Shown: piece by piece, positions 1-64,000 of the stretch | Layout: each line of letters begins with the position of its first letter | How positions within the stretch are numbered: the stretch's first letter is position 1 | Source: Patescibacteria group bacterium | GTDB lineage: Bacteria > Patescibacteriota > Patescibacteriia > Magasanikbacterales > GWA2-37-8 | Length of the DNA stretch: 64,000 nucleotides | Reading direction: 5' to 3' | Assembly (NCBI GenBank): GCA_035289165.1 | Contig: DATDYA010000008.1 | Location: forward strand, 572-64,571 | Translations under genes and position numbers: made by a program | The notes under the pieces: generated by a model | What the model was told of the DNA's origin: nothing | Database searches by the model: none | Seen by the model: the letters and a program-made list of their open reading frames with translations, nothing else

Positions 1-1
1 T

Positions 2-901
2 AAAGGCAAATTTAGCATTTTAGTTACCGGCAGTGCACGATTGGATGTGTATCGTCGAGGGGGAGATTCTTTATTGGGGCGTTATCATTATTTTCGTTTA
101 CACCCGTTTAGTGTTAGAGAAGTGATGGGTGAGGGTTGGCAGACCGAACCGTTTGATGAAATAAAATTTTTAAAAGACAAAAAGATAAGCCGGGCTTTTT
201 CTGATCTCCTCACTTATGGTGGATTTCCCGAACCGTATCTGGCGAAAAACCCTCAAACACTACGACGCTTTCACAATGAGCGCTCGGAACGTTTAATTAA
301 AGAGGATATACGAGATGTGGAAAATATTCAGGACATCTCATTGCTCCAAGTTTTATCAGATATATTACCTAGCAAAGTAGGATCTTTGTTGTCTCTAAAT
401 TCTTTGCAAGAAGACCTGGCGGTAACTCACAAAACGATTTCTCGTTGGGTGGATATGCTAGAGAGGTTTTACTACCATTTTAGAATTTATCCTTTTAAGT
501 CTAGTTTAATTAAGTCGTTACGAAAACAACCCAAGATGTATATGTGGGACTGGTCGCAGGTTGAAAATGAAGCTGCTCGGTTAGAAAATATGGTTGCCTC
601 TCACTTGCTTAAGACAGCGCACTTGCTTTATGATTATTTTGGTTTCAAAGCCGAGGTGTATTACTTACGTGATACCGAGGGGCGAGAAGTAGACTTTTTG
701 TTAACAGTAGATCGCAAGCCTTGGTTTAGCGTCGAAGTGAAACAAAACGACACCAGCCCCTCGTCCCACTTGAAATATTTTGGTGATAGGTTGAGAATTC
801 CTTTTCAATATCAAGTGGTCGGAGGCGGTACGGGAATAGATTATTTAAAAGACGGGATTAGGACAATGAGTGTAGATAAGTTCTTGTCCGGGCTAGCGTA
901 A
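2..901 (+). CDS. AAA+ ATPase with DUF4143 domain, C-terminal part; the 5' end lies outside the window (the in-frame ORF runs to base 2 before the annotated TTG at 41)
   Basis: The translation continues upstream in frame (KGKFSILVTGSARLDVYRRGGDSLLGRYHYFRLHPFS...). The ...TGSxxxD...LxGR...F.L.P motif block and C-terminal region parallel the full-length DUF4143 ATPase at 30516-31640. Confidence 0.6.
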   Translation, partial: KGKFSILVTGSARLDVYRRGGDSLLGRYHYFRLHPFSVREVMGEGWQTEPFDEIKFLKDKKISRAFSDLLTYGGFPEPYLAKNPQTLRRFHNERSERLIKEDIRDVENIQDISLLQVLSDILPSKVGSLLSLNSLQEDLAVTHKTISRWVDMLERFYYHFRIYPFKSSLIKSLRKQPKMYMWDWSQVENEAARLENMVASHLLKTAHLLYDYFGFKAEVYYLRDTEGREVDFLLTVDRKPWFSVEVKQNDTSPSSHLKYFGDRLRIPFQYQVVGGGTGIDYLKDGIRTMSVDKFLSGLA

Positions 902-995
902 ACTTTAGATCTACTTATACATTCTAAACAAAAAGTCCAAGATTACTCTTAGACTTTATGATGCAATAATATTCTACACTAAAGGCCTGAATTTG

Positions 996-1577
996 TTAAA
1001 ACAACTTCAACACCTTCCACCAATTCTCAATGTATTCTTGTCTTTTATTCTGGTATTTAAGGTAGTAAGCATGTTCCCAAAGGTCCAGCCCAATAATTGG
1101 TTCGTGGCCGAGAGATAGGGGCGAATCTTGGTTGGGCAAAGAATACATTTTTAAAACCTCGCTTTCATCGCGTACTAACCAGCTCCAGCCACTACCAAAA
1201 TGACTAAGAGAAATCTTGGTAAACTCTTCTTTAAAGGTTTCGAGTGCCCCCCAGCGGTCTTCAATGTTTTTTATTAACGTTTCATCCGCCTGTTTTTCGG
1301 GACCCATAATCAACCAATAGAGGTTGTGGTTGACAAAACCACCCCCGTTATTTTTAATTTTTACTCGGTCGGCTTCTTCTACTGGAATGGTTTTAATTTT
1401 TTGGAGAATCTCCTCCGCAGTCTTATCCGCGAGATCCGGATATTTGTTCACGACCTCTTGGAAGTTATCTAAATATTTTTGATGATGCTTGGTGTGGTGC
1501 ACCTCCATGGTCTTCGCGTCAATGTGCGGTTCAAGCGCATCATATTTATACGGTAATTCGATTAGAGCGTAGGGCAT
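996..1577 (-). CDS. Fe/Mn-family superoxide dismutase
   Basis: Hallmark motifs HHTKHHQKY near the N-terminus and DLWEHAYYL near the C-terminus. The 193-aa length is typical. Confidence 0.9.
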   Translation of the reverse strand: MPYALIELPYKYDALEPHIDAKTMEVHHTKHHQKYLDNFQEVVNKYPDLADKTAEEILQKIKTIPVEEADRVKIKNNGGGFVNHNLYWLIMGPEKQADETLIKNIEDRWGALETFKEEFTKISLSHFGSGWSWLVRDESEVLKMYSLPNQDSPLSLGHEPIIGLDLWEHAYYLKYQNKRQEYIENWWKVLKLF

Positions 1578-1653
1578 AAAATTTAAGGTTATAACTTATA
1601 CTTAACTAGTATGGTATATATTTTTAGCCGATTTGGCAAGTGGACAATTGTTT

Positions 1654-1685
1654 GTAAAAAAGAACCCCCAAGTTTTCTGGGGGTT
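1654..1685 (-). terminator. Intrinsic terminator downstream of recA
   Basis: Read on the minus strand, an 8-bp GC-rich stem (AACCCCCA/TGGGGGTT) with a 7-nt loop is followed by a T6 run. The recA stop is at 1692. Confidence 0.6.
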
Positions 1686-1691
1686 TAAATA

Positions 1692-2780
1692 TTATTCTTC
1701 CTGTGGCAAAGGCACTTCTTCGTCGGCTGGTTCGCCCGGATTGCCTTCTTCCTCGTCTGGCGCCTCGCCTCGTTCTACCACCTCCCAAACCTTGTCTCTA
1801 ATCTCGGCGATAAGTTTTGGGTTATCTTTTAAAAATTTCTTAGCCGTTTCTCTGCCGACTCCTAATTTTTCTTCACCATAATTGTAAGAATTACCTTTTT
1901 TATCAATTACTTTGTAGGTGACACCAGTATCAAACAAATCGCCAGATAAGGAAATACCCTCGTTATACATAATGTCGAATTCGGTGGTGCGGAACGGCGG
2001 GGCAACTTTGTTCTTAACAATCTTCACTTTAACGCGGTTACCAATGACCTTATCTCCCTGTTTAATTTGAGCGGCGCGGCGGATCTCAATCCGGATTGAA
2101 GAGTAGAATTTTAAAGCCACACCACCAGTCGTAGTTTCTGGGTTGCCAAAATACACGCCAATCTTCATGCGAGTCTGGTTAATAAAGATCAAAACAGTTT
2201 TGGATTTACTAATGACCGCGGTTAATTTTCGAAGGGCCTGACTCATGAGCCTGGCTTGTAAACCCATCTGGGCATCACCCATGTCACCCTCGATCTCTGC
2301 CTTTGGCACGAGGGCCGCTACGGAGTCAACGACGATTACGTCCACCGCGTTGGAACGAACCAAAGTCTCCACGATTTCCAAAGCTTGTTCACCGGTATCT
2401 GGCTGGGAAATTAAAAGTTCGTCAATTTTTATACCAATTTTTCTAGCATAATCTGGGTCAACCGCATGCTCAGCATCGACAAAAGCAGCAATGCCGCCCC
2501 GTTTTTGGACTTCTGCCACAACATGTTGAGCTAGTGTGGTTTTACCACTGGCTTCCGGTCCATAAATTTCAATAATGCGTCCGCGGGGCACGCCTTTAAT
2601 ACCAAGCGCGATGTCTAAAGACATACAACCGGTCGGGATAGCCTCAACCTGCATACTCGCCTTGCCTTCACCAAAAGTCATAATCGCCCCATCGCCAAAG
2701 CGGCTCTTGATCTGTTCGATCGCGCTTTCAGCGGCCTTCAATTTATTCTTTACCTCCTCACTAGCTGATCCTTTAGCCAT
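1692..2780 (-). CDS. recA: Recombinase RecA
   Basis: Walker [12 protein letters not shown]2 loop GNPETTTGG, the conserved RecA core and an acidic C-terminal tail. Confidence 0.95.
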
Positions 2781-2806
2781 ACGAATTTTAAATTAATAAA
2801 TTTTAA

Positions 2807-3511
2807 TTAGTTTGGTAGTAGGGTAATTTTTTCTCCGGCCACAGCCTGTGGTCTCGCGACCACATGTCGGGTAACCGTCGAAGTTTTACCATGCTTTTTC
2901 TTAACCGAAACAATGATTGTATTAACTCCGTTTTGTAAATCTAGGTGCGTTTCAAATTGGCCGCTATCGTTTACACGTACTTCTTGCCCGTTAATTGTCA
3001 GTGCTGTTTCTTTTTCTGTTTCACCTTGGATTAGTGCTGACAAAGTGTTGGCCACCAGTCCTTCTTCCGGCGAATAAAGAACTAATCTCGGTGGCTCAAT
3101 CACGCCTTTAATTTGCCAGGCTAGATAACCAACAAAAATAAAGATAAAGACACCGGCCACGATATACCGAAGAGTGAGGGAAAAGAAATTAAATCGTGAA
3201 TTACGAATGGACTGGTGGGGGTGAACGGTTTTAATATCTCGTAATCCGCCTTCGCATTTAAAATCTTTAGCTAGAGCCTTGGAATCCAATCCCACCGCCT
3301 TCGCATAGGCTTTAATATAGGCCAGGCGATAAGCTGTGGCCTGGGGGAGCCGAAAGTATTCGCAATCCTCAATCATGAGGAGGTGGTTTTTGGCGACAAA
3401 AGAATTTTTTGAAATGCTTTCTAAATCCAAACCAATGCGAATTCTCGCTTCCTTGAGTTCTTCACCAACGCGCTTGGTCTTCGCGATTCGTTTGTAACAA
3501 AACATGGTCAT
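2807..3511 (-). CDS. RodZ-like membrane protein (HTH_25 domain, one TM helix, DUF4115-like C-terminal domain). The start is probably an internal Met rather than the ORF's first Met.
   Basis: N-terminal LKEARIRIGLDLESIS...LPQATAYRLAYIKAYAKAVGLD matches the RodZ HTH_25 pattern. It is followed by a hydrophobic TM segment (YIVAGVFIFIFVGYLAW) and a beta-rich C-terminus. Confidence 0.55.
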   Translation of the reverse strand: MTMFCYKRIAKTKRVGEELKEARIRIGLDLESISKNSFVAKNHLLMIEDCEYFRLPQATAYRLAYIKAYAKAVGLDSKALAKDFKCEGGLRDIKTVHPHQSIRNSRFNFFSLTLRYIVAGVFIFIFVGYLAWQIKGVIEPPRLVLYSPEEGLVANTLSALIQGETEKETALTINGQEVRVNDSGQFETHLDLQNGVNTIIVSVKKKHGKTSTVTRHVVARPQAVAGEKITLLPN

Positions 3512-3515
3512 ATTT

Positions 3516-5786
3516 TTACTCTTTGAACACCGTGCCACCCGCATCCAAAGTTTGTTCTTCGTCCGACAATTCGAAAGACGCAGTTGGCATCATGTGTTCA
3601 GTAAAAACTTCTCTCGGTTTAGCGCCATCAGCAGGTCCTACTATACCAGCTTCTTCTAATTCGTCAAGCAGTCTGGCCGCCCGGGCATAGCCCACCTTCA
3701 TCCGTCTTTGCATGAGCGAAGCGCTGGCTTTTCCTGATTCGATTACCAGTTGTTTAGCTTCATTGAAAAGCGGGTCTTGGTCGTCGCTGCCACCACCGAA
3801 CATGTTTAGCGTGCCGCCATTTCCCCCGCCCTTACTAACAACCGATTCGTTGTAATTAGGTTCAGCGTTACCCTTCAAAAAGTCAACAATTCGTTTCATT
3901 TCTTCTTCGGAAACATAGGCGCCTTGGATGCGTTTTGGTTTAGACAATTCAGCTGTTAAGAATAGCATGTCGCCGCGCCCCAAAAGTTTTTCCGCCCCCG
4001 GGCAATCCAAAATTGTACGGGAATCAATAAGCGAAGCGACTGAAAAAGCGATACGAGCCGGGATGTTCGCTTTCATGAGACCGGTGATAACTTCAACGCT
4101 CGGGCGTTGCGTCGCAACAATAAGGTGAATACCAACCGCCCGCGCCATCTGGGCAATGCGGATAATGCCAGCTTCAACTTCGCTGGCCGCCATTGCCATG
4201 AGGTCAGCTAGTTCGTCAATGACAAAAACAATGTATGGCATTTTTTCAGTAGCCGTTTTGTTGTAAGATTGGATGTCGCGCTTACCGGAAGCGGCGAGAA
4301 GATCAAAACGACGTTCCATTTCCCCGATTGTCCATTTCAAAGCGTTAACAGTTTTTGCTGGGTCAGTAATAACTGGTGTTAGAAGATGAGGGATGCCGTT
4401 GTAAAGAGTCAGTTCGACTCTTTTGGGGTCAACCATAATGACCCGCAAAGTTTCTGGAGTGTTTTGGTAAAGTAAGCTAAGTAAAATTGTATTAATACAA
4501 ACGGTTTTACCAGATCCCGTGGCGCCCGCAATTAAAAGATGCGGCATTTTGGAAAGCCTCCCAAACCAGACAGTACCGGCGACATCTTTTCCCAATGCCA
4601 CCTGCAAGGTGTCTTCGCGATCTTTAAACTCTGGGCTTTCCAAGAGTTCGCGTAAAGTAACCATCGCTACTTTTTGGTTTGGAACTTCAATGCCGACTAA
4701 AGATTGGCCAGGAATGGGGGCCTCAATGCGAATAGGGTGGGCCGCCAAAGCTAAAGCCAGGTCGTTGCTTAAGGCCAAGATGCGGGTTAGCTTAATACCC
4801 TTAGCTGGTTTTAAAGAAAATTGCGTTACAGTTGGGCCCACTCGAACTTCTCCCATATCCACTTCAATGCCAAAGTTTTGTAAGGTATCCCGAATAATCT
4901 CCGCGTTGCTTTTAATATCTCCAGACGATGGTTTGGTTTTTGAGGTAAAGAGAAGACTGGTGTCCGGTAAAGCGAATGAGCTGTAATCTGGTAGTGGTAA
5001 TTCTTCCAATTGGCCTTCCTTAGCCGTTTCTTCCGTCGGGCCTCCAGTCTCTAATTCAGTTTTTCTTTCCAAAGATTTTCGTTCAAAGGCTCGCCGTTCT
5101 TCTTCCTCCTCTTCTAATTTTACGGTTTCCCATTCTTCGGTTTCTTCACTTGGTGTTTCTTCATAATCCCCTTTAATCTTAAATTCTACCTTTTCTTCCT
5201 TTTTAAAACGGTAGAAGAAATTTACCAGCTGCTGTCCAAGAAAACCGAGTATGAGAAAGAACTTCTTGTTTAAAAGTACTAATTGCGCCAAAGAAGTGTT
5301 AAAAATGAAAATGATTGAGATTAAAAGTAGAGCAATAAATATAACCAGACTACCCCAGTAGCCGAGGTAAGTCCCTAGTGGCCAGGCTAAAGCGAGGCCA
5401 ACCAGTCCACCACCATAGCCCTGCATGGCTAAATCCACCATTTCTTCCACTGCATTTTGTAGATGGACAAGGCCGTTGAAACTCAAAAAGAAGAGTATTG
5501 AGCCAAAAAAATGGGTGGGGCGATACTCGTAACTCAAATCTTTTATGATTAGCCCGGCGACAATGGCCAGGATGATTGGAAAAAAGTAGCGGACTTGGCC
5601 AAAGCCAATTGCGAGGAGCGAATCAATGAAGTGGCCAGCAATTCCCGCTAAATTAAAGAAGCTAAGGATAGACAAACCAGCTACCACAAAGAGGAAAATA
5701 GATAAAAGACCCCTGCCGATTTCAGGGTTTAGATTAATGCGTTCCCGCAAAGGTGGTCGCCCGCGACGTGATCTCGACATAATCAT
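3516..5786 (-). CDS. ftsK: DNA translocase FtsK/SpoIIIE
   Basis: N-terminal polytopic membrane region, a charged linker, an ATPase core (GATGSGKT Walker A) and a C-terminal gamma domain (MQRRMKVGYARAARLLDELEEAGIVGP). The start is probably an internal Met, because the ORF's first codons overlap the promoter of the divergent gene. Confidence 0.9.
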   Translation of the reverse strand: MIMSRSRRGRPPLRERINLNPEIGRGLLSIFLFVVAGLSILSFFNLAGIAGHFIDSLLAIGFGQVRYFFPIILAIVAGLIIKDLSYEYRPTHFFGSILFFLSFNGLVHLQNAVEEMVDLAMQGYGGGLVGLALAWPLGTYLGYWGSLVIFIALLLISIIFIFNTSLAQLVLLNKKFFLILGFLGQQLVNFFYRFKKEEKVEFKIKGDYEETPSEETEEWETVKLEEEEEERRAFERKSLERKTELETGGPTEETAKEGQLEELPLPDYSSFALPDTSLLFTSKTKPSSGDIKSNAEIIRDTLQNFGIEVDMGEVRVGPTVTQFSLKPAKGIKLTRILALSNDLALALAAHPIRIEAPIPGQSLVGIEVPNQKVAMVTLRELLESPEFKDREDTLQVALGKDVAGTVWFGRLSKMPHLLIAGATGSGKTVCINTILLSLLYQNTPETLRVIMVDPKRVELTLYNGIPHLLTPVITDPAKTVNALKWTIGEMERRFDLLAASGKRDIQSYNKTATEKMPYIVFVIDELADLMAMAASEVEAGIIRIAQMARAVGIHLIVATQRPSVEVITGLMKANIPARIAFSVASLIDSRTILDCPGAEKLLGRGDMLFLTAELSKPKRIQGAYVSEEEMKRIVDFLKGNAEPNYNESVVSKGGGNGGTLNMFGGGSDDQDPLFNEAKQLVIESGKASASLMQRRMKVGYARAARLLDELEEAGIVGPADGAKPREVFTEHMMPTASFELSDEEQTLDAGGTVFKE

Positions 5787-5845
5787 TTTGTTACGAATAT
5801 TATAGCACAGAGGCGAAAGTCGGACAAATAAAAGAACTACAGAGG

Positions 5846-5874
5846 TTGCCAAAACTAACCGGATGGTATATAAT
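5846..5874 (+). promoter_or_regulatory. Sigma70-like promoter TTGCCA-17-TATAAT for the C39-like peptidase gene
   Basis: Near-consensus -35 and a perfect -10 with 17-bp spacing. It ends about 20 nt upstream of the ATG at 5895. Confidence 0.5.
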
Positions 5875-5894
5875 AGGCGCCCTTATGAAAAATT

Positions 5895-6359
5895 ATGGCT
5901 TTGCCGTACTACAAACAAGAGACCAATTATACCTGTGGTCCAGCCAGCTTTCGCATGGTTATGGCTTCTTTGGGTTTTATCTATGATGAAACAGAATTAA
6001 AAAAATTGTTAAAAACCAGCAAAATTTGGGGTACTTTGCACAAAAGCTTCGTGGAAGCGGCAGAAAAACATAAGCTTAACTATGTCGTAAAAAGAAATAC
6101 GGAAGTAAACGAATTGAGGAAAGCCTTAAGAAAAAAGAAGCTGGCGATTGTCTGTTATGCCATGCCACCACACGAAATATATCATTACGCAGTGGTAAAA
6201 AAGGTTGGTCTAAAATATATTTATTTGTTGGATCCCTTCCTTGGCCCGAATTGCCAGTATTTACTTACTGACTTTGTAAAATTTTGGAAAAGTGACCCCA
6301 AACACGAAGGTGATGAGAGATGGTTTTTCGCCATTGAAAATAACAAGGCCGTGAATTAA
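5895..6359 (+). CDS. Standalone papain-like cysteine peptidase, C39-like domain
   Basis: Q-x4-TCGPAS catalytic-Cys motif (QETNYTCGPASFRMV) and a downstream HYAVV His motif. 154 aa with no ABC-transporter fusion. Confidence 0.55.
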   Translation: MALPYYKQETNYTCGPASFRMVMASLGFIYDETELKKLLKTSKIWGTLHKSFVEAAEKHKLNYVVKRNTEVNELRKALRKKKLAIVCYAMPPHEIYHYAVVKKVGLKYIYLLDPFLGPNCQYLLTDFVKFWKSDPKHEGDERWFFAIENNKAVN

Positions 6360-6390
6360 AGCCGCCCCAAAGTTTAGGCGGCTTTTTTAA
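6359..6390 (+). terminator. Intrinsic terminator after the C39-like peptidase gene
   Basis: GCCGCC...GGCGGC stem with a 10-nt loop, followed by T6. Confidence 0.7.
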
Positions 6391-6449
6391 ATTGTCTTGA
6401 CCGGCACTCGTAGCGAGAATATAATTGAAACATTGTTATTAATTGTTTT

Positions 6450-6863
6450 ATGAGAGTAGGCATAAGCGGTTCCATGCAATTTACCGAAAAAATGATTGAA
6501 GTGAGGGACAATCTTCTGACCCTTGGTCATAATGCTTATGTTACTTCCTACGCCAAAGCCTTCGTTGGAAAAACTACTGAAGAAAAAGAGAGAATTAAGC
6601 TTGACCAAAAAAGAACCGATGATGTTATAAAAGAATACTGGGATTTAATGCAAGGAGGCGATGCGATTTTAGTTTTAAATTTTGAGAAACACAACATCCC
6701 CAATTACATCGGTGGGAATACTTTAATGGAAATCGGCTTTGCCCATGTTTTAGGACAGAAGATTTTTCTCTGGAATCCGATCCCCGACCAACCTTATTGT
6801 AAACATGAAATCGAATCGGTCCATCCGGTTGTTATTAATGGCGACCTATCCTTAGTTAAATAA
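6450..6863 (+). CDS. Nucleoside 2-deoxyribosyltransferase-like (PF05014-like) protein
   Basis: About 137 aa with an N-terminal GISGS Rossmann-like start. The C-terminal ILVLNFEKHNIPNYIGGNTLMEIGFAHVLGQKIFLW resembles the NDT family D.GT..E.G.A.A.GKPV block. Confidence 0.4.
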   Translation: MRVGISGSMQFTEKMIEVRDNLLTLGHNAYVTSYAKAFVGKTTEEKERIKLDQKRTDDVIKEYWDLMQGGDAILVLNFEKHNIPNYIGGNTLMEIGFAHVLGQKIFLWNPIPDQPYCKHEIESVHPVVINGDLSLVK

Positions 6864-6864
6864 T

Positions 6865-7350
6865 ATGGAGATGATGGATGTCGTAAACGATAAAGATGAA
6901 GTGGTGGGTCAGGTAGACAAGGAAGATGTTTACAAAAAATTATTATGTCACTGGATTGTTCACGTCCTAATTTTTAACGATGAAGGCAAGTTGGCTTTGC
7001 AATTACGCCATCCCAACCTTTCTTTCGCACCAAATCATTGGTCTACAACAGTTGGTGGGCATGTGCAAGCCGGTGAGAGTTACGAAGACGCCACGAAAAG
7101 AGAAATGAGAGAAGAAGTTGGCGTTGAAACACCAATAGAATATTTTTCTAAAGATTCTTATCACGCCCTTGGCCAGCCAGACAAATTTATTGTTTGTTAT
7201 AGAGCAAAATATAACGGGCCATTCCAGATGGAACCAGAAGCAGTAGTGGAAGTAGAATTTTTTACTATCGAAGAAATTAAATCAATGATTGAACAAGGAG
7301 AAAAATTTCATCCCGAACTGTTATTTATCTTAAAGAAATATTTTTTGTAA
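6865..7350 (+). CDS. NUDIX hydrolase
   Basis: Nudix box GGHVQAGESYEDATKREMREEVGV fits GX5EX7REUXEEXGU. Confidence 0.8.
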   Translation: MEMMDVVNDKDEVVGQVDKEDVYKKLLCHWIVHVLIFNDEGKLALQLRHPNLSFAPNHWSTTVGGHVQAGESYEDATKREMREEVGVETPIEYFSKDSYHALGQPDKFIVCYRAKYNGPFQMEPEAVVEVEFFTIEEIKSMIEQGEKFHPELLFILKKYFL

Positions 7351-7355
7351 AAAAT

Positions 7356-7390
7356 AACCCTCGATACAATGTCGAGGGTTTTTCTTTCCA
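7356..7390 (+). terminator. Intrinsic terminator after the NUDIX gene
   Basis: AACCCTCGA / TCGAGGGTT stem of 9 bp with a 7-nt loop, followed by a T-run. Confidence 0.7.
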
Positions 7391-7678
7391 CTAAGCTGCG
7401 TAAAGAGTTGCATGTTTTAGCCACGGATCAAATCTAAAAAACTTCGACTATAAACAAAAAAATGATTATAGAGGAGAGAGAATTGCTTTTTACAATCCGA
7501 TCCGGTTGAGACATCAACTCCACCGCAGCTTGTTGGAAAGAATGTGAAAACATTGTAAGGTGTAACACGAGTAGTGTCAAGTGTGGATAGATTGAGTCTA
7601 ACTTTTTATCATATAACATTGCAAAATTTAATATTATTCGGTATATTTATCAATAGTGATTAATTATTTTTTATCATT

Positions 7679-9241
7679 ATGCCAGTCGTAGAGTGGGGTC
7701 ATGATTTCGAACCTTATGAACAGGCGTCGGATTTTGAATTATTTAGGAAAACACCCAGTGAGCTTGCTCAAAAATTGAAGCAATTAGCCGATCGGGGCGA
7801 AGCAAGAGATTACCTAAGGCGAGCTTTTTTAGATCCGCGTAATATTGCGACGGTTAGCTATTATGAAAAATGGATGGTAAAGAAGGTTCAAGATATCATC
7901 GAAGAATTGGTTAAGGAAAAGGAGGAGGAATCTTGGGCACAGGGCGAACTGCCCGCCGGGTTAGCCGAAAGATATTCTGAAGAAGAACTAAAGCAATTAC
8001 TTTCTAGTTTGTTTTTTGTTCAACCTACCCAAGGCTGCGCCCACGCTTGTCCATTTTGCGCTTGGGATGCCCCTAAGGGAGTGAGGAGCACCATACCGTT
8101 TAATCAGTTTGCTAAACTAATGGAAAAGTACGGCGATGTTTTTAAAGATAATTGTATTGACTTGCACTTTGCTTCTGAGCCAGGTGATTATAAATACACG
8201 GATCCCGTAAGTGGTAAGGAGTATGATTATTCTGATTTACTATCCGTAGCCAAGAATTTTTTGAGCGGGACGGTCAATTCTTTTCTAACACGACGATCAG
8301 ATGATGAATGGCTCGAATATGTTGTCAAAGAAGGCGGTTTAAGAAGCCTGGATAACGCTACAAATCGTCGATTACAAAAACAAAAAACAAATGGGCGGGG
8401 CAGAGGTTTCAAAGGTGTTAAACATCACGCTGAAGGTGGGGACGAGAGGTTGCATACGCCAGGTATTGGTTTGAGTATTAAAAAAACAAGGAATTTAGTC
8501 GGTAAAGAGCGGGGTATTTATACACGAAAACCAGGTAGCATACTCACACCACGAGGTTATCTACATATTTTCCCCGGCGAGATACAAGATGTTTCACCGC
8601 AAGGACTAGTGGCTGTAGCAGTTGGGGAGTTGCACAGAATCGAAGAGGCCTATGAAAAATTAAAGCCGGGGGTCAAATTACAAGACGTAATGAGTGGTTT
8701 CGCAATTTATAAAATGTTTGACTTAAAACTCCTTCCCGATTTTAAACACGCTTTTGTAGCCTATACCGGGAACAGTAGTGACACCGGAATGGTTGTAGTA
8801 TATAGCCCGACCACTTATGAGATTACCGAGACGCATCCCTTTAAAATGACGTTAGATGAGTACAAAAAGAATTATCAATTATTGAAAAATAAATACTTTG
8901 AAGGCTATATGAAAGAGCCGATTTGGCCTGGAAAATATGAAGAAATTTTACCCGACATGGATTATAACCTGGCGATAGTCAAGCGGTTTTCTGACTTGTC
9001 AACAGATATGGGCTGGCTGACAATCGTTCAGAAGTATGTTCGCGAAAAAACTCAAGAGGTACACAGTATCATATTTTACAGGTTAAATCATGTGTTTAAA
9101 GCATATTTATTAACTGTTAAACCCAGTTTTACTAGTGATGTTATTGATTTGAATTGGCTGGAAAGGCAATTTTTAATCTTTTTGGGGTCGGACCAATTTA
9201 AAAAGATAGAAAAAGAAGGCTTTGTTCGAAAAAACTCTTAA
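7679..9241 (+). CDS. Hypothetical 520-aa protein with a radical-SAM-like CxxxCxxC motif
   Basis: TQGCAHACPFCAWD contains C-x3-C-x2-C. About 40 residues later, DLHFASEPGD resembles the SAM-binding GGEP motif. No other recognisable domain. Preceded by a 328-bp AT-rich spacer. Confidence 0.5.
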   Translation: MPVVEWGHDFEPYEQASDFELFRKTPSELAQKLKQLADRGEARDYLRRAFLDPRNIATVSYYEKWMVKKVQDIIEELVKEKEEESWAQGELPAGLAERYSEEELKQLLSSLFFVQPTQGCAHACPFCAWDAPKGVRSTIPFNQFAKLMEKYGDVFKDNCIDLHFASEPGDYKYTDPVSGKEYDYSDLLSVAKNFLSGTVNSFLTRRSDDEWLEYVVKEGGLRSLDNATNRRLQKQKTNGRGRGFKGVKHHAEGGDERLHTPGIGLSIKKTRNLVGKERGIYTRKPGSILTPRGYLHIFPGEIQDVSPQGLVAVAVGELHRIEEAYEKLKPGVKLQDVMSGFAIYKMFDLKLLPDFKHAFVAYTGNSSDTGMVVVYSPTTYEITETHPFKMTLDEYKKNYQLLKNKYFEGYMKEPIWPGKYEEILPDMDYNLAIVKRFSDLSTDMGWLTIVQKYVREKTQEVHSIIFYRLNHVFKAYLLTVKPSFTSDVIDLNWLERQFLIFLGSDQFKKIEKEGFVRKNS

Positions 9242-9261
9242 ACTTATCCACTGTTTTCCGG

Positions 9262-9290
9262 TTGACAAACCTCTTGGTTTTTAGTACTAT
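9262..9290 (+). promoter_or_regulatory. Sigma70-like promoter TTGACA-17-TACTAT upstream of rpoB
   Basis: Perfect -35, 17-bp spacer and a near-consensus -10. It begins 21 nt after the stop of the upstream gene and would give a leader of about 260 nt to the rpoB ATG at 9554. Confidence 0.5.
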
Positions 9291-9375
9291 TCTAGTACTT
9301 TGAAAACCAAGGCGTAAACAACCATTTTTTGGCTAGTTATAGCTAAAAGTCCGGTTGCGTCCAACCTCGCTTAGT

Positions 9376-9428
9376 GCAAGGTTTTACAAACATCGAGAAT
9401 AAATAGATGCGTACCTTGCTTTTTTTGG
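9376..9428 (+). promoter_or_regulatory. Attenuator-like hairpin plus U-run in the rpoB leader
   Basis: GCAAGGT...ACCTTGC inverted repeat with a roughly 30-nt loop, followed by T7. Further T-runs occur at 9471-9476 and 9499-9504. Confidence 0.3.
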
Positions 9429-9553
9429 CTAATCTTTAAGTAAAACTAATAAGCCCCATACCCAAGCGGCCTTTTTTGGTTTGTGGCTTTTGCCGGCTTT
9501 TTTAAAAAAATTAACTATTTTTTAAACTATTAACCTCTTAAAACGCACGTTTT

Positions 9554-12500
9554 ATGTCCATTTACAAGCACAAGCCGGTCTCAACCGACGCCCGCCGTTT
9601 CTTCACCGGCCGAGACAACGTTATGCCGTTGCCTGACTTGATTGAGCTCCAAAAGAACTCCTATGGTTGGTTCTTGAAGTTCGGGGTCAAAGAACTTTTT
9701 GAAGAAGTTTCCCCAATTACCGACTTCACCGGCCGCGATCTAGAACTTTATCTTGAAGATTACTATTTGGACGAACCACGTTTTGACGAAGTTGTTTGCC
9801 GTACTCGTAATATTACTTTCGAAGCCCCGCTTCGTATTACCGCTCGTTTGGTCAACAAGCGAACCGGTCAGTCTAAATCTCAAGAAATCTATTTGGGTGA
9901 AATCCCGGTTATGACCAACCGGGGTACTTTTATTGTTAACGGTATTGAGCGTGTTGTTGTATCTCAGCTTATTCGTAGTGCTGGTGCTTTCTTCACCGCC
10001 GAAAACGTTCGTGGTCGTCGTTACTATGGTGCCAAGATCATCCCGAATCGTGGAGCCTGGATCGAAATCGAAACGGACATGAATAACGTTTTGTGGGTAA
10101 AAGTAGATCGCAAAAGAAAAGTGGCTGCTACCTCTATCCTCCGTGCCTTTGGCTATGAGGGCGATGAAGAAATTAAAAAAATGTTTGAAGACGTTAATAC
10201 CAATCCTCACGTGGATTATGTTGACGCCACAATTAAAAAAGATTTGGCCAAGAGCCGCGACGAAGGTTTAATCGAGGTCTACAAGAGAATTCGTCCCGGG
10301 GATCTTGCGACAGCTGACAACGCCAAGAGTTTGATCGAAGCCATGTTCTTCAATTTCGAACGTTATGACCTTGGTCGTGTTGGTGTCTACAAATTCAACA
10401 CCAAATTTGACCTCGGTTACACTGAAGGAGATTTTGATCAAAAAGATAATCGAGTTTTAAGTCCAGAAAAATTATTACTTGTTTTAAAAGAAGTTGTCCG
10501 CTTGAACGTTACCCAAGAAGAACCAGATGATGTTGATCATCTTGGCAACCGCCGCGTTCGTTCAGTCGGTGAACTAGTCCAGAACCGTTTCCGTATTGGT
10601 TTAGCTCGCATGGAACGTATCATTAAAGATCGCATGAGTACTTATGACGTCGAGCAGTTAAGTCCTAATAAACTTATTAACGCCCGACCGGTGACGAGCG
10701 CGATCCGTGAATTCTTTATGAGTTCACAGTTGTCACAGTTCATGGACCAGACCAATCCTTTGTCTGAACTCGAACACAAACGCCGTTTGTCCGCTCTTGG
10801 CCCCGGTGGTTTGTCCCGCGACCGCGCCGGTTTCGAAGTGCGCGACGTGCACACGACACACTATGGTCGCATCTGTCCGATCGCTACCCCCGAAGGTCCA
10901 AACATTGGTTTGGTTAACCACCTAGCTAGTTATGCTCGGATCAACGAGTTTGGGTTTATCGAAACACCTTACCGTAAGATTTTGCGTGACGTAAACAACG
11001 ACCCAAAACTTTTGGTTGGTGAAATTTTACGCGGAGACATCGAGGGTATAAAAGATGGTGCCAAGATTACCGAAGAAGTGGCTAAGAAACTTGGTAAATC
11101 CACTTTAAAAACCATTCCGGTTAAACCCCGGATGACCAATGAAATTGTTTACTTAAATTCTTTTAAAGAAGAAAAAGTTATTACCGCCGCCGCTTCCACC
11201 AAGGTAGATCCGGATGGATATTTTGTTGACGAAACAATCGCCGCTCGCGTTAACGGTAAGGCCGGTGTCGCTAAAAGTGAAGATTTAGAATATTTGGATG
11301 TTGCCCCTCACCAAATTGTAAGCATCGCGACTGCTTGTATCCCTTTCCTCGAACATGATGACGCGACCCGCGCTCTCATGGGTACAAACATGCAACGTCA
11401 GGCCGTGCCGTGTATTAGTCCGGAACCACCATTGGTGGGAACCGGTGTTGAACGTGAAGCCGCTCTGTATACTGGCCACATCGTTATCGCGGATTGCGAC
11501 GGTGAAATCACTGAAGTCGATGGCAGTAAAATAGTTTTGACTGGCAAGAAAGGTGAAAAGTTTACTTACAATTTAAATAAGTTTATCCGCTCTAACTCTT
11601 CGACTTGTATCAACCAACACCCCAGTATTAATGTTGGCGACAAGATCAAGAAGGGACAGGTTTTGTCTGATGGTCCATCAGTCCGTGACGGTGAAATGGC
11701 TTTAGGCCGAAATGTTTTGGTCGGCTACATGGTCTGGGATGGCTTCAATTACGAAGACGCGGTTGTCATTTCCGAGCGCGTTGTGCAGAGAGATGCTTAC
11801 ACCTCCATCCACATTGAAGATTATAAAATAGATGTTCGTGAAACTAAACTGGGACCAGAAGTTGTGACTTCAGATATCCCGAATGTTAGTGAAGAAAAAT
11901 TAAAAAATTTGGACAGTGAAGGGGTTGTCCGCATTGGCGCTGAAGTAAAATCCGGCGACATTTTAGTTGGTAAGATTACTCCTAAAGGTGAGACGGAATT
12001 AAGCGCGGAAGAAAGATTGCTCCGCGCCATCTTTGGCGAGAAAGCTCGCGATGTGCGCGACTCCTCACTTTACTTAGAGCACGGTGAGCACGGAAAAGTA
12101 ATCGGCATTCAGATTTTCTCGGCTGAAGCGGGTGACAAATTAGAACCCGGGGTTATTAAACAAGTTCAGGTCACGGTCGCGGATATGCGCAAGGTCCAAG
12201 TTGGTGACAAAATGTCTGGTCGCCATGGTAACAAAGGTGTTATCTCTAAAGTAGTGCCGGTCGCTGACATGCCGTTCTTAGAAGATGGTACTCCACTCGA
12301 CATTATTTTGTCCCCACTCGGCGTTATCTCTCGTATGAACCTGGGTCAGCTTTTAGAAAACCATCTTGGTTTAGCCGCCAATGCTCTTGGTTACAAAGTA
12401 GCGACTCCGGTTTTGGATGGTATGAATGAAGAGCAGATTAAAACTGAATTAAAGAAAGCTGGTTTGCCAGATGGTGGCCAAGTCATCTTGTACGATGGAC

Positions 12501-12979
12501 GTACTGGTGAGGCTTTCGACAATCCCGTCACCATTGGTTACAACTACATGTTGAAGTTGAACCACATGGTTGAAGACAAGATTCACCAACGTTCCATCGG
12601 TCCCTACAGCTTGATCACCCAACAACCTTTGGGTGGTAAGGCGCAGTTTGGTGGCCAGAGGTTTGGTGAAATGGAAGTTTGGGCTTTGGAAGCCTATGGT
12701 GCCGCCCATACTTTGCAAGAAATGTTAACCATTAAATCCGACGATGTCCCTGGCCGCTCCAAAGCCTACGAAGCGATCATTAAAGGTGAGCAAGTTAGCC
12801 GGGTAAACATTCCTGAATCATTTAACGTCTTGGTCCGCGAACTTAAAGGTCTGGGCCTCGATGTCGAGTTACTTAGCCGTAGTGAGTCTGGCCAGTATTT
12901 GCCAACGGAAGAAGTAAAAAGAGCCAAAGCCGAATCTGAAGAATCGGCTCCGGTGGAAGCACCGGTTCAAGCCGAGTAA
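9554..12979 (+). CDS. rpoB: DNA-directed RNA polymerase subunit beta
   Basis: 1141 aa with conserved beta-subunit blocks (GEMEVWALEAYGAAH..., NMQRQAVP, rifampicin-region FFMSSQLSQFMDQTNPLSELEHKRRLSALGPGGL). Confidence 0.97.
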   Translation: MSIYKHKPVSTDARRFFTGRDNVMPLPDLIELQKNSYGWFLKFGVKELFEEVSPITDFTGRDLELYLEDYYLDEPRFDEVVCRTRNITFEAPLRITARLVNKRTGQSKSQEIYLGEIPVMTNRGTFIVNGIERVVVSQLIRSAGAFFTAENVRGRRYYGAKIIPNRGAWIEIETDMNNVLWVKVDRKRKVAATSILRAFGYEGDEEIKKMFEDVNTNPHVDYVDATIKKDLAKSRDEGLIEVYKRIRPGDLATADNAKSLIEAMFFNFERYDLGRVGVYKFNTKFDLGYTEGDFDQKDNRVLSPEKLLLVLKEVVRLNVTQEEPDDVDHLGNRRVRSVGELVQNRFRIGLARMERIIKDRMSTYDVEQLSPNKLINARPVTSAIREFFMSSQLSQFMDQTNPLSELEHKRRLSALGPGGLSRDRAGFEVRDVHTTHYGRICPIATPEGPNIGLVNHLASYARINEFGFIETPYRKILRDVNNDPKLLVGEILRGDIEGIKDGAKITEEVAKKLGKSTLKTIPVKPRMTNEIVYLNSFKEEKVITAAASTKVDPDGYFVDETIAARVNGKAGVAKSEDLEYLDVAPHQIVSIATACIPFLEHDDATRALMGTNMQRQAVPCISPEPPLVGTGVEREAALYTGHIVIADCDGEITEVDGSKIVLTGKKGEKFTYNLNKFIRSNSSTCINQHPSINVGDKIKKGQVLSDGPSVRDGEMALGRNVLVGYMVWDGFNYEDAVVISERVVQRDAYTSIHIEDYKIDVRETKLGPEVVTSDIPNVSEEKLKNLDSEGVVRIGAEVKSGDILVGKITPKGETELSAEERLLRAIFGEKARDVRDSSLYLEHGEHGKVIGIQIFSAEAGDKLEPGVIKQVQVTVADMRKVQVGDKMSGRHGNKGVISKVVPVADMPFLEDGTPLDIILSPLGVISRMNLGQLLENHLGLAANALGYKVATPVLDGMNEEQIKTELKKAGLPDGGQVILYDGRTGEAFDNPVTIGYNYMLKLNHMVEDKIHQRSIGPYSLITQQPLGGKAQFGGQRFGEMEVWALEAYGAAHTLQEMLTIKSDDVPGRSKAYEAIIKGEQVSRVNIPESFNVLVRELKGLGLDVELLSRSESGQYLPTEEVKRAKAESEESAPVEAPVQAE

Positions 12980-13005
12980 CGGCTTTCACTCACCTAAAAT
13001 AATAC

Positions 13006-16000
13006 ATGAATACTATGTCACGCGACTCACTCCATTCCATTGACTTTGATGCCATCCGCTTAAAGCTGGCTTCACCAGAAGTCATTCGTAATTGGTCTTA
13101 CGGTGAAGTAAACAAGCCGGAGACCATTAACTACCGCACCCAGAAGCCAGAAAAAGGCGGGTTATTTGCCGAAGAAATATTTGGCCCAACCAAAGATTGG
13201 GAATGTTATTGCGGAAAATACAAGAAGATTAGATATAAAGGAATTGTTTGCGACAAGTGTGGTGTCGAAGTTACCCATTCTCTGGTTCGTCGTGAACGCA
13301 TGGGCCACATTGAACTCGCTGCTCCCGTATCCCACATCTGGTTCTTACGCTCCGTTCCTTCTAAAGTTGGTTTGGTCTTAGATCTTTCGGCTCAAGCTTT
13401 GGAAAAAGTTATCTACTTTGCCTCATTCGTTATTACTCACGTTGACGAAGAAGGCCGCAAGGCTGCTTCCGATCAGTTGCGCCAGGAATACAAATCCAAA
13501 CGCAAACAGATTGAACGCGAGTTAGAGCAGGCGATCCAAAAATTGAACGACGAAAAAGCTGGCAAAACTGCTTTGGACGCCGTTCAGCAAGAATCCGAAA
13601 GAAAAACCAAAGCTTTGGAAGCCGACTTTCAACAGGCTGACAAAGAATTAAAGGAAATTCAAGTCATGAAGATCGTTTCGGAAAATCGTTATCAGGAACT
13701 ATCTTTACGCTATGGTCACTTGTTCGAAGCCTCAATCGGTGCTGAAGCCGTTCGCAATTTGTTAGAGCGCATTGATCTTGACGAAACCATTAAGCGTTTA
13801 ACCGAAGAACAGCAAACTGCTAAGGGTGCGAAGCGTGAAAGAATCATCCGCCGCAAGAAACTTTTAAAGAGTTTGTTCATGACCGGCATTCGTCCCGAAT
13901 GGATGATCATGTTAAACATCCCGGTTATCCCGCCAGACTTGCGTCCAATGGTAGCGCTCGATGGTGGTCGGTTTGCGACCAGCGACCTAAACGATTTGTA
14001 TCGCCGGGTTATTAACCGCAACAACCGTTTAAGAAGGTTAAATGAGTTAGACGCCCCAGAAGTAATCTGCCGCAATGAAAAAAGAATGTTGCAAGAAGCA
14101 GTTGATGCTTTAATCGACAACAGCGCTCGTCATTCCAAGACTGTTACTGCCTCGACTGGCCAAAAGAGGCAGCTCCGTTCTTTGGCTGACATCCTAAAAG
14201 GTAAACAAGGCCGTTTCCGTCAGAACCTTTTGGGTAAACGCGTTGACTACTCTGGTCGTTCGGTAATCGTCGTTGGTCCAAACTTAAACATTGATCAATG
14301 TGGTTTACCAAAACGCATGGCCTTGGAACTATTTAAACCGTTTATCATTAGCGAAATCATTAAACGCGAATTAGCGCACAATGTTAGGAGCGCTAGCCGA
14401 TTCATTGAATCCGAGCGTGACGAGGTTTGGGACATTCTCGAAGAACTAACTAAAACTACTCGCGTTCTTTTGAACCGCGCGCCAACTTTGCATCGCTTGG
14501 GTATCCAAGCTTTTCATCCCCGTCTTATCGAAGGTAAAGCCATCCAGTTGCATCCTTTAGTTTGTACCGCTTTCAATGCTGACTTCGACGGTGACCAAAT
14601 GGCCGTACACTTGCCTTTGACTTTGGAAGCCCGGGCCGAAGCCGACAATCTAATGGCCGCGGAAAAGAACCTGTTGAAGCCAGCCACCGGTCAACCGGTT
14701 ATTACCCCTAAGCAAGACATTGCCCTCGGTTGTTTCTACCTAACTCATCACAAGACCGACGATACTGCTCCGATTAAAAAGTTCTTCTCTTCTCCCAAGG
14801 AAGCCATGTTGGCTTACAAGAGCCGGATCATTACTTTGCACGAACGCATCAAGGTTCGTATTAGTGAAGGATTAGAAAAACACGGCAAAACCGAACCGTT
14901 CCTTTTGGAAACCTCGGTTGGCCGAACTATTTTCAACGAAGTAGTTCCGGAGAAGTTGCCATATTACAATGAAACTATTAACGTTAAAAAACTAGCCCAG
15001 ATTATCCGCCTATCTCTTGAAATTCATGATCAGGAAGTGACTGCTCACTTTTTGGATGATTTAAAAAACATGGGCTACAAATATGTGACCAAGTCTGGTT
15101 ATTCCCTTGGTATGAACAACTTCCCACGTATTGACGAAAAGCCCGCTATTTTAAAAGCCAGCGATGCCCGGGTTCAAGAAGTGGAAGAACAATACCAAGA
15201 AGGTTTGTTAACCCAGGCCGAACGACGCGCGAAGATTTTGGAAATCTGGACTGAAGCTAAAGAAAAGATCTTGGCCAACAACCAAGCAACTTTGGATAAG
15301 AATGGTCCCGTCTTCGCCATGATCGATTCCGGTGCCCGTGGTACTTGGGGCCAGTTGGGTCAGGTTATTGGTATGAAAGGTTTGGTGGTGTCTCCATCTG
15401 GCGACATTATTGAATTGCCGGTTAAAGGTAACTTTAAAGAAGGCTTTGACGTCTTGGAATTCTTTATTTCTTCCCACGGTACCCGTAAAGGTTTGTCAGA
15501 TACCGCTCTTCGTACCGCGAACGCTGGTTACCTAACCCGTCGTTTGGTCGATGTCTCTCAAGATGTCGTTGTCCTTGAAGACGATTGTGGAGATGACATT
15601 GGTGAAATCTTTACCGAAGCCCAATCTAAAGAAATGGGTGAAAAACTTGCCGATCGTGTTTGGGGTCGGTATGTTTTAGCCGATGTTAAAGCGGGTAACA
15701 AAGTAATCCTAAAATCTGGCGGTGTCATTACCGACCAGATTGCCCGTGAAATTGAATCTGCCGGTGTTACCACTGTCCATGTGCGTAGTGTTTTACAATG
15801 CCATTTACCAAAAGGCGTTTGCCGTAAGTGTTATGGCTTTGACTTGGCTCACAATGCGCCAGCGGAAATTGGTGTCGCGGTTGGTGTCATTGCCGCCCAG
15901 TCGATCGGTGAACCAGGTACCCAGTTAACGCTTCGTACCTTCCATACCGGTGGTGTTATGGGTGGAGATATTACTCAAGGTTTACCTCGTGTCGAAGAAT

Positions 16001-16890
16001 TGTTTGAATCTCGTGCTCCTAAACACCAAGCTGTCCTCGCTGAAGTAGAGGGTGCGGTTGAAATAGATGATGCGGACGGAAAAGTCATTACCTCCGCTTC
16101 TGGTAAGAAAATCTTTGAAGGTCGCCGTGGTCAGAAGATTATTCGTATCAAGTTCGAAGGGATGGAAGAAATGAAGTTGAAATTTACCGAGGGAGATGAA
16201 GTTGAAGTGAAAGATGGTGATACCGTTAACAAAGATCAAGTTTTGGTGGTTCGTGGTGGTTCGGGTGAAGAAATCACTGCTAAATACAGCGGGACGGTAA
16301 AAATTACCAAGAACACTGTCACCTTAAGTTATGAAGGACCGAAAGTGCGTGAGTACATCGTACCATTGGGTTACAAACTGGTAGTTCAAGATGGTCATAA
16401 GGTAGAAAAAGGTGATCGTCTAACCGATGGCAGTATTAATCTCCAAGATCTCTTTGAACTAAAGGGCCGTCCGGCTGTTCAGAGGTATGTTTTGGAAGAA
16501 GTACAGAACATCTATTCTTCCCAAGGTCAGAAGGTTAACGACAAGCATGTTGAGATCATTATCCGCCAAATGTTCAGTCGTGTCTATGTCGAAGATGCTG
16601 GGGATACCGATTTATTACCCGGCGAAGTTGTAGAAAAAGCCCAGTTAGAAATCTCCAATCGCTTAGCGAAAAAAGATGGCGGTAAAACCGCCACTTGCCG
16701 CGAACTGTTGCTCGGTGTTTCTCGTGTCGCCTTGTCTACCCAGAGCTTCTTGTCTTCAGCTTCCTTCCAGGAAACTGCCAAGGTGCTTATTAACACCGCG
16801 ATTACTGGTAAAATTGACTACCTTGAAGGCCTGAAAGAGAATGTTATTATCGGTCGTCTTATCCCGGCTGGGACCGGTTTTAAAGGTTAA
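13006..16890 (+). CDS. rpoC: DNA-directed RNA polymerase subunit beta'
   Basis: 1294 aa with an N-terminal zinc finger (CYCGKYKK...CDKCGVEV), the NADFDGDQMAVH catalytic motif and the trigger-loop region. Confidence 0.97.
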   Translation: MNTMSRDSLHSIDFDAIRLKLASPEVIRNWSYGEVNKPETINYRTQKPEKGGLFAEEIFGPTKDWECYCGKYKKIRYKGIVCDKCGVEVTHSLVRRERMGHIELAAPVSHIWFLRSVPSKVGLVLDLSAQALEKVIYFASFVITHVDEEGRKAASDQLRQEYKSKRKQIERELEQAIQKLNDEKAGKTALDAVQQESERKTKALEADFQQADKELKEIQVMKIVSENRYQELSLRYGHLFEASIGAEAVRNLLERIDLDETIKRLTEEQQTAKGAKRERIIRRKKLLKSLFMTGIRPEWMIMLNIPVIPPDLRPMVALDGGRFATSDLNDLYRRVINRNNRLRRLNELDAPEVICRNEKRMLQEAVDALIDNSARHSKTVTASTGQKRQLRSLADILKGKQGRFRQNLLGKRVDYSGRSVIVVGPNLNIDQCGLPKRMALELFKPFIISEIIKRELAHNVRSASRFIESERDEVWDILEELTKTTRVLLNRAPTLHRLGIQAFHPRLIEGKAIQLHPLVCTAFNADFDGDQMAVHLPLTLEARAEADNLMAAEKNLLKPATGQPVITPKQDIALGCFYLTHHKTDDTAPIKKFFSSPKEAMLAYKSRIITLHERIKVRISEGLEKHGKTEPFLLETSVGRTIFNEVVPEKLPYYNETINVKKLAQIIRLSLEIHDQEVTAHFLDDLKNMGYKYVTKSGYSLGMNNFPRIDEKPAILKASDARVQEVEEQYQEGLLTQAERRAKILEIWTEAKEKILANNQATLDKNGPVFAMIDSGARGTWGQLGQVIGMKGLVVSPSGDIIELPVKGNFKEGFDVLEFFISSHGTRKGLSDTALRTANAGYLTRRLVDVSQDVVVLEDDCGDDIGEIFTEAQSKEMGEKLADRVWGRYVLADVKAGNKVILKSGGVITDQIAREIESAGVTTVHVRSVLQCHLPKGVCRKCYGFDLAHNAPAEIGVAVGVIAAQSIGEPGTQLTLRTFHTGGVMGGDITQGLPRVEELFESRAPKHQAVLAEVEGAVEIDDADGKVITSASGKKIFEGRRGQKIIRIKFEGMEEMKLKFTEGDEVEVKDGDTVNKDQVLVVRGGSGEEITAKYSGTVKITKNTVTLSYEGPKVREYIVPLGYKLVVQDGHKVEKGDRLTDGSINLQDLFELKGRPAVQRYVLEEVQNIYSSQGQKVNDKHVEIIIRQMFSRVYVEDAGDTDLLPGEVVEKAQLEISNRLAKKDGGKTATCRELLLGVSRVALSTQSFLSSASFQETAKVLINTAITGKIDYLEGLKENVIIGRLIPAGTGFKG

Positions 16891-16915
16891 GGTCTTTTAA
16901 TTACATAGTAGTTTT

Positions 16916-16955
16916 AAAATGCCCTCGGTGAAAATTCACCCGGGGCATTTTTATG
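16916..16955 (+). terminator. Intrinsic terminator after rpoC
   Basis: Long imperfect hairpin ATGCCC..GGTGAA..TTCACC..GGGCAT followed by TTTTT. Confidence 0.65.
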
Positions 16956-17039
16956 TTCTTTTGTTACATATAAGATTTCTGGACCTTGCCGAACCTCAGT
17001 CGTTTTGTTAATATACTCGCATACGTTTTTAAGTAATTT

Positions 17040-20000
17040 ATGATTGAAAAATACCCAGATTTAGAAAGCCTTCAGTCCGAGGCGATTGAGTTAGACAGGA
17101 GGGGGTCAGAACTAAAACGGAAAGGCCTGGCCTCTAGTATCCAAGAAGGGGTCGACTTAGAAGTCCTTAAAGAAAAAAGTATAAAAAAAGCGAAGAATGA
17201 ACTTAGCCCAACCGAACAAAAAAGAGATGAAAAAAGCGGGGAGGCCTATTATTTTAATCCAGAAGATGAATTTAATACAGAAATTTATTTAGAATTTCTT
17301 CGAAGACGCGATTTAAAAATTGAACAAGCGGCCAAGAGAAATTTATCTGGGAAAAAGTTTTCTTCCCGAGAAGACTATTTACAAGCATTGGAAACCGAAA
17401 TTCATGAACTAAAATATTTTCCTGTATTTTTTATAAGTGCCCCCCATATCGGGGAGGGTGTAAGCGGGGTTTTTCCGGGCGAGCCAACGCCGTTAATGTA
17501 TGCCACCGCAGTTCTTGATCGTTACTTGCGTACGGACACTTTCCCGGCCGCCTCAAGTCCAGAGGTGACGGCAGTGATGAATCCGGACCAATTTAGCGAT
17601 GAGTTTATACAAAACCTTATCGAAAGAGTTAAAAGAGAAAAACCACGAGTGGTTGGTATAAGTAATACTAGCGAAGGTCATTATTTCGCTATCGAAATAG
17701 CTAAAATAATAAAAATGTATTCGCCTGATACTTTAGTAATATTGGGCGGTTCGCACGAGGATGGTCTTAACGCCGATGCCTATCTTTGTTCTAAACTGCT
17801 GTCTAGTGAGGAAAGTGTTACAGCAATCAAAAGCCAGTCTACCTTGGAAGACAAAAAATCTCGAGGTGTTGTTGACATGGTGGTGGCTGGCGATGCCCCC
17901 TACGCCTTAGCCGAAATTTTTAAATTTATTGCCAACAACCGAGATAAGAACAATAATGAAATTATTGAAAATATTTTAAAAAATCGTGGCATATTCAAAC
18001 AAATTGAAGGCTCTGGTAGTTTAACCGTAAAAGGTTTACAAGGTGAAACTGTGGCGGTGAGTTTAAGTGGAACGCCACTCGACTGGAACAAATTACCTTT
18101 TATGTTTCGCGGAAGGCTTACTAGAGAAAACCGGTTTTCACTTTTTGATAACAAAAAAACCGCTCACGTAATGACTCAAATGGGGTGTAAGTATGGTTGT
18201 GGGTTTTGTATGGAGTCTCTAAACGGAGATTTATATCCCATAAATCGTTTTAGACAACCAAGCACTCAAAAGACTAGTAGAGAGTTAGAAATATTAGTTA
18301 AAGATTATGGATACGAGGCTGTATTTTTTGATGATTCAACTTTCACCCAGAGTCCCAGAAAAACCGAGGAGTTACTCGATGAAATAATTAGTCTTCAAGA
18401 ACGGGAAGTTCGATTCGAGTGGGCGTGTCAAACCGCTTTTGCTGACATACCTCGCAGAGATTTTTTAGAAAAAATGAAAAAAGGAGGGTGTACCTATATA
18501 TATTTTGGCTTTGAGCAACTTGAAGAAGCCGTAGAGGGAAGAAGAAAACAGGTTGACCCGCGCCAAGTTGAAAAAGTACTTCTTTGGTGTAAGGAATTAG
18601 GGATTCGTACTGGCGTGTCTTTACAATTTGGCCTGGCTGGGTTGGGTGAATATAAAAGGACTATTGATTATATCGCCGGTCTTTATGACGACGGTTTGGT
18701 GAGTAAAAATTCTATTGCCATAAATATTAACACGCCTTATCCCGGCACTCGAGAATGGTTGGAAATGGAAAACAGGCCGGATTTTAGCCAAAACCTACGC
18801 CGCCATCCACGGTTCGAATCAGCCCATCAACTATCTAATTTAACGATGGAAAAGGTAAATGAAATTTATGAATATGCTCGGACCAAACTTAATGATGGAT
18901 TAATCGGCGTAGAATATAGTAACCAAGAAATTCAAGCACACCTTGAGAGGTATTCTGGTAAATTCAACCAGGATTTTTATTTTGATAGTTCCCAGTATCA
19001 AAAATTTTTAGAAGGAAAATTGGACGGTGGTTTACACTTGAACCATGCTTCAATTTCTAATCACCCCGGTGAAGTTGGGGAAATAGAAGAAGCGGCTAGT
19101 CAACTTAGTAAAAGAGAAAAAGAAAGGTTATTTGAGTCCGCGAGAGATAGGGCCGCGGAACTCGTGGGTGTAGAGAGAAGTGGTGTTATCTTTGCTCGTA
19201 ATACTACAGAAGCCATGGCTTTAATAGTAAAATTAATCGAGCTCACCAAGGGGGACCACGTTGTTCTGACTGACGCTGAAAATCCTTCCATTGCCCGATT
19301 GTTTGAAGTTAATATGGATCATGGAAATCCTGAAGGTGATGATGGTTGGTCAGCCTACCCCACTTTTTATCATCAACGAGGGAAGAGGTATGGGAAGACC
19401 TTGCCGGAACTTACCGGCGTAAATACGGAGACAATTAGCGTGGTTGAAGAAAATTTAGATGATATCTATCGCAACATCGAATCGAGTCTTACGCCGGACA
19501 CGAAGTGTTTTGTAATAAGTCATGTTATTCGTGATACAGGCGAGGAACTACCGGTAAAAGACATTTGTCAGTTTGTAAAGGACGCAAAAAAAAGGATTAA
19601 CCCCGATGATCCAGAAATATTTGTAATTGTCGATGGAGCCCAGGCCTTAGGTAACTTGCCATATGTGGACTTTAAAGATATTGGGTGTGATGCTTATGTT
19701 GGTACACCTCACAAAACCATGGCAAGCACTCCGGTAGGGCTGGGCTTTTTTGATTCTACTAACCCACGAATTAGAAAAAGAATAGAAAAATTGAGCGGCT
19801 TATTTTGGCAAGATCAGCAGGTAGTATTGTCTGGTATGTTTGATCCAGATCTACGTGTAGAACCAAATGTACCCGATAGTCTGGACTACCGAGATCTATT
19901 GGGTTTTAATTTAGCCCTTGATAGGTTAAAAGCGGCGGGGTATGAAAAAGGTGATTTTAGTAAAATCAACGAAAAACGTCGTGAACTAAAAGACACTTTT

Positions 20001-26606: not shown

Positions 26607-27590
26607 TTAAATCTTCTCCGGTCTCACATGGTTATATCTCTTCAACATTTTTTTAATACCACTCTCATCCAGTAATCCGAGATGTGCTCCTAGCTTTTGA
26701 ATGACTCCGGCGCTATTGGCTATACCCCAACTGAGAGCAGTGTACATATCCTCGCCTTTGATGCGAGCGGCTAAATATCCAGCCGAGAAAGCATCACCCG
26801 CACCAGTTTTTGCTTCTACCTTTACGGGTAGGCTTTCCATGTGCCAGGCCTCGTCTTCTTCCAAAGCCCAGGCCCCGTTTCCAGCGTCGGTTATTACTAC
26901 TTCTTTAGCGCCGAACATCATGAGTTGGTGCATAAGCGAAGTAATACCTTTTTCTTTTTCTAAAGTTGTATTCAGCAAAGTCTCGGCTTCTTCCAGGTTT
27001 AATATTAGTAGGTCAGCTCGTGCTAGAGCTTCTAATAATTTTTTAGGGGCATACTTTAATTGGAACGACCCAGGGTTAACTGCTAATCGAACAGTCGGAT
27101 GTTTGCTGAGGAATTTTAATAACCCATCTTGGATTTTTTCGTAACCCTCGGATAAGCCGGTATAATACACCCAATTGCTTGCGGGGATTTCTTTTGGCCA
27201 GACATATCTTCTTTTTTCGTGGAAAGAAAGTATTGTTCGTTCGCCTTGGAAATTTAAGACAGTTGAGTAGCGAGTCATCGCCTTGTCGTCTTTAGCTACC
27301 AGCGTGGTATCCACCCCGAATTTATTAAGTTCTTCCACACCCAATTCACCGTTGGGGTCATTACCAACGCTCGCGATAATCGCTGTCTTTAATCCCAATT
27401 TAGTTGCTCCACAGGCGACGTTAGTGGCGTTGCCGCCCAATGACTGAAAACTTTCTTTAATTGGGATCTTACTAGCATAGTCAAAACAGAGTTTCTTGTG
27501 TTCGTGTAAGACAGTGCATTCAGCGTTTTTACCGTCGATAATAAGGTGCGTGTCGATCAGAATATCACCAATGGTTATGAGGTTGAGCAT
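26607..27590 (-). CDS. PfkB-family carbohydrate kinase (ribokinase-like)
   Basis: N-terminal LNLITIGDILID and the C-terminal signature TGAGDAFSAGYLAA. The likely start is MLNLITIGD (27590) rather than the ORF's first Met at 27635. Confidence 0.8.
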   Translation of the reverse strand: MLNLITIGDILIDTHLIIDGKNAECTVLHEHKKLCFDYASKIPIKESFQSLGGNATNVACGATKLGLKTAIIASVGNDPNGELGVEELNKFGVDTTLVAKDDKAMTRYSTVLNFQGERTILSFHEKRRYVWPKEIPASNWVYYTGLSEGYEKIQDGLLKFLSKHPTVRLAVNPGSFQLKYAPKKLLEALARADLLILNLEEAETLLNTTLEKEKGITSLMHQLMMFGAKEVVITDAGNGAWALEEDEAWHMESLPVKVEAKTGAGDAFSAGYLAARIKGEDMYTALSWGIANSAGVIQKLGAHLGLLDESGIKKMLKRYNHVRPEKI

Positions 27591-27597
27591 AGGTTGG

Positions 27598-27921
27598 CTA
27601 GTTAGATTTATCGTTTGGGTGTTTGTAGGCCTCAATTTGTTTCAGGTTGTGCCCGTGCCTACCCAGGATTATTTCTGTCATCTCGATTAAACTCCCCACA
27701 AAAAGTCCGGCCATGGCGACCGAGAAGATTTTGTTTCCGATCCAGAGGGCGTAGATGAATAAACAGGCGGCGGCAACGACAAACACCACATCCTGGCGTC
27801 GCTCTGCTTCAAGAAATACACCGTAAGTAAGTAAGACAGCACCAAGACCAGCAACCACATTCATGAGCACGGTGGTTAAGGGCCAGGGTAAGGTCGAAAA
27901 AGCTTCTGGTAGAAAAGACAT
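27598..27921 (-). CDS. Small 3-TM membrane protein (LAB_N / PQ-loop-like), paralog 1
   Basis: 107 aa with three hydrophobic segments. The block YGVFLEAERRQDVVFVVAAACLFIYALWIGNKIF parallels the neighbouring paralog and the lipid-A-biosynthesis N-terminal domain pattern. Confidence 0.45.
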   Translation of the reverse strand: MSFLPEAFSTLPWPLTTVLMNVVAGLGAVLLTYGVFLEAERRQDVVFVVAAACLFIYALWIGNKIFSVAMAGLFVGSLIEMTEIILGRHGHNLKQIEAYKHPNDKSN

Positions 27922-27933
27922 ATAATTTATAAC

Positions 27934-28170
27934 TTAAGATGAATATTTTTTAGTATGCTTAATTTTATAAATCTCGTATAAACTAGCTAGGGTAAAAATA
28001 ATCTGTAGCGGAATGAAAATCGGATCACGCAAGTAGATACTATATACGAGGAGAGCCAGGCCACCTAACGCAAAAACAATATCTTGGTGGACTTCTTTTT
28101 TAACAAAAATTCCGTAAGTGATGCAGAGAACCCCAACTATCCCGAAAGCTTTAGCAACCAGAGGAAGCAT
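27934..28170 (-). CDS. Small 3-TM membrane protein (LAB_N / PQ-loop-like), paralog 2
   Basis: YGIFVKKEVHQDIVFALGGLALLVYSIYLRDPIFIPLQI aligns with paralog 1. The start is moved to the internal Met (MLPLVAKAFG) to avoid overlapping trxB. Confidence 0.45.
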   Translation of the reverse strand: MLPLVAKAFGIVGVLCITYGIFVKKEVHQDIVFALGGLALLVYSIYLRDPIFIPLQIIFTLASLYEIYKIKHTKKYSS

Positions 28171-28171
28171 A

Positions 28172-29125
28172 TTATTCTTCGGTCCAACGATTAATATATT
28201 CAATCGCCGCTAAGGCCGCGGTTATCCCTTGACCGGCGGAAATACCAATTTGTTTGTAAGGGATGTTGGTGACGTCACCAGCGGCAAAAATACCCGGACA
28301 ACTAGTACGGCATTTTTGATCCACTACTATTTGGCCGATCACATCTTTTTCCACGCACTCGGCGATGTCTGAATTCGGTGTTTGCCCGACATGGATCATA
28401 ATACCATCCACTGGTAAGGTTTTTTCTTCACCGTGCTCGTTTACATACCTGAGGGCGGTTACCTTGTCTGGTCCGATAATCTCAAGGGTTTTTACGGAAT
28501 AAAGGATTTCGATTTTTGGGTTAGCCTTAATTTTGTCTGCTAAAATATTTTCCCCTTTCGGGAAACCGCCACTAAATTCTTTTTGGTTGGGGTATTTGCT
28601 GAGGACATACACCTTGCTCGCTAGTTCGCCCATCATTAAAGCGGATTCCAGCGCCGCATTACCGGAACCAATGGTCGCCGTAACTTTATTCCGGAACAAT
28701 GGTCCGTCACAGACAGTACAGTAGGTTAGCCCTTTGTGTAATAATTCCTGCTCACCTGGTACTTTTAAATGACGAGGCTTAATGCCGGTAGCAACAATAA
28801 CCGCCTTGGCCTGGTAAACCTCTTCTGTGCTGTCGGGTTTTTTCACGTGCACGTTGTGGTGATTCATTTCTGGCACAATTTTATGTACCCAAGTCCCTTC
28901 TTCTAGGTCGACTTCTGGATAGCTCTTGGCGTGTTCAATAAATTTATTTGCCAATTCATAGCCTTGGATCTCAATAATTCCTGGCCAGTTGTTTACAATA
29001 CCTGAGAGAGCGACTTCACCGCCTAGGCGGTCAGAGATTAGTTTTACTTTTAAACGACGTCTGGCCGCATAGACTGCGGCGGCTGGTCCAGCGGCTGCCC
29101 CCCCGATAATGATAAGATCAAACAT
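28172..29125 (-). CDS. trxB: Thioredoxin-disulfide reductase
   Basis: FAD motif IIIGGAAAGPAAAVYAA, redox-active CTVCDGP, an NAD(P)-binding GxGxxA motif and a C-terminal FAAGDV motif. Confidence 0.85.
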   Translation of the reverse strand: MFDLIIIGGAAAGPAAAVYAARRRLKVKLISDRLGGEVALSGIVNNWPGIIEIQGYELANKFIEHAKSYPEVDLEEGTWVHKIVPEMNHHNVHVKKPDSTEEVYQAKAVIVATGIKPRHLKVPGEQELLHKGLTYCTVCDGPLFRNKVTATIGSGNAALESALMMGELASKVYVLSKYPNQKEFSGGFPKGENILADKIKANPKIEILYSVKTLEIIGPDKVTALRYVNEHGEEKTLPVDGIMIHVGQTPNSDIAECVEKDVIGQIVVDQKCRTSCPGIFAAGDVTNIPYKQIGISAGQGITAALAAIEYINRWTEE

Positions 29126-29141
29126 AACTAAAGAAAAGGAA

Positions 29142-29792
29142 TTAATTTCGAGTTAAATTAGTATAAGCTTCCTGTATATCTGTAGCACCTACTAGGGCAC
29201 TACCAACGTAGGCGATGTCTATACCCCAGGATTTAACTATGGATACGTTTTCTGGTTTTATGCCGCCATCAACGGCTAGTTGAGGCGTTATCTTACCTCG
29301 ATTTTCGATGAGAGTTTTAAACGATTGTATCCTTTCTCCCACTTTTTGAATAAACTGTTGGCCCTGTTGACCAGGGTGGACAGTCATAAATAAGACCAGG
29401 TCAATTATATCACAGAAATCAACAATTTCCGACAGGTCTGTTTCTGGATTAATTGCCATACCAGCCTCTAACCCAGAGGATTTGATCTTTTCGATTACCT
29501 TTTTCAGATTGTCTTTACTCTCAGCGTGGAAAACGATTCGTTTTAGTCCCACCACATCTTTCCAAGAGTCAATTTCTTGAAGTGGGTGGCTAACCATGAG
29601 GTGTAGTTCTAGTTTGAACGGCAGATGAAGCTCGTTCAACTCGACTCGTTCGGTGAAGGAGCGGTTATTTACAAAAATTCCGTCCATAACGTCGAGCTGT
29701 ATGTAGGACGGATCTAACCGCTTCACTTTTTCACATTGGTCTTTAAGTTCGGTAATGTTGCCCACTAAAATAGCCGGAACAATTTGTAACAT
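29142..29792 (-). CDS. rpe: Ribulose-phosphate 3-epimerase
   Basis: Motifs DVMDGIFVNN, HLMV, MTVHPGQQGQQF and AVDGGI. 216 aa. Confidence 0.9.
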   Translation of the reverse strand: MLQIVPAILVGNITELKDQCEKVKRLDPSYIQLDVMDGIFVNNRSFTERVELNELHLPFKLELHLMVSHPLQEIDSWKDVVGLKRIVFHAESKDNLKKVIEKIKSSGLEAGMAINPETDLSEIVDFCDIIDLVLFMTVHPGQQGQQFIQKVGERIQSFKTLIENRGKITPQLAVDGGIKPENVSIVKSWGIDIAYVGSALVGATDIQEAYTNLTRN

Positions 29793-29795
29793 AGT

Positions 29796-30242
29796 TTAAC
29801 CCTCAAGTTGGTTAATTCTGTCAATTCTTCTTTGGTATTTCGGGTCGTCCGTTCGTAATTCCGTTTCCAGGAATTTTTTAGTAATTGCTGCGGCATGGTC
29901 ATTCGAGATAATACGGGCGGCAAGGCACAAAACGTTTAGGTTATCGTCTCGTCTACCTAACTCCACGCCCTCAATACTGTAACCAATACTCGCCCGGATT
30001 CCTTTAAATTTATTGGCTGTTACACAAACTCCGTGGCCGCTACCGCAGAGCAGAATGCCTAGTGATCCCGGATTTTTTTGTATTGCCTTAGCGACTTTTG
30101 TAGCGTAATCCACGTAGTCGTCTTCGGGATCCAGTTTATCTGCTCCCAAATCTTCAACTTCTTTTTTTAATTGGGTTTTAAGATAAGTAACTAGGTACTT
30201 TTTCATTTCCAACCCGCGGTGGTCGGTAGCGATGTAAATCAT
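29796..30242 (-). CDS. rpiB: Ribose-5-phosphate isomerase B
   Basis: IATDHRG and LLCGSGHGVCVTANK motifs. 148 aa. Confidence 0.9.
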   Translation of the reverse strand: MIYIATDHRGLEMKKYLVTYLKTQLKKEVEDLGADKLDPEDDYVDYATKVAKAIQKNPGSLGILLCGSGHGVCVTANKFKGIRASIGYSIEGVELGRRDDNLNVLCLAARIISNDHAAAITKKFLETELRTDDPKYQRRIDRINQLEG

Positions 30243-30515
30243 AATGATAGGCTTAAATACCCCTTTATTATATCTGTTTACTATGGGGTTGGCAAATACA
30301 AAAGCCCAGGTAGGGCACTGTATATTGTTTAAGATTTAAAATAAAGTTCAAGTGCTTCTTGGAAGTTTTTCTCCGCCTCTTACCTGGTGTTGCCTTGAGA
30401 AGTCACCCCTAACTGAGGACAACTGACAATAAAGTATTTTTCATCGTAGAGGTAACTTGTGATTAATTTTAAAGCCATAAGATATAGTAAGTTCGTGTTT
30501 ACCTGTGAATTTTTC

Positions 30516-31640
30516 TTAAGCCAAGTATCCAGAATAGTTTTCTCTATTAACTTTTTCAAATTTAGCTTCCTTATAGGTATTGAGCCAGTCTTTTGGTGGG
30601 CTGGCTTTTTTTGTCTCTGACCACTTGCATTCGTAGCCGGTGAGTACGCCATTTTTTTCTTCGATCAGGTCAATTTTTTGTTGGTCGTAAGTACGCCAAA
30701 AGTAGAAATTAGCTAACCCGCCACTTCTTTTTATTTTCTCCATAATAAACCAGTTTTCAAACAAGTCCCCCGTGTCAGCCCGCAATTCTAAAGGGTTAAA
30801 GTTTCTAATTAAAGCGTTCCTAATACCCACATCGACAAAGTAATATTTGGAGCTTTTATAAATCTCTTTTCTTAGGTTTCGGCTAAAGCCTCGGATATTG
30901 ACAATGACAAACATCTTTTCCAGAATGTCCAAGTAGTTTTCCACCGCCTTCGCAGTGAGGCTAAGATTTTGGGCTAATTCAGCTATTGAGACCTCTTTAC
31001 CAATTTGGAGAGCCAGTAACGCCAAGAGGTCAACCACTTTCTTTGGTTTGCGAACTTTTTCAAAAGATAAAATATCTCGGTATAGATAATTGTTTAATAA
31101 TTCAAAAAGATAATTTTGTTTTTCTTCTTCGCCAGTTAAGGTGTGTATTTTTGGATACATGCCAAAACGCAAAAATTTTTCCAAAGCCGTGTTTGGCGAA
31201 GTTTGTCGATATAAATCAGTTAACTCGGAGTATTGAAGGGGATAGAGGAAGAATGTTTTTGTTCTTCCGGTCAGTGGCTCGTTTATTTTATTAGCCAAGT
31301 CAAACGAGGAAGAGCCGGAAGTAACAATCGTGAGCGGCAAGTTGTCAAAAAGTAACTTGAGAGTCAAGCCGATATTAGTAATACGTTGGGCCTCGTCAAT
31401 AACAAGAAAGGTGTTGTTTCCTATAATTGGCTTTAAAGCCTCTAATTCCGGCTGGCCAAATATTTTCTGGGTGTATAGATCGTCCCCGGTGAACTTCAGT
31501 GCCTTGATGCCAGTTTCTTCTAGAATTTGGCTAATTAAAGTAGTTTTTCCAGCCTGTCTAGGCCCGTAAAGCACAATAACTCGCGGTTCACCTTGTATAG
31601 CCGAGAGTATTTTAGAGTGGAGTTCTCTTTTAATTAACAT
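30516..31640 (-). CDS. AAA+ ATPase with DUF4143 domain
   Basis: Walker A GPRQAGKTTL, Walker B LVIDEAQ and a C-terminal DUF4143-like region. It is a paralog of the truncated gene at 2-901. Confidence 0.8.
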   Translation of the reverse strand: MLIKRELHSKILSAIQGEPRVIVLYGPRQAGKTTLISQILEETGIKALKFTGDDLYTQKIFGQPELEALKPIIGNNTFLVIDEAQRITNIGLTLKLLFDNLPLTIVTSGSSSFDLANKINEPLTGRTKTFFLYPLQYSELTDLYRQTSPNTALEKFLRFGMYPKIHTLTGEEEKQNYLFELLNNYLYRDILSFEKVRKPKKVVDLLALLALQIGKEVSIAELAQNLSLTAKAVENYLDILEKMFVIVNIRGFSRNLRKEIYKSSKYYFVDVGIRNALIRNFNPLELRADTGDLFENWFIMEKIKRSGGLANFYFWRTYDQQKIDLIEEKNGVLTGYECKWSETKKASPPKDWLNTYKEAKFEKVNRENYSGYLA

Positions 31641-32097
31641 ATTTATAAGTATATGAATTTATATAAATTGATGATACTACAAGTATAGCAAATTATATAA
31701 ATTATGTCAATAACCGTTATTAATCCCCCGTTTTTTGTTTAATTTATGGTAAAATTAAGATATTAAGTAATAGTATGTACAATTAGAATATGGATTTAAA
31801 AGAGCTTAAAAAAGAGAAAAAACAATACACCGTTTGGCATCTAGGATAGATGATTAATTTTGGCCTGAACAGAGAGAAGATTAAAATAAAGGAGCTAAAA
31901 AAGTATTGGTCAAAAATTCGTCTCGATCCTCACAAAAAGCGATACTTAGAATTCCTTTTACAATCTTAAAAATTATCCTCAGTTTAATATGTTAAAGTTG
32001 ACTAACCCCCTTTTTCTTGTTAATATTAGGTTATCGAGGGATATGGTTCTAGTTGAGTGCAAAGCTCCCAAGCTTAAAAAACTTAACCTTTAGCCAT

Positions 32098-32550
32098 ATG
32101 AAAATTAGAGATATTTTAGATCAAAAGATTGTCACGGTTCGAAAAGATACGACGTATGAGGAGGCGGCGAAGATTTTGCTCGACAACGAAGTGACGGGTG
32201 CTCCAGTTGTAGACAGTGAGGGAAAGTTGGTGGGCATAATCACGGAGAAAGATATTTTTAAAGTTCTTCTTCCGTATTACCAGAGTTATTACGAACACCC
32301 GGAGTATTATACTGACCTCGAAGAGCGAGAACTAAAGGCAAAAGATATCCGGACCATGAAAGTAGAAGTTTTCATGAGTAAGAACATTTCTAGTATTACT
32401 CCAGATGAACCAATCATGCGGGCTGGTGCCATAATGCTTGCGAGAAAAATCGGTCACCTACCAGTTGTTGAAAATGGCAAGTTGGTTGGAGTAGTTAGCG
32501 GGACAAAAATATTTCGTTTCGTTTTAAAAAACCAATTAAATAATAATTAA
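32098..32550 (+). CDS. Tandem CBS-domain protein
   Basis: Two CBS repeats (VTVRKDTTYEEAAKILLDNEVTGAPVVD... and VFMSKNISSITPDEPIMRAGAIMLARKIGHLPVV...). The start is placed at MKIRDIL. Confidence 0.75.
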   Translation: MKIRDILDQKIVTVRKDTTYEEAAKILLDNEVTGAPVVDSEGKLVGIITEKDIFKVLLPYYQSYYEHPEYYTDLEERELKAKDIRTMKVEVFMSKNISSITPDEPIMRAGAIMLARKIGHLPVVENGKLVGVVSGTKIFRFVLKNQLNNN

Positions 32551-32753
32551 AAGCGCAAAACTTGTTATCACCAAGGATTTCGACTAATCATCGAAGGCGC
32601 TAGAGAAAGAACCCGTTTACGGGCTAGAATCTCTCGGGCAAGCCCGTAAAAGCTGTTAATTAAGGCCACTTTGGCAAAGCTAGGATGGTACCACCTTTTT
32701 GAGGTTCCTGGCAGACCAAGTGGTATTTTTATTTAAAAAATAACAATTAATAT
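32551..32753 (+). promoter_or_regulatory. Putative T-box leader of ileS with an Ile AUC specifier in a terminal loop and a T-box-like sequence UAGGAUGGUACCACC
   Basis: Hairpin 32579-32595 (TTCGA / TCGAA) has a terminal loop CUAAUCA containing AUC followed by A. AGCTAGGATGGTACCACC at 32678-32695 matches 13 of 18 positions of the T-box consensus AAUUAGGGUGGNACCGCG, with UGGU placed to pair with an NCCA end. A downstream TACCAC...GTGGTA pairing is followed by T5 (32726-32730). Additional short hairpins lie at 32612-32623 and 32635-32646. Confidence 0.45.
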
Positions 32754-35732
32754 ATGTATAACTCCAACAAAGAAGAATTAGAAATATTAAAGTATTGGGA
32801 TGAGCATCAGATATTCGAAAAGTCTGTTAGTGAACGACCAGAAGACAAGCCGTATGTTTTTTATGATGGCCCACCTTTTGCAACTGGGTTACCACATTAT
32901 GGTCACATGGTCGCTTCACTTATTAAAGATGTTGTACCGCGCTATTTTACCATGCGTGGTTTTAGAGTTGAACGTCGGTGGGGTTGGGACTGCCACGGCT
33001 TACCGGTAGAAAATATCATTGAAAAAGATCTTAATCTAAATAGTCGGAAAGACATCTTAGATTATGGCATAGATAAATTCAACCAAGCTTGTCGAGCCAC
33101 AGTATTAAAATATGCCGAAGAGTGGAAAAAAACGATTAAGAGAATGGGGCGGTGGGTGGACATGGAAAATGATTACAAAACCATGGACATTTCTTACATG
33201 GAAAGTGTTTGGTGGGTTTTCCGATCACTATGGGATAAAGGTTTAGTATATAAAGGCCACAAAGCCATGCATATTTGTCCACACTGCGTGACGCCGTTGT
33301 CTAATTTTGAAGTGACACAAGGGTATAAAGATATAAAAGATATTTCGGTAACCGCCAAGTTTAAAATAGTAGACAATGAAGAAAAACATCGGATCTTGGG
33401 TGAGAAACTTACTGGTGCAAATTTGTATATCTTGGCTTGGACAACTACCCCCTGGACCTTGCCGGGCAATGTTTTGTTGGCTGTTAATCGCGAAGTCGAT
33501 TACGATTTAATTTTAAACAAAGACGACCAGAGTTATTATATTCTCGCCTCATCTCGCTTGCCTGTAGTAATGAAAGACAAGGTTGAAGGGGCAGATTTTG
33601 AGGTGATAGGTAAATACGCCGGAAGCGCTCTCGAAGGTTTAAGTTACGAACCACTGTTCCCGTATTTTAAAGATACGGAGAATGCTTTTCGAGTCGTTAG
33701 TGGCGACTTTGTAACCACCGAAGAAGGCACGGGTGTAGTACACATTGCCCCGGCTTTTGGTGAAGATGATTATGCCTTAGGAAAAACTGAGGGTATACCG
33801 CTAGTGCAGCATGTAACCATGGAAGGTAAATTTACTGATGAAGTGGTGGATTTTGCCGGACAAGATGTCAAACCAAAAGACGATCACACTAAAGCAGATG
33901 TAGAAATAATCAAATATCTCGCCAAAGAAGGAAAACTGTTTAGTAAAGAAAAGTTGGAGCACAGCTATCCTCATTGCTGGCGTTGTGATACTCCTCTTTT
34001 AAATTACGCCACTACCAGTTGGTTTGTTTCCGTCTCTAAAATTAAGGAAGAGTTGTTGAAGAATAATGCCAAAACCAGTTGGGTACCGGCCCATGTTAAA
34101 GACGGTCGTTTTGGTTTGTGGCTCGAAGGAGCACGTGATTGGGCGATTTCTCGTAATCGCTATTGGGGCACACCGTTGCCGGTTTGGGAAAATGAAGACG
34201 GCGAGGCTTTGTGTGTTGGCAGTGTCAAAGAACTAGAAGAGTTGACCAGCGAAACTGTTACCGATTTGCACAAAGACTTTGTGGATAACCTTGAAATTAC
34301 CAAAGACGGGGAAATATATCGCCGTATACCAGAAGTACTGGATTGCTGGTTTGAATCCGGCGCTATGCCGTATGGCCAAATGCATTATCCGTTTGAAAAT
34401 AAAGATAAGTTTGAACACGGTTTTCCAGCCGAGTTTATTGCCGAAGGGCAAGACCAAACCCGCGGTTGGTTCTATACTCTACATATTTTGGCTACTGCTT
34501 TAACTAAGGCCGACCATCCGGTCATTGTTCCTAGTGGTGGTATGTCGGCGGATAAATACGGTGTACCCGCCTTCAAAAACATTATTGTCAACGGTATAGT
34601 CTTGGCTGAAGACGGTAAGAAAATGAGCAAGCGTTTAAAAAATTATCCTGAGCCAGGTTTAGTTTTAGAGAAGTATGGTGCAGATGCCATGCGTTATTAT
34701 CTCGTTACTTCTCCGATCATGGAAGCGGAGTTGCTTAATTTTTCTGAGGCGGGTGTTAGAGAGGTTTACTCAAAGCTAATAAATACTTTGTGGAACGTGG
34801 TTGAATTTTATAACCTCTTTAAAGAAGATGCCTCTGGAGTACCAGGAACGAGTGAGCATGTGTTAGATCGTTGGGTACTGGCCAAGTTACAAGTCTTAAT
34901 TAAAGATGTTACTTCTGGTTTAGAAGGTTACAAATTGGTGGGTGCCAGTAGGCCAATTTTAGACTTTGTTACAGAACTGTCTCAATGGTATGTCCGCCGT
35001 TCGCGCGATCGTTTTAAAGGGGATGACAAAGAAGACAAGGCCAAGGCCTTGGCGACTTTAAACCAAGTATTGTTAGCCCTCTCCAAACTAATGGCCCCCT
35101 TCACTCCGTTTATCGCCGAAAAGATTTACCAAGAAGTGGGCGGTGAAAAGGAAAGTGTTCATTTGGAAATGTGGCCAGAGGTGGATGAAAAACTAAAAGA
35201 AGATGGTGTATTAGAAGATATGAAACTTGTCCAAAAAATAGTAGAGGCAGGGCATTTTCTTAGAAAAGAAGCTGGGATCCCTGTGCGACAGGTACTATCT
35301 AGTTTAGAAGTCCCGGAATGTCGTCTAAAAGAAGAACAATATTTTTCTATTATAGCAGAAGAATTAAATTTGAAGACTATTGTTAGTGTGCTAGTATCAG
35401 AACATAGGATTGAAAAGATATTGGAGCATACTCAAGGGCAGCTCCGTATAGCTTTAGATATAGAAATTACCCCTGAACTTAAAAAAGAAGGTCTAGTCCG
35501 TGAAATCGTTCGTACCATTAACCAGCTCCGGAAGAATATGAAATTAACTATTGCCGATCGGGTCGTGGTTGAATACGAAACTGCCGGTGGAGATTTACAG
35601 GAAGTATTCCAAGATAACGGCGAAGAGATTAAAAAATCTGTTCTCGCCACCGAATTACATTCTGGTATAGTCGGTGAAGAGCCGGTTGAGGTTGGTGGGC
35701 AACCCGTTAAAATTAAACTAACCGTTGTTTAA
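32754..35732 (+). CDS. ileS: Isoleucine--tRNA ligase
   Basis: 992 aa with a HIGH-class motif (PHYGH), KMSKRL (KMSKS), an editing domain and a C-terminal zinc-finger-less extension. Confidence 0.95.
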   Translation: MYNSNKEELEILKYWDEHQIFEKSVSERPEDKPYVFYDGPPFATGLPHYGHMVASLIKDVVPRYFTMRGFRVERRWGWDCHGLPVENIIEKDLNLNSRKDILDYGIDKFNQACRATVLKYAEEWKKTIKRMGRWVDMENDYKTMDISYMESVWWVFRSLWDKGLVYKGHKAMHICPHCVTPLSNFEVTQGYKDIKDISVTAKFKIVDNEEKHRILGEKLTGANLYILAWTTTPWTLPGNVLLAVNREVDYDLILNKDDQSYYILASSRLPVVMKDKVEGADFEVIGKYAGSALEGLSYEPLFPYFKDTENAFRVVSGDFVTTEEGTGVVHIAPAFGEDDYALGKTEGIPLVQHVTMEGKFTDEVVDFAGQDVKPKDDHTKADVEIIKYLAKEGKLFSKEKLEHSYPHCWRCDTPLLNYATTSWFVSVSKIKEELLKNNAKTSWVPAHVKDGRFGLWLEGARDWAISRNRYWGTPLPVWENEDGEALCVGSVKELEELTSETVTDLHKDFVDNLEITKDGEIYRRIPEVLDCWFESGAMPYGQMHYPFENKDKFEHGFPAEFIAEGQDQTRGWFYTLHILATALTKADHPVIVPSGGMSADKYGVPAFKNIIVNGIVLAEDGKKMSKRLKNYPEPGLVLEKYGADAMRYYLVTSPIMEAELLNFSEAGVREVYSKLINTLWNVVEFYNLFKEDASGVPGTSEHVLDRWVLAKLQVLIKDVTSGLEGYKLVGASRPILDFVTELSQWYVRRSRDRFKGDDKEDKAKALATLNQVLLALSKLMAPFTPFIAEKIYQEVGGEKESVHLEMWPEVDEKLKEDGVLEDMKLVQKIVEAGHFLRKEAGIPVRQVLSSLEVPECRLKEEQYFSIIAEELNLKTIVSVLVSEHRIEKILEHTQGQLRIALDIEITPELKKEGLVREIVRTINQLRKNMKLTIADRVVVEYETAGGDLQEVFQDNGEEIKKSVLATELHSGIVGEEPVEVGGQPVKIKLTVV

Positions 35733-35735
35733 GTT

Positions 35736-36773
35736 ATGGTCACTTGGCAGGAATTAAAAGATAATCCCGAAGCTAAAAGTAAGTTGCAGAAGAAGCACGA
35801 TATCTATCGCTTTATCCGCGAGTTCTTTTGGCAAGCCGGTTTTGAAGAGGCCGTGACACCCATTGCTCGTACTTCGAGCGACCAAGAAAAATATTTGTCT
35901 CCCATGCCTTTGCAACTACATGAACCAAATGGCGAAGCCCACAACTATTTACTTATTACCTCACCAGAGATTGCTTTAAAAAAAATGCTAGTCGCTGGTT
36001 GGAACAAACTATTTCAACTGGCGCCAGTTTTTCGTGACTACGAAGAATTTGGCCATACCCACAATCCGGAATTTACCATGCTTGAATGGTACCGGGCCCC
36101 GGGTAGCATGGAAGACATTATGGACGATATTGAGCATCTGTTTAAAGATGTTGCTAGCAAGCTAGATGTTAAAAATTTAGTGTATAATGGGAAAGACTCT
36201 GTTGTCTCCGAGTCGTGGGATAGGCTTACTATGAAAGAAGTCTGGCAAAAGTACCTGGGCGTCAATCTAGACGATTACCTAGATCCTAGTTCAATACGTC
36301 AGTTGGCCGAATCCCGCGGCCACTCTATTGAAGTCGGAGAGAGTTACGAGAATATTTTTTACAAAATATTTTTAAATGAAATTGAAGGTCAGCTCGGAGT
36401 GGGAAAACCAATTTTAATATCTAATTACCCCGGTAAGATGTCGGCTTTTTGTCAGTATAACAACGCTGACCCTCGTTATGTCGAACGCTTTGAGTTATAC
36501 ATTAACGGTCTCGAACTAGCCAATGGCTACGGCGAGCTCGTTGACCCGGTTGAACAAGAAGAGCGTCTTAAAGACAACCAAATGTTTCGAAAGAGCGTTG
36601 GTTTGCCAGTTTACCCTTATGACGAAGACTTTGTTACCGCCCTAAAGTCTGGTCTACCGCCATCGGGTGGGGTCGCGCTTGGCGTTGAACGGTTGGTCAT
36701 GCTCTTGACCGGGGCAAAAAATATTAACGAAATAATTTTTGAATCAGCCAACGACCAATCTTTAAAATTATGA
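35736..36773 (+). CDS. epmA: EF-P--(R)-beta-lysine ligase EpmA (GenX/PoxA), a class II LysRS paralog
   Basis: Closely parallels E. coli EpmA blocks (LITSPEIALKKMLVAGWNKLFQLAPVFRDYEEFGHTHNPEFTMLEWYR; ERFELYINGLELANGYGELVDPVEQEER; GGVALGVERLVMLL). Like EpmA, it has no anticodon-binding domain. Confidence 0.8.
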   Translation: MVTWQELKDNPEAKSKLQKKHDIYRFIREFFWQAGFEEAVTPIARTSSDQEKYLSPMPLQLHEPNGEAHNYLLITSPEIALKKMLVAGWNKLFQLAPVFRDYEEFGHTHNPEFTMLEWYRAPGSMEDIMDDIEHLFKDVASKLDVKNLVYNGKDSVVSESWDRLTMKEVWQKYLGVNLDDYLDPSSIRQLAESRGHSIEVGESYENIFYKIFLNEIEGQLGVGKPILISNYPGKMSAFCQYNNADPRYVERFELYINGLELANGYGELVDPVEQEERLKDNQMFRKSVGLPVYPYDEDFVTALKSGLPPSGGVALGVERLVMLLTGAKNINEIIFESANDQSLKL

Positions 36774-37435
36774 AATTCCTTAAGAAGATCATTTTTATCC
36801 TTTTGGTTTTCGCTTTGTTAATCTCCGCTGGGTCATTACTAATTAGTCGCCATGTTTTGAAAGCCAGCCAAGGACGAATATTCGCTAATCATAGTGATCT
36901 GAAAGAGGCGGACGCTGTTATGATCTTGGGAGCAAAAGTTTATGAGGACGGCCGTCTTAGCTCTATTCTAATCGACCGCATCAAGACCGCTCTTGAGGTT
37001 TATAGAAATGGTAAGGCGAAGAAAATTTTGGTCAGCGGCGATCATGGCCGCAAAAGCTATGACGAGGTTAACGCAGTAAAGAGATATTTATTGGACGTGG
37101 AAAAAATTCCCGGCGAAGACATCTTTTTAGATCATGCCGGTTTTGATACTTACGATAGTCTTTATCGCGCCCATGACGTTTTTGAAGCTAAGAAACTAAT
37201 TATTTCTACTCAGTCTTTTCACCTGCCTCGGGCGGTATATATCGGGCAGAAGTTAGGGCTAGATACACAGGGGATTGTGGCAGATAAACAGACTTACCGC
37301 ACGGCGGTATATAATGAACTAAGAGAAAACCTGGCGCGTTGTAAGGCTTTTACTAACGTATTTTTCAAAGTTAAACCAAAGTTTGGAGGTTACCCTATAC
37401 CCATTAACGGGGATGGTAGAAAAAGTTGGGATTAA
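36770..37435 (+). CDS. SanA/YdcF/ElyC-family (DUF218) membrane-anchored protein
   Basis: N-terminal TM helix, then the DUF218 core (ADAVMILGAKVYEDGRLS...KILVSGDHG...YDEVNAVKRYL). Confidence 0.7.
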   Translation: MKFLKKIIFILLVFALLISAGSLLISRHVLKASQGRIFANHSDLKEADAVMILGAKVYEDGRLSSILIDRIKTALEVYRNGKAKKILVSGDHGRKSYDEVNAVKRYLLDVEKIPGEDIFLDHAGFDTYDSLYRAHDVFEAKKLIISTQSFHLPRAVYIGQKLGLDTQGIVADKQTYRTAVYNELRENLARCKAFTNVFFKVKPKFGGYPIPINGDGRKSWD

Positions 37436-37439
37436 AAAT

Positions 37440-37988
37440 ATGGAACAAGAATTTACTTTAAATATTTGTTTAGAGTGTAAAAAGAGGCAACCTAACTGTT
37501 GTCGACTTGGTATTCAATTAACCGTGGAAGATATTGAGAATATCCGGTCACTCGGTTTTGACCTCAAGGAGTTTTTGGAATTAAAGGATTACTCGACCAT
37601 CGACATTGCAGACTATGACGATTGGTGGAAAAAGGGTTTGGTAAAAGTTGAAGATAAAATATATAAAATTGTGGTAAAGAAAGATACTCGGGGCGAGTGT
37701 GCTTTCTTGAAAGATGAAAAAGGCTGTGTTTTAGGCGACAAACGGCCTTCGGTTTGTAAGATATTCCCTTTTTGGTTTAAAGAAGAAACTGGAAAGGTAG
37801 TTTACGAAGAGGGCGAGCCGTATTGTCTGCTAGAAAAAGAAGCCGTAGGAGTCTCCGACGCCCTCAAGGCAATCCAAGAAACCCCGGAGTCAGTCGAAGG
37901 CTATTATTCCGCCATGAAAGAAGACTGTCTTAGTAACCAAGTGGCCTACCGGAAAATTGTCGAGGAATTGTTGTCGGCAAAAGAGTAA
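37440..37988 (+). CDS. YkgJ-family cysteine-cluster protein (UPF0153, putative Fe-S or zinc binding)
   Basis: CLECKKRQPNCC followed by a second cluster CAFLKDEKGCVLGDKRPSVCKIFPF. 182 aa. Confidence 0.6.
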   Translation: MEQEFTLNICLECKKRQPNCCRLGIQLTVEDIENIRSLGFDLKEFLELKDYSTIDIADYDDWWKKGLVKVEDKIYKIVVKKDTRGECAFLKDEKGCVLGDKRPSVCKIFPFWFKEETGKVVYEEGEPYCLLEKEAVGVSDALKAIQETPESVEGYYSAMKEDCLSNQVAYRKIVEELLSAKE

Positions 37989-38027
37989 GTTGTGCACCGA
38001 ATCATTGACAAGCTATTGTAAAGTGAT

Positions 38028-38056
38028 AAATTGTAGCATATAATTTAAGTACTTTT
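38028..38056 (+). promoter_or_regulatory. Sigma70-like promoter TTGTAA-17-TATAAT upstream of ATP-grasp gene 1
   Basis: Perfect -10 and a reasonable -35 at 17-bp spacing. It leaves a leader of about 130 nt. Confidence 0.4.
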
Positions 38057-38188
38057 AACTGTACCACATCTCCCTATATGAATTCTCCTGGCGGAGATTC
38101 GGAGGACCCGCTTCCTAAAAATTTTCAGCTACCAATTAAGAGCCCAAGTCAACGATGAGTTTGCTTGGTTTTTTTATTTTATTTATTT

Positions 38189-39199
38189 ATGTCAGAAGTT
38201 GCGTCGAAAAAAATAGCGATTCTTTATAGTGAGGCCAAACGTGAGTACTTTCCAACTGAAGAGCAGTTTATTACCGAAGAAGAGGTATATAAGCGCGCTA
38301 AGATTGTTGCCCCGTATTTTCAAAAGCTCGGTTTCGAAACCGAGCTTATTCCTGGTAACCAGGATTTGGTAGATACGCTTAAAGCCAAGGGGCCGTTTGC
38401 TTTTGTTTTAAATCTAGTCGATTCCATCCGTGGTAAAGAATACCTTTGTCCAGTGATACCAGCTACTCTTGAACTCATGAACATCCCGTATGTGGGGACT
38501 GGCATGCTTGGTCTCGCCATAAATTCCAATAAGTTTCTAACTAAAACACTTATGGAACAGGCTGGCTTGCCCTTGCCACGTTTCCAATTATTTAGTAACC
38601 CGACCGACCCAATCGATCCACACCTTAAATTTCCCTTGATTTCAAAATTAAATGAAATCCACGGTAGTGTCGAAATTACTCGCGAGGCCGTCAGCGAAAA
38701 CGAGGCTCATCTCCGTGCGCGTTTAAAATCCTTGATGTCAGTTTATCACCAACCAGTCATAGTAGAAGAGTTTATTGTTGGTCGTGAATTAACAGTGTTC
38801 TTACTCGAGGGTGTAGTGAAAAAGGTATATGTCGCTGAAAAAGCTTTTAAACCCAGTGACGAGAAATACAAGATGGCGACTTTTGAAGCGGTCTGGGGGA
38901 ATGAAGATAGTTATGACGAAGTAAAAGCCGATGGCCACGGACTTTTAGAACAATACACCAGAACTGCCTTTGAAGTTTTAAAAATGGACGACTATGCCAA
39001 GTTCGATGTTCGTCTCGATGAGTCTGGCCGCTATTATTTTATTGACTGCAACGCCAATCCAGCCTTTGGCCCCTTAGAAAGCGATTGCGCAGTTAGCCAT
39101 GTTTTACGTTTGTATGGTGTAGATTTTGACGAAATTGTTCGACGTTTAACTCAAAATGTTACGCGGGTTAATAACGAAGTTTTGGTTACTACAGTCTAA
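38189..39199 (+). CDS. ATP-grasp ligase, D-Ala--D-Ala-ligase-like family (COG1181-like), paralog 1
   Basis: Pre-ATP-grasp block LNLVDSIRGKEYLCPVIPATLELMNIPYVGTGMLGLAINSNKFLTKTLMEQAGLPLP and ATP-grasp core VIVEEFIVGRELTV...YYFIDCNANPAFGP. It lacks the canonical Ddl GGxSxEHEVS substrate block. Confidence 0.7.
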   Translation: MSEVASKKIAILYSEAKREYFPTEEQFITEEEVYKRAKIVAPYFQKLGFETELIPGNQDLVDTLKAKGPFAFVLNLVDSIRGKEYLCPVIPATLELMNIPYVGTGMLGLAINSNKFLTKTLMEQAGLPLPRFQLFSNPTDPIDPHLKFPLISKLNEIHGSVEITREAVSENEAHLRARLKSLMSVYHQPVIVEEFIVGRELTVFLLEGVVKKVYVAEKAFKPSDEKYKMATFEAVWGNEDSYDEVKADGHGLLEQYTRTAFEVLKMDDYAKFDVRLDESGRYYFIDCNANPAFGPLESDCAVSHVLRLYGVDFDEIVRRLTQNVTRVNNEVLVTTV

Positions 39200-39217
39200 G
39201 TAATTATTTTATTCAAT

Positions 39218-40243
39218 ATGCGAATTGGTTTCACCTATAATGTTCGCCACATCGAAGTGCCCGACATCAAAAATCCTCAATATGTAAAGGAGGCGGAATT
39301 TGATACCCAAGAGACGATCGACGGAATTGCCAGCGCTTTGCGGGAACTTGGCCATGAGGTAATTTTTGTTGAAGCGAACGAAGATTGTTTTGAAAAGTTT
39401 AGGAAACTCCGCGGGACAATAGACATGGTTTTTAATATTGCCGAAGGAATAAACGGTGTTGACCGTGAAGCCCATATCCCAGCCATTTTGGAAATGCTTG
39501 GCATCCCATATACCGGACCTAAGCCTTTAGGCTATGCCCTCGGTCTAAATAAGGCCAAGGCTAAAGAAGTTTTTCAAGCTAATGGAGTCGCTACTCCCAA
39601 GTGGTTATTGGTAAATTCTGGAGAAGAGATTTCAAACGCCAACCTGTCATTCCCCGCAATCGCCAAGCCAGTAGGCGAGGGATCGAGCAAAGGAATTTGT
39701 GCCAAAAATTTAGTGGCCGATAAGGATTCTCTTGTAAAATTAACCAAGGAATTACTAGAAGAACACAGACAGGCAGTCTTGATTGAAGAATACTTACCGG
39801 GTCGAGAATTTACCGTTGCTATGCTTGGTAATCCAGTCAAGGTATTACCAATCATCGAACTTAAGTTTAATGATCTACCCGAAGGCATGCCGAAATTTGA
39901 TCACTATGAGGCCAAGTGGGTTTATGAGAATCCCAACCGTCCGTCGCCATTGGTGTGCCCAGCAGAAGAGGGTACCACGCTCGGAGATAAAATTAAAGAT
40001 ATTTGTCTACGCGCTTTCCAAGCTCTTGGTATGGAAGACTGGGCTCGGATCGATGTTCGTCTCGATGTCAAAGGCGAGCCGAGTATTATTGAAATAAATT
40101 GTCCGCCTGGTATTATGCCGGATCCCAAACAAAGCTCCCGCTTTCCTCTGGCCGCTCGTACAGCGGGGATTAGTTATCCACAAATGCTCGAGACTATTTT
40201 AATCTCAGCTTGTAAGAGGTATAATATTGCCTATACAAAATAG
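39218..40243 (+). CDS. ATP-grasp ligase, D-Ala--D-Ala-ligase-like family, paralog 2
   Basis: MRIGFTYNVR...AEFDTQETIDGIASALRELGHEV N-terminus, ILEMLGIPYTGPKPLGYALGLNKAKAKEVF, VLIEEYLPGREFTV and ARIDVRLD...IIEINCPPG. Confidence 0.7.
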   Translation: MRIGFTYNVRHIEVPDIKNPQYVKEAEFDTQETIDGIASALRELGHEVIFVEANEDCFEKFRKLRGTIDMVFNIAEGINGVDREAHIPAILEMLGIPYTGPKPLGYALGLNKAKAKEVFQANGVATPKWLLVNSGEEISNANLSFPAIAKPVGEGSSKGICAKNLVADKDSLVKLTKELLEEHRQAVLIEEYLPGREFTVAMLGNPVKVLPIIELKFNDLPEGMPKFDHYEAKWVYENPNRPSPLVCPAEEGTTLGDKIKDICLRAFQALGMEDWARIDVRLDVKGEPSIIEINCPPGIMPDPKQSSRFPLAARTAGISYPQMLETILISACKRYNIAYTK

Positions 40244-40254
40244 ATTATATATCC

Positions 40255-41184
40255 ATGCTTGCCACACGCTTGTCACCAAACTTAAAAAAGTTATCTGCCA
40301 ACTGTCCGTTTATCGCTCGGCAGTTTGTTCCTTCGGAATTAGAAACTGCCGACGAAGAAAACGTCTTCGACGATCCGCTGATGGAAGAGGAGCATACGGT
40401 TACCCGCGGTTTAGTATATAAATACGGAAATCGAGCCTTAGTTTTACTGACCATGAATTGTGCGGCTTATTGTCGTTTTTGCACTCGCCGCCGTAAAGTG
40501 TCAGATATTGAAAAAGGCATAATCACCGACAAGGATTTGGAAAATATTCGGAAGTATTTATTAAAGAATAAACAAATTAAGGAACTCATTTTTTCTGGTG
40601 GCGATCCTTTAACCGTCCCTCCGCTTTTGAAAAAAGCAATTAAGAAGTTGGCCGCCCTGCCACAAATTAAAATTATTCGGGTCGGAACCCGTTTGCATCT
40701 CTCAAATCCCGCCGCTGTTAACAAAGGTGTAATCGACGCTTTAAAACAAGTAAAAAACAAACCATTGTACTTAATGGTCCATTTCGAACATCCCGCTGAG
40801 TTGACTAAACCAGTTATAGCTGCGATTAAACGTCTACAAAGTGTTTCGACCATGTTATTTTCCCAGTCGGTTTCTTTAAAGGGTGTTAATGATGATGAAG
40901 AGACTCTTTACAAGCTATTTACCAGTCTAATCGAAATTGGGGTAAAGCCGTATTACCATTATCGCTGTGATCCAGTAAAAGGAGCGGAACACTTTATTAT
41001 GGATTTTGATAAAGAAATTGAAATGATGACCAATTTACGGAAACGACTTAGTGGATTGGCGATGCCTCTCTATATCATCGATTCCCCCAATGGTAGTGGT
41101 AAAGTCCCGGTTCCCCTAAATTTTTGGAAGTTCGATCGAAGCAACTTCAAAGATTTTAATGGTAAAAAACTGGAGTTGCTATAA
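40255..41184 (+). CDS. epmB: KamA-family radical SAM lysine 2,3-aminomutase, EpmB/YjeK-like
   Basis: EEEHTVTRGLVYKYGNRALVLLTMNCAAYCRFCTRR aligns with the EpmB block containing C-x3-C-x2-C. FSGGDP, HFEHPAE and a CDP..G..HF C-terminal motif are conserved. The N-terminus is shorter than E. coli EpmB. Confidence 0.8.
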   Translation: MLATRLSPNLKKLSANCPFIARQFVPSELETADEENVFDDPLMEEEHTVTRGLVYKYGNRALVLLTMNCAAYCRFCTRRRKVSDIEKGIITDKDLENIRKYLLKNKQIKELIFSGGDPLTVPPLLKKAIKKLAALPQIKIIRVGTRLHLSNPAAVNKGVIDALKQVKNKPLYLMVHFEHPAELTKPVIAAIKRLQSVSTMLFSQSVSLKGVNDDEETLYKLFTSLIEIGVKPYYHYRCDPVKGAEHFIMDFDKEIEMMTNLRKRLSGLAMPLYIIDSPNGSGKVPVPLNFWKFDRSNFKDFNGKKLELL

Positions 41185-41203
41185 CATTCTAACCAACTAA
41201 CCA

Positions 41204-41232
41204 AAAACACGCCTAATAAAGCGTGTTTTTTA
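41204..41232 (+). terminator. Intrinsic terminator after the epmB-like gene
   Basis: ACACGC / GCGTGT stem with an 8-nt loop, followed by TTTTT. Confidence 0.6.
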
Positions 41233-41241
41233 GGCTAAAAT

Positions 41242-41270
41242 TTGACGAATTTAGTTCTTTGCGTTAAGAT
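41242..41270 (+). promoter_or_regulatory. Sigma70-like promoter TTGACG-17-TAAGAT upstream of nif3
   Basis: Good -35, 17-bp spacer and an acceptable -10. Confidence 0.35.
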
Positions 41271-41302
41271 TAAATGACTAACTTACTTAATTTAAGATTA
41301 CT

Positions 41303-42277
41303 ATGTTGACTGTCCAACAAGTGTTTGATCTGGGTTTAAAGATGGGTATGGTGGCTGACCCAAGAGGTGAAAAAATTGCCAAGAAAACCCTGGAGCGGGC
41401 AAAAAAAGAATATGAGGAATTAAAGAGCGACGAAAAAGAGTATTTTGACAAAGAACGTCTTATAAATCCATATTCGGATAGCCGTATTCATGCTGGAGAT
41501 CCAAAGACACCCGTAAAACGGGTGATGGCGGGTATCGACGTAGGGAGCGAAGAGATCCTTTTGGCTTCCCAATTAAACGAACGTGGCAAGGATATCGACT
41601 TAATCATTGCCCATCATCCGATTGGCCAGAGCCTGGCCGATCTCCACTCGGTCATGGAAATGCTAATAGACATTTACGTCGGCCACGGTGTGCCGGTTCA
41701 TGTTGCTGAAAAAGTCTTTGAAGATAGGATTAAAGAAGTCGGTCGAGGGGTGCACCCGATTAATCACTTTCAGATTATTGATACAGCCAACTTATTGAAA
41801 GCGAATCTAATTAATACCCATACTTTTACGGATAATTTAGTTGAAAAATATATCCACGAAGCTATTACTAAAGAAAAACCAGAAAATATTGGTGAATTAT
41901 TAAAATTACTTTTGAAAATTCCTGAATACCAGGAGGCAAAACGTCGCGGTTCTGGCCCTCGGCTTTTTACAGGTTCAAATAATCGTCGAGTTGGTAGGTT
42001 CATTGTCGATATGACTGGTGGCACTAGTCCATCACATCGGGTGTACCAAGAGTTGTCGCGAGCCGGCATCAGTACGATTGTTGGAATGCATATAAACGAA
42101 TCATCAACCGAAAAAGCCAATGAGTTTAACTTGAATGTAGTAATCGCTGGTCATATTTCTTCGGATTCTTTGGGAATGAATCTTTACTTAGACGAACTCG
42201 AGAAAAAAGGAATCGAAATCGTTCCGTGCGGTGGTTTGATCCGAGTTTCTCGTGTTAAAAAAAGTACCAAGAAATAA
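41303..42277 (+). CDS. Nif3-family dinuclear metal centre protein (YqfO/YbgI-like)
   Basis: IIAHHPIGQ and VIAGHISSDSLGMN metal-binding motifs. 324 aa. Confidence 0.65.
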   Translation: MLTVQQVFDLGLKMGMVADPRGEKIAKKTLERAKKEYEELKSDEKEYFDKERLINPYSDSRIHAGDPKTPVKRVMAGIDVGSEEILLASQLNERGKDIDLIIAHHPIGQSLADLHSVMEMLIDIYVGHGVPVHVAEKVFEDRIKEVGRGVHPINHFQIIDTANLLKANLINTHTFTDNLVEKYIHEAITKEKPENIGELLKLLLKIPEYQEAKRRGSGPRLFTGSNNRRVGRFIVDMTGGTSPSHRVYQELSRAGISTIVGMHINESSTEKANEFNLNVVIAGHISSDSLGMNLYLDELEKKGIEIVPCGGLIRVSRVKKSTKK

Positions 42278-42280
42278 TTT

Positions 42281-42862
42281 ATGATTTCTCTGCTTAAAGG
42301 TAAAATCGTTTCTCTCTACGAGGGAGAAACGATAATAATGACTTCTGCTGGGGTGGGTTATAGTGTTTTTATTAATCCCGCCACCCGCGAAAAGTTGAAA
42401 GAAGGTGAAGAAGTCGAAATACTTACTTACCTGGCAGTACGTGAGAATGCCATGGAATTATTCGGTTTTCTAACTCCCGGCGAGAAGGATCTCTTTCTAA
42501 AGTTTCTAGATGTTTCTGGTATTGGTCCACGTAGCGCTCTCCATCTTTTATCTTTGGGTAGTGTTGAAGAAATAACCGGTGCCATTGGCAAAGGAGATGT
42601 AGAATATTTAACTAAGGTTAGCGGAGTAGGGAAGAAGACCGCCGAACGAATCGTGGTTGAATTAAAAAACAAAGTAAACAAACAAATCGGCCATGGTTTA
42701 GAGTCAGATAATTTAGAGGGGTCTCTAGGAGATGTGGTTGATGGTTTACTTACCCTTGGCTATTCACCAAGCGAAGCCCGAGATGTCGCAAAAAAACTCG
42801 AGCCAGGTAGTAAGACTAGCCAGCAACTTTTGAAAGAAGCTTTGCGAATGTTGAGCCGGTAA
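42281..42862 (+). CDS. ruvA: Holliday junction branch migration complex subunit RuvA
   Basis: N-terminal OB domain (MISLLKGKIVSL), tandem HhH motifs (LDVSGIGPRSAL; VSGVGKKTAERIV) and a C-terminal domain III. Confidence 0.9.
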   Translation: MISLLKGKIVSLYEGETIIMTSAGVGYSVFINPATREKLKEGEEVEILTYLAVRENAMELFGFLTPGEKDLFLKFLDVSGIGPRSALHLLSLGSVEEITGAIGKGDVEYLTKVSGVGKKTAERIVVELKNKVNKQIGHGLESDNLEGSLGDVVDGLLTLGYSPSEARDVAKKLEPGSKTSQQLLKEALRMLSR

Positions 42863-42869
42863 ATAAAGA

Positions 42870-42905
42870 ATAAAAAATAACTACATCACGTAGTTATTTT
42901 TTTTA
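42870..42905. terminator. Bidirectional intrinsic terminator between the convergent ruvA and gatB genes
   Basis: ATAACTAC / GTAGTTAT stem with a 5-nt loop, flanked by A5 upstream and T8 downstream. Confidence 0.6.
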
Positions 42906-42913
42906 AATAAAAT

Positions 42914-44467
42914 TTATTGACTCAATTTCTCCCTCAATAATTTTTCTATAACCACCGGATCAGCACTGCCCTCAGTGGCCTTCATGGCCATGCCTTTTAA
43001 GAATTGTAAAATTGGTTCTTTGCCAGCTCGGAAGGCGGCAACCTGTTCGGGGTAGTTTTTAATTACCTCATCAATTACTAGGTTTAATTTTCCCTCATCA
43101 TTTATTTGTCCGTAACCTTTTTCTTCCATAATATGGGTTGGGTCTTTATCTGTGCCGGCTTCTAACATCTCTACCAATATTTTTTGAGCGTTGGTAGAAT
43201 TAACCCGGTTAGTGTAAATAAGGGCAATAAGTTCAGCAAAGTTTTCTGGCTTAATTTTTAACACTCGGATGTCTATTTTTCTCTCAGCCATCGCCCCCAT
43301 TAGCTTGCTGGTTAGCCAACCACCGGCCAAACGGGCAGTCTGCTGTTTTTTGGTTTCTTGTAAATCGTCAGTATCTTCTTTGGATTCTGGTAGACTGTGG
43401 AGCCATTCAACCAATTCGTTCATAGTGTGCTCGGCATAATCTGCCCAGTGTTCGTCGTTAGTTAGCAACTGGCTATCTGCCAAAGAAAAACCATATTCTG
43501 TATTAAAGCGCACTCTTTTTACATTTGGTAATTCTGGTAAGGAAGTGTCGCGAGCTACTTGCAGAGGGTTAAATGGTGGGATATCTGGTTCTGGGAAATA
43601 CCGGTAATCCGCTGCGGTTTCTTTTACACGTTGTAAAATTGTTTCGCCCTTATCCTCATCCCAGCCCCGAGTTTGTTGTTGCCAGGTTTCTCCTTTTTCT
43701 AACATCTCGGTTTGTCTTTTAATTTCATAGTCGATGGCCTTTTCTACTGCCCGGAAAGAGTTGATGTTTTTTAATTCAACCTTATGATTTAAAGCATAAC
43801 CATCTTTAGGGATTACTAACCCGTCTTTAATATCAAACTTGTCCGTTTCTTGTAGAGAAATATTCGCTTCACAGCGCATGTGCCCCTTTTCCATGTCTGC
43901 TTCCGATACCCCAAGATATCGGAAGACGGTCTGTAACTCCTGACAGTAGGCCTTAGCTTCAATACCAGTTTGGATGTCGGGGTCAGTCACAATTTCTACT
44001 AAAGGTACACCGGCACGGTTAAAATCTACTAAGGTGTTACCGGTTTTGTCATGAGATAATTTAGCCGTATCTTCTTCTAAATGAACACGAGTAATACCAA
44101 TAGTGGCCTCAGTACGTGGATTTTTTCCACCAACTAAGTCAACAGTAATTTCTCCATGTTCCCCGATTGGTTCATCATACTGAGAAATTTGGTAGCCTTT
44201 CGGTAGGTCAGGATAAAAATAGTGTTTACGATCAAACTTACTTTGTTCGTTTATTTTACAACCTAAAGCTTTGGCAATTTTTACTGTCCATTCAATCGCT
44301 TTTTGGTTAGGTAGAGGAAGGGTGCCTGGGTGTGCCAAGCAGATTTCACAGACATTGGTATTGGGCGCCTCGCGGTCCGGGTCATTCTTACAGGAACAAA
44401 ACATTTTGCTCGCTGTCTTTAATTCAACGTGGACCTCCATACCAATAATTGGGGTATAATTCGGCAT
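42914..44467 (-). CDS. gatB: Asp/Glu-tRNA(Asn/Gln) amidotransferase subunit B
   Basis: N-terminal MEVHVELKTASKMFCSC and a conserved GatB core. 517 aa. Confidence 0.95.
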   Translation of the reverse strand: MPNYTPIIGMEVHVELKTASKMFCSCKNDPDREAPNTNVCEICLAHPGTLPLPNQKAIEWTVKIAKALGCKINEQSKFDRKHYFYPDLPKGYQISQYDEPIGEHGEITVDLVGGKNPRTEATIGITRVHLEEDTAKLSHDKTGNTLVDFNRAGVPLVEIVTDPDIQTGIEAKAYCQELQTVFRYLGVSEADMEKGHMRCEANISLQETDKFDIKDGLVIPKDGYALNHKVELKNINSFRAVEKAIDYEIKRQTEMLEKGETWQQQTRGWDEDKGETILQRVKETAADYRYFPEPDIPPFNPLQVARDTSLPELPNVKRVRFNTEYGFSLADSQLLTNDEHWADYAEHTMNELVEWLHSLPESKEDTDDLQETKKQQTARLAGGWLTSKLMGAMAERKIDIRVLKIKPENFAELIALIYTNRVNSTNAQKILVEMLEAGTDKDPTHIMEEKGYGQINDEGKLNLVIDEVIKNYPEQVAAFRAGKEPILQFLKGMAMKATEGSADPVVIEKLLREKLSQ

Positions 44468-44537
44468 AAATAATGGTTATTTCTACTTCTGCCATTATAA
44501 TTCTAAACAGCGGTTTTGGCAATATCTACCCGTTGTT

Positions 44538-44575
44538 TTGGTTATTAAAGCCCCTCGTTTGGCGAGGGGCTTTGT
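44538..44575 (-). terminator. Intrinsic terminator after the polytopic membrane protein gene
   Basis: 10-bp stem AAGCCCCTCG / CGAGGGGCTT with a 5-nt loop. Read on the minus strand it is followed by TTTAATAA. Confidence 0.45.
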
Positions 44576-44588
44576 TTAATCAAAAGGT

Positions 44589-45683
44589 TTAGCTCTGAAC
44601 AGGGGGGCTTGTTTTTTGTCGTTCCAAATGATTAAAGAGGATTATTAGGATAATTCCGACAAGCGGCGTAGCAATAACCTGAAGCACTAAATAAAGAATA
44701 CTGCTAATTGCCTCGCCAACTGGCCCGAACAGTGAAAAGATATCTACGACGAAAGAGGCGATTATAACAACCACCGCGACGACCCAAGCCGGAGCATACA
44801 TTCTCCAAAGCACTGCCCACCAATGGTTTTTGGTTAGAGCTTTACTATAAGTCAAACTCTCGGTGGCTTTTTGGTTAGCAAAAAGTACTGATAGATAGTT
44901 GAAGATTAGGCGGATGGAGTAATAAACGAAATGAATTATTCCGTAAACAACTGCGGCGGCGACAATCGCCCCGAAGATCCAGTTGCCTTGGAGTAGAGCG
45001 CCGGTATTTAATCCTCCCAGCGAGTAGGCCATTGAAGTTGTGGCATAAATTGCCCCCAAGATTATGGCCGCGAGCAAAGGCCAAATCGCATAAAGATGAC
45101 CAAGGATTGCCGAACCTAGAAAACTAGAGAGCTTGGTCCAGGCTAGTCGCAAAGTTTCTTTTACCGGCATATTTGGTTGTCCGTCGGTAGTCCGTTTAAT
45201 GGTATAGTAAAGACCAATGGTAAGAAGCAAGCTAAGTATGATGATAGCGATAAAGATTATAACGCTGAAAACAATGACGATAATATATCTGGGGATTAGT
45301 GACAAGAAGGAGGCCAAAATCCAAATTATCACGCCAAGAATTACAAGAGCCGCGACACCTAAGAATTGCCACAGCGGATAGATAATAATATTTTTGAAAT
45401 TTTTTTCATAAATTTTAATTGTATCGTCAAGGATGGCCCAGGCACCCGGAAGGTTCTTGTCCAAACCCATAAGATAGACGAAGCCACAGCCGCTAAAGAT
45501 ACTGGCTAAAATTTTAGGTGCCAGGCTTACTCCGTTGAGGTTGGCGTACCAAAAATTAACACCAAAGCGTATTACAAAAAGTAAGAGCAGGGCGATCGGA
45601 AAGTTTTTGACTCCCATTCCGGCACCAACTGATACTACGATGCCTATTATGTACAAAAGTACATAAAGATTTCTCTTTGACAT
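44589..45683 (-). CDS. Hypothetical polytopic membrane protein (364 aa, at least 7 predicted TM segments)
   Basis: Hydrophobic segments spaced throughout. No catalytic motif recognised. Confidence 0.6.
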   Translation of the reverse strand: MSKRNLYVLLYIIGIVVSVGAGMGVKNFPIALLLLFVIRFGVNFWYANLNGVSLAPKILASIFSGCGFVYLMGLDKNLPGAWAILDDTIKIYEKNFKNIIIYPLWQFLGVAALVILGVIIWILASFLSLIPRYIIVIVFSVIIFIAIIILSLLLTIGLYYTIKRTTDGQPNMPVKETLRLAWTKLSSFLGSAILGHLYAIWPLLAAIILGAIYATTSMAYSLGGLNTGALLQGNWIFGAIVAAAVVYGIIHFVYYSIRLIFNYLSVLFANQKATESLTYSKALTKNHWWAVLWRMYAPAWVVAVVVIIASFVVDIFSLFGPVGEAISSILYLVLQVIATPLVGIILIILFNHLERQKTSPPVQS

Positions 45684-45690
45684 ATTTGTT

Positions 45691-46341
45691 TTAATTAAAC
45701 TTATTTTGAATTATCATCCAAATTTTACCATGAATTTCTTCTGTGGACAATAGCCGTTCGCCATCTTCACATTCAACCAGCTGAAATTCTGGGAATATTT
45801 CGGCCATATGCAAATAGGCTGTTTCGGCATTTTTTAGGTGGTTCAGATCTTTTTCGTGAATATCTTTGACACGGTTTTGCACTTCGGCTCTCTGGTTAAT
45901 CAATTTTTCGGCTGTTTCAGCCTTAACGTGTAGGATGATATTAACATCTGGCCGGGGAATTTGAAAAATGTTATATTCCAGATCGTAATTCCATTCAAAG
46001 AATTTTTTTCTTTCTTCCGGATCAGACATTTTACCGCCCTGATGCCCCATGTTTGATCCGACATAACGGTTAGAAATAACAATTTTGCCTTCTCCCAGCC
46101 ATTGTAAAATTTGTTTTTTGGCGGCAAAGCGATCCACCGCATAGAAAATCGAAGCCTGACGAGCTGTGACCTCACTTAAGGAACCCAAATTTCCGGCCAA
46201 ATACTCTTCGACCATGATTGCACTTTTTTGCCCGTAGCGCGGGAAGCTAATTACTTCTACGGCTCGGCCCATTTTTGACAAATGGTCACGTAGCAATTCT
46301 GTTTGGACGGATTTCCCTGATCCGTCTGTCCCCTCAATCAT
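45691..46341 (-). CDS. tmk: Thymidylate kinase
   Basis: IEGTDGSGKS P-loop, DRF/DRY motif and a lid region. The start is placed at MIEGTDG. Confidence 0.85.
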   Translation of the reverse strand: MIEGTDGSGKSVQTELLRDHLSKMGRAVEVISFPRYGQKSAIMVEEYLAGNLGSLSEVTARQASIFYAVDRFAAKKQILQWLGEGKIVISNRYVGSNMGHQGGKMSDPEERKKFFEWNYDLEYNIFQIPRPDVNIILHVKAETAEKLINQRAEVQNRVKDIHEKDLNHLKNAETAYLHMAEIFPEFQLVECEDGERLLSTEEIHGKIWMIIQNKFN

Positions 46342-46356
46342 TATAAACATAATGTT

Positions 46357-46872
46357 TTAAAGATGAATTCTTAGATATTTTGTTAGCACTAACTCGTTTG
46401 TTTGTCGAATCACTTCTTTTTTCCAATCACTTTCGTGAAGCGAAGGGAAAAAAACATCACCGGAATATTCTTTATCAATGTGCGTGATATACATTTCTTG
46501 AGCCAGATCAGTGGTTTGTTTATATACTGTCCCGCCGCCAATAACGTAGATAGTTTCCTCTAAATCTTTTAGCGCTTTCTTTAAATCATGATAAATGAAC
46601 ACCCCATCCGGTACCCGGTAACTTAAATCGTGAGTCAAGATAATATGTTTACGCTTTTTGAGCGGTTTGCCCTGCTTGGCTAGAATACTTTCAAAGGTCC
46701 GTCGGCCCATGAGAATGGTTTTGCCTTCGGTAATTTCTTTAAACCATTTTAATTCTTCCGGATAATGCCAAGGTAAGGCATTGTTAGAACCAATGACATT
46801 ATTTTTTGCGATCGCGGCAACGATGACGATCTTACTTGTCGGCAGTGGTTGGGGAATGGCCGTATTTTTCAT
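46357..46872 (-). CDS. folA: Dihydrofolate reductase
   Basis: KIVIVAAIAKNNVIGSNNALPWHYPEELKWFKEITEGKTILMGRRTFESI matches the DHFR N-terminal consensus. The start is placed at MKNTAIP, which overlaps the 3' end of thyX by 41 nt. Confidence 0.8.
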   Translation of the reverse strand: MKNTAIPQPLPTSKIVIVAAIAKNNVIGSNNALPWHYPEELKWFKEITEGKTILMGRRTFESILAKQGKPLKKRKHIILTHDLSYRVPDGVFIYHDLKKALKDLEETIYVIGGGTVYKQTTDLAQEMYITHIDKEYSGDVFFPSLHESDWKKEVIRQTNELVLTKYLRIHL

Positions 46873-48481
46873 CAAGTTGTTGTTCCTTAATCCGCTGTTT
46901 TGCTTCGCTGTCCCCACGAGCACTGGAGTAATCATTATGATCAACAAATTTCATAATGCTCGCGCGCCACGGGTTAACTTTGGCAATTTGATCATGCATA
47001 AGTTGGGCAACTTTGCGGTATTGAGGGTGTCCTTGGGGCACGGTTCGAATTTCGAGTAAGTGCATCGCCTCGCGGTCGTTAAAACCAATTAGCCAACGCA
47101 CCCGTGAACCATGCAAAGCGACGTAGGAGGCCGCATCGCCAATTACTGGGTAAGCTTTGTTATAGAAATTTAAGACTTTTTCATGACACTCCAGGGCTTG
47201 GGGAGAAAAACCTGCTTCTATCAAATCGTTTGGTAATTCCATACCATGAATGGGGCTAAATGGTTGGCGCAGTTGGGTGTTCATGCGATGACGCATAATA
47301 TCTTTGTAGCTACCAAAATCTGTTAACATGTCAAAGGTATAAGTATAGCCCGATTCAAACGCTCGACCCGGCCTGTCCCGTCGCGTAGAGCGATCACCAA
47401 CGTAAGTTGTTTTGATCCTCTCTTTTTGTTCGGGAGTAAGATGTTTAACTACCTCGTAGACCTGTGAGAAGGAATGTCTGGTAAATGGATAAAGCATGTG
47501 GGCCACCAGGTAGTCTTCGGTATCGCGTAGTTCCATTGGCACTAAATGGACTTTTTCAGTTAACCCAAACGGTAAAAATCCAAAAATATTTTTGGCTAAG
47601 GATTTCATTTCTGCATCAATTTTTTGGTTGTATTCTTTCACCTTGGCGCGGCGGACATATTGTTTAATAACGTCGGTCAGGGCCTCAAAGGTTTCTTGGC
47701 CAATTTGTTTTACTTCCTCCAAATCCGAACTAATTAAATGTGAAATTAAGTACTGGTAAAATCGTCCGTTGCCAAATACCCCCATATTAGTTTTGGTACT
47801 AATCGGCAATAGACAGCGAAGTGAATCGCAGGCTTTGGTCCGTATATCCATATTATATGTAATACGGAAAGCCTTCTGGTCCTTTTCTTCTTTTAGTTCG
47901 TTATATTTTTGTTTTTGGCCGCTACCCAAGATGTCGTAAGCGGCTGTTTCCAGAGGAAGTCGTTTTTTATAAAACTCTTGCATTGGTGCAATCAAGGCAG
48001 CGTAGGTATCAAAGATAAAATCCATTGTTTCTTCATATTCCTTTGCAAAAGGCGAAGCCATTATTTTTGGTTCGCGGACATACTTGTATTTCCCGTTCTC
48101 ATCTTTTTCATCAAAGAAAACATAGCGGGTAGATTTTTCCAATGGTGAGCCACCAATACGGCGATCCTCGATTTCTTTGGTCGCGAGAATCGAGATATTT
48201 TCGAAAGAGACATGGGCCCCCTCTAATTCACCGACCGAGTCGTCGCCATAAGCGATTAGGACCCGTTCGATAAGCTCATCGGCGTGTTTGTAATCAATTT
48301 TTTCCCCATCCTTCATGAATTCCTCCAATAGCATTTCGCGGAAACCGAGTTTCGATCGGGAGTAGCGTGCATACGCTGCTCCGACAATTCCGTTCATGCC
48401 AGTAATGGCGTAGACCTCCCGTTCCGTACTGGTGACATATGGTTTCAAGACCTCCTTTTCCTCCGGTGTGAAGTTGGGCAT
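46832..48481 (-). CDS. thyX: FAD-dependent thymidylate synthase ThyX, long tandem-domain form (549 aa)
   Basis: The C-terminal half carries the ThyX signature RHRMNTQLRQPFS (RHR-x7-9-S). The N-terminal half is a degenerate ThyX-like repeat (KEIEDRRIGGSPLEKSTRY). Confidence 0.8.
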   Translation of the reverse strand: MPNFTPEEKEVLKPYVTSTEREVYAITGMNGIVGAAYARYSRSKLGFREMLLEEFMKDGEKIDYKHADELIERVLIAYGDDSVGELEGAHVSFENISILATKEIEDRRIGGSPLEKSTRYVFFDEKDENGKYKYVREPKIMASPFAKEYEETMDFIFDTYAALIAPMQEFYKKRLPLETAAYDILGSGQKQKYNELKEEKDQKAFRITYNMDIRTKACDSLRCLLPISTKTNMGVFGNGRFYQYLISHLISSDLEEVKQIGQETFEALTDVIKQYVRRAKVKEYNQKIDAEMKSLAKNIFGFLPFGLTEKVHLVPMELRDTEDYLVAHMLYPFTRHSFSQVYEVVKHLTPEQKERIKTTYVGDRSTRRDRPGRAFESGYTYTFDMLTDFGSYKDIMRHRMNTQLRQPFSPIHGMELPNDLIEAGFSPQALECHEKVLNFYNKAYPVIGDAASYVALHGSRVRWLIGFNDREAMHLLEIRTVPQGHPQYRKVAQLMHDQIAKVNPWRASIMKFVDHNDYSSARGDSEAKQRIKEQQLDEKYGHSPTTADK

Positions 48482-48498
48482 AGGTTAAGGATATTTAA

Positions 48499-51400
48499 TT
48501 AAGCAGCTTGGTCATAAGATTGCTCGGCCAGTCGATCGTTAAGTTCATTATAGGGGATGAGATCCCCTAATTCGTCCTCAGCAATTTCAAAGGTCTCCCC
48601 AGTAAATTTCCCGTTTAAATCAACGGCTTGAGCAGTAAAATATTGGGTCAGGTCTGGGGACTCTCCCGAACTCCCTTGCAAGTTGACTACCCGTCCTTTG
48701 TGGAGTCGGTATTGTCCAATTACTGGCTTATTTTCCTCTTTGGTTGTTGCGGCTTTGGTTTCAACATTAGGTTGGGCGTTGCTTTCAGGGGCTGGTTGTT
48801 TATCACTAGTTTTATCTCCCCTTGTAGCAGACTTTAAGGCGTTTTCTGCCTCCGGCCCGAAAGGTTTCAGTTTATTAGCCATTACGAAACGTTCAGCAGT
48901 AGACTTGTGGCCATTGGCGATGAGTGAGCCAACAATATGTTTTAAAGCTAGGGGTCTTTCGGCTTTTAAGGTGGTTGATGCTACTATCTGGTCAAATAAT
49001 TTTCCTAAATCAACAGTTGGGTTTAGCTCACCTTTCTTGATTGCTGTTTCAGTTTTTATTTTATAGGCTTCAAAACTCTCTCCCTCCTCGCGAGATAGCT
49101 GTTTGATCACTTTGTTACTTTCGGATTCTACTATTGACTCCCCCAGCTCCCCCTTTTCTTTAGTTTTTTTAACTACTTCAGTTGGGTTTATAGATTCTTT
49201 CTTCGCGTCATCTATGTTATCAGGGTGTAGTGGGTGATACGTTTCATACATTTCTCCAGCCTCATCGTCGCCGCCCACGTCTTCTGAATCTGGAGTAATA
49301 ACATCAGGTGTTTCCTCGGTAGCGGCCTCCTTTTGTTTTGACACCGCCTCAGCTCGTAGGTGTTCTGTTACTTGCTTCAAAGCCTCACCGGTTTGGTACT
49401 TAAATTGATCGGTGCCTTCTCGGTAGTCATCTTGCGTATCATTTAAGTCGGCCGTCTTACCCGCTTGTTTGTCGGCTAAGGCCCAGCCCCTACGATTTGT
49501 ATCCGTTTGCATCTTGAGTGGGTCATCGTCTTTAAGTTCTGAATAGACCTCAAATGAAGCTAATTTATCTTGTTCGCTCTCAGTTCTTTTAAAATAATTG
49601 GATTTATATTTTTCACTCTCAAGGAGTCCAGTCTTTTTAGCCAGAAGCGCATCCAAAGCGGCAGTCTGCTCTTCAATTGATGGTTGGGTAGCCTCTGGCG
49701 CCGCTCCGGTTTCCTTGCTAGTGGCTGGGGCGGATTCTTTAACCAACAGTCTTCTTACGTCGCCGGAACGGTGTAGGGCAATTTCATGGCCTTTGGTAAT
49801 TTCTTCATCTATGGTTTGTCGCACCAGCTCGTTTTTAGTTGGCAAGAGAAGGGTTCTGGTATAATTCTCTTGGGCCACCAAATTGTCAATTGGTACAACC
49901 GAATATTCTAGTTTTCCTATGGATAACGTCTTACCTTCTTTCTTCACTACCACATCGTTCCCCTGCTCCTCAAACTGCTTTATCTTTTTATCTACAAAAG
50001 CTTGATCTAAATCTGGCCGTCCTTCAGTCTTAATGTCCCAGTCAGTAAATTGGTAGCCACCGCCTTCAAGTTGCGCTTTGCTAAGTCGGCTAGTATTCTC
50101 GGCTCGAATTTCGATTGTTTGTTCCGCGTCTTTTTCGGCAGCTTCCTGAGCTTTTTCTGAGGAAGACACAGCAGAAGAGGCTGTTTCAGTGGTCGCAGTT
50201 TTGTAATATTGGATTGAATCTTTTAACTGTTGAAGGATTGTTTCCTCGATTTTTAGTCGTCCGATCGTGGTTATTAGCAAATCGGCTTTAGAGTTGTTTG
50301 GATCTTTCATTTTGGCTTCTAGGTCAAGCCGCCCCTCATTGTTCGAAGCTAATTTTTCGTCTGCCCACTGGCTGGCTTTTTCTTTCGAAGTTTTAAGCAA
50401 ATTGCGAAACTCGGAATTAGGCCGTGAAACATCTTCTACAAGCTTGTAGGCTTGAGTCCAAGCATCGCGAGAAGATTTTTGTAGCATCCTTTGGCGGTCT
50501 TGTTGGAAGGTTGGGTCAAAATCCGGATTTTTCCCTCCAAAACGGACGATACTAGATAAGTGTTTAGCAGCACTGTCTACTAATTGTAACTTCATGCCGA
50601 CAATATAACGGGAAAATTCTTTAGAGAAAACTTCGTCATCAACTCCTGACTCCTGGGTTGTTTCTTTAGTCGGAGCAGCCTTTTCGACTGGTTGTTTAGC
50701 CGCTGCTTCTGTTTCAAATTGTTGTCCGCCGTCAATAGCTTCAAAAACTTTTTTGAAAGCATCTTCAGTCGAGAGGTAGTTTTTTAGTGTTGGGCTTACT
50801 TCACCATCTTGGTATTTTTTAGCTAGGAATTTCTGGATATTCGGTAGGCTACCTTCGTCTTTCATTAAATCAAATAAATCACGATCGGCTTGAGACAGTT
50901 TACCAAAAAGTTTGGCCTCAGAAACTTCCTTACTCGGTTTTTGGATTTTTTCGTCTGGGGCTACCTCTTTTGCTACTTCTTCGCCTTGTAACTCGGCGAA
51001 TACTGGCTGTAACTCTTCGATGGTAGATAAGTAGTCGTTAAGTTCTTGACTTACTAGATTCTTTTCATATAGTTTTTTAACTAGATTCTGTCTTTCGGTT
51101 GCAGTTTTGGTTTGGATAATCTGGTTTAAAAGTTCACCATCTTCTGGTGTTAGTTTGCCTTTCATTTCTGCGGCGTCTTCGTCGGTTGGTTCGCCCATTT
51201 TTTCTTCGGATTTTTTAGTATCGTTTCCTTCCGCCCCAGTTGTTTCGGCGTCGACTTCTTTAGTGGCTTCAGAAGCAGTTTTTTTTGCTTCAGCGCGAAG
51301 TACTTCTAACTGTGCAGACAATTCATCGCCAACCCTAGGATCAAGTTCGCCGGCTTTAACCAAATGGTTAATTTTAATTTCTAGATCAACTATAGTGTCT

Positions 51401-51705
51401 TCCGTATGTTTTTCAGTATCCTGAATAATTTCACCCACTTCTTCTTTTAATTCAGCTTGTTTGTCCGACCATTTTTTATCAAAGTATGCTTCCATATCAG
51501 CCCGGTATTTCTCTGATTCTCCAGCTACCTTCGCCCAAATACGGCGAAGTAGGCCGGGTTTTTCTCCGCTAGGTTCTTGGGTTGAGGTTACTTCAGCTTT
51601 TTCTGCTACCCCTTTTTCTTTCATTGCTTTGTTTTGATTATTGAGCGACCCCTCCATTTGCTGAATCTGCTCTCGGCTTAGATCTTCATTAAATCCTGCC
51701 ACCAT
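48499..51705 (-). CDS. Hypothetical 1068-aa highly charged (E/K-rich), coiled-coil-like protein with internal repeats
   Basis: No catalytic motif. Internal repeat LVKKLYEKNLVSQELNDYLSTIEELQPVF / FLAKKYQDGEVSPTLKNYLSTEDAFKKVF. Low-complexity acidic stretches. It is embedded in the dTMP gene block. Confidence 0.7.
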   Translation of the reverse strand: MVAGFNEDLSREQIQQMEGSLNNQNKAMKEKGVAEKAEVTSTQEPSGEKPGLLRRIWAKVAGESEKYRADMEAYFDKKWSDKQAELKEEVGEIIQDTEKHTEDTIVDLEIKINHLVKAGELDPRVGDELSAQLEVLRAEAKKTASEATKEVDAETTGAEGNDTKKSEEKMGEPTDEDAAEMKGKLTPEDGELLNQIIQTKTATERQNLVKKLYEKNLVSQELNDYLSTIEELQPVFAELQGEEVAKEVAPDEKIQKPSKEVSEAKLFGKLSQADRDLFDLMKDEGSLPNIQKFLAKKYQDGEVSPTLKNYLSTEDAFKKVFEAIDGGQQFETEAAAKQPVEKAAPTKETTQESGVDDEVFSKEFSRYIVGMKLQLVDSAAKHLSSIVRFGGKNPDFDPTFQQDRQRMLQKSSRDAWTQAYKLVEDVSRPNSEFRNLLKTSKEKASQWADEKLASNNEGRLDLEAKMKDPNNSKADLLITTIGRLKIEETILQQLKDSIQYYKTATTETASSAVSSSEKAQEAAEKDAEQTIEIRAENTSRLSKAQLEGGGYQFTDWDIKTEGRPDLDQAFVDKKIKQFEEQGNDVVVKKEGKTLSIGKLEYSVVPIDNLVAQENYTRTLLLPTKNELVRQTIDEEITKGHEIALHRSGDVRRLLVKESAPATSKETGAAPEATQPSIEEQTAALDALLAKKTGLLESEKYKSNYFKRTESEQDKLASFEVYSELKDDDPLKMQTDTNRRGWALADKQAGKTADLNDTQDDYREGTDQFKYQTGEALKQVTEHLRAEAVSKQKEAATEETPDVITPDSEDVGGDDEAGEMYETYHPLHPDNIDDAKKESINPTEVVKKTKEKGELGESIVESESNKVIKQLSREEGESFEAYKIKTETAIKKGELNPTVDLGKLFDQIVASTTLKAERPLALKHIVGSLIANGHKSTAERFVMANKLKPFGPEAENALKSATRGDKTSDKQPAPESNAQPNVETKAATTKEENKPVIGQYRLHKGRVVNLQGSSGESPDLTQYFTAQAVDLNGKFTGETFEIAEDELGDLIPYNELNDRLAEQSYDQAA

Positions 51706-51715
51706 ATATTTAAAA

Positions 51716-51883
51716 TTAAAGATTATTAATTTTATTTTTTAATTCCTCAATCTTTTTTTGGTCGGCTTCTTTTACCGCACCTTGAACCAACTTTTTGCTT
51801 TCTTCTTCAATCGCTTTTTCTTTTTTTAAAAATCCAAATAGCAGATTAACTAATTTTTTTGCTTTTTCTTTTATGGTCGCCAT
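51716..51883 (-). CDS. Candidate small ORF (55 aa, K/E-rich helical peptide) between dut and the 1068-aa gene
   Basis: ATG at 51883 through TAA at 51716 gives MATIKEKAKKLVNLLFGFLKKEKAIEEESKKLVQGAVKEADQKKIEELKNKINNL. It is below the 60-aa cutoff of the ORF track and fills an otherwise empty 209-bp gap on the operon strand. Confidence 0.3.
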   Translation of the reverse strand: MATIKEKAKKLVNLLFGFLKKEKAIEEESKKLVQGAVKEADQKKIEELKNKINNL

Positions 51884-51914
51884 AATATTTTTTTAGAAAC
51901 AATTTTTATTTTAA

Positions 51915-52346
51915 CTAAACACCAGTCGAACCAAAACCGCCCCGGTCGGGACTACCCACATTTTCTGTTTCCTCCCACTTTCCTTGCTCATATTTTACAA
52001 ACATCCCCTGGGCAATTCGTTCACCCTTTTCAATTTTAACTTCCTGATCAGTTAAATTATATACCGAAACCAGTATTTCGTCAGTTGGCCCGCAGTAATC
52101 GCTGTCTATAACCCCGACGCTATTAGCCAGCATTAGCCCTTTGCGTGGTGCCAAGCTTGAACGGGAAAAGATTAATAAAACGTAGCCGGGCGGGGTGGCT
52201 ACGATTAAATTTGAGGGTACCTTAAATTGACCGCGGGCTGGAACGATACAGTCCTCGCGGGAGTAGATGTCAAAAGCGGCCGCGCCAGCAGTTTTGTATT
52301 CAGGCAAGGGTAAGGAGGTGTCAATTCTTTTAATTTTAACTTGCAT
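51915..52346 (-). CDS. dut: dUTP diphosphatase
   Basis: AGAAAFDIYS, SRSSLAPRKG, GVIDSDY and a C-terminal RGGFGSTG motif. The start is placed at MQVKIKRID. Confidence 0.9.
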   Translation of the reverse strand: MQVKIKRIDTSLPLPEYKTAGAAAFDIYSREDCIVPARGQFKVPSNLIVATPPGYVLLIFSRSSLAPRKGLMLANSVGVIDSDYCGPTDEILVSVYNLTDQEVKIEKGERIAQGMFVKYEQGKWEETENVGSPDRGGFGSTGV

Positions 52347-52911
52347 AATGGGCAATAAATTTTTCAATTTCCTTTTTGTACTCTTCTAGGGTGCCAGTAT
52401 TTAAAATGGTATAATCCGCCATCGCAATTGGCCCGCCTTTTTCAACATTTTCAATCTCGTTATAATCTCTTTTCTTGGCATCTTCCTTGGTGAACGAACG
52501 ATTACGAAGATCTTTATCCTCTGGGCCAGAGACTCGGCTGGAAATTCTTTCGTAACGCAAAGCTGGTGGTGCATAAACCGCGACAATGGTAAGACGATCA
52601 CCGTAATAATCTTTTAATACTTTGTATTCCGACCAGCTATAGAGTCCGTCGGCTACCAGATTTTTACTTTCCAGGACCTTGTCAAATTTAGGGATATTTA
52701 ATTTTGCTACTGCGGCCATACCGTGTTCGGTGCGGAGTTCTTCGCGAATAATCTTTTCATTTTTTTCATTAGTTTCCCAGCCTCTTTCTTTTAAAATGTC
52801 TAAGTTGATCTGTCCAAATCTGACGTAGCCCCAACCCCTTTCGACCAGCATGTCTGCTAGCACGCTTTTACCGGCGCCGCACATACCAACAATTGCAATT
52901 ACTTTTTTCAT
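52336..52911 (-). CDS. P-loop nucleoside/nucleotide kinase-like protein (dephospho-CoA-kinase / UPF0200-like), paralog B
   Basis: Walker A IAIVGMCGAGKS. About 190 aa with an adenylate-kinase-like layout. Confidence 0.5.
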   Translation of the reverse strand: MKKVIAIVGMCGAGKSVLADMLVERGWGYVRFGQINLDILKERGWETNEKNEKIIREELRTEHGMAAVAKLNIPKFDKVLESKNLVADGLYSWSEYKVLKDYYGDRLTIVAVYAPPALRYERISSRVSGPEDKDLRNRSFTKEDAKKRDYNEIENVEKGGPIAMADYTILNTGTLEEYKKEIEKFIAHYAS

Positions 52912-52912
52912 A

Positions 52913-53500
52913 TTACTTTTTGGATTTTATCTCGCTTAAAATTTTTTCAATTTCAGTATAGAATTCTTCAAAACTTAAATTATTATAAATAGTGTATTCA
53001 GCACTTTTGCCTAATTCTTTAATTAAAATATCCGCTTCGGCCTGTTCATCTTTTAAAAATTCTTCGTAAGTTTTTTCCATGTCATCCTCATTTTCACCGC
53101 GTTTTACCAGGCGTTCCCAGCGCAATTTAGATTCCGCAGTAATGTATATTAAGTGAAAACCAGGAATCTCCCGTAAGTAAGTAATGTCGGTTGGACGGCG
53201 TACCCCCTCAACAACCACTATTTCGTTTGGGTCATTTTTTACATCCTCGGCAATGACTTTACTTAAAACGTCTTGGCCAAAGTTTTCTCTTAATACTGTC
53301 GATATATTTTGTAAGTTTCCTCGCGTTTCCGGTAGATACAGACGGTTAATAATATCTCGTAAAATTGTTGAGAAACGATAAGAATTAGAATTATATTTTT
53401 CTTTTAAATATTTGGCGGCTGTACCTTTTCCAGAAGACAAATCACCAACAAACCCAAGAATTATTTTACTGGTTGGCATATTGTTCAAGATTTTCATCAA
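52913..53500 (-). CDS. P-loop nucleoside/nucleotide kinase-like protein, paralog A
   Basis: Walker-A-like GDLSSGKGT, then VVVEGVRRPTDITYL...LIYITAESKLRWERLVKRG. Confidence 0.5.
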   Translation of the reverse strand: MMKILNNMPTSKIILGFVGDLSSGKGTAAKYLKEKYNSNSYRFSTILRDIINRLYLPETRGNLQNISTVLRENFGQDVLSKVIAEDVKNDPNEIVVVEGVRRPTDITYLREIPGFHLIYITAESKLRWERLVKRGENEDDMEKTYEEFLKDEQAEADILIKELGKSAEYTIYNNLSFEEFYTEIEKILSEIKSKK

Positions 53501-53969
53501 AATATATTAGGTCCATACCTACCTCATGAAACATTTCTTCAGATTCGCTTCCAGCATGGTATTTTTTTTCACAAACAACCTTTTTGATACCAGCATTAAT
53601 GATCATCTTTGCGCAAACTGCACACGGTGTCATTTTACAATAAAGGGTGGCACCATCAATGGCGACCCCTATCTTTGCGGCTTGAACAATCGCATTTTGT
53701 TCGGCGTGAGCAGTGCGGACGCAGTGCTGGCTTTGGTGACCATCTTCGTGAATGGTGGTTTTCATTTGGTGGCCGATTTCATCACAGTGGGGCATACCTT
53801 TTGGCGATCCAACGTAGCCGGTAACAAGGATTTGTTTGTCTTTGGCGATGACACAGCCACTTCGTCCACGATCACACGTGGCGCGTTTTGCAACAGCACG
53901 TGCCACCTCCATGAAGTATTCATCCCAGGTCGGTCGAACGTATTTTTTTATGGGTGTTTGAGTAGACAT
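53466..53969 (-). CDS. comEB: dCMP deaminase (ComEB-type cytidine/deoxycytidylate deaminase)
   Basis: Zinc motifs HAEQNAI and PCAVCAKMI. 167 aa. Confidence 0.85.
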   Translation of the reverse strand: MSTQTPIKKYVRPTWDEYFMEVARAVAKRATCDRGRSGCVIAKDKQILVTGYVGSPKGMPHCDEIGHQMKTTIHEDGHQSQHCVRTAHAEQNAIVQAAKIGVAIDGATLYCKMTPCAVCAKMIINAGIKKVVCEKKYHAGSESEEMFHEVGMDLIYFDENLEQYANQ

Positions 53970-54030
53970 ATAGCATTTAAATATATTTACAGTTTAGCAG
54001 AGAAATCGTCCTCTGCCAAGTGCTATTTGA

Positions 54031-54062
54031 GTACAAAAAACCTCCCGTTTAAGGGAGGTTTT
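54031..54062 (-). terminator. Intrinsic terminator after rplA
   Basis: AACCTCCC / GGGAGGTT stem with a 6-nt loop. Read on the minus strand it is followed by TTTTTTGT. Confidence 0.6.
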
Positions 54063-54069
54063 AGAAGCT

Positions 54070-54747
54070 CTATTTTTCTGACACTCTAATCGCCGGACCC
54101 ATCGTACTGGTAATTATCAGATTCTGGACGTAGGTTCCTTTGGAAGTGTTTGGTTTTACCTTAGTTAGGGCATCTGTGAAGGCCGTAAAATTTTCTTTTA
54201 GTTGCTCTTCGGTGAAACTAGCTCGGCCGATTGTCACATGGACGTTGGCAGTGTCATCGTTTTTAAAGGTAATTTTACCCTTTTTGAGCTCTTCAACCAT
54301 CTTTTTAATGTTCGGCCCGACTGTTTCCGTCTTGGGGTTTGGCATCAAGCCTTTTGGACCAAGGATTTTCGCTACCGCGGCCATTTTTGGCATCATGTCT
54401 GGGGTAGTAACCGCCACTTCAAAGTCGAATTTGCCGGTATCTTTCAGTTTTTTAATCTCTTCTTCGCCGTAGATGACGTCTGCTCCAGCTTCTTTAGCTT
54501 CCGCTACTTTTTCTGGGCTAACGAAAGCGGCGACTTTCTTTGTTTTACCGCTACCATGTGGCAAAACGACGGTCGCGCGGATTTGTTGTTCACCCTTTTT
54601 TGGGTCAATTCCGAGACGGACGTGTAATTCGATGGAAGCATCGAATTTGGTGTTAGACGTTTCTTTGACTAACTTAATGGCTTCGGCCGGAGTGTAGATC
54701 TTGTTTTTATCTACTTTTTCCTTTAAAGCCTTCATCCTTTTGGACAT
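54070..54747 (-). CDS. rplA: 50S ribosomal protein L1
   Basis: MSKRMKALKEKVDKNKIYTPAEAIKLVKE... is the typical L1 N-terminus. The fold is conserved along 225 aa. The start is placed at MSKRMKAL. Confidence 0.9.
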   Translation of the reverse strand: MSKRMKALKEKVDKNKIYTPAEAIKLVKETSNTKFDASIELHVRLGIDPKKGEQQIRATVVLPHGSGKTKKVAAFVSPEKVAEAKEAGADVIYGEEEIKKLKDTGKFDFEVAVTTPDMMPKMAAVAKILGPKGLMPNPKTETVGPNIKKMVEELKKGKITFKNDDTANVHVTIGRASFTEEQLKENFTAFTDALTKVKPNTSKGTYVQNLIITSTMGPAIRVSEK

Positions 54748-54829
54748 AAACTTGTTTGTTACGTGGTACAAACTCCCGAGTGGTCGGGATCCCACATATA
54801 TAAAGTGCAGTATTTATACTGGATTTAAG

Positions 54830-56302
54830 CTATTTTGTCAAGGTCAAGGCCGGGGTAACTGGGTTTTGAACGTAGTTTCCCAAAATGTGCCGGCTGTGGT
54901 AATCTAGGCCATTTAAAACCTCCTTAGCTGTTTGTTTTTGGGTAATTTCATCAAAAACCAGTCGGCCATCCTTTTTGTATATAATGACCTCGCAACCTTC
55001 AGGTAGAAGACAGTGGTGAACGCCGCCGATGCCAGAAATCATTTCTTGGTAAGCACCAACGCCGAATACCCCAATATACAATTCATTGTCTTTAGAAAAC
55101 TCTGGTAAAAACATTTCTCGGTTTTTGTGGAAAGTATCATCAGGATCGCAAGTAATTCCGCCGAGTCGAACCAGTTTACCAGGTCGATCCCAGCCATTAA
55201 TCGGGAGAACTACAAATTCCTGCCCCAAGGCCCAAGAATCCGGCAGGTGGGTCATGATGCTACCGTTAATAATATACCAGTTAGCCGTACGGTGGGGGAT
55301 GCTTTTTTCTAGGATCACTTTGAAGATAAAGAAGCTGTGATCGTTCACAGTATACCGTCCGTACTCGCCGATCAAATTCGGTGCTCTACAGTTAGCGTGT
55401 TTGGCGGTCTGACCAAGGGTTTTAATTAAGTCATTAAATAGTTTGGTGTAATCAAATTTAAAACATAGGTTGTATTGCACCGGTAGCCCTCCGCCCAAGT
55501 CCAAGGTCTCAAGGTCGGGGTAGATCTTTTTTATCTCGGCGTAATTTTCGACAAAGATTTTTTTCACCGCCCGGACATAAGAAGGGATGTCCTCGATCAT
55601 ACCGCCAAAATGGATATGAAAAGTGGTAAATTTTAACTTTGGATAGTTTCTTAACCGTTTAGCAGTATCCAACATTTCTTTAAAGGTCAAACCAAAACGC
55701 GTGTCAGAACGCGAGCTAAGTCGAGGCGGCAAGAGAGATTTTTTGATCGGATATTCGTCTACATTTAGTCGCAGCCCGATTTCAAATTCTAGACCACCAT
55801 TGATTAAGGCCTCCAGTTCATCGAGGTTTTCAACAATTGGTCGAAGGTTTAGGCCTTGTTTTTTTAAATAAAAAAGCCGCGTTAAGTAGCGGTCAAATTT
55901 AAAACCATTGCAGATAATTAAGCGGTCTTTGCTAATGATTTTTTTCTTAAATAAGTATTCCACTATATCCAAGTCATAGCTCGAGGTTATTTCGAGTGCA
56001 TCCGCTCCGTTCAAGGCTGTGGTAATTACCTCACTAAAGTAATTGGCTTTTGAGGCGTAGGCATAGGTAAAGGTCCCCGGGTAATTGTGACGGTGAATGG
56101 CTTCCCCAACAATTTTTTTGATATTCAAAATTCTGTCCTCGATCATCGGGGTGTAGGCTACTTCGAGGGGGTCAGTATAGTTTTTGACCAACTTTAAAAG
56201 ATCGATCTCCTTGTAAAACAGCGTGTTGTTTTTGACCTCTAAGTAGTCGTTAATTTTATTTTTATTCCCGGTAACATTCCGGAGATATTCACGGTAGAAC
56301 AT
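54830..56302 (-). CDS. PLP-dependent arginine-decarboxylase-like enzyme (Orn/DAP/Arg decarboxylase fold-III family, SpeA-like)
   Basis: YPGTFTYAYASKANY (PLP lysine), DLGGGLPVQY (Gly-rich motif) and EYGRYTV. At 490 aa it is shorter than E. coli SpeA. Confidence 0.6.
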   Translation of the reverse strand: MFYREYLRNVTGNKNKINDYLEVKNNTLFYKEIDLLKLVKNYTDPLEVAYTPMIEDRILNIKKIVGEAIHRHNYPGTFTYAYASKANYFSEVITTALNGADALEITSSYDLDIVEYLFKKKIISKDRLIICNGFKFDRYLTRLFYLKKQGLNLRPIVENLDELEALINGGLEFEIGLRLNVDEYPIKKSLLPPRLSSRSDTRFGLTFKEMLDTAKRLRNYPKLKFTTFHIHFGGMIEDIPSYVRAVKKIFVENYAEIKKIYPDLETLDLGGGLPVQYNLCFKFDYTKLFNDLIKTLGQTAKHANCRAPNLIGEYGRYTVNDHSFFIFKVILEKSIPHRTANWYIINGSIMTHLPDSWALGQEFVVLPINGWDRPGKLVRLGGITCDPDDTFHKNREMFLPEFSKDNELYIGVFGVGAYQEMISGIGGVHHCLLPEGCEVIIYKKDGRLVFDEITQKQTAKEVLNGLDYHSRHILGNYVQNPVTPALTLTK

Positions 56303-56391
56303 TACGCACTTTTTCTAGAACTAGAATATTAAAGCAAAAACAAAAATGTTTTGCAATAGGTCTAGCAGAAAACTGTGTATAACTTTCCCGC

Positions 56392-57825
56392 CTATTTTAT
56401 TTCTCCAACGTCGTGAGCGCCACTTTCCTTCCAACCGGCGGCGGTAATCTGGACGAATTCAGTATTATTTTGAAGTTCACTAATTGTCCTAGAGTTGGTA
56501 TAGCTCATGCCGCTTTTTAATCCGCCTACCAATTGGTTTACAATATCTACGACCGTCCCACGGAAGGGGACAATCGACTCAACGCCTTCCGGAACGACTT
56601 CTGACAGGTCTTTTTTCTCTAATTTAGCAGATTTTCTGTGGTGGCTAACCAGATAGGAGGCGCTACCAGAATACATTTTATATTTCTTCCCACCACGCGT
56701 CATTATTGAACCAGGGCTTTCTGTAGTGCCGGTAAATAGGCTACCGGCCATCATTGTGTCTGCCCCAGCCGCAATGGCCTTAACAATATCACCGGAGCGC
56801 TGGATACCACCGTCGGCGATGACCGGCACACCATATTTTTTCGCTACCGCCGAGCACTGCATGACCGCCGTTAGTTGCGGCATGCCACAACCAGTCACCA
56901 TTCGGGTGATACAAATTGTTCCTGGTCCTACTCCAATCTTTACCGCATCTACCCCCGCTTCACACAATTCACGGGCGGCTTCCGCGGTGGCAATATTTCC
57001 GGCAATTATTTGTATATCTCCACAAATTGCTCGAACTTTACTGATAGCGTTAAACATAAGATCAGAATGACCATGAGCAATATCCAGTACTAATACGTCG
57101 ACACCCGCCTCTGCTAGAGCTTGGGCTCGTTCCATGTAGTCTCCAGTTACACCGACTGAACCGCCAACGATTAATTGACCATCGTTATCGACATTGGCAT
57201 GCGGGTAGTCGTTTAGGTGTTTGATGTCAGTTAGAGTAATCAGGCCGACGACAACATTGTCGTTGTCAACCAGTGGCAGTTTTTCCACTTTGTGCTCGGC
57301 CATTTTTTTCTTGGCTTCGGCGAAAGTTGTATCTTTACTGCCCACCACTAGTTTTTCCCGGGGGGTCATAACTTCTCCGACCAGCTGGTAATCGCTGGTG
57401 GCGAGTAACAGGTCCCGGCTAGACAATATCCCACGGAGACGGTGGTCACCATTCGCAACAATTAAACCGCTGGCGCCAATGTTATTAATAAATTCCCTGG
57501 CTTCACCGACCGTCTTTGTTGGTTCAATGGTATATGGATCAGTAATGATATAATTCTGTGCCCGCTTTACTTTCTTAATCGCTTCCACGTTTTCTTCAAT
57601 GGTCATGAAGCGGTGAACAATACCGATGCCGCCCAAGCGCGCCATGGTTATGGCCATTTCTGGTCCAGTAACCGAGTCCATATTAGCGCTCACAATCGGT
57701 ATGTTTAAACTAATTTTTTTTGTTAACCTAGTTTTAGTATTAGCTTCTCGCCGAGAAGTAAGAGTTGACCGTTTTGGTACAATTAAAACGTCATCATAAG
57801 TAAGGGCCAATGGGATGTTGTGCAT
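56392..57825 (-). CDS. guaB: IMP dehydrogenase
   Basis: Catalytic loop GVGPGTICITR, an inserted CBS pair, and a C-terminal flap GGLKSGMSYT. 477 aa. Confidence 0.9.
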   Translation of the reverse strand: MHNIPLALTYDDVLIVPKRSTLTSRREANTKTRLTKKISLNIPIVSANMDSVTGPEMAITMARLGGIGIVHRFMTIEENVEAIKKVKRAQNYIITDPYTIEPTKTVGEAREFINNIGASGLIVANGDHRLRGILSSRDLLLATSDYQLVGEVMTPREKLVVGSKDTTFAEAKKKMAEHKVEKLPLVDNDNVVVGLITLTDIKHLNDYPHANVDNDGQLIVGGSVGVTGDYMERAQALAEAGVDVLVLDIAHGHSDLMFNAISKVRAICGDIQIIAGNIATAEAARELCEAGVDAVKIGVGPGTICITRMVTGCGMPQLTAVMQCSAVAKKYGVPVIADGGIQRSGDIVKAIAAGADTMMAGSLFTGTTESPGSIMTRGGKKYKMYSGSASYLVSHHRKSAKLEKKDLSEVVPEGVESIVPFRGTVVDIVNQLVGGLKSGMSYTNSRTISELQNNTEFVQITAAGWKESGAHDVGEIK

Positions 57826-57919
57826 AATTTTTTAGTAGTTATCCTCCCCGGTAAATAATAGCACCCCCTGAACAAGTTGTTAAGGGGGTGAAAGCTTCGG
57901 GCTGCGGACGATGTTTGAA

Positions 57920-58393
57920 CTAAAATTTATTTCTCAATGTCTGTAAGATAGTATTCCCGAATACTTGGAAGCTATCCTCTGTTAATTTTGAAATTTCTAC
58001 CCATTCTGGTTTGTTTGACTCATCATCAGATACATTGTTTTTGTTTGTTAATTCTAATGTTTTTGGTTGACATAAAAAGATAAAAGCAAATACCTGGAAT
58101 GCTTCCCTGGTCGGATCGTAGTAAAAATTTCTTTCTTCACAGGAAAGGCACTCGCCAACTTCTACTTCTGTACCTGTTTCCTCCCAGACTTCTCGTTTTA
58201 ATGCCTGTTGTCTGGTTTCGCCAGGTTCCATAGCACCACCCGGTAGAGTATACTTTCCTGTACTTTTTACATCCGTTAGTAAAATTTTATCTTCATATAA
58301 AATAATACCATAGGAGCTGGGCCGAAAAACTATTTTATCTTTTGGTACCATTATTTTTTCCCCGTGCAATGTGTTAAATTCGACATCGTTCAT
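57920..58393 (-). CDS. NUDIX hydrolase
   Basis: Nudix box GGAMEPGETRQQALKREVWEETG. Confidence 0.8.
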   Translation of the reverse strand: MNDVEFNTLHGEKIMVPKDKIVFRPSSYGIILYEDKILLTDVKSTGKYTLPGGAMEPGETRQQALKREVWEETGTEVEVGECLSCEERNFYYDPTREAFQVFAFIFLCQPKTLELTNKNNVSDDESNKPEWVEISKLTEDSFQVFGNTILQTLRNKF

Positions 58394-58515
58394 AGTTTCT
58401 CTTTATTGAATAGATAAATAGATATTATCATTTTTCTCTGCATTTTGAAAGATTAGTTCGAATTCCGCTCCCAGGTATAAAAAAATATGACTTAAGTTAG
58501 CCATATTTTCTGGAG

Positions 58516-58587
58516 CTCCGGGACCTGGATTCGAACCAGGGATATCCACGTTAACAGCGTGGCGTTGTACCACTCAACTATCCCGGA
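58516..58587 (-). tRNA. tRNA-Asn (anticodon GTT), 72 nt, CCA not encoded
   Basis: Manual fold: acceptor stem TCCGGGA / TCCCGGA, D arm GTTG-AGTGGTA-CAAC, anticodon arm CCACG-CTGTTAA-CGTGG (U33, GUU, A37), 5-nt variable loop, T arm CCTGG-TTCGAAT-CCAGG and discriminator G. Confidence 0.85.
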
Positions 58588-58617
58588 ATAAAAAACCCTT
58601 CCGAGCGGGAAGGGTTT
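58588..58617 (-). terminator. Intrinsic terminator after the 58732-59139 membrane protein gene, abutting the tRNA 5' end
   Basis: 9-bp stem AACCCTTCC / GGAAGGGTT with a 5-nt loop. Read on the minus strand it is followed by TTTTAT. Confidence 0.5.
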
Positions 58618-58731
58618 AATCGTTGAATTAAAAGCCTACCCGCAAATCGGTGGGTTATTGTTATTATTGTTGCGGTTAGCTTTTGTCATAGTAGAAGTAC
58701 TATAGCCTATTTATCGTACTCTGTCAATATA

Positions 58732-59139
58732 TTAGACCATTTTCTTTCTAGCATAGTACCAGTGGAAGGCAAATAATGGAATACCTACAACAATGAACGA
58801 AATGTCTGTAACCAGATTACGTTGTCTTTGGGATTTCATATTGAGCCGTTCTCTTTCTTGGAATTTTTCTTCTTGAGCCGCACATTCCGTTGGGGTTAGT
58901 TTTTTAACTTCAGATGGTTCGGCAACTGCCCCCGGTTTCTCGCCATTGTTAATATTCATATCACATTCAACTCCCGGATAGTAGTTGTATTGGTCTGCCG
59001 CTGTAAAGATGTAAGTTTTTAAGACGATGTTAATCAAATTGGCTGTTGAAAAAACAACCATCATGAGAGCGACAAACGAGACGAGATAAAAATATATATT
59101 CTTGATGATTATAACCTTGTTACTGGTGGTATTTTCCAT
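58732..59139 (-). CDS. Hypothetical small membrane protein (135 aa, two predicted TM helices)
   Basis: An N-terminal TM (YFYLVSFVALMMVVFSTANLINIV) and a C-terminal TM (ISFIVVGIPLFAFHWYY). The central region has two Cys. Confidence 0.5.
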   Translation of the reverse strand: MENTTSNKVIIIKNIYFYLVSFVALMMVVFSTANLINIVLKTYIFTAADQYNYYPGVECDMNINNGEKPGAVAEPSEVKKLTPTECAAQEEKFQERERLNMKSQRQRNLVTDISFIVVGIPLFAFHWYYARKKMV

Positions 59140-59161
59140 AAATTAATATGTTAGTTAGTAA

Positions 59162-60139
59162 TTAAATTTGGATACCAATTATTTTTTTCACTTCTTCCAT
59201 TTTTTTAGTCGCTAACTTTTGGGCTTTGTTTGCACCGGTGGCTAAAATTTCTTTGGCTTCTTTGTCAGATATTTTATTAAATTTGTTTTGGAATTCTTGC
59301 AAGAAGTTTTCAACCACCTCAGCTAATCCTTTTTTAAAGTCACCGTAACCTTGGCCAGCATATTGTTTTTCAACTTCTTTAATCGAAAGCCCGGAGAGTA
59401 GGGAGTAGATGGTAAGCAAATTAGTTAACGCTGGTTTATCTCCTCCAGACGTAACTTCAGTTCCGGAGTCAGTTACTGCCCGCATAATTTTTTTCTTGGC
59501 CACCTCAGGCTCGTCTAAGAGTGAGATATAGTTGTTTACCGAACTGGCGCTCTTACTCATTTTTTTACTGGGGTCATCTAGCGCCAAGATAAGTGCACCT
59601 TCTTTTTTAATTAACGGTTCAGGGATGGTAAAAGTATCGCCATACAAGGAATTAAACCTTCGAGTGACCACCCGTGTCAACTCCAAATGTTGTTCTTGGT
59701 CTTTGCCGACCGGTACCAAGTCCGTGTCATAAAGAACAATGTCTGCCACCATGAGTACGGGATAATCAAATAAACCCATGTTGACATTCTCTTTGTGCGC
59801 TTTGGCTTTGTCTTTAAACTGGGTCATGCGCTCTAGCTCGCTTGTTTTGGTAATAGTGTTCAAAACCCAAGCTAATTCGGCATGTTCTTTAACATCCGAC
59901 TGCTGAAAGATGATGGATCTATTCGGGTCGATACCTAAAGCCACATAAGTTTTAACAACATTTAAAATATTCTCTCGTAATGCCTCTGGTTTTTGGTAGA
60001 CGGTCAAAGCATGTAGGTCAACAACACAAAAAATACACTCATATTCTTTTTGCAAGTCAATCCAGTTTTTTATCGCTCCCAAATAGTTTCCAATGTGTAA
60101 GTTGTTTGTTGGCTGAACGCCAGAAAATACTCGTTTCAT
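59162..60139 (-). CDS. trpS: Tryptophan--tRNA ligase
   Basis: HIGH-class motif (NNLHIGNYLG) and KMSKS (KMSKSASS). 325 aa. Confidence 0.9.
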   Translation of the reverse strand: MKRVFSGVQPTNNLHIGNYLGAIKNWIDLQKEYECIFCVVDLHALTVYQKPEALRENILNVVKTYVALGIDPNRSIIFQQSDVKEHAELAWVLNTITKTSELERMTQFKDKAKAHKENVNMGLFDYPVLMVADIVLYDTDLVPVGKDQEQHLELTRVVTRRFNSLYGDTFTIPEPLIKKEGALILALDDPSKKMSKSASSVNNYISLLDEPEVAKKKIMRAVTDSGTEVTSGGDKPALTNLLTIYSLLSGLSIKEVEKQYAGQGYGDFKKGLAEVVENFLQEFQNKFNKISDKEAKEILATGANKAQKLATKKMEEVKKIIGIQI

Positions 60140-60252
60140 ACAATATTTAAAGTTAACTAAGATAATCTAATTTTAGCAAAAGGCGAGTTAATAAGCAAGC
60201 TGTACAAGACGGTTCATTAGTGTATAATACTTTTACTTAATATTTTAAACAT

Positions 60253-61863
60253 ATGGAAGACGAAAGAGAAAAAAACAACTGGGATGGTTTTAGCCAAACC
60301 GATGTCGATGTTTTTTGTGAAGAATTGTTTGGTGAACTGGAAAAATCGCCGCAAAACATGGCGGTTTGGGTCGAGACAACTAGGTCTCGGATTAAGGAAA
60401 AACTCTTAGAAAAATTAAAAGGTCAGTTGGTGGGTGGAGACACTCTGGATTGGAAAAAAGTTTTGGGTTATGCCGAGATTGGCCGTTATAGCCAGATGAT
60501 AAAGCACCCCAAGGATTCGGAGGTTGGTAGATATTTGCGCACTGAAGAAGTGGCTGGAAAAGTGGAGTTTTTTCCCAAGGAAGAGGTCGCTCATGTCGCC
60601 CGGGTTTACAGCGAAATGACCAGCCGGATTCTCTTAAAACTATTGGAATCTAACCTGGTTAATGATTTGAACATTAACGAACAGTCTCTCCTAAGTTTAG
60701 GTTTAAACGTCAACGTCCACTTTGGTCGTATTTATGATCGCCAAAACCAAAAGGCCGAGGGGTATAAAGGGTTCGTGAACAAGGATGAAACCGGTCACAC
60801 CTGGAATTACCTTCCCCACGAATGGAAATCTTTGCCCGAAGGGGACCCAGATAAACAGGCTACCGAGAATTATCTTTTAGCCCGCTCAAGTGACTTGGCC
60901 CAAAAAGGTTTGTTGGCTGAAGCGCGTTATGCGGGAGCTCTATTAAAAATTTTGCAAAGTTCAAACCAAGCTGATTACCAGATGGCTGGGTTGGAATTGG
61001 ATCGCGCCTGGATCGCTTTAATGCAACAAACACCGCGAGTGGTCGTCTCGGCTTTAATGGAGAGAAACGAAGCCGAGCGTAGTGGTTATAACCGTTTGAG
61101 TATGGAAGTGGCGCGCGTTGACGAGGCCTCGCCGTTTACCAAAGCTTTGCGTGATGAACAAAAGAGGTTTTTCACTTGGTTGGAAAAAGATGAGAAGTTA
61201 AAATCCTTGGTACCAGAAATGGTGCGTGTTCAGGCCGAATCAATGCCACTGTTGCCAGTACGGATCATCGCTGTTTCCGGCCGAGTATGGGAAGTTAAAT
61301 TCGGGGCAGCCCAAACCATCCCCGACGGTCCAGAATTTGAACGTGAAGGACAAGCCGCGCTTTTTTTTGAGGATCGTTTTGACCCACCGAAGACAATCAA
61401 GGAGGGATTAGTTATTGCTCCCGCTGATCGCGTCACAAAATTAGCTGATTATGAACTTGGTCATACCTTAAGCCATTACGATGAATATGCTAAAGCCACC
61501 CTTGAATACACCAAGGCTCGTTTATTTAGTGTTGCCTCTTTGTCTGACAGCGAAGATCTGGATTTGGTAAGGAAAAGAATTTATCTTTTGCATGAAGATA
61601 TTGGGCGTGTTGTCAACACCCAAGGTGAACAATATGATATTTTTAAAAAGCTTGCTAAGAAAATGTTTACCGACCAGGGTTATTTAACTGGGGAGGACGA
61701 ATTAAATCTAGATGCTTTAGCTGACAATGAAAAAAATCGAGCCTTTGTTAGTAGCGCTCGGTTAAAGTTGATTGGTATGCTGGAGTTGCATCGTCGTTTG
61801 GCTGAAGAAATTCCCGAAGAGGACAAAGCACAACTGATTGAAGATTTTCTCGCCGAATTTTAG
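60253..61863 (+). CDS. Hypothetical cytosolic protein (536 aa)
   Basis: Long intact ORF with no recognisable motif. Divergent from trpS. Confidence 0.6.
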   Translation: MEDEREKNNWDGFSQTDVDVFCEELFGELEKSPQNMAVWVETTRSRIKEKLLEKLKGQLVGGDTLDWKKVLGYAEIGRYSQMIKHPKDSEVGRYLRTEEVAGKVEFFPKEEVAHVARVYSEMTSRILLKLLESNLVNDLNINEQSLLSLGLNVNVHFGRIYDRQNQKAEGYKGFVNKDETGHTWNYLPHEWKSLPEGDPDKQATENYLLARSSDLAQKGLLAEARYAGALLKILQSSNQADYQMAGLELDRAWIALMQQTPRVVVSALMERNEAERSGYNRLSMEVARVDEASPFTKALRDEQKRFFTWLEKDEKLKSLVPEMVRVQAESMPLLPVRIIAVSGRVWEVKFGAAQTIPDGPEFEREGQAALFFEDRFDPPKTIKEGLVIAPADRVTKLADYELGHTLSHYDEYAKATLEYTKARLFSVASLSDSEDLDLVRKRIYLLHEDIGRVVNTQGEQYDIFKKLAKKMFTDQGYLTGEDELNLDALADNEKNRAFVSSARLKLIGMLELHRRLAEEIPEEDKAQLIEDFLAEF

Positions 61864-62339
61864 TAGTGGTATTTTTTACCAGCGTTTATCATGAAAGTAC
61901 GGTAGAGTTGTTCAATTAGGAATACCCGTGCCATTTGATGGGTAAAAGTAAAGGAAGATAGTGAAAGCAGTAAGTTGGCCTTCTTTCGAATCTCGTCGGT
62001 TAACCCCAACGGTCCGCCGATGACAAAAGTAATATTGCTAACTCCCTGATTCTCTAGAGTAGAAACCTTTTCCGCCAATTTGTTTGAAGAAAAGGATTTA
62101 CCAGTTTCGTCCAAAATAACAATGTATCCTTTAGGCGCCTTATTCAAGGCGTCTTTAATTTTTCTCGCTTCTTTTTCTTTAATCGTCTCCGGCCCATCTT
62201 TTTCGTCAAAAGATTCTTCCTTTAGTTCCATTATTTCCACTTTTGCAAAAGCTTGCAGACGTTTTAAATATTCCGCTTCTGCTTCGCGCCAGTAGGATTC
62301 TTTGAGTTTGCCGAGGCAGATAATTGTTATGTGTAGCAT
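61860..62339 (-). CDS. rlmH: 23S rRNA (pseudouridine1915-N3)-methyltransferase RlmH
   Basis: SPOUT fold of about 155 aa, with a GKLKESYWREAEAEYLKRL N-terminus and a C-terminal LSLSSFTFTHQMARVFLIEQLYR block. Confidence 0.85.
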   Translation of the reverse strand: MLHITIICLGKLKESYWREAEAEYLKRLQAFAKVEIMELKEESFDEKDGPETIKEKEARKIKDALNKAPKGYIVILDETGKSFSSNKLAEKVSTLENQGVSNITFVIGGPLGLTDEIRKKANLLLSLSSFTFTHQMARVFLIEQLYRTFMINAGKKYHY

Positions 62340-62341
62340 GG

Positions 62342-62929
62342 TTAGAATTTGGCGATAATTAAATCTATAATTTCTCCAACGAATTTGGTCAGTCTATCCT
62401 GTAAATTTACTTCGGCCGTAATACCTGGTAACACCCAACTTTTAAAACTAACTAGGGCGGAAGATCTAAATTCTTTCGGATCAGGTATGTTCTCAATGTC
62501 GTCTACCAAAGCTAACAACTCATTTTCTAACAACCTTAATTTTTCAACATATTTATCGTAGTCAGCATACCGAGTATAAATACCCCCCATTCCTTTTTTT
62601 ATTTCGATTCCTAGTGTCGCAATTTTTTCTGTTATTCTTTTTTTTAATTCTTCTTTGGTGTCGGCCAACTCTCTTGTTGGTTCGGGATTTTTGTTAACTT
62701 CTATTTTTTTATCTAAAGCCTCCCGGACTGCCATCACTGCGTCTTTTTGTCTTTCATTCATCTTCCCGGTGTCTAATTTTTGTAGCCCGTGGTCTAGAGT
62801 AACTAATTCAGCTTTTGCTAATTTATCAATTATTTCGGGAGTAATTTGCCCGGTTATAATTTGTACAAGTAGCATTTGCGGATTGGTTTCAACCCGCGGT
62901 ATTCCTGCTGGTGATTTTTCCCCGGCCAT
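62342..62929 (-). CDS. Hypothetical protein (195 aa)
   Basis: Intact ORF tightly packed between rlmH and rlmN on the same strand. No recognisable motif. Confidence 0.55.
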   Translation of the reverse strand: MAGEKSPAGIPRVETNPQMLLVQIITGQITPEIIDKLAKAELVTLDHGLQKLDTGKMNERQKDAVMAVREALDKKIEVNKNPEPTRELADTKEELKKRITEKIATLGIEIKKGMGGIYTRYADYDKYVEKLRLLENELLALVDDIENIPDPKEFRSSALVSFKSWVLPGITAEVNLQDRLTKFVGEIIDLIIAKF

Positions 62930-62965
62930 ATAACTTAACTTTTAGAATTTAGAATTATTCACGAA

Positions 62966-63970
62966 TTATATCCTAGCACGGTTGTGTAACTGCCCGCAAG
63001 CCGCTGAAATATCCTGGCCCTGGGAGTGGCGAATGGTGGAAATAAACCCTTTGGCTAAAAGAGCTGTTTGCCATGTTTCGATTGTTTCTTTTTTTGACCC
63101 CTGAAATAGCCCGGGGTTATTGGGATCAGTATTATAGGGGATAAGATTTATCCTCACTCGACCCAACTTGGAAGCTAGTTTTATCAAAGCCTTCAGATGT
63201 TTGTCATCATCATTCACTCCTTCCAAAAAAGTGTATTCCAATCCAATGAAATGCGTTCGACTGGGGAATCGTCGATGGTATTTATTTGCCCAGGTGATTA
63301 GCCATTCCAAAAAACCTTTTTGGTGGGATAATATTATTTTTTTTCGACTTTCTTCAATGGCTGTATGTAAAGACAAAGCGAAACGAACCGCTGGGAAGTC
63401 TGGGTCGTCGAGCAGGCGGTCCATGGCCTGCGGCACGCCAACTGTCGAAAGGGTAATTTTCCTTGGCCCGATGTCAACGTATTTTAGAAATAGATTGAGG
63501 GCCTCTTTAACATTATCATAGTTTAACAACGGCTCCCCCTGTCCCATAAGGACAATGTTGTTAATTTGTCCGGCGGGATCGGTTTTAATTAATTCTTTTT
63601 GCCAAAAGCGAAATTGGTCAACTATTTCTTCCACTAAAAGATTTCTTTTAAAGCCCAATTTACCGGTGGTACAAAACGCACAACGCATTGGACAACCAAC
63701 CTGGGTAGAAAGACAGACCGTATAGCGGTGCTCGGCCTCCTTTTTGCTCTTATCTATTCGTGGCATGAGAACTGTCTCAATTAAGGCTCCGTCGGCTAAC
63801 TCTAATAACACTTTCTTGGTTCCATCACTCGGACTTGTCTCCAAAGCCGTCTGTTTAACCGAGATCCAAGGTACCTCGGCCAATTTTTCGCGTAATTCTT
63901 TGCTCAAAGTCGTTAATTCGGCATAAGAATTCAGTTTCGGATCAAACCAGGCTAAATATACCTGTTTCAA
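62966..63970 (-). CDS. rlmN: Dual-specificity RNA methyltransferase RlmN (radical SAM, 23S rRNA A2503 / tRNA A37 C2)
   Basis: CPMRCAFC radical-SAM triad preceded by VCLSTQVGC. The C-terminal SAACGQL motif carries the catalytic Cys pair. 334 aa. Confidence 0.85.
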   Translation of the reverse strand: MKQVYLAWFDPKLNSYAELTTLSKELREKLAEVPWISVKQTALETSPSDGTKKVLLELADGALIETVLMPRIDKSKKEAEHRYTVCLSTQVGCPMRCAFCTTGKLGFKRNLLVEEIVDQFRFWQKELIKTDPAGQINNIVLMGQGEPLLNYDNVKEALNLFLKYVDIGPRKITLSTVGVPQAMDRLLDDPDFPAVRFALSLHTAIEESRKKIILSHQKGFLEWLITWANKYHRRFPSRTHFIGLEYTFLEGVNDDDKHLKALIKLASKLGRVRINLIPYNTDPNNPGLFQGSKKETIETWQTALLAKGFISTIRHSQGQDISAACGQLHNRARI

Positions 63971-64000
63971 TCGAAAAGGCTTTTCATTAGCGAGAATTGT

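Follow-up and report, generated by a model that had tools for sequence, protein, structure and literature searches.

A probable divergent radical SAM enzyme gene in a replaceable cassette next to rpoB, and a candidate small RNA, in a Patescibacteria genome

Organization of the locus

In the stretch of Patescibacteria DNA analysed here (64,000 nucleotides, called the window throughout), a gene for a 520-aa protein follows a non-coding spacer of 328 bp (7351-7678, ~35% GC), and the neighbouring genes code for a C39-like peptidase, a 137-aa protein, a NUDIX hydrolase and RpoB. The first-pass annotation had described the 520-aa ORF, a cysteine triad within it, an SEPGD element and the AT-rich spacer, and all of them were located where it had placed them (Table 1). 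The sequence GCAHACPFCAW corresponds to residues 119-129, with F126 at the aromatic position of the loop, and SEPGD to residues 166-170 (nucleotides 8174-8188), 39 residues past C127. The only cysteines of the protein are C120, C124, C127 and C159. The ORF begins with MPV(V/T)EW, a start that it has in common with its homologue P0002, and at the place equivalent to the candidate promoter of the enzyme gene the related locus L002 carries TTGATA-17-TATATT.

Table 1. Features of the enzyme gene, its cassette and the preceding spacer (nucleotide positions are those of the window)
Feature	Position	Strand	Basis or remark
Candidate ~195-nt structured small RNA: long irregular hairpin (7386-7542), then intrinsic terminator	7347..7545	(-)	Fold, terminator, conservation
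Candidate small-RNA promoter, TTGACA-17-TACAAT	7552..7580	(-)	11/12 consensus matches
Left junction of the variable cassette, GTGGATAGAT, inverted copy of the right-junction 10-mer	7583..7592	(+)	Similarity to L002 and L034 ends at ~7590
Candidate enzyme-gene promoter, TTGCAA-17-TATATT, within the variable cassette	7619..7647	(+)	Consensus scan, 9/12 matches
Probable divergent radical SAM enzyme gene, 520 aa	7679..9241	(+)	First possible ATG as start
Helical N-domain	aa 16-108 of 520
Abridged β/α core (predicted)	aa ~111-250 of 520
CX3CX(Phe)C loop C120, C124, F126, C127, predicted ligands of the SAM-binding [4Fe-4S] cluster	8036..8059	(+)	Sequence, family conservation
A165-S166-E-P-G-D170, putative counterpart of the GGE SAM-binding motif in this family	8171..8188	(+)	Conservation; GGE position inferred
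Conserved β-rich domain	aa ~260-345 of 520
TPRG (aa 290-293) and PQG (aa 307-309), family-specific, in the β-rich domain	8546..8605	(+)	Family conservation
Variable helical tail, fast-evolving	aa 346-520; 8714..9238	(+)	Identity, family conservation, pLDDT
Right junction of the variable cassette, GTGGATAAGT	9242..9251	(-)	Similarity to L002 and L034 resumes at 9242

Evidence for a divergent radical SAM enzyme

The protein had been considered an orphan, a description that had to be abandoned, as a phmmer search of 1.84 billion cluster representatives gave matches to 190 of them, 87 at <=1e-10, covering residues ~15-345. These relatives are easily overlooked; a word-indexed homologue search, with either the single protein or a profile of 61 sequences, recovered one relative only and the exhaustive search was needed. 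In the 61 aligned sequences C120, C124, C127, D130, A165, S166, G264, G293 and P307 are invariant, P168, D170, Y171, P291, R292, Q308 and G309 are conserved in at least 90% of the relatives, as is S223, and KGIG is conserved at 262-265. CxxxCxxC is retained by 87 of the 89 top-ranking cluster representatives and, given the invariance of the triad as well, exceeds what chance would give; [AS]S[ED]P is found in 75 of 89. The signature [TS]PRG appears in 79 of the 89 family representatives and in only 11 of 62 more distant radical SAM matches. ASEP would occupy the position of GGE, after the second strand, and, judging from the order along the sequence, S223 and KGIG may correspond to the ribose and GxIxGxxE motifs.

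Searches with PF04055 and with SPASM/twitch models, as well as a structure prediction, had been proposed as checks. PF04055 matched 47 of the 61 relatives at E<0.01 (best 6e-10) and the window protein itself gave 15.7 bits (E 0.017), under the gathering score of 29.5 bits, so that its homology to this Pfam family is transitive and not direct. Direct searches of Pfam, NCBIfam and the PDB sequences with the window protein produced sub-threshold matches only, and the family profile found nothing relevant among PDB sequences. Neither a SPASM nor a twitch model (Pfam, NCBIfam) matched the window protein, in which no cysteine is left for an auxiliary cluster.

The AF2 model of the core (pLDDT 86) places C120, C124, F126 and C127 in a loop after strand 111-114, the first strand of the core, which is predicted to be an abridged partial (β/α) TIM barrel of ~4-5 β/α units with the radical SAM fold. 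A Foldseek comparison with the PDB gave no significant match. The part following the motif had been counted as 350 residues of unknown function, which was overstated: ~120 of them complete the abridged barrel and ~90 form the β-rich domain with TPRG and PQG, conserved across the family, and only the last ~175 residues are variable. This tail has 28% identity to P0002, compared with 70% in the N-domain, shows no conservation across the family and a pLDDT of 39-76, and is ~90 residues longer in the clade to which the window protein belongs.

The abridged core with its ~4-5 units, the sub-threshold Pfam score and the fast evolution of the gene could also be expected of a degenerate relic, a non-catalytic protein with no SAM chemistry whose triad would hold a structural metal or cluster. 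We consider this very unlikely, since the conserved positions are exactly those predicted to line the SAM site (the cysteine triad with its aromatic residue, ASEP, S223 and the KGIG region) and the same sequence was found 100% identical in at least seven assemblies. Besides, the structure of BtrN has an abridged barrel that is compatible with full activity. The invariant triad and ASEP, the PF04055 matches in most relatives and the predicted core fold bear out the earlier proposal of a divergent radical SAM family and, as far as identity alone is concerned, ORF 7679-9241 very probably codes for a radical SAM enzyme.

A peptide-linked family and its possible chemistry

Patescibacteria (CPR bacteria) have tiny genomes with few recognisable biosynthetic enzymes. 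The enzyme family, which is uncharacterised (literature searches found no description of it), is present mainly in this group, to which 15 of the 22 genome records with a relative are assigned by their titles. With an HMM built from 11 small ORFs that align and that lie directly upstream of enzyme genes, a conserved gene for a Lys-rich peptide of 45-53 aa was detected immediately before the enzyme gene at 15 of 23 loci, about two thirds, and the enzyme gene overlaps it there. This peptide, for which Pfam gave no match, is the sole neighbour family that recurs across the 22 loci, and where both genes are linked it is the likely substrate of the enzyme. A fourth cysteine (GIGC) is found in 44 of the 61 members, at 13 of the 15 peptide-linked loci versus 3 of the 8 others; no cysteine beyond the triad is invariant. 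The equivalent position is R283 in the window protein, also Arg in P0002, and the cysteine is absent from the whole window clade. The HMM found no gene for the Lys-rich peptide in the 64-kb window, nor did the window yield any other precursor peptide, any leader-type ORF or any dedicated transporter. The window clade appears to have lost both the peptide gene and the fourth cysteine.

The only curated relatives of the family are the PoyD-type RiPP epimerases, and the relationship is a distant one. TIGR04517 (PoyD) matches 56 of the 61 members, colinear over profile positions 57-264 and starting ~60 residues ahead of the cysteine motif (best 8.5e-11), and the more distant phmmer matches also fit only this model; its cut-off of 325 bits is missed by the window protein (11.1 bits) and by the best of the family (41 bits). 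As in the PoyD/OspD-type epimerases of proteusin pathways, an N-terminal extension of ~110 residues precedes CX3CX2C and there is no SPASM domain, and many members of the family have a co-encoded peptide and an extra cysteine that might be a hydrogen donor. However, the core of our family is abridged and followed by the TPRG/PQG β-rich domain, the partner is a helical Lys-rich peptide of 45-53 aa instead of an NHLP or Nif11 proteusin precursor, and the window protein has neither the candidate donor cysteine nor the partner peptide. PoyD homologues contain one strictly conserved extra cysteine, C372, that is the hydrogen-atom donor (PMC8326336), and among the 61 members no strictly conserved cysteine of this kind was found outside the triad. 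No proteusin-type (NHLP/Nif11) precursor gene was found among the neighbours within 2 kb.

BtrN (2-deoxy-scyllo-inosamine dehydrogenase, PDB 4m7s), with 11% sequence identity to the window protein, acts on an aminoglycoside precursor and has an auxiliary [4Fe-4S] cluster in a twitch domain, whereas the window protein has no auxiliary cysteines, is extended by further domains at both termini and counts peptide-linked proteins among its relatives. The peptide-modifying radical SAM maturases SkfB, SuiB, ChlB and EpeE/YydG have SPASM/twitch auxiliary clusters and/or an RRE domain, again unlike the window protein with its lack of auxiliary-cluster cysteines.

In the chemistry that we propose, the three cysteines would hold a [4Fe-4S] cluster, SAM would be reductively cleaved and the 5'-deoxyadenosyl radical would abstract a hydrogen atom from a substrate that is a peptide or protein. 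For most of the family, the peptide-linked members, this substrate would be the co-encoded peptide, and the fourth cysteine (GIGC) may serve as the hydrogen-atom donor, by comparison with radical SAM epimerases. Because the peptide gene is missing from the window clade, its substrate would be encoded elsewhere or be the tail of the enzyme itself. That the window protein acts on a peptide or protein has slightly less than even odds, and we propose it tentatively, by extension from its relatives. Residues 391-407 of the enzyme resemble the peptide (5.9 bits, a score reached by 0 of 1000 shuffles), but the segments that match differ in L002 and L005, while L006 and L008 have no such segment, and for this reason the likeness is kept only as a lead.

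Alternatively, the substrate could be a small molecule, such as a nucleotide or cofactor, or a nucleic acid such as tRNA or rRNA. Weak matches to MiaB/RimO models point in this direction, together with the upstream neighbours (the NUDIX hydrolase and the 137-aa protein, the latter without a Pfam match) and the missing partner peptide of the window clade. Nevertheless, these neighbours are unchanged where an unrelated gene takes the place of the enzyme (L034) or where that place is empty (L026), which argues against a functional coupling, the one neighbour family that does recur is the small peptide, and the only curated sequence relative is a family of peptide epimerases, so that we regard such a substrate as rather unlikely. 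With a peptide or protein substrate as the preferred reading, a widespread family, mainly of Patescibacteria and usually paired with a conserved small peptide, suggests a kind of peptide or protein modification that has yet to be described. Even if this were merely another uncharacterised radical SAM protein, what was an orphan is replaced by a family with defined motifs and a probable substrate.

A replaceable cassette next to rpoB

The enzyme gene and its candidate promoter form a replaceable cassette (7591-9241). Similarity to L002 and L034 resumes immediately past the stop codon of the enzyme, and the cassette is flanked by two conserved, outward-facing units, the minus-strand candidate small RNA on one side and the rpoB promoter with its leader on the other. 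The 10-mers at both junctions fit the pattern GTGGATARRT, which has no other match in the 64 kb and was derived from these same two sites. Synteny and both conserved blocks persist in L034, whose slot is nonetheless taken by an unrelated 425-aa gene. The C39-like peptidase gene, located 1.3 kb upstream with two unrelated genes between, also stays in L034 despite the replacement of the enzyme. In a sister lineage the syntenic allele has only ~48-49% amino acid identity and synonymous sites are saturated (pS 0.78), while the flanking genes have a dS of 0.35-0.58 and a dN/dS of 0.02-0.11. The window allele is about equally close to an Uhrbacteria homologue from an unrelated context (48.4% identity) and to the syntenic allele (47.8%). 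Positive selection as the sole cause of the divergence was ruled out by the saturation of the synonymous sites, which is not shared by the flanks. The locus provides a clean natural case of cassette replacement beside an essential gene, rpoB.

Among close relatives the slot holds two alleles of 48% identity, an unrelated HExxH-containing protein or nothing, and in L001 an AbiEi-like gene is found in place of the C39 peptidase gene. Such variability might be that of a strain-variable hotspot for a conflict or defence effector, giving a toxic or antiviral product as in prokaryotic viperins and exchanged under diversifying pressure. However, PADLOC found no match for four members of the family, a search of 2.9 million viral contigs gave no relative, the gene stands single without sensor or partner, and other CPR lineages place the family in many unrelated, housekeeping-like contexts. 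A defence role is on these grounds quite improbable, and we keep the reading of an enzyme from a peptide-linked family in an exchangeable slot. A bolder version of it would hold that the enzymes with their translationally coupled Lys-rich peptide of 45-53 aa are a new minimal class of radical SAM modification of peptides or small proteins (abridged barrel plus a new TPRG/PQG domain, with the partner lost or absorbed into the tail in the window clade) and that 7591-9241 is, at the same time, a dedicated gene-swap slot between the small RNA and the rpoB promoter, in which close lineages trade unrelated cassettes through site-directed exchange at the inverted 10-mers (GTGGATARRT); we judge this combination unlikely.

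A candidate small RNA in the spacer

An inverted repeat, AAGCTGCG / CGCAGCTT, had been noted in the spacer. It is real and forms the central part of a longer inverted repeat, whose arms of 19 nt each (7382-7400 and 7524-7542, 89% complementary) close a hairpin of ~155 nt. For either strand the folding energy of this hairpin is better than that of 200 out of 200 shuffles (z -5.2 and -5.9, the latter for the minus-strand fold). On the minus strand a terminator follows, with its stem at 7380-7356 and a U tract to ~7347. Both hexamers of the candidate small-RNA promoter are identical in L034, and the 17-nt spacer between them has 7 changes at constant length. The block is 100% identical to that of the L002 lineage and 89% to L034, with neighbouring genes at 70-90%. 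None of the 65 consensus pairs is broken and each of the 4 one-sided changes is an AU/GU or GC/GU exchange on the minus strand, in a comparison of two distinct sequences only and with no double compensatory changes.

The first-pass annotation had offered a structured RNA or an operator as explanations of the spacer, of which the first is supported and the second is not, the block being probably neither leader nor operator of the enzyme gene. The repeat is assigned to a putative independent transcription unit of the minus strand and not to the enzyme gene, and it is kept even where an unrelated gene replaces the enzyme (L034). It could still be an element at the DNA level, for example a repeat of palindromic or MITE-like type or a site of recombination, or else the 5' leader of the enzyme gene on the plus strand, considering that it folds well on both strands, that its right edge lies at the cassette junction with the inverted 10-mer pair and that the few sequences show no double compensatory covariation. 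We find this somewhat unlikely: the minus-strand -35 and -10 hexamers are kept around a variable spacer of 17 nt, the terminator comes after the hairpin on the minus strand and before it on the plus strand, on the minus strand the four stem substitutions are without exception wobble-neutral, with a consensus energy of -70.1 kcal/mol versus -60.9 on the plus strand, and the candidate plus-strand promoters are downstream of the hairpin. A MITE or other repeat in particular was rejected, as no second copy turned up in the 64-kb window or among the loci that were retrieved. The small RNA is the reading that we retain, and to the explanation as a whole, a functional divergent radical SAM enzyme of a peptide-linked family, encoded in a replaceable cassette and accompanied by a separate small RNA, we assign a probability of about 0.6.

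Gene callers annotate a minus-strand ORF of 61 aa at 7434-7619, which we rejected as coding because it starts within the cassette, where conservation is lacking, the candidate promoter of the small RNA is inside it and only 29 codons are left in L034. A 6S RNA was discarded since a large central bubble is missing from the predicted fold. The viral contigs contained no copy of the spacer block, and literature searches found no description of this RNA or of small RNAs in Patescibacteria (CPR bacteria), for which the locus offers a candidate that extends from promoter to terminator.

Some trans-acting bacterial small RNAs are transcribed from their own promoter up to a Rho-independent terminator and carry a pyrimidine-rich loop. 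The candidate matches 0 of the 4227 families of Rfam 15 at the gathering score, and at E<=10 gives terminator-like partial matches only. It would resemble the trans-acting RNAs in being a stand-alone unit of ~195 nt that runs from a strong sigma-70-type promoter to an intrinsic terminator, an analogy taken as a lead only. In its predicted fold a CU-rich stretch, AAUUCUCUCUCCUC, stays unpaired and could base-pair with sequences of the Shine-Dalgarno type.

Identity of the radical SAM protein and its family

The first-pass annotation had taken this 520-aa protein for an orphan with a radical SAM cysteine triad and an SEPGD element, preceded by a long spacer. The ORF, both motifs and the spacer were all correctly placed (see the table). 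The orphan status was refuted. A word-indexed search returned a single relative, P0002 (532 aa, 48% identity), and HMMER comparison with 1.84 billion cluster representatives recovered 190 proteins at E<=0.001, of which 87 reached <=1e-10 and 21 reached <=1e-30; they align to residues ~15-345 of the window protein with about 30% identity. The proposed PF04055 search held for the family but not for the protein itself: 47 of 61 relatives matched (best 6e-10), while the window protein alone stayed below the threshold (15.7 bits, cut-off 29.5). These matches, together with the motif and the predicted fold, uphold the suggestion of a divergent radical SAM enzyme family. The sole curated family matching most members was TIGR04517 (PoyD-type RiPP amino-acid epimerases; 56/61, best 8.5e-11). 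The aligned stretch runs colinearly through profile positions ~57-264 and thus takes in part of the N-terminal extension, and TIGR04517 was again the one model matched, weakly, by the more distant phmmer matches. The enzyme nevertheless falls outside the PoyD-type epimerases on score, on the conserved donor cysteine and on the proteusin precursor.

An AlphaFold model that drew on the alignment of 61 sequences (pLDDT 81, pTM 0.78) contained, in agreement with the first expectation, a beta/alpha core of about 4-5 units, whose nearest structural likeness is the abridged barrel of BtrN. In this predicted fold C120, C124 and C127 lie within a single 8-residue loop after strand 1, the same arrangement as in all members of the radical SAM superfamily. 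Besides the triad the window protein contains a single cysteine (four in all: 120, 124, 127, 159), so no SPASM or twitch auxiliary cluster is present. By motif and fold tests the window protein is very probably a radical SAM enzyme, with a function that we infer from its relatives.

Positions P92, Q115, C120, C124, C127, D130, A165, S166, G264, G293 and P307 are invariant in the 61-member alignment, and the motifs conserved in >=90% of the members include SYWEKW (N-domain), LTFGCSxGCPFCGFD, LYWASEPSDY, TPRG and PQG. The cysteine motif (CxxxCxxC) is kept in 87 of the 89 top-scoring representatives. TPRG can be considered a family marker, since [TS]PRG appears in 79/89 of these representatives and in only 11/62 of the weaker, more distant radical SAM matches. 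A genome scan for the family gave 22 loci, 15 of them titled as Patescibacteria/CPR lineages (Uhrbacteria, Komeilibacteria, Paceibacterota, Peribacteria, Peregrinibacteria, Kerfeldbacteria, Staskawiczbacteria, Saccharibacteria and others). The rest had generic titles or automated "Gammaproteobacteria" or "Bdellovibrionales" labels; the non-CPR labels are doubtful because locus L004, among those carrying them, belongs to the sister lineage of the window. NCBI assigns the NUDIX neighbor in the window to a Patescibacteria group bacterium. Literature searches found no papers on the enzyme family. The superfamily is already known; what is undescribed is the architecture of helical N-domain, abridged core and TPRG/PQG domain, the pairing with a lysine-rich peptide and the occurrence mainly in CPR lineages.

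Features of the enzyme locus, and examples of partner peptide genes in other genome loci (L handles, own coordinates)
Feature	Position	Strand	Remarks
Enzyme ORF	7679-9241	+	520 residues
GCAHACPFCAW	residues 119-129		C120, C124, C127 at nt 8036-8059
SEPGD	residues 166-170
Helical N-domain	aa 16-108		AlphaFold model
Beta/alpha core	aa 111-~250		AlphaFold model
Beta-rich domain	aa ~286-391		AlphaFold model
C-terminal tail			AlphaFold model; helical, low confidence
Spacer	7351-7678		328 bp, about 35% GC
Inverted repeat	7382-7400 / 7524-7542		19-nt arms, 89% complementary
Bidirectional intrinsic terminator	7356-7380
Candidate sRNA promoter	7580-7552	-	TTGACA-17-TACAAT, 11/12 matches
Left junction 10-mer	7583-7592	+	GTGGATAGAT
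Right junction 10-mer	9242-9251	-	GTGGATAAGT, inverted relative to left
Lys-rich peptide gene, L010	1267-1428
Lys-rich peptide gene, L015	5778-5936
Lys-rich peptide gene, L016	9805-9942
Lys-rich peptide gene, L024	9775-9924
Lys-rich peptide gene, L025	9775-9930

A lysine-rich peptide encoded next to related enzymes

We compared the neighborhoods of the 22 genome loci and the window (23 loci). The single recurrent neighbor family was a lysine-rich ORF of 45-53 aa, located immediately upstream on the same strand and overlapping the longest ORF of the enzyme by 4-29 nt. Eleven of these peptides, which are probably helical, align with the consensus ..KKKI.KI+.LVQ.RKSL..EL..LD.YQKKIEKVRKKY..GK[ST]. 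The derived HMM hit directly upstream of the enzyme gene in 15 of the 23 loci, with no significant match elsewhere in them and nothing across the 64-kb window; the peptide had no Pfam match. A fourth cysteine, in a GIGC motif beside TPRG, was found in 44/61 members, and in 13 of the 15 peptide-linked loci versus 3 of the 8 others. In radical SAM peptide epimerases one conserved extra cysteine (C372 in PoyD, and the corresponding residue in YydG) is the hydrogen-atom donor (PMC8326336). The window clade (the window and loci L002, L005, L006 and L008) has neither the peptide nor the GIGC cysteine, and the proteins from peptide-less loci exceed those from peptide-linked loci by about 90 residues (median 530 vs 440 aa). 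Judging from the relatives, enzymes of this family would first cleave SAM and then abstract a hydrogen atom from the peptide encoded beside them, and epimerisation of this peptide may be the outcome. The start of the tail in the window protein, TLDEYKKNYQLLKNKYF (aa 391-407, nt 8849-8899), bears a weak likeness to the C-terminal half of the partner peptide (5.9 bits, reached by 0/1000 shuffles), which we consider a lead only because the signal is inconsistent among sister proteins.

Replacement of the enzyme cassette

Compared with the syntenic close relative L002, the flanking DNA is 87-91% identical and the segment 7586-9240 only about 55%. Flanking genes gave dS of 0.35-0.58 and dN/dS of 0.02-0.11, versus a saturated pS of 0.78, dN of 0.475 and 49% amino acid identity for the enzyme gene. 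By region, identity to P0002 fell from 70% in the N-domain through 52% (core) and 48% (beta domain) to 28% in the tail. The syntenic allele shares 47.8% identity with the window allele, no more than does a Uhrbacteria homologue whose genomic context is unrelated (48.4%), so the enzyme alleles are much older than the genome around them, indicating cassette replacement by recombination and not fast divergence in place.

The more distant relative L034 (NUDIX 79% identical to that of the window) keeps the gene order whole (SOD/RecA/HTH/FtsK/C39/139-aa/NUDIX ... rpoB), and its DNA similarity stops exactly at 7590 and resumes at 9242. The gene in its slot (6788-8065 of L034) codes for an unrelated 425-aa protein with a HEFFH (HExxH-type) motif, which had no tblastn match to the enzyme, gave an hhalign probability of 0.1 when compared with the family and belongs to no Pfam family. 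At loci L026, L040 and L041 another gene, peptidase-E-type-like on inspection, directly follows NUDIX, and neither the conserved block nor the enzyme gene is present. The junction 10-mers are the sole two matches in 64 kb to a pattern derived from these very sites, and they are kept in all three lineages, which carry three different cassettes. They could be recombination sites, or upstream elements common to two outward-facing promoters.

To the right of the slot, the rpoB promoter (TTGACA at 9262, 17-nt spacer, TACTAT ending at 9290) is followed by a 5' leader about 255 nt long. Promoter and leader (9242-9553) are 98% identical to L002 and 87% to L034 (about 97% in the center, 9296-9440), more conserved than the neighboring genes on the upstream side of the slot (70-77% identical to L034) and, versus L002, than rpoB itself. 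This block had no Rfam match and, taken as a whole, it folds with no unusual stability (z -0.7).

A candidate small RNA, conserved, in the spacer

The block 7346-7590 is identical to L002 at 243/243 sites, while other intergenic and coding DNA differs by ~10%; by our own calculation, 243 sites would all stay unchanged at 10% divergence with a probability of about 1e-11. In L034 both hexamers of the candidate sRNA promoter are unchanged, and the spacer that separates them keeps its 17 nt despite 7 substitutions, as would be expected if the promoter is in use. The minus-strand RNA (about 7545-7347) is predicted to form a long, irregular hairpin that is followed by the terminator (fold z -5.9), and the inverted repeat noticed initially is real, being the core of the 19-nt arms. 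A comparison of two distinct sequences and a partial third was consistent with the structure: 0/65 pairs of the window/L034 consensus are broken, the four stem substitutions are all AU/GU or GC/GU on the minus strand and the rest fall in loops or bulges. Consensus energy was -70.1 kcal/mol for the minus strand versus -60.9 for the plus strand, whose center must refold. The spacer had been proposed as a structured RNA or an operator; the structured RNA stood, but not as a specific regulator of the enzyme gene, since it is kept in L034, whose slot is occupied by a gene unrelated to the enzyme. Its apical region appears to expose AAUUCUCUCUCCUC, a stretch that might base-pair with Shine-Dalgarno-like sequences. 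The RNA had no Rfam match, a search for a second copy found none, and literature searches returned no papers on it. A 61-aa ORF (7434-7619, minus strand) annotated by gene callers in public assemblies is probably spurious: it is not conserved, being shorter in both L002 (48 codons) and L034 (29 codons), it starts in the non-conserved cassette and it contains the candidate sRNA promoter.

Other variation in the region

The lineages L026, L033 and L040 lack the C39-like peptidase gene (5895-6359; stand-alone, 154 aa, PF03412, PF13529, PF11814), and in locus L001 an AbiEi-like gene and a 119-aa gene take its place, which makes the ftsK-NUDIX region a second variable spot. Between this peptidase and NUDIX, the gene for a 137-aa protein (6450-6863) with no Pfam, NCBIfam or PADLOC match is kept, in the same position, in every related lineage examined. 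Positions 5000-13000 of the window are 100% identical over up to 8 kb to loci L036-L039 and L042-L044. At least seven assemblies (ENA, JGI and Logan samples) carry this sequence, indicating one clonal population that has been repeatedly sampled.

Follow-up and report, generated by a model that had tools for sequence, protein, structure and literature searches.

A T-box of Class III type, probably sensing tRNA-Ile, in the ileS leader of a member of the Patescibacteria

The leader of ileS in this genome is, judged from sequence and alignment, almost certainly a T-box riboswitch of Class III type, and it is likely that it senses uncharged tRNA-Ile through a specifier at 32567-69 and controls ileS by transcription termination. 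A first-pass annotation had proposed a reduced T-box at this site, comprising a UGGU bulge, an AUC displayed by a terminal loop and an alternative terminator pairing; the proposal is supported, in that the AUC-purine loop, the bulge and the helices are conserved, with compensatory changes, in the leaders of orthologous genes. Each sequence feature it listed, namely the 203-nt spacer, the hairpin UUUCGA-CUAAUCA-UCGAAG, the T-box sequence, the TACCAC/GTGGTA pairing and the U-run, is found where it had been placed. The elements of the leader and the genes it precedes are listed below by their positions in the window, which is the whole 64,000-nt stretch of DNA analyzed.

32551-32753, + strand: intergenic spacer of 203 nt forming the ileS leader; the CBS-domain gene before it stops at 32550, and the ATG of ileS follows at 32754
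32552-32556, + strand: P1 5' strand AGCGC, basal helix of Stem I, pairing with GCGCU 32597-32601
32561-32575, + strand: proposed specifier hairpin CUUG-UUAUCAC-CAAG, with AUC at 32567-32569 followed by the purine A 32570
32576-32577, + strand: GA dinucleotide 3' of the specifier hairpin, GA or AA in most relatives
32578-32596, + strand: insert hairpin UUUCGA-CUAAUCA-UCGAAG with a 7-nt loop (32584-32590), completing a three-way junction whose other arms are P1 and the specifier hairpin
32597-32601, + strand: P1 3' strand GCGCU, pairing with AGCGC 32552-32556
32602-32634, + strand: Stem II, with lower helix AGAGA/UCUCU (32602-06 with 32630-34) and upper helix CCCG/CGGG (32612-15 with 32620-23)
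32607-11 and 32624-29, + strand: Stem II S-turn strands AAGAA and CUAGAA
32635-32656, + strand: Stem IIA/B pseudoknot with F-box-like CCCGUAA; helix IIA is CGGG/CCCG (32635-38 with 32643-46)
32640-42, + strand: IIB loop bases, pairing with 32653, 32654 and 32656
32658-64, + strand: linker AAUUAAG, conserved in the family
32665-75, + strand: Stem III GCCA-CUU-UGGC, optional in the family
32676-78, + strand: purine run AAA
32679-32712, + strand: predicted antiterminator (discriminator), with helices A1 GCUAGGA/UCCUGGC (32679-85 with 32706-12) and A2 ACCUU/GAGGU (32693-97 with 32701-05)
32681-32695, + strand: T-box-like sequence UAGGAUGGUACCACC, containing UGGUACC 32686-32692
32686-92, + strand: 7-nt T-box bulge UGGUACC between A1 and A2
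32687-32734, + strand: predicted terminator alternative, a helix of GGUACCAC (32687-94) and GUGGUAUU (32720-27) that shares bases with the U-tract UUUUUAUUU (32726-34)
32754-35732, + strand: ileS, the putatively regulated gene, type-2 isoleucyl-tRNA synthetase of 992 aa (TIGR00392, 927 bits, cut-off 621)
35736-36773, + strand: epmA/genX, EF-P lysine aminoacylase (TIGR00462, 300.8 bits against a cut-off of 286.9)

Locus, detection and conservation of the leader family

The leader lies directly 5' of an aminoacyl-tRNA synthetase gene and on the same strand, the position expected of a T-box. The ileS product resembles MupA/MupB, and the Pfam domains tRNA-synt_1, Anticodon_1 and DUF5915 are all present. 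The epmA/genX gene starts 3 nt past the ileS stop codon, and the two genes are probably co-transcribed. We found no sigma-70-like promoter upstream of the leader in the window; such a promoter is present upstream in 22 of 26 relatives. No tRNA-Ile gene was found in the window, where tRNA-Asn is the only tRNA gene, nor in the 110 loci scanned.

A covariance model (R1) built from 26 relatives only, with the window excluded, matched the leader at 76.9 bits (E 3.8e-17), its sole match on both strands of the 64 kb. The same model matched 51 of 80 Patescibacteria ileS loci at E ≤ 1e-6, always 5' of ileS and on the same strand. The general Rfam T-box model RF00230, a scan with which the first-pass annotation had suggested as a check, behaved differently. 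Rfam was searched at the gathering score in the window and 16 related loci, and at E ≤ 10 in two sub-windows; RF00230 matched the window neither at its gathering score (93 bits) nor at E ≤ 10, and gave no T-box match at the gathering score in the 16 related loci. In the one relative tested below threshold (L018), it reached 16.9 bits against the cut-off of 93, and there it aligned the S-turn, the F-box and the T-box sequence. We attribute the negative result to the dependence of the model on a long Stem I, rather than to absence of a T-box. Four weak Rfam matches, to two miRNA families, the trpB motif and SpR19, fell far under their cut-offs and were judged to be chance. As the whole family is missed by the Rfam model, it is absent from genome annotation of these lineages, and the alignment and model from this analysis could seed a new one.

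Pair counts were taken from a MAFFT alignment and from a second alignment in which the insert hairpins had been excised; the alignment produced by the covariance model was set aside for this purpose, since it placed the 5' domain of insert-bearing leaders, including that of the window, out of register. In the MAFFT alignment 95.3% of cells are paired and compensatory changes occur in 23 of 31 pairs; none of 500 shuffles reaches the observed pairing, and slid controls fall at 31-59%. When the window is added (45 sequences), pairing amounts to 97.8% in the Stem I hairpin, 99.1% in the lower helix of Stem II, 99.6% in A1 and 98.3% in A2. The conserved leaders span IleRS divergence down to ~52% identity, and the closest relative (L001) shares 78% IleRS identity with the window. 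Purifying selection on the AUC, the UGGU, the S-turn, the pseudoknot and the hairpin with its U-run is evident from these comparisons. Such selection, together with the many compensatory changes, makes a functionless leader hard to explain.

Decoding module and probable position of the specifier

Ahead of Stem II lie only ~50 nt, taken up by P1, the specifier hairpin and a single insert hairpin. Neither a long Stem I nor the double T-loop platform at its distal end, which would contact the tRNA elbow, was found. P1 varies in a compensatory manner among relatives, as AGC/GCU, GGC/GCC, GAC/GUC, AACCU/AGGUU, UGCGU/ACGCA, GACU/AGUC and AUCUG/CAGAU; this covariation was read by eye only, the automatic alignment of the 5' strand being out of register (60% paired). 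At least 44 of the 47 leaders present a hairpin of 4-8 bp with a 7-nt apical loop, in which AUC occupies loop positions 3-5 and the next base is A or G. Pairing in the stem of this hairpin reaches 97.8-98.1%, with compensatory change in three of four pairs, and the stem covaries as cuug/caag, cccg/cggg, ccug/cagg, gccg/cggc, gugg/ccac and others. In the closest relative the hairpin is identical to that of the window. Its triplet encodes Ile, the amino acid of ileS, and the next base is the purine A. We consider it very likely, on this conservation, that the specifier is the AUC at 32567-69.

The first-pass annotation was right to place the AUC in a terminal loop, and the orthologue alignment it had suggested supports the AUC-purine loop, the UGGU bulge and the covarying helices. 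It had chosen the wrong hairpin for this role in our assignment: its CUAAUCA loop belongs to a variable insert site, and the conserved hairpin lies 20 nt upstream. The window displays AUC in two hairpins, which we counted against the preferred explanation. An otherwise identical T-box that reads the AUC of the CUAAUCA loop (32584-32590), or in which both hairpins act as redundant or dual specifiers within a three-way junction, is an unlikely arrangement that draws some support from structure, in that the CUAAUCA hairpin has a 6-bp stem and a 7-nt loop with AUC followed by A, and lies next to both Stem II and the P1 3' strand, like the specifier hairpin of insert-free relatives. The covariance model also placed the specifier region on this hairpin, thereby avoiding an insertion. 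Yet its AUC (32587-89) falls at loop positions 4-6, against 3-5 in the family. Moreover, insert hairpins of unrelated sequence occupy this site in 18 of 45 leaders (9-30 nt were excised for realignment), and AUC in the insert loop is found in the window only, being absent from all 17 other insert-bearing relatives, the closest one included. The family HMM likewise prefers the upstream hairpin by ~10 bits, scoring 39.6 bits when the insert hairpin is removed and 29.7 bits when the upstream hairpin is removed, and in the intact window nhmmer aligned the upstream hairpin and treated the insert hairpin as a 21-nt insertion.

The GA at 32576-32577 corresponds to G25-A26 of the Nocardia farcinica T-box T99, and might play a k-turn role. 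At the site of the k-turn that joins Stem I to Stem II, inspection by eye found the 3' GA/AA and the A just before the hairpin to be conserved, and the G of k-turn position 1b to occur in some relatives only (e.g. GUC-GA in L047; also L020 and L038); the window has AAAA and the three-way junction here.

Pairing in the lower helix of Stem II stands at 98.5-99.1%, and all five pairs show compensatory changes; the S-turn strands AGAA and (A)GUAGA vary little or not at all in the family, between flanking helices that covary. These strands match GAAGAA...CAGUAGAA of T99, and the family appears, by its sequence, to possess the Class III S-turn (GAA opposite AGUA); in the window the bulged G is replaced by C, as it is in the closest relative. 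Helix IIA is 95-97% paired. For IIB the figure is 73-78%, with compensatory changes in two of four pairs and covariation between loop and downstream strand of the kinds UAGG/CCUA, GUGG/CCGC, AAAG/CUUU and UGGU/ACCA. Stem III, where present, varies compatibly by eye (CCAC/GUGG, UCAC/GUGA, CUACA/UGUAG).

Predicted antiterminator and terminator, and probable mode of control

The fold of A1, bulge and A2 is found in all 47 leaders, and the bulge UGGUACC is invariant. A1 is 99.2-99.6% paired and A2 96-98%, both with compensatory changes. In T-boxes the N of UGGN is expected to complement the discriminator base of the cognate tRNA, and UGGU would suit the A73 of bacterial tRNA-Ile. Downstream, the TACCAC (32689-94)/GTGGTA (32720-25) pairing extends to eight contiguous pairs, GGUACCAC with GUGGUAUU, a length that none of 200 shuffles reaches; this helix is conserved in the closest relative and overlaps the bulge and A2 in the window. 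Folding of both alternatives, a check that the first-pass annotation had proposed, gave predicted energies of -13.2 kcal/mol for the antiterminator and -8.7 to -9.0 kcal/mol for the weaker terminator. For glyQS the reverse ordering has been described, with the terminator stronger than the antiterminator (PMC11297988). The predicted terminators of the family are short and have a median energy of about -7 kcal/mol, and in 23 of 46 relatives they overlap A1 by only 2-3 nt. A hairpin followed by a U-run occurs 3-31 nt after A1 in 46 of 47 leaders, which suggests transcription attenuation, unlike the translational control usual for Class III. We regard control by termination as the likely mode.

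From these elements we infer how tRNA binding, sensing of charging and regulated termination would proceed. A short Stem I, comprising P1, an A-rich junction and the hairpin with AUC-A in its apical loop, would be backed by the S-turn of Stem II and by the IIA/B pseudoknot, and together they would form the site for the GAU anticodon of tRNA-Ile. If the tRNA is uncharged, the UGGU of the bulge would pair with its free ACCA-3' end and stabilize the A1/A2 antiterminator. Charged tRNA-Ile would leave the bulge free, GUGGUAUU could then pair with GGUACCAC across the bulge and the start of A2, and completion of this hairpin beside the U-tract would stop transcription ahead of ileS, and probably of epmA too.

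Other explanations of the leader are considerably less probable. A Class III T-box that controls translation initiation as in Actinobacteria, with the downstream hairpin acting as sequestrator, would accommodate the weak predicted terminator, but UUUUUAUUU follows directly after the helix, a U-run follows the hairpin in 46 of 47 leaders, and the T-box lies anywhere from 54 to 321 nt ahead of the start codon. No Shine-Dalgarno-like sequence was found in or beside the alternative helix of the window (32735-32753 reads AAAAAAUAACAAUUAAUAU), and we consider translational control improbable. Rather less credit still is due to the leader as a decayed or constitutively open relic, in which the antiterminator always wins and no tRNA-dependent switching takes place. 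The predicted energies (-13.2 against -9.0 kcal/mol) and the minimal overlap in many relatives are as such a relic would have them, but selection is evident on every functional element down to ~52% IleRS identity, with many compensatory changes. That the leader merely resembles a T-box by chance, or is an unrelated structured element such as a protein-binding site, accords with the lack of an Rfam match; the covariance-model match, the strong covariation and the colinearity of the decoding half with a crystallized T-box effectively refute it.

Relation to known T-box classes and possible distribution

Class III T-boxes have a short Stem I without platform and a specifier in the apical loop (PMC10482949; T-box review PMC7583486). 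We took the sequence of T99 (PDB 6UFM) from the supplement of PMC10651847 and compared it with an HMM of the decoding half of the family, which scored 23.7 bits (E 7e-7; HMM positions 15-94, T99 10-96) against a best of -1.8 among 500 shuffles. This score replaced pairwise identity to T99, which was uninformative under lenient gap settings, where shuffles average 63%. The blocks are colinear, T99 reading ...CCGGCCAUCACCGGGGAGCC...GGAAGAAC...CAGUAGAACC...CGGGUGAGCCCCGUCACAGC and a relative of the window (L044) ...CCGGCCAUCACCCGGGGAGCU...GGAAAAAA...AAGUAGACCC...CGGGCAAGCCCGUUAUCGC. This colinearity supports the earlier proposal of a reduced T-box on ileS.

The Class III ileS leaders of N. farcinica (6UFM) and Mycobacterium tuberculosis (PDB 6UFG) resemble the window family in their regulation of ileS, in a short Stem I whose apical loop displays AUC and then A, and in lacking the distal double T-loop platform. 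They also share the GAA/AGUAGA S-turn, a compact IIA/B pseudoknot (CGGGnnnGCCCGUnA) and a discriminator with a UGGN-ACC bulge. The family differs in its hosts, which are Patescibacteria (Magasanikbacteria and relatives) rather than Actinobacteria; in an apical loop written as 7 nt rather than 5-6; in a Stem I base that is A-rich or forms a three-way junction with an extra hairpin, without a clear GA/GA k-turn; and in its optional Stem III. The platform differs as well, being a hairpin with a U-run, of transcriptional type, rather than one of Shine-Dalgarno sequestration. Class III expression platforms are usually, though not universally, translational in this latter manner.

Class I transcriptional T-boxes, such as that of Bacillus subtilis tyrS and those described by RF00230, share the S-turn Stem II, the IIA/B pseudoknot with F-box and the T-box antiterminator, and control an aminoacyl-tRNA synthetase gene; they set the antiterminator against an intrinsic terminator, as is predicted for the window family. 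Unlike them, the window family has no long Stem I, specifier internal loop, AG bulge or tRNA-elbow platform, and the 5' strand of the predicted window terminator is the T-box bulge itself, whereas in classical T-boxes the terminator uses the 3' strand of the antiterminator. Class IV leaders, e.g. that of Actinomyces odontolyticus ileS (PMC10482949), also control ileS, depend on Stem II and have a reduced Stem I that lacks the platform, but in the window family it is an apical loop that holds the specifier. A metagenome locus (L128) is possibly of Class IV type.

It is possible, though rather doubtful, that Patescibacteria carry a large clade of minimal T-boxes invisible to Rfam, which would combine Class III decoding, without contact to the tRNA elbow, with transcriptional control. 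The window may then represent a subtype in which the T-box bulge is contested directly by the 3' strand of the terminator and the 3' end of the tRNA, a wiring that differs from the classical one, and Patescibacteria and Actinobacteria may have the module in common along with type-2 ileS, through ancient descent or transfer. Fast co-transcriptional capture of tRNA is believed to require the long Stem I of transcriptional T-boxes, and minimal transcriptional T-boxes would, if real, matter in view of that supposed need. Class III decoding joined to an intrinsic terminator would offer a natural test of whether recognition of the anticodon only is fast enough for co-transcriptional decisions. Gene regulation in the Patescibacteria (CPR) has been described as virtually unknown (PMC11665869), TBDB looked for T-boxes with a short Stem I in Actinobacteria only (PMC7778990), and we found no paper in the literature linking T-boxes to Patescibacteria. 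A conserved tRNA-Ile sensor would mean that these bacteria with reduced genomes monitor the charging of at least one tRNA, and would provide a native RNA switch for a group without genetic tools.

Within the window, only the ileS leader unites TGGNACC, an antiterminator fold and a IIA-like motif. A further candidate, GGGTGGCACC at 53648, was rejected as a T-box as it sits inside overlapping ORFs, and no T-box was found for trpS. Elsewhere, related reduced leaders lacking the S-turn on trpS, serS and aspS (L085, L142 and L126) would, if true, represent a spread of the minimal architecture to other amino acids.

The ileS leader and its conservation

The 203-nt spacer at 32551-32753 separates a CBS-domain gene, whose stop is at 32550, from a 992-aa ORF encoding isoleucyl-tRNA synthetase (TIGR00392, 927 bits; cut-off 621). 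The enzyme is type 2, carries a DUF5915 tail and resembles MupA/MupB. The EF-P lysine aminoacylase gene epmA/genX (35736-36773, +; TIGR00462, 300.8 bits) starts 3 nt past the ileS stop; probable co-transcription with ileS would place it under the same T-box control. The nearest IleRS relatives (52-78% identity) are nearly all MAGs of Candidatus Magasanikbacteria and other Patescibacteria group members. Several TPA assemblies labelled "uncultured Gammaproteobacteria" also sit among the closest relatives, and many such MAGs encode an IleRS 60-78% identical to that of the window. Those at L001 (the closest relative), L002, L004 and L005, for example, have the same leader as named Magasanikbacteria MAGs, and the labels on L001, L002, L004 and others look like placeholder or wrong taxonomy.

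The first-pass annotation proposed a reduced ileS T-box here, and all the strings it quoted are found in the leader. These comprise the hairpin UUUCGA-CUAAUCA-UCGAAG (32578-32596), the match to the T-box core, UAGGAUGGUACCACC (32681-32695), and the TACCAC/GTGGTA pairing, which lengthens to 8 contiguous pairs between GGUACCAC (32687-94) and GUGGUAUU (32720-27) and continues into UUUUUAUUU; 8 pairs were reached in 0 of 200 shuffles.

Elements of the window ileS leader
32552-56 with 32597-601: P1, the basal helix of Stem I, AGCGC/GCGCU
32557-60: junction, AAAA
32561-75: specifier hairpin (favored reading), CUUG-UUAUCAC-CAAG
32576-77: dinucleotide, GA
32578-96: insert hairpin, UUUCGA-CUAAUCA-UCGAAG
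32602-34: Stem II, with S-turn strands AAGAA and CUAGAA
32635-56: IIA/B pseudoknot, CGGGCAAGCCCGUAAAAGCUGU
32658-64: linker, AAUUAAG
32665-75: Stem III, GCCA-CUU-UGGC
32679-712: antiterminator, comprising A1, UGGUACC and A2
32720-34: terminator strand and U-tract, GUGGUAUU, UUUUUAUUU

Of 80 related loci, 46 have the string TGGTACC, always as UGGU, in the 400 nt preceding ileS, and the canonical discriminator fold (an A1 helix of 5-7 bp, the 7-nt bulge UGGUACC and the A2 helix) is present in 47 of 47 leaders, including the window. We aligned the 26 leaders without insertions by MAFFT and counted pairs against a structure that we specified: standard pairs occupy 95.3% of cells and both-sided changes occur in 23 of the 31 pairs. 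None of 500 shuffles reaches any of five measures, and sliding the 3′ partners by 1-3 columns gives 31-59% pairing. The covariance model built from this alignment, R1, scores 76.9 bits (E 3.8e-17) on the window leader, its sole match in 64 kb with both strands searched. At E <= 1e-6 it also matches 51 of the 80 loci, in every case upstream of ileS and on the same strand. In a second alignment of 45 leaders including the window, from which insert hairpins were excised, the proportion of paired cells is 97.8% for the Stem I hairpin, 99.1% for the lower helix of Stem II, 95.0% for IIA, 73.1% for IIB (pseudoknot), 99.6% for A1 and 98.3% for the A2 helix. The window bases pair at nearly all scored positions, the outermost IIB pair being the exception; the upper Stem II helix of the window is gapped in this alignment, and its CCCG/CGGG pairing was seen by eye. 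No T-box-like element was found in the 113-nt spacer (60140-60252) that trpS of the window (59162-60139, -) shares with a divergent gene; the T-box is confined to ileS within this genome stretch.

Placement of the specifier

Two hairpins of the window leader present AUC in a terminal loop. At least 44 of 47 leaders have AUC as bases 3-5 of a 7-nt loop in the first hairpin after P1, with A as the next base (G in two), and most of the others feature a slightly altered form of this hairpin. The two strands of its stem vary together (cuug/caag, cccg/cggg, ccug/cagg, gccg/cggc, gugg/ccac, cugg/ccag and others), and the window copy at 32561-75 is identical to that of L001. The first-pass annotation instead assigned the specifier to the CUAAUCA loop at 32578-96. 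At this site 18 of the 45 leaders have an additional hairpin, unrelated in sequence, that makes a three-way junction; its position may resemble k-junction topology. The window is the only one of these 18 leaders with AUC in the insert (0/17 others). Moreover, the family sequence HMM aligns the first hairpin of the window as the specifier and treats the second as a 21-nt insertion, scoring 39.6 bits without the second hairpin versus 29.7 bits without the first.

The retention of AUC in the first hairpin, the lack of AUC in the inserts of relatives and the HMM results together argue strongly that the specifier is the AUC at 32567-69. The AUC loop and UGGU bulge expected from the first-pass annotation are kept among orthologues, with the loop in the hairpin at 32561-75; the hairpin it had chosen is not kept. 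It is possible that the AUC of the insert serves as a redundant specifier in the window, or this second AUCA loop may be a coincidence; by our own estimate, the chance of AUCA in any given 7-nt loop is about 1-2%.

Class assignment and expression platform

Class III T-boxes feature a short Stem I that lacks the double T-loop platform, an apical-loop specifier and dependence on Stem II (PMC10482949). Judged by its sequence, the window leader fits this definition, and the covarying structure and R1 match support the original proposal of a reduced ileS T-box with a terminal-loop AUC. The Nocardia farcinica ileS Class III T-box (PDB 6UFM; sequence from the supplement of PMC10651847) is colinear with the Patescibacteria family at every functional element: its basal helix GGC...GCC is the counterpart of P1, its specifier hairpin CCGG-CCAUCA-CCGG is followed by GA as in the family, and its S-turn strands (GGAAGAAC and CAGUAGAACC) and pseudoknot (CGGGUGAGCCCCGUCACAGCUCG) are colinear with the family's S-turn strands and IIA/B. 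The family HMM matches positions 10-96 of this RNA at 23.7 bits (E 7e-7; best of 500 shuffles, -1.8 bits). This colinearity, with leaders shared among Patescibacteria relatives, bears out the suggestion that the known short-Stem-I ileS class reaches this lineage. The proposed scan with Rfam RF00230, which is modelled on a long Stem I, gave no T-box match for the window, whether at gathering score or with E <= 10, and 0 of 16 related loci matched at gathering score. On L018, a related locus, it scored 16.9 bits against a cut-off of 93, aligning the S-turn, F-box and T-box sequence correctly and treating Stem I as absent.

In 46 of 47 leaders a U-run follows a hairpin, beginning 3-31 nt after A1, and the distance from T-box to start codon spans 54-321 nt. 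No Shine-Dalgarno-like sequence lies in or adjoining the alternative helix of the window. Fourteen leaders, that of the window among them, have a terminator whose 3′ strand pairs with the bulge of the T-box, so this strand and the tRNA 3′ end would compete for identical bulge bases. A further 23 leaders feature a local hairpin (GGCACG...CGUGUU) after A1, sharing only 2-3 nt with it, as the bottom pairs beside the U-tract. The predicted window terminator (-9.0 kcal/mol) is weaker than the antiterminator (-13.2 kcal/mol); across the family, terminators are short (median near -7 kcal/mol). In the proposed mechanism, the anticodon of uncharged tRNA-Ile(GAU) would dock on AUC, with the Stem II S-turn as a clamp, and its ACCA end would then pair with UGGU to stabilize the antiterminator; otherwise the terminator would form and transcription would halt before ileS, probably affecting epmA too. 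No tRNA-Ile gene (for anticodon GAU, A73) was found in the window, which has tRNA-Asn only, or in 110 loci scanned.

A near-consensus promoter, TTGACA-N15-19-TAnnnT, ends 3-15 nt before the leader in 22 of 26 relatives (pattern scan; L002-L080, roughly 10-50 nt ahead of the leader). None was recognised at 32480-32550 of the window or in L001, which suggests that the window ileS is possibly transcribed by read-through from the CBS-domain gene or from a divergent promoter.

Many, reportedly not all, actinobacterial reduced ileS leaders are translational, so a transcriptional short-Stem-I T-box probably has precedent. The TBDB short-Stem-I model was run on Actinobacteria only (PMC7778990). Our literature search found no paper joining T-boxes with Patescibacteria or the candidate phyla radiation, and the sole Patescibacteria perspective naming riboswitches proposed only synthetic ones. 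We rate the window leader as a putative Class III T-box of ileS from a lineage new to the class; Rfam does not annotate it, and its expression platform is predicted to be transcriptional.

Related leaders in metagenome contigs

Metagenome contigs were scanned for the IIA/B string CGGGTAAGCCCGTAA, and the resulting loci were searched with R1. Further ileS leaders were recovered at L155, L137, L140/L090, L107, L113, L128 and L157 (ileS in each by tblastn), and reduced, T-box-like apical-loop leaders with the same IIA/B sequence also precede other synthetase genes.

Leaders in metagenome loci
L085, 1350-1486 (-): upstream of TrpRS; loop with UGG, bulge UGGC
L142, 1015-1148 (-): upstream of SerRS; loop CCUCCAA (UCC then A), bulge UGGC
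L126, 90-184 (+): upstream of an AspRS-like gene; bulge UGGC
L128, 8745-8905 (+): upstream of ileS; R1 family match
L116, 1936-2087 (+): R1 family match; contig stops before any downstream gene

The L085 leader opens with AAAAGCGCUAAAA, as the ileS family does. The L085 (trpS) and L142 (serS) leaders both have a simple hairpin as Stem II, lacking the S-turn, and the L126 leader is cut off at its 5′ end. L128 and L116 are GC-rich (0.58-0.59); the longer Stem I of L128 contains two AUC motifs (CCGGCUACAUCAGUAGGAAUCACCGG), and this leader may therefore be a Class IV-like form. Long-Stem-I T-box leaders were also seen at L122 (5462-5868, -) and L099 (11052-11831, +), and in each a tRNA-Tyr(GUA) gene lies between the T-box sequence and the first long ORF.

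Follow-up and report, generated by a model that had tools for sequence, protein, structure and literature searches.

A block of epmA, two Ddl-like ATP-grasp genes and kamA in a Patescibacteria genome is probably two juxtaposed units rather than one EF-P pathway

Six co-directional genes, from epmA to a kamA-family gene, lie within the 64,000 nucleotides of Patescibacteria DNA analysed here (the window). On balance, we favour the reading that they belong to two juxtaposed units rather than to a single EF-P pathway, and that the second unit represents the CPR form of an undescribed gene cassette of wide distribution. Unit 1 would be ileS-epmA-DUF218-ykgJ-like; unit 2 would be driven by a promoter of its own and comprise a short leader ORF plus terminator-like hairpin, a B-type and an A-type ATP-grasp gene, and kamA. 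The observations of the original prediction, which had described one co-directional block, were confirmed in part. All six ORFs were found where predicted, and public contigs carry the same gene calls; the shared direction stands, but the single unit does not, as there are probably two transcription units, split at a 200-nt gap before the B-type gene (the first of the two ATP-grasp genes) that contains the conserved promoter, leader ORF and hairpin. The features are as follows.

35736..36773, + strand: epmA, EF-P--beta-lysine ligase (TIGR00462, NF006828, PF00152)
36770..37435, + strand: DUF218 protein, SanA-like (PF02698, 77 bits)
37413..37988, + strand: YkgJ-like CxxCxxCC Cys-cluster protein (PF03692, 32.6 vs 23)
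38005..38032, + strand: promoter-like site TTGACA-N16-TAAATT with TG upstream (consensus match)
38078..38158, + strand: small leader ORF, MNSPGGDSEDPLPKNFQLPIKSPSQR (conserved motif across CPR loci)
38143..38175, + strand: terminator-like hairpin (CCCAAG..CTTGG) and T-run (aligned CPR leaders)
38189..39199, + strand: B-type Ddl-like ATP-grasp, CPR variant (B-type HMM 167.8 bits, A-type HMM 125.0)
39218..40243, + strand: A-type Ddl-like ATP-grasp ligase (A-type HMM 435.8 bits, B-type HMM 279.6)
40255..41184, + strand: short KamA-family radical-SAM, PLP-dependent lysine 2,3-aminomutase, beta-lysine synthase (2A5H alignment)

KamA and two Ddl-like ATP-grasps, one of the A-type and one of the B-type, make up the conserved unit, usually joined by a GNAT; a YkgJ-like Cys-cluster protein is sometimes included. 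In a species-level genome scan spanning many bacterial and archaeal phyla, about 60 of 80 loci have KamA beside the A-type ATP-grasp, and the full set of A, B, GNAT and KamA is present in 50 of the 80 loci found with the A-type protein, counts that overstate the number of independent events because Ignavibacteriota dominate these loci. Further loci carry A+KamA, A+B+KamA or fused versions. The cassette extends through Ignavibacteriota, Planctomycetota, Desulfuromonadales, Bathyarchaeia, DPANN and CPR, groundwater CPR bacteria included, and it is the cross-phylum cases and the fusions that carry the argument for linking KamA with ATP-grasps. Single-ORF fusions join KamA to the A-type protein (L011, L013, L016, L053; P0396, P0397, P0414), the B-type protein to KamA (P0455) and the B-type protein to the GNAT (L011, L013). 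In five Thermodesulfobacteriota loci (L049, L061, L066, L081, L082), SpeY, a SpeB-like protein and a pyruvoyl ADC are followed by A-B-GNAT(-methyltransferase); KamA is absent there, and the homospermidine module takes its place, homospermidine being the product of the SpeY pathway (PMC13625781). An MFS or other transporter adjoins the cassette in L053 and L090.

Among CPR relatives the order varies from ileS-B-A-KamA (L088) and ileS-YkgJ-B-A-KamA (L097) to B-A'-GNAT-A-YkgJ-KamA (L089), A-KamA (L090) and B-A without KamA (L008). Co-occurrence of ATP-grasp and KamA was recovered in CPR, where, of the 120 top A-type protein clusters, 27 have a top-120 KamA cluster on the same contig. The CPR modules are loosely linked: 50 CPR metagenome loci with enough flank comprised 29 with B alone, 11 with B+A and 10 with B+A+KamA. 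Synteny with ileS, NIF3 and ruvA is also kept among close relatives.

The first gene of the block is a genuine EF-P beta-lysine ligase gene, as predicted. Its product passes the NCBIfam equivalog cut-offs (TIGR00462, 300.8 bits vs 286.9; NF006828, 274.5 bits vs 264) and is a LysRS class II core without the anticodon domain, PF00152 covering residues 9-335. EpmA orthologues in sister CPR genomes (47-51% identity) adjoin efp, whose product retains Lys34 in a PGKG loop; three sister CPR genomes have the order rpsF-ssb-rpsR-epmA-efp, with neither aminomutase nor ATP-grasp nearby. epmA lies beside the cassette without being one of its conserved members. It adjoins the cassette only in the window and in one close relative (L096, 80% identical), and is missing from this position in L088, L089, L090 and L097 and from 80/80 metagenome CPR loci. 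Among the top 120 clusters of each protein, 0/120 EpmA clusters share a contig with KamA. The neighbourhood is therefore conserved in its ATP-grasp/KamA part and not in its epmA part; epmA and the DUF218 gene have probably moved beside ileS in the present sublineage. The statement that epmA and epmB are unlinked in E. coli is right for K-12 as far as their different operons go, although the distance is only ~7 kb.

The gene predicted to be sanA does belong to the DUF218 family (PF02698) but is SanA-like only, scoring 115.9 bits vs a cut-off of 363 on NF008092. It accompanies epmA in L096 and is absent in L088, L089 and L097; in the window's lineage it travels with epmA, probably with no relation to the cassette. 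The ykgJ-like gene recurs as an accessory to the cassette: L089 has a homologue (149.5 bits) placed between the genes for the A-type ligase and KamA, in L096 and L097 a homologue immediately precedes the B-type ligase, and weaker ones flank the cassette in the archaeal loci L044, L057 and L062.

The promoter-like site is among the two best consensus matches within 35.5-42.4 kb, and a TTGAC[AG]-N15-TGnTAnAAT motif is kept in 10 of 11 CPR relatives. The leader ORF has the motif M-[DN]-x(0-6)-[ED]-D-P-[FLS]-[PNK], also summarised as M-D-L..E-D-P-F/L-P, and its frame is held despite indels in 11 CPR loci of ileS-(ykgJ)-B-A architecture; its C-terminus is variable, and 80 non-CPR loci showed no such ORF upstream of the cassette. 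Positioned between leader ORF and B-type gene, the hairpin is kept, with some two-sided changes, in 5/5 aligned CPR leaders and was seen again in a wider CPR comparison, while an Rfam search of the region returned no family match. We regard it as a candidate attenuator.

Both ATP-grasp proteins match PF07478, with best Ddl model scores of 91.8 bits (38189-39199) and 182.5 bits (39218-40243) vs a cut-off of 243. In DdlB numbering, the A-type protein keeps K97, K144, S150, E180, E187, K215, R255, D257, E270, N272 and S281, and carries A for E15, E for H63 and W for Y216. The prediction that the canonical Ddl substrate block is missing was correct on the D-Ala1 side (E15 to A/T, H63 to E/D, Y216 to W). 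The two proteins are not the equivalent paralogues that had been assumed: judged by its residues, the A-type is a catalytically complete ligase, whereas the B-type is degenerate (K215V, R255K, E270D, and also E148I and G149H, all invariant in six CPR orthologues), so that the CPR B-type protein is probably impaired or repurposed. A-type relatives with 42-62% identity occur in at least 80 species of Bacteria and Archaea, including Bathyarchaeia, Thermoplasmatales, Aenigmatarchaeota and Nanoarchaeia.

The last gene encodes a protein of 309 aa whose alignment with 2A5H shows CxxxCxxC, Arg134, Asp293, Asp330 and Lys337 all kept; every lysine- and PLP-binding residue is retained, both epsilon-amine-binding Asp included. 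Its assignment as a clear EpmB did not hold. The EpmB model gives 203 bits vs a cut-off of 369, AblA_like_2 (239) and AblA (218) score slightly higher, and the protein falls below all NCBIfam equivalog cut-offs as well as that of the KamA subfamily model (191.1 vs 199.2). CPR orthologues (61-86% identity, 308-321 aa) form their own clade in NJ trees, in neither the EpmB nor the LAM clade; with a single EpmB reference they group with E. coli EpmB (87/100 bootstraps), but under broader sampling they lie outside the EpmB clade. Because cassette KamA elsewhere is LAM-type, the CPR arrangement, with a KamA of a different clade, may be a convergent or replaced version of the cassette. This KamA is the only visible beta-lysine source in the window's genome and so would probably also supply EpmA.

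The interpretation that beta-lysine feeds a further ATP-grasp ligation as part of an extended EF-P pathway is supported in part. Good support for a link between beta-lysine and ATP-grasp ligation comes from the adjacency in about 60 of the 80 Ignavibacteriota-dominated loci, the KamA::ATP-grasp fusions and the 27/120 CPR clusters; the EF-P extension lacks such support, with epmA adjacency limited to the window and L096 and the cassette occurring also in archaea. Read from family membership and gene context only, the chemistry would begin with conversion of L-lysine to beta-lysine by KamA, because its substrate and cofactor residues are conserved. As its catalytic set is complete, the A-type ligase would then phosphorylate a carboxylate and condense it with an amine by a Ddl-type acyl-phosphate mechanism, and the gene fusions and conserved adjacency suggest beta-lysine as one partner. 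Outside CPR, the B-type ligase may form a second amide bond and the GNAT may cap the free amine; in CPR, the B-type protein, without K215, R255 and E148, would probably be impaired or repurposed. The product would most likely be a small cytoplasmic amide that contains beta-lysine and either resembles a cationic polyamine or serves as a compatible solute (osmolyte), in keeping with the homospermidine module that stands in for KamA in Thermodesulfobacteriota.

We consider it improbable that the ATP-grasps act in extended modification of EF-P or another translation factor, elaborating the beta-lysyl group or beta-lysylating a protein without EpmA. epmA does share the co-directional block in the window and L096, yet this adjacency is unconserved and sister CPR epmA-efp pairs stand without ATP-grasp or KamA. 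CPR KamA shares its C-terminal truncation with YjeK/EpmB, and its grouping with the single EpmB reference would agree, but that grouping is lost with broader sampling. Likewise, the deoxyhypusine-synthase homologue beside the Thermodesulfobacteriota ATP-grasp pair is of the SpeY type, which makes homospermidine rather than modifying a protein (PMC13625781). The retained PGKG Lys34 loop of CPR EF-P and the prolines of the leader peptide also speak for EF-P, against which stand the presence of the cassette in archaea, organisms without EF-P or EpmA, and the adjoining transporters (L053, L090), which hint at a small-molecule product. A peptide-directed system, in which the leader ORF would be scaffold or precursor for the ligases, with a beta-amino acid supplied or installed by KamA, has slimmer chances still. 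Comparable systems are microviridin MdnA, which is paired with two ATP-grasp ligases and a GNAT, and the LysW/LysX amino-group carrier. The conserved acidic E-D-P-[FL]-P motif of the ORF that immediately precedes the ATP-grasp genes in 11 CPR loci and the resemblance of two ATP-grasps plus GNAT to microviridin clusters favour it; however, the ORF is confined to CPR (none in the 80 other cassette loci), varies at its C-terminus and has a terminator-like hairpin behind it, the arrangement of attenuator leaders, and the ligases are of the Ddl type, not of the RimK/MdnB/C or LysX type.

The two remaining explanations are both very unlikely. One takes the ATP-grasps for peptidoglycan enzymes (Ddl or D-Ala-D-X ligase paralogues) that only happen to lie beside epmA and kamA. 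Ddl or Van ligases do supply all of the best PDB and NCBIfam matches, the A-type protein keeps the omega-loop, Arg255 and Mg-binding motifs, and relatives are publicly annotated as 'D-alanine--D-alanine ligase'. Nevertheless, both proteins miss all Ddl cut-offs, other residues stand in for the D-Ala1-binding Glu15, His63 and Tyr216, murein-less archaea have close relatives (43-47% identity), mur genes are absent nearby, and the ties to KamA and GNAT, by linkage and by fusion, are conserved. Grouping with true Ddl in a mur context was not seen, and we therefore rejected a Ddl assignment. The other explanation, incidental order of functionally unlinked genes in a compact genome, draws on the gene-dense, co-directional layout of CPR genomes, the likewise conserved synteny with ileS, NIF3 and ruvA and the frequent occurrence of B alone in CPR, but does not account for fusions in four archaeal loci and several database representatives, or for adjacency that holds across phyla with otherwise unrelated flanking genes.

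Several known systems come close to the cassette. The AblA/AblB pathway to N-epsilon-acetyl-beta-lysine (methanogens, some bacteria) also places a lysine 2,3-aminomutase gene beside a GNAT acetyltransferase gene, and non-CPR cassette KamAs score 434-496 bits on the AblA model TIGR03820 (cut-off 525), well above their own EpmB scores. Bailly and de Crecy-Lagard (PMC2821294) observed clustering of LAM genes with ablB and of yjeK with efp. Unlike AblA/AblB, the cassette adds two Ddl-like ATP-grasps, even fused to KamA and GNAT, and its GNAT matches no AblB model (best NCBIfam match RimI, 47.6 bits); the window has no GNAT gene, and its KamA is short and divergent. With the EpmA/EpmB/EF-P system (E. 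coli YjeA/YjeK) the window shares a true EpmA, an aminomutase truncated at the C-terminus like YjeK and, in sister CPR, an EF-P with Lys34 in the PGKG loop; it differs in an aminomutase that fails the EpmB model, leaves the EpmB clade with broad sampling, and has an ATP-grasp ligase, not efp or epmA, as conserved partner. The SpeY homospermidine cluster is matched in the five Thermodesulfobacteriota loci, where A-B-GNAT is immediately preceded by genes for SpeY, a SpeB-like ureohydrolase and a pyruvoyl arginine decarboxylase. No ligase partners are mentioned for the published cluster, the word 'ligase' being absent from the text of PMC13625781, and the window carries KamA in place of the SpeY module.

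The D-alanine--D-alanine ligase family has the same fold and acyl-phosphate catalytic residues, and DdlB structures are the best structural relatives of the ATP-grasps by sequence (E about 1e-32). This family has members outside wall synthesis, e.g. MysD of mycosporine-like amino acid synthesis. The cassette proteins differ from Ddl in their replaced D-Ala1 site, sub-cut-off scores, archaeal occurrence and linkage to KamA, GNAT or polyamine genes. Finally, the Ngg/AsnO pathway, reportedly described by Sagot et al. in 2010, is said to make the osmolyte N-acetylglutaminylglutamine amide with a bifunctional GNAT + ATP-grasp protein. Here, too, an acetyltransferase and an ATP-grasp ligase, sometimes fused, serve a small N-acetylated peptide solute, and the ATP-grasp::GNAT fusion of L011 resembles the Ngg architecture; the cassette differs in using another ATP-grasp subfamily, two ligases and a radical-SAM aminomutase as amino-acid supplier.

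The region 35736-41184 of the window carries six ORFs, all in one direction, with a small ORF in the leader before the fourth. Identical gene calls were found on 13 public groundwater metagenome contigs bearing the identical protein, and the annotations of relatives name Magasanikbacteria, Kuenenbacteria or Patescibacteria, which identifies the organism as a CPR bacterium. L-numbers below denote the genomic loci compared, P-numbers representative proteins.

35736-36773, epmA, 345 aa; LysRS-type class II core without anticodon-binding domain (PF00152, residues 9-335)
36770-37435, DUF218 protein, no more than SanA-like
37413-37988, YkgJ-like CxxCxxCC protein
38078-38158, small leader ORF, MNSPGGDSEDPLPKNFQLPIKSPSQR
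38189-39199, B-type ATP-grasp protein; NF002378 score 91.8 against the Ddl cut-off of 243
39218-40243, A-type ATP-grasp protein; NF002378 score 182.5 against the Ddl cut-off of 243
40255-41184, KamA-family radical-SAM protein, 309 aa

The best matches of both ATP-grasp proteins, including those from a PDB sequence search, were Ddl or Van ligases only. With HMMs built from the two gene sets of the scanned loci, the second protein scored 435.8 bits with the A-type versus 280 bits with the B-type model, and the first 167.8 bits with the B-type versus 125.0 with the A-type model. In an alignment to E. coli DdlB, the A-type protein keeps K97, K144, S150, E180, E187, K215, R255, D257, E270, N272, G276 and S281, and has A, E and W at the Ddl sites E15, H63 and Y216; the B-type of the window has T, D and W there. 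Glu15 and His63 are D-Ala1-site residues of Ddl, and Tyr216 belongs to its omega-loop. With these positions replaced, both ligases lack the canonical Ddl substrate block on the D-Ala1 side, as the original prediction held. B-type proteins outside CPR likewise keep the catalytic set; those of CPR carry K215V, R255K, E270D, E148I/V and G149H, invariant among six orthologues, and are probably impaired or repurposed. The A-type has archaeal relatives at 43-47% identity (Bathyarchaeia, Thermoplasmatales, Aenigmatarchaeota, Nanoarchaeia), and no mur genes adjoin the ATP-grasp genes in the window or in the CPR loci L088, L089 and L090. The scores below 243, the replaced residues, the archaeal relatives and the neighbours mark the two proteins as not bona fide Ddl enzymes of a mur context. 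Nor are they equivalent paralogues, as had been supposed, since HMMs and residues separate an A-type from a B-type.

To define the conserved unit, we used an A-type alignment to scan genomes, a single one for each species, which gave 80 loci at 42-62% identity, and compared the window proteins with all ORFs of these loci by phmmer, together with de novo clustering. The loci came from bacteria (Ignavibacteriota/Melioribacter, Planctomycetota, Desulfuromonadales, Nitrospinota, Thermodesulfobacteriota and CPR) and archaea (Bathyarchaeia, Thermoplasmatales, Aenigmatarchaeota, Nanoarchaeia, Woesearchaeota and Methanosarcinales), and in most a second, distinct Ddl-like gene follows the A-type gene. 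KamA adjoins this pair in about 60 of the 80 loci, and in 57 a GNAT of ~160 aa is encoded between KamA and the B-type gene; we refer to KamA with the A-type and B-type ligases, with or without GNAT, as the cassette. No GNAT homologue was found anywhere in the window. The A-type gene and KamA of the window are separated by 11 nt, and elsewhere the two form single-ORF fusions (L011, 2460-4670; L013; L016, 8951-11059; L053, 6091-8202), with the B-type ligase fused to GNAT in L011 (4700-6280) and L013. A search of representative proteins added the KamA::A-type fusions P0396, P0397 and P0414 and a B-type::KamA fusion, P0455. Adjacency and fusions make the predicted link between beta-lysine synthesis and ATP-grasp ligation well supported at the level of gene organisation. 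The GNAT matched no AblB model, which ruled out that identity. We found no description of the cassette in the literature searched; the ATP-grasp survey of Iyer et al. 2009, which lay outside that search, may mention the linkage.

Five loci from Thermodesulfobacteriota/'Deltaproteobacteria' (L049 7395-12583, L061, L066, L081 and L082 5132-11427) lack KamA. Directly before their A-B(-GNAT) genes lie those for a homologue of deoxyhypusine synthase (DHS; PF01916, 320 bits), a protein of the arginase family and a pyruvoyl arginine decarboxylase; no GNAT was detected in L081, and a SAM methyltransferase follows A-B(-GNAT) in three of the five. SpeY, SpeB and ADC constitute a characterised homospermidine pathway (PMC13625781), with which the three-gene module can be equated from its predicted proteins. 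As the A-B-GNAT core is accompanied by either a beta-lysine synthase or a triamine pathway, its substrates are suggested to be di- or polyamine-like compounds.

Among CPR relatives, gene order was repeated exactly in L096 (80% identity), whereas L097 reads ileS-ykgJ-B-A-kamA, without epmA and DUF218; L088 has ileS-B-A-kamA, L090 A-kamA and L089 ileS-B-A'-GNAT-A-ykgJ-kamA. The neighbourhood is therefore conserved as far as B, A and kamA are concerned, but its epmA part is confined to the window and L096. Among the best 120 clusters of each homologue list, compared by the length of their longest contig, 27 A-type clusters and no EpmA cluster shared a contig with a KamA cluster. A YkgJ-like gene accompanies the cassette in the window, L096, L097 and L089, with weaker homologues in the archaeal loci L044, L057 and L062. 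A metagenome scan with an alignment of CPR B-type proteins returned 80 loci (L098-L177), none of which contained epmA or efp. Where the sequence extended 2.5 kb or more downstream, B stood alone in 29 loci, with A in 11 and with A and KamA in 10, so that the linkage of the three genes in CPR metagenome loci is loose. The lone, degenerate CPR B-type (29/50 loci, in varied neighbourhoods) may therefore function independently of the A-type and KamA.

Some further features of these neighbourhoods were recorded. In L008 (8937-11233, 62% identity) the order is ileS-B-A-NIF3-ruvA, with a 210-nt gap at the place of kamA and epmA 8 kb upstream; kamA has been either lost or moved there. Between kamA and ruvA the window encodes a 324-aa protein (41303-42277) that matches NIF3/DUF34 only faintly (26.8 bits over residues 62-107). 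NIF3-like proteins also occupy the kamA-ruvA interval in L096 and L088, the corresponding place in L008 and probably that in L097, and the window protein represents a divergent NIF3-like family that shows synteny with the cassette within this CPR clade. A CBS-domain protein (window 32053-32550; also in L090) was rejected as a cassette member, its identity being only 27% and generic.

The aminomutase had been called clearly recognisable as EpmB. Aligned to C. subterminale LAM (2A5H), it keeps the CxxxCxxC motif, Arg134, Asp293, Asp330 and the PLP-lysine Lys337; in that structure the arginine and the two aspartates bind lysine, and Lys337 binds PLP. These residues predict a lysine-type rather than a glutamate-type 2,3-aminomutase, and the latter reading was ruled out because both Asp residues binding the lysine epsilon-amine are retained. 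The C-terminal multimerisation domain of LAM is missing: the alignment to 2A5H stops near residue 345-361, and the LAM_C match spans 31 residues only. Lack of this domain is a structural criterion for YjeK/EpmB (Bailly and de Crecy-Lagard, PMC2821294), likewise a PLP-dependent radical-SAM protein of the KamA family. The gene lies ~3.5 kb downstream of epmA in one co-directional block, but only in the window and L096, so that it lacks the clustering with efp or epmA expected of an EpmB gene. A neighbour-joining (NJ) tree with one EpmB reference placed the CPR KamA clade beside EpmB in 87/100 bootstraps. This grouping with a single EpmB is probably due to long-branch attraction. When KamA proteins were sampled more broadly from a representative search of 1.8 billion proteins, the trees, all NJ, put the short CPR-type KamAs in a third clade outside EpmB and LAM, and joined CPR and EpmB to the exclusion of LAM in only 62/100 bootstraps. 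The window protein fell below every NCBIfam cut-off (AblA_like_2, 239/396; AblA TIGR03820, 218/525.4; EpmB TIGR03821, 203.2/369.3; KamA subfamily, 191.1/199.2), and its phmmer scores were 139 bits with E. coli EpmB, 176 with LAM and 180-218 with cassette KamAs. Given the failed models, the phmmer scores and the broad tree, the EpmB label is unproven and its confident use was not borne out; the data point to a short KamA-family lysine 2,3-aminomutase. Cassette KamAs outside CPR scored 434-496 bits with TIGR03820 versus 237-252 with the EpmB model, and can be classed as near-AblA on these scores. Three KamA-family proteins, P0436, P0475 and P0489, are fused to an LD-carboxypeptidase (S66), a class I MetRS-like protein plus cupin, and a phosphotriesterase-family domain, respectively; these partners have no bearing on the cassette and were dropped as clues to it.

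EpmA exceeded both NCBIfam equivalog cut-offs (TIGR00462, 300.8 versus 286.9; NF006828, 274.5 versus 264). With EF-P (from E. coli and CPR), S6, SSB and S18 as queries, tblastn gave no match in the window or the flanking loci; efp, whose Lys34 context the original prediction singled out, was found beside epmA in sister genomes. There, around three EpmA orthologues (47-51% identity) on long contigs, the order is rpsF-ssb-rpsR-epmA-efp (L092 10001-12009; L093 10001-11614; L094 10001-11708). Their EF-P proteins have the loop N-P-G-K-G-A-A-F, containing Lys34, and their EpmAs share a G-[VI]-A-L-G motif with that of E. coli; no aminomutase was found near epmA-efp in the three loci. EpmA-type EF-P modification thus appears to be present in Magasanikbacteria-type CPR, with canonical EpmB not nearby. 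Because these epmA-efp loci have no aminomutase, the beta-lysine of CPR EpmA would have to come from an unlinked KamA, and we infer that it is supplied by the cassette KamA, the sole candidate seen. An extension of the EF-P pathway by the cassette finds no backing in gene organisation, however: EpmA occurred in one of the 80 cassette loci (L008, 8 kb away and with KamA missing), in none of the 80 CPR metagenome loci, and on no contig with KamA among the 120 EpmA clusters. The statement that epmA and epmB are unlinked in E. coli is correct in that they belong to different operons, but the two are only ~7 kb apart in K-12 (L091, 4374629-4383620), where ecnAB, gdx, blc, ampC and frdDCBA lie between epmB-efp and epmA. 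Overall, the original observation was largely right; of its interpretation, the beta-lysine/ATP-grasp link is retained and the EF-P extension given up.

A promoter-like site, the small ORF and a hairpin (window 38005-38175) lie in a gap of 200 nt ahead of the B-type gene. Both of the region's best promoter matches fall in this gap, and TTGAC[AG]-N15-TGnTAnAAT is conserved in 10 of 11 CPR relatives. In 11 CPR loci the core of the small ORF, M-[DN]..[ED]-D-P-[FLS]-[PNK] (also written M-D-L..E-D-P-[FL]-P), stays in frame despite indels, and immediately before the B-type start codon there is a hairpin that resembles a terminator and has a T-run. Leader elements were located in L096 (6783-6968), L097 (5455-5646), L008 (8802-8936) and L089 (6878-7126), as well as in L088, L098, L099, L100, L102 and L147; none of 80 non-CPR cassette loci had the leader ORF. 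Rfam gave no credible match and no lysine riboswitch in window 35.0-42.5 kb and seven cassette loci (best match isrK, 19.9 bits, E 0.67), no consensus RNA structure was found upstream of the hairpin among five sequences, and the single-sequence fold of the leader had a z-score of -0.89. By layout, promoter, leader ORF and hairpin form a candidate leader-peptide attenuator. These elements argue that B-A-kamA is a transcription unit separate from ileS-epmA-DUF218-ykgJ.

In the chemistry that we propose, KamA would produce beta-lysine (3,6-diaminohexanoate), and the A-type ligase would form an acyl phosphate and then an amide bond involving beta-lysine. Outside CPR the B-type ligase would make a second amide, and GNAT would cap an amine. 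Retention of Arg255 and the Ser281 region in the A-type suggests an amine partner that bears a carboxylate; acidic residues that are invariant in its N-domain suggest a cationic acyl substrate. The product would be a small beta-lysine-containing amide, polyamine-like or an osmolyte; transporters that adjoin the cassette in L053 and L090 hint at a small molecule. Acetylated peptide solutes can arise from GNAT and ATP-grasp enzymes, as NAGGN shows. Taken as one joint proposal, which we advance tentatively and consider rather doubtful as a whole, KamA and two Ddl-like ATP-grasps, with or without GNAT, would form an undescribed and very broad pathway (CPR, DPANN, Bathyarchaeia, Ignavibacteriota, Planctomycetota and Thermodesulfobacteriota) to a new class of beta-lysine- or polyamine-based amides, such as beta-lysyl oligomers or conjugates that act as osmolytes or stand in for polyamines where metabolism is minimal; in CPR a new nascent-peptide attenuator (M-D-L..E-D-P-F-P) sensing product, lysine or EF-P status would control the pathway, and one short aminomutase would also feed EF-P modification.

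To our knowledge, beta-lysine has only three roles in primary metabolism: it modifies EF-P, takes part in lysine fermentation and, as N-acetyl-beta-lysine, serves as an osmolyte. A cassette coupling its synthesis to two amide ligases by adjacency and fusion implies a further beta-lysine-derived compound, which many uncultured lineages would make, including ultra-small CPR and DPANN cells with few biosynthetic genes. Hundreds of public 'D-alanine--D-alanine ligase' annotations, archaeal ones included, would be corrected, and the EpmA-type EF-P system of Magasanikbacteria-type CPR would work with an aminomutase other than canonical EpmB. The leader offers a compact candidate attenuator for CPR, in which we know of almost no cis-regulation. 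A small conserved ORF beside ATP-grasp genes also recalls graspetide (microviridin-type) clusters, in which RimK/MdnB/C-type macrocyclases adjoin a precursor peptide; here, in contrast, the ligases are Ddl-type, and a terminator hairpin comes after the ORF, which is confined to CPR.

Follow-up and report, generated by a model that had tools for sequence, protein, structure and literature searches.

The locus considered here raises the question of why a gene for a 1068-aa protein, with a 55-aa ORF directly upstream of it, should stand between dut and thyX. The large ORF lies at 48499..51705 on the minus strand of the 64-kb window, i.e., the whole stretch of DNA that was analyzed, and is annotated by NCBI as hypothetical protein VJH75_00575 (Patescibacteria group bacterium). 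The small ORF lies on the same strand at 51716..51883, and both were confirmed where an earlier note, made from the sequence alone, had reported them. On the small-ORF side the neighbor is dut (51915-52367) and on the large-ORF side it is thyX (46832-48481; 549 aa). As the earlier note had claimed, the small ORF fills a sizeable gap, since 209 bp separate dut from the large ORF; the spacers along dut, the 55-aa ORF, the large ORF and thyX are 31, 10, and 17 bp. Besides dut and thyX, nearby dNTP genes include those for DHFR, Tmk, and two small kinases, and the co-directional array around the pair also takes in gatB and genes for a membrane protein, ribosomal protein L1, an Orn/Arg decarboxylase, and IMPDH. 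No Rfam family, internal promoter or terminator signal rose above shuffle expectation at the locus, and the pair is probably co-transcribed with the adjacent genes.

The large protein is indeed rich in E (12.4%) and K (10.6%), as the earlier note had it, yet with D at 7.1% it is acidic overall (pI 4.85, net charge -57). Its acidic low-complexity runs, a structural model of which more than half is of very low confidence, and its lack of known domains could be taken for the marks of a decaying gene, or of a spurious ORF that A-rich sequence of low complexity happens to keep free of stop codons. This non-functional reading is effectively refuted. The frame runs for 1068 codons, with no frameshifts or stop codons of the kind that would have pointed to decay, and the identical protein is encoded on five independently assembled contigs from different samples. 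Orthologues remain in frame across many indels with their modules conserved, and the mid module described below is still found at 33% identity in a distant genome. On a thin sample of four close orthologues and one distant one, dN of the large ORF (0.29) was well under dS, with omega at 0.17-0.46 where estimable, synonymous sites being saturated over most of the gene; for the small ORF, dN/dS was 0.06-0.10 (0.064-0.098) at a dS of 0.8-1.6. The large ORF is a real, intact, modular, and non-enzymatic protein.

Orthologues of the large protein, of 595-1014 aa, occur in three related lineages. Together they reveal an architecture of three conserved helical modules (N, mid, and C) set on variable acidic linkers, which gain or lose whole segments between lineages; all coordinates that follow are on the minus strand. 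The N module (residues 1-150; 51256..51705) is helical and conserved in four of four orthologues in the alignment, with a dN of 0.25-0.33 and modelled helices at residues 11-37, 65-95, 102-117, and 123-153. Within it lies a cationic amphipathic motif, GEKPGLLRRIWAKVAGE (residues 47-63; 51517..51567), which is conserved in the alignment and has a hydrophobic moment of 0.55 and a net charge of +3; the large protein, acidic as it is overall, contains only one other stretch of this kind. The mid, or 'QTGEAL', module (residues 678-795; 49321..49674) is conserved in all orthologues and also in a distant membrane protein of loci L021 and L022. The helical C module (residues 860-945; 48871..49128) is likewise conserved in all orthologues, was modelled at pLDDT 65-79, and has a dN/dS of 0.17 against L001.

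Between these modules the protein is far less uniform. The internal repeat unit reported earlier, in 'at least one' form, proved real, and it consists of two copies only. Copy 1 (residues 178-241; 50983..51174; pLDDT 71-76) occurs only in P0001 and P0002, and copy 2 (residues 263-326; 50728..50919) was recovered by local alignment to it. The alignment score was 76, compared with 24.1 +/- 4.6 (maximum 47) in 500 shuffles (z = 11.4), and the duplication spans 63 aa. The helical region that follows (residues 351-514; 50164..50655) is common only to the large protein and the 1014-aa orthologue P0002, while a genome-specific insert at about residues 515-660 (49726..50163) is absent from P0002-P0004 and was modelled at a pLDDT of about 30, with two short strands in this low-confidence model. 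The distinct C-terminal segment of ~70 aa described in the earlier note exists, beginning with VIGQYRL (VIGQYRLHKGRVVNLQGSSG...; residues 995-1066; 48508..48723), but it is genome-specific, being absent from all three orthologues, and its pLDDT is also about 30. Neither insert had a PDB or Pfam match. The protein ends in Ala-Ala (48502..48507), which is invariant in all four orthologues despite divergent preceding sequence; the window has 49 other ORFs of 150 aa or more, of which none ends in this way, at an Ala frequency of 6.7%.

The AlphaFold2 model of the full-length protein had a mean pLDDT of 49.9, with 580 of 1068 residues below 50, although it was built from a 4-sequence alignment, for which low pLDDT is no proof of disorder. 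About 50% of the model is helix. Low-confidence linkers interrupt the helices, of which the longest is 41 residues, and we found neither an uninterrupted rod of at least 100 residues nor a coiled-coil family domain. As modelled, then, the protein consists of short helical modules joined by low-confidence linkers, a picture that did not confirm its description as 'coiled-coil-like' and does not support that of a 'giant structural protein'. Modelled alone, the mid module gave a helical fold of roughly 110 aa at a pLDDT of 89.8. A fold search performed with this model only, the full-length model being too poor, returned no structural neighbor in the PDB.

Searches of Pfam, NCBIfam, PHROGs, and PADLOC with the whole large protein gave no significant match, and Pfam searches on seven separate pieces found no catalytic or known domain, while neighbor genes matched their own families in the same runs. 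No catalytic or nucleotide-binding domain was recognizable in Pfam or NCBIfam, and the claim that the protein lacks an enzymatic motif was upheld by all four databases and by PDB sequences. Several weak matches were set aside. The piecewise Pfam matches at E <= 1 (IFT20, E 0.0063; Lambda_ea8_5; and others) are noise, far under gathering scores; RipC, the sole NCBIfam match, scored 15.5 bits vs. a cutoff of 425; and caltractin, the sole PDB sequence match (E 0.018), was rejected as compositional noise. An exhaustive phmmer search of 1.84 billion representative proteins returned only the clade and one distant protein (P0009), and a metagenome scan using a profile of the mid-module alignment returned one locus, L022. 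The pair fits no known family or system, and is 'categorically new' in a weak sense only, one that does not imply novelty of mechanism.

The 55-aa protein combines an N-terminal hydrophobic patch (LVNLLFGFL) with a charged C-terminal stretch, KKLVQGAVKEADQKKIEELKNKINNL, and its pI is 9.6, vs. 4.85 for the large protein. Its length is constant at 55 aa in every relative, at 75-89% identity and with 41 of 55 columns invariant, and its dN of 0.054 is nearly that of thyX (0.053), i.e., the two are about equally conserved. The ORF lies directly upstream of the large ORF, with a 10-bp spacer, in all four lineages. No family match was found in Pfam, NCBIfam, PHROGs, or PADLOC. A possible origin as a duplicate of an N-module helix (KINxL) was considered and not adopted; its E values were 0.03-0.46 in a small local database, and the AT-rich DNA matches were non-colinear. 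Judged by this pattern of sequence conservation, the 55-aa ORF is a real gene; its absence from relatives, which the earlier note had said would count against it, was seen in none of the four lineages. The small protein is predicted from its sequence to be helical, and a partnership with the large protein appears plausible because a similar small ORF also precedes the sole distant homologue, at L022.

The order dut, 55-aa ORF, large ORF was found in all four lineages, with thyX next wherever the contig reaches, which leaves out the short P0003 contig (L023). A fixed dut-pair-thyX position in four lineages would equally be expected if the pair were functionally tied to thymidylate synthesis. 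At the thyX-anchored loci of distant Patescibacteria (L007-L010), dut lies 4-206 bp from thyX and neither gene of the pair is present, which bears out the description of the pair as 'inserted'. Since these distant relatives have neither gene, the two come and go as one unit. By its occurrence in the compared loci, the pair is a conserved, lineage-specific unit of one narrow clade of Patescibacteria (CPR bacteria), gained or lost together.

Joint gain and loss within a narrow clade, with neighboring lineages lacking homologues, is also what might be expected of a selfish or mobile cassette, whether phage-derived, a toxin-antitoxin system or a defense module, that had integrated into the operon. 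This origin is highly improbable, however. The pair had no PHROGs, PADLOC, or viral-contig match, IMG/VR scans returned no relatives of it, and no family match suggested an integrase. The GC content (0.40-0.45) is like that of the remainder of the window; a DNA-level scan of the locus found no meaningful repeats, and no flanking repeats of note. In addition, the pair has kept its position in lineages that have diverged to the point of saturation at synonymous sites.

The distant homologue provides a second view of the pair. In the L022/L021 gene cluster (FLOH01000167.1) it is a 1267-aa membrane protein in which transmembrane hairpins are accompanied by a Pro-rich linker and an additional C-terminal domain; L022 has it as a single gene, of which L021 is a broken assembly. 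The mid module is common to the two proteins (hhalign 97.8%, E 1e-12, 33% identity), and no other module of the large protein was detectably shared by hhalign. A 170-aa ORF in L021, suspected by eye to be the N module, was unsupported by hhalign. The N-terminal region of the L022 protein is acidic (pI 4.88) and the protein ends in -YAS. Directly before it lies a 62-aa ORF, the C-terminal half of which weakly resembles the 55-aa protein (hhalign E 5e-4, probability 31%; Smith-Waterman z 3.7-4.6, a score reached by <=0.4% of shuffles), both being K/E-rich. The neighbors of the L022 protein are a DUF5663 gene and a gene for a 1907-aa kinase-containing protein, and no nucleotide-metabolism gene was found in the 14 kb examined at L022. 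No DUF5663 gene lies by the pair in our window, where tblastn with the L022 DUF5663 protein found nothing at E <= 1. Two features hint at membrane proximity, namely the transmembrane hairpins of the L022 homologue and the conserved cationic amphipathic motif at residues 47-63, for which such a role is putative.

These comparisons bear on whether the pair has anything to do with nucleotides. Conceivably, the large protein, together with the microprotein, could be a scaffold that tethers Dut, ThyX, DHFR, Tmk, and the two small kinases such that dUMP, dTMP, and dTDP are channelled. The exact placement of the pair between dut and thyX in four lineages, with spacers of 10-31 bp, would suit such a metabolon, as would a modular protein with several separate conserved, binding-type modules. 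However, the dCMP deaminase, kinase, dut, and thyX genes also occur in Patescibacteria that have no such pair, the sole distant homologue is a membrane protein at a locus without nucleotide genes, the array contains unrelated genes, and no nucleotide-binding motif or domain was found; we therefore regard tethering as quite unlikely. The same observations, i.e., a mixed array (gatB, L1, decarboxylase, IMPDH), a distant locus lacking nucleotide genes, and relatives with the dNTP genes but not the pair, weaken the earlier view that a protein of this kind is unexpected in a nucleotide operon, and they support a link that is positional only. Since neither the relatives nor the distant locus tie the pair to dNTP genes, its placement is better read as an insertion specific to the lineage than as evidence for a role in nucleotide metabolism.

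By analogy with the LXG toxins and their Lap partners, the large protein might instead be a fast-evolving exported or surface factor for episymbiotic interaction with a host or partner, and the microprotein its chaperone or export adaptor. This is unlikely, given that the large protein has no signal peptide or transmembrane segment (maximum 19-residue Kyte-Doolittle hydropathy, 0.78), even though its distant homologue is embedded in the membrane and has a Pro-rich linker and an extra C-terminal domain. Its rapid evolution, with many indels and a conserved N-terminal module ahead of a variable remainder, would fit an exported factor, as would the helical-looking small ORF directly upstream; the variability, however, comes from insertions within the protein and not from exchange of a C-terminal toxin, searches turned up no LXG, WXG, or toxin domain, and the next gene is thyX rather than an immunity gene. 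No secretion genes were seen in the window, where the FtsK-family protein is a true FtsK (4TM, alpha, and gamma domains).

Our tentative preference is for a lineage-restricted, two-gene cassette, comprising an orphan, non-enzymatic adaptor or scaffold and a microprotein partner, with a link to the dNTP genes that is positional only. This function is one that we infer, and in the case of 'scaffold' largely by exclusion. The large protein would work inside the cell, perhaps in peripheral association with the membrane, as an adaptor or scaffold between proteins; its folded modules would serve as binding sites, with the 55-aa microprotein as an obligate partner. That the pair sits among dNTP genes would be due to the site at which the cassette entered a long co-directional array, and not to a role in nucleotide chemistry. 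The C-terminal Ala-Ala may serve as a signal for recognition, whether in proteolysis (ssrA/ClpX-like) or otherwise. It is very unlikely that the pair represents a membrane-proximal organizer specific to Patescibacteria, recruited here to assemble dNTP enzymes into a metabolon and kept at its level by proteolysis via the Ala-Ala end; were this metabolon and proteolysis reading true, an ultra-small cell would have a scaffold dedicated to making DNA precursors. If the pair organizes dNTP enzymes or acts at the membrane, it would show how ultra-small, gene-poor cells build intracellular organization with lineage-specific proteins. In a phylum where about half of the genes are orphans, this pair is a well-documented one, and it now offers a defined target, in that its two genes form a unit, the module boundaries are clear, the microprotein matches ThyX in conservation, and a single distant relative is anchored in the membrane. 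Part of the value of this target lies in a confidently modelled helical domain of roughly 110 aa with no PDB neighbor.

Parallels to the cassette can be drawn with several known systems. The ssrA-type C-terminal degrons recognized by ClpX end in ..LAA-COOH, and the Ala-Ala-COOH of the large protein is similarly invariant in four of four orthologues; the residue before it is Q, D, or M (Q, D, M, Q) rather than Leu, however, and the L022 homologue ends in -YAS. Neither clpX, clpP nor tmRNA was found in the examined parts of the 64-kb window (tRNA/tmRNA scan). In the LXG polymorphic toxins of Firmicutes, which are substrates of type VIIb secretion, small helical Lap partners are encoded upstream. 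Here, too, a small ORF, predicted from its sequence to be helical, immediately precedes the gene for a large protein in which a helical N-terminal module is conserved and the rest varies. However, residues 1-160 gave no LXG or WXG match at E <= 1, no type VII apparatus was seen, neither Pfam nor PDB yielded a match to the C-terminal 84 aa, and thyX, not an immunity gene, comes next. PopZ of Caulobacter is a cytoplasmic, disordered, acidic hub or scaffold with conserved short N- and C-terminal helical regions, a variable acidic linker, and no catalytic domain. The large protein shares no sequence or profile similarity with it and has no Pfam match, is 4-6 times larger, contains additional folded modules, and comes with a microprotein gene of its own; it would, however, resemble PopZ in being cytoplasmic and strongly acidic, in its conserved helical regions and variable acidic linkers, and in lacking a catalytic domain. 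Finally, the L022/L021 cluster differs in the transmembrane hairpins, Pro-rich linker, and other domains of its protein, in its DUF5663 neighbor, and in its location outside dNTP genes, but it shares with the pair the mid module, a similar small ORF directly upstream, and an acidic N-terminal region.

The two ORFs noticed earlier between dut (51915-52367, minus strand) and thyX, an E/K-rich ORF of 1068 aa (48499-51705, minus) and one of 55 aa upstream of it (51716-51883, minus), are there as described and are real genes. Five contigs, each assembled from a different sample, encode an identical 1068-aa protein, whose sequence is that of NCBI's [quoted passage not shown], and three more lineages encode orthologs of 1014, 595, and 597 aa (P0002-P0004; the protein of the window is P0001). 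The 55-aa ORF and dut directly precede each ortholog, and thyX comes next wherever the contig reaches that far. Across lineages the small ORF is 75-89% identical, with 41 of its 55 positions invariant and a dN/dS of 0.064-0.098 (dS 0.8-1.6); its dN (0.054) equals that of thyX (0.053). The large gene has evolved ~five times faster (dN 0.29 vs. L001, the locus of a close relative) and its synonymous sites are saturated, but it remains in frame despite many indels, with an omega of 0.17-0.46 where estimable. These results rule out the two weaknesses that the earlier note had envisaged, i.e., decay of the large ORF by frameshifts or stop codons and a small ORF absent or non-conserved in relatives, and a non-functional ORF is scarcely credible.

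The large protein is rich in E (12.4%), K (10.6%), and D (7.1%), with a pI of 4.85 and a net charge of -57. Module boundaries were read from an alignment of the four orthologs, all of which share three modules, namely N (residues 1-150), mid (about residues 678-795, containing an invariant QTGEAL motif), and C (about residues 860-945), separated by acidic, poorly conserved linkers and by segments limited to some lineages. Residues 160-530 include segments present only in the two long orthologs, P0001 and P0002, and it is here that the internal repeat reported earlier proved to be a genuine duplication (residues 178-241 and 263-326; score 76 vs. 24 ± 4.6 in shuffles, z = 11.4). The distinct C-terminal segment is likewise present (residues 995-1066), but it is an insert limited to the window genome, as is another at about residues 515-660. 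An AlphaFold2 model from the four-sequence alignment had a mean pLDDT of 49.9, and 580 of 1068 residues scored below 50; in this low-confidence model helices make up ~50% of the chain, none of them longer than 41 residues. Since the helices are short and pLDDT is low, the protein seems to consist of helical modules joined by flexible linkers and not to form a long coiled-coil rod, so that neither the coiled-coil nor the structural character suggested by the earlier note is established. Modeled alone from five sequences, the mid module was confidently predicted (pLDDT 89.8, pTM 0.82) to be a compact, helical domain that includes a short loop resembling a hairpin.

Searches of Pfam, NCBIfam, PHROGs, PADLOC, and PDB sequences with either protein, and with the large one cut into seven pieces, gave no match, in keeping with the non-enzymatic nature proposed for the large protein. 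The pair fits no known family, and none of the memberships tested could be established for it, which leaves it unclassifiable. When 1.84 billion cluster representatives were searched exhaustively with phmmer, only P0001-P0003 and one distant protein, P0009 (E 2e-4, via the mid module), were returned. P0009 is encoded on a 4.6-kb contig (L021); a 182-kb contig (L022) has that locus intact, with one single 1267-aa protein whose mid module matches the family profile (hhalign probability 97.8%, E 9.8e-13) and which, besides an acidic N-terminal region, contains transmembrane hairpins and a Pro-rich linker. The ORF directly upstream has 62 aa, and its C-terminal half is similar to the 55-aa protein (EE.KKL...D..KI.....IN; hhalign E 5e-4; Smith-Waterman z 3.7-4.6; score reached by at most 0.4% of composition-preserving shuffles). 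This likeness is weak alone, but the position of the two small ORFs is also identical, and taken jointly these observations favor treating small and large gene as a unit; the 55-aa ORF holds up as a candidate partner. Neighbors in L022 include exported or lipoprotein-like ORFs, a 1907-aa protein just upstream of the distant pair (59-5782, plus) with a C-terminal Ser/Thr kinase domain and, by eye, hydrophobic segments rich in Gly/Ala and a middle region resembling a glycosyltransferase, and then a DUF5663 gene (5819-6145, plus). That the large protein of the window is exported to interact with a host, aided by a chaperone-like partner, is unlikely; none of its stretches is sufficiently hydrophobic to serve as a transmembrane segment or signal peptide.

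The window, a fragment of a Patescibacteria (CPR) genome, carries rpoB, rpoC, ileS, and ftsK, and the pair is embedded in a long co-directional array on its minus strand. Upstream of 53969 are IMPDH, Orn/Arg decarboxylase, and ribosomal protein L1, followed by dCMP deaminase (53466-53969), two adjoining small P-loop kinases before dut (52336-53500; AAA_17/AAA_18, weak match to a dNMP-kinase family), which are kept in relatives and are probably nucleotide kinases, dut, the pair, thyX (46832-48481), and, downstream of 46947, DHFR, tmk, a membrane protein, and gatB. The thyX gene is of double length (549 aa) and has two Thy1 stretches, suggesting that two tandem ThyX copies have fused, and its length is kept at 549-572 aa in Patescibacteria loci L005-L016. 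The DHFR gene (46357-46947) follows and overlaps it, even though flavin-dependent ThyX produces no dihydrofolate. Since no promoter-like or terminator-like signal around the pair exceeded shuffle expectation, co-transcription with the neighbors (spacers of 31, 10, and 17 bp) is likely.

Among 16 thyX-anchored loci from GTDB species representatives, the pair occurred in only two, those with thyX 87-91% identical. In L007-L010 (thyX 53-58% identical), dut and thyX lie 4-206 bp apart and the spacers encode nothing resembling either gene; HMMs of the small ORF, mid module, and whole protein found no further copy in six-frame ORFs of L001-L022. The spacers of L007 (7792-7997) and L010 (7831-7997), which are different Patescibacteria, have in common a GC-rich palindrome, CTGTCATTGCGA(A)CCGCGTYYGACGCGGGAAGCAATC, perhaps a repeat of the REP or terminator type. 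On the simplest reading, one narrow lineage gained or kept the two genes jointly at this site, and their link to dNTP genes is therefore positional. A dNTP-metabolon scaffold, as the adjacent genes might imply, is improbable; the 14 kb of L022 that were examined contain no nucleotide genes, and the array in the window also contains nucleotide-unrelated genes, so that a pair "unexpected" in this operon is not established. Since GC content resembles the surroundings, and neither meaningful repeats, an RNA family match, nor relatives in PHROGs, PADLOC, or IMG/VR were found, the pair shows no sign of mobile or viral origin; a mobile or defense cassette is very unlikely.

We tentatively favor, at somewhat less than even chances, a non-enzymatic intracellular adaptor or scaffold acting with a basic microprotein. 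The earlier interpretation as a whole is partly supported. The three folded modules would serve as interaction surfaces, the acidic linkers would tolerate rapid change, and the large protein would work jointly with the highly constrained microprotein. The membrane-anchored distant homolog and a conserved cationic amphipathic motif in the N module (GEKPGLLRRIWAKVAG; hydrophobic moment 0.55, charge +3, in an otherwise strongly acidic protein) hint that the adaptor may lie near the membrane. In Patescibacteria, it is common to find orphan proteins that evolve fast and have long regions modeled with low confidence. Elsewhere in the window, two more large ORFs lack a Pfam match (7679-9241, plus, 520 aa; 60253-61863, plus, 536 aa), and a 1260-aa ORF (17040-20822, plus) joins B12-binding, radical SAM, and class-V aminotransferase domains in what looks like an unusual fusion.

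All four large proteins end in Ala-Ala (48502-48507, minus, in the window) after tails that cannot be aligned, an ending that no other window ORF of 150 aa or more shares (0 of 49), and it could be a recognition or degradation signal. The ssrA-type ClpX degron is a C-terminal signal; although the residue before Ala-Ala in the large protein is not Leu, the invariant Ala-Ala recalls the end of that degron.
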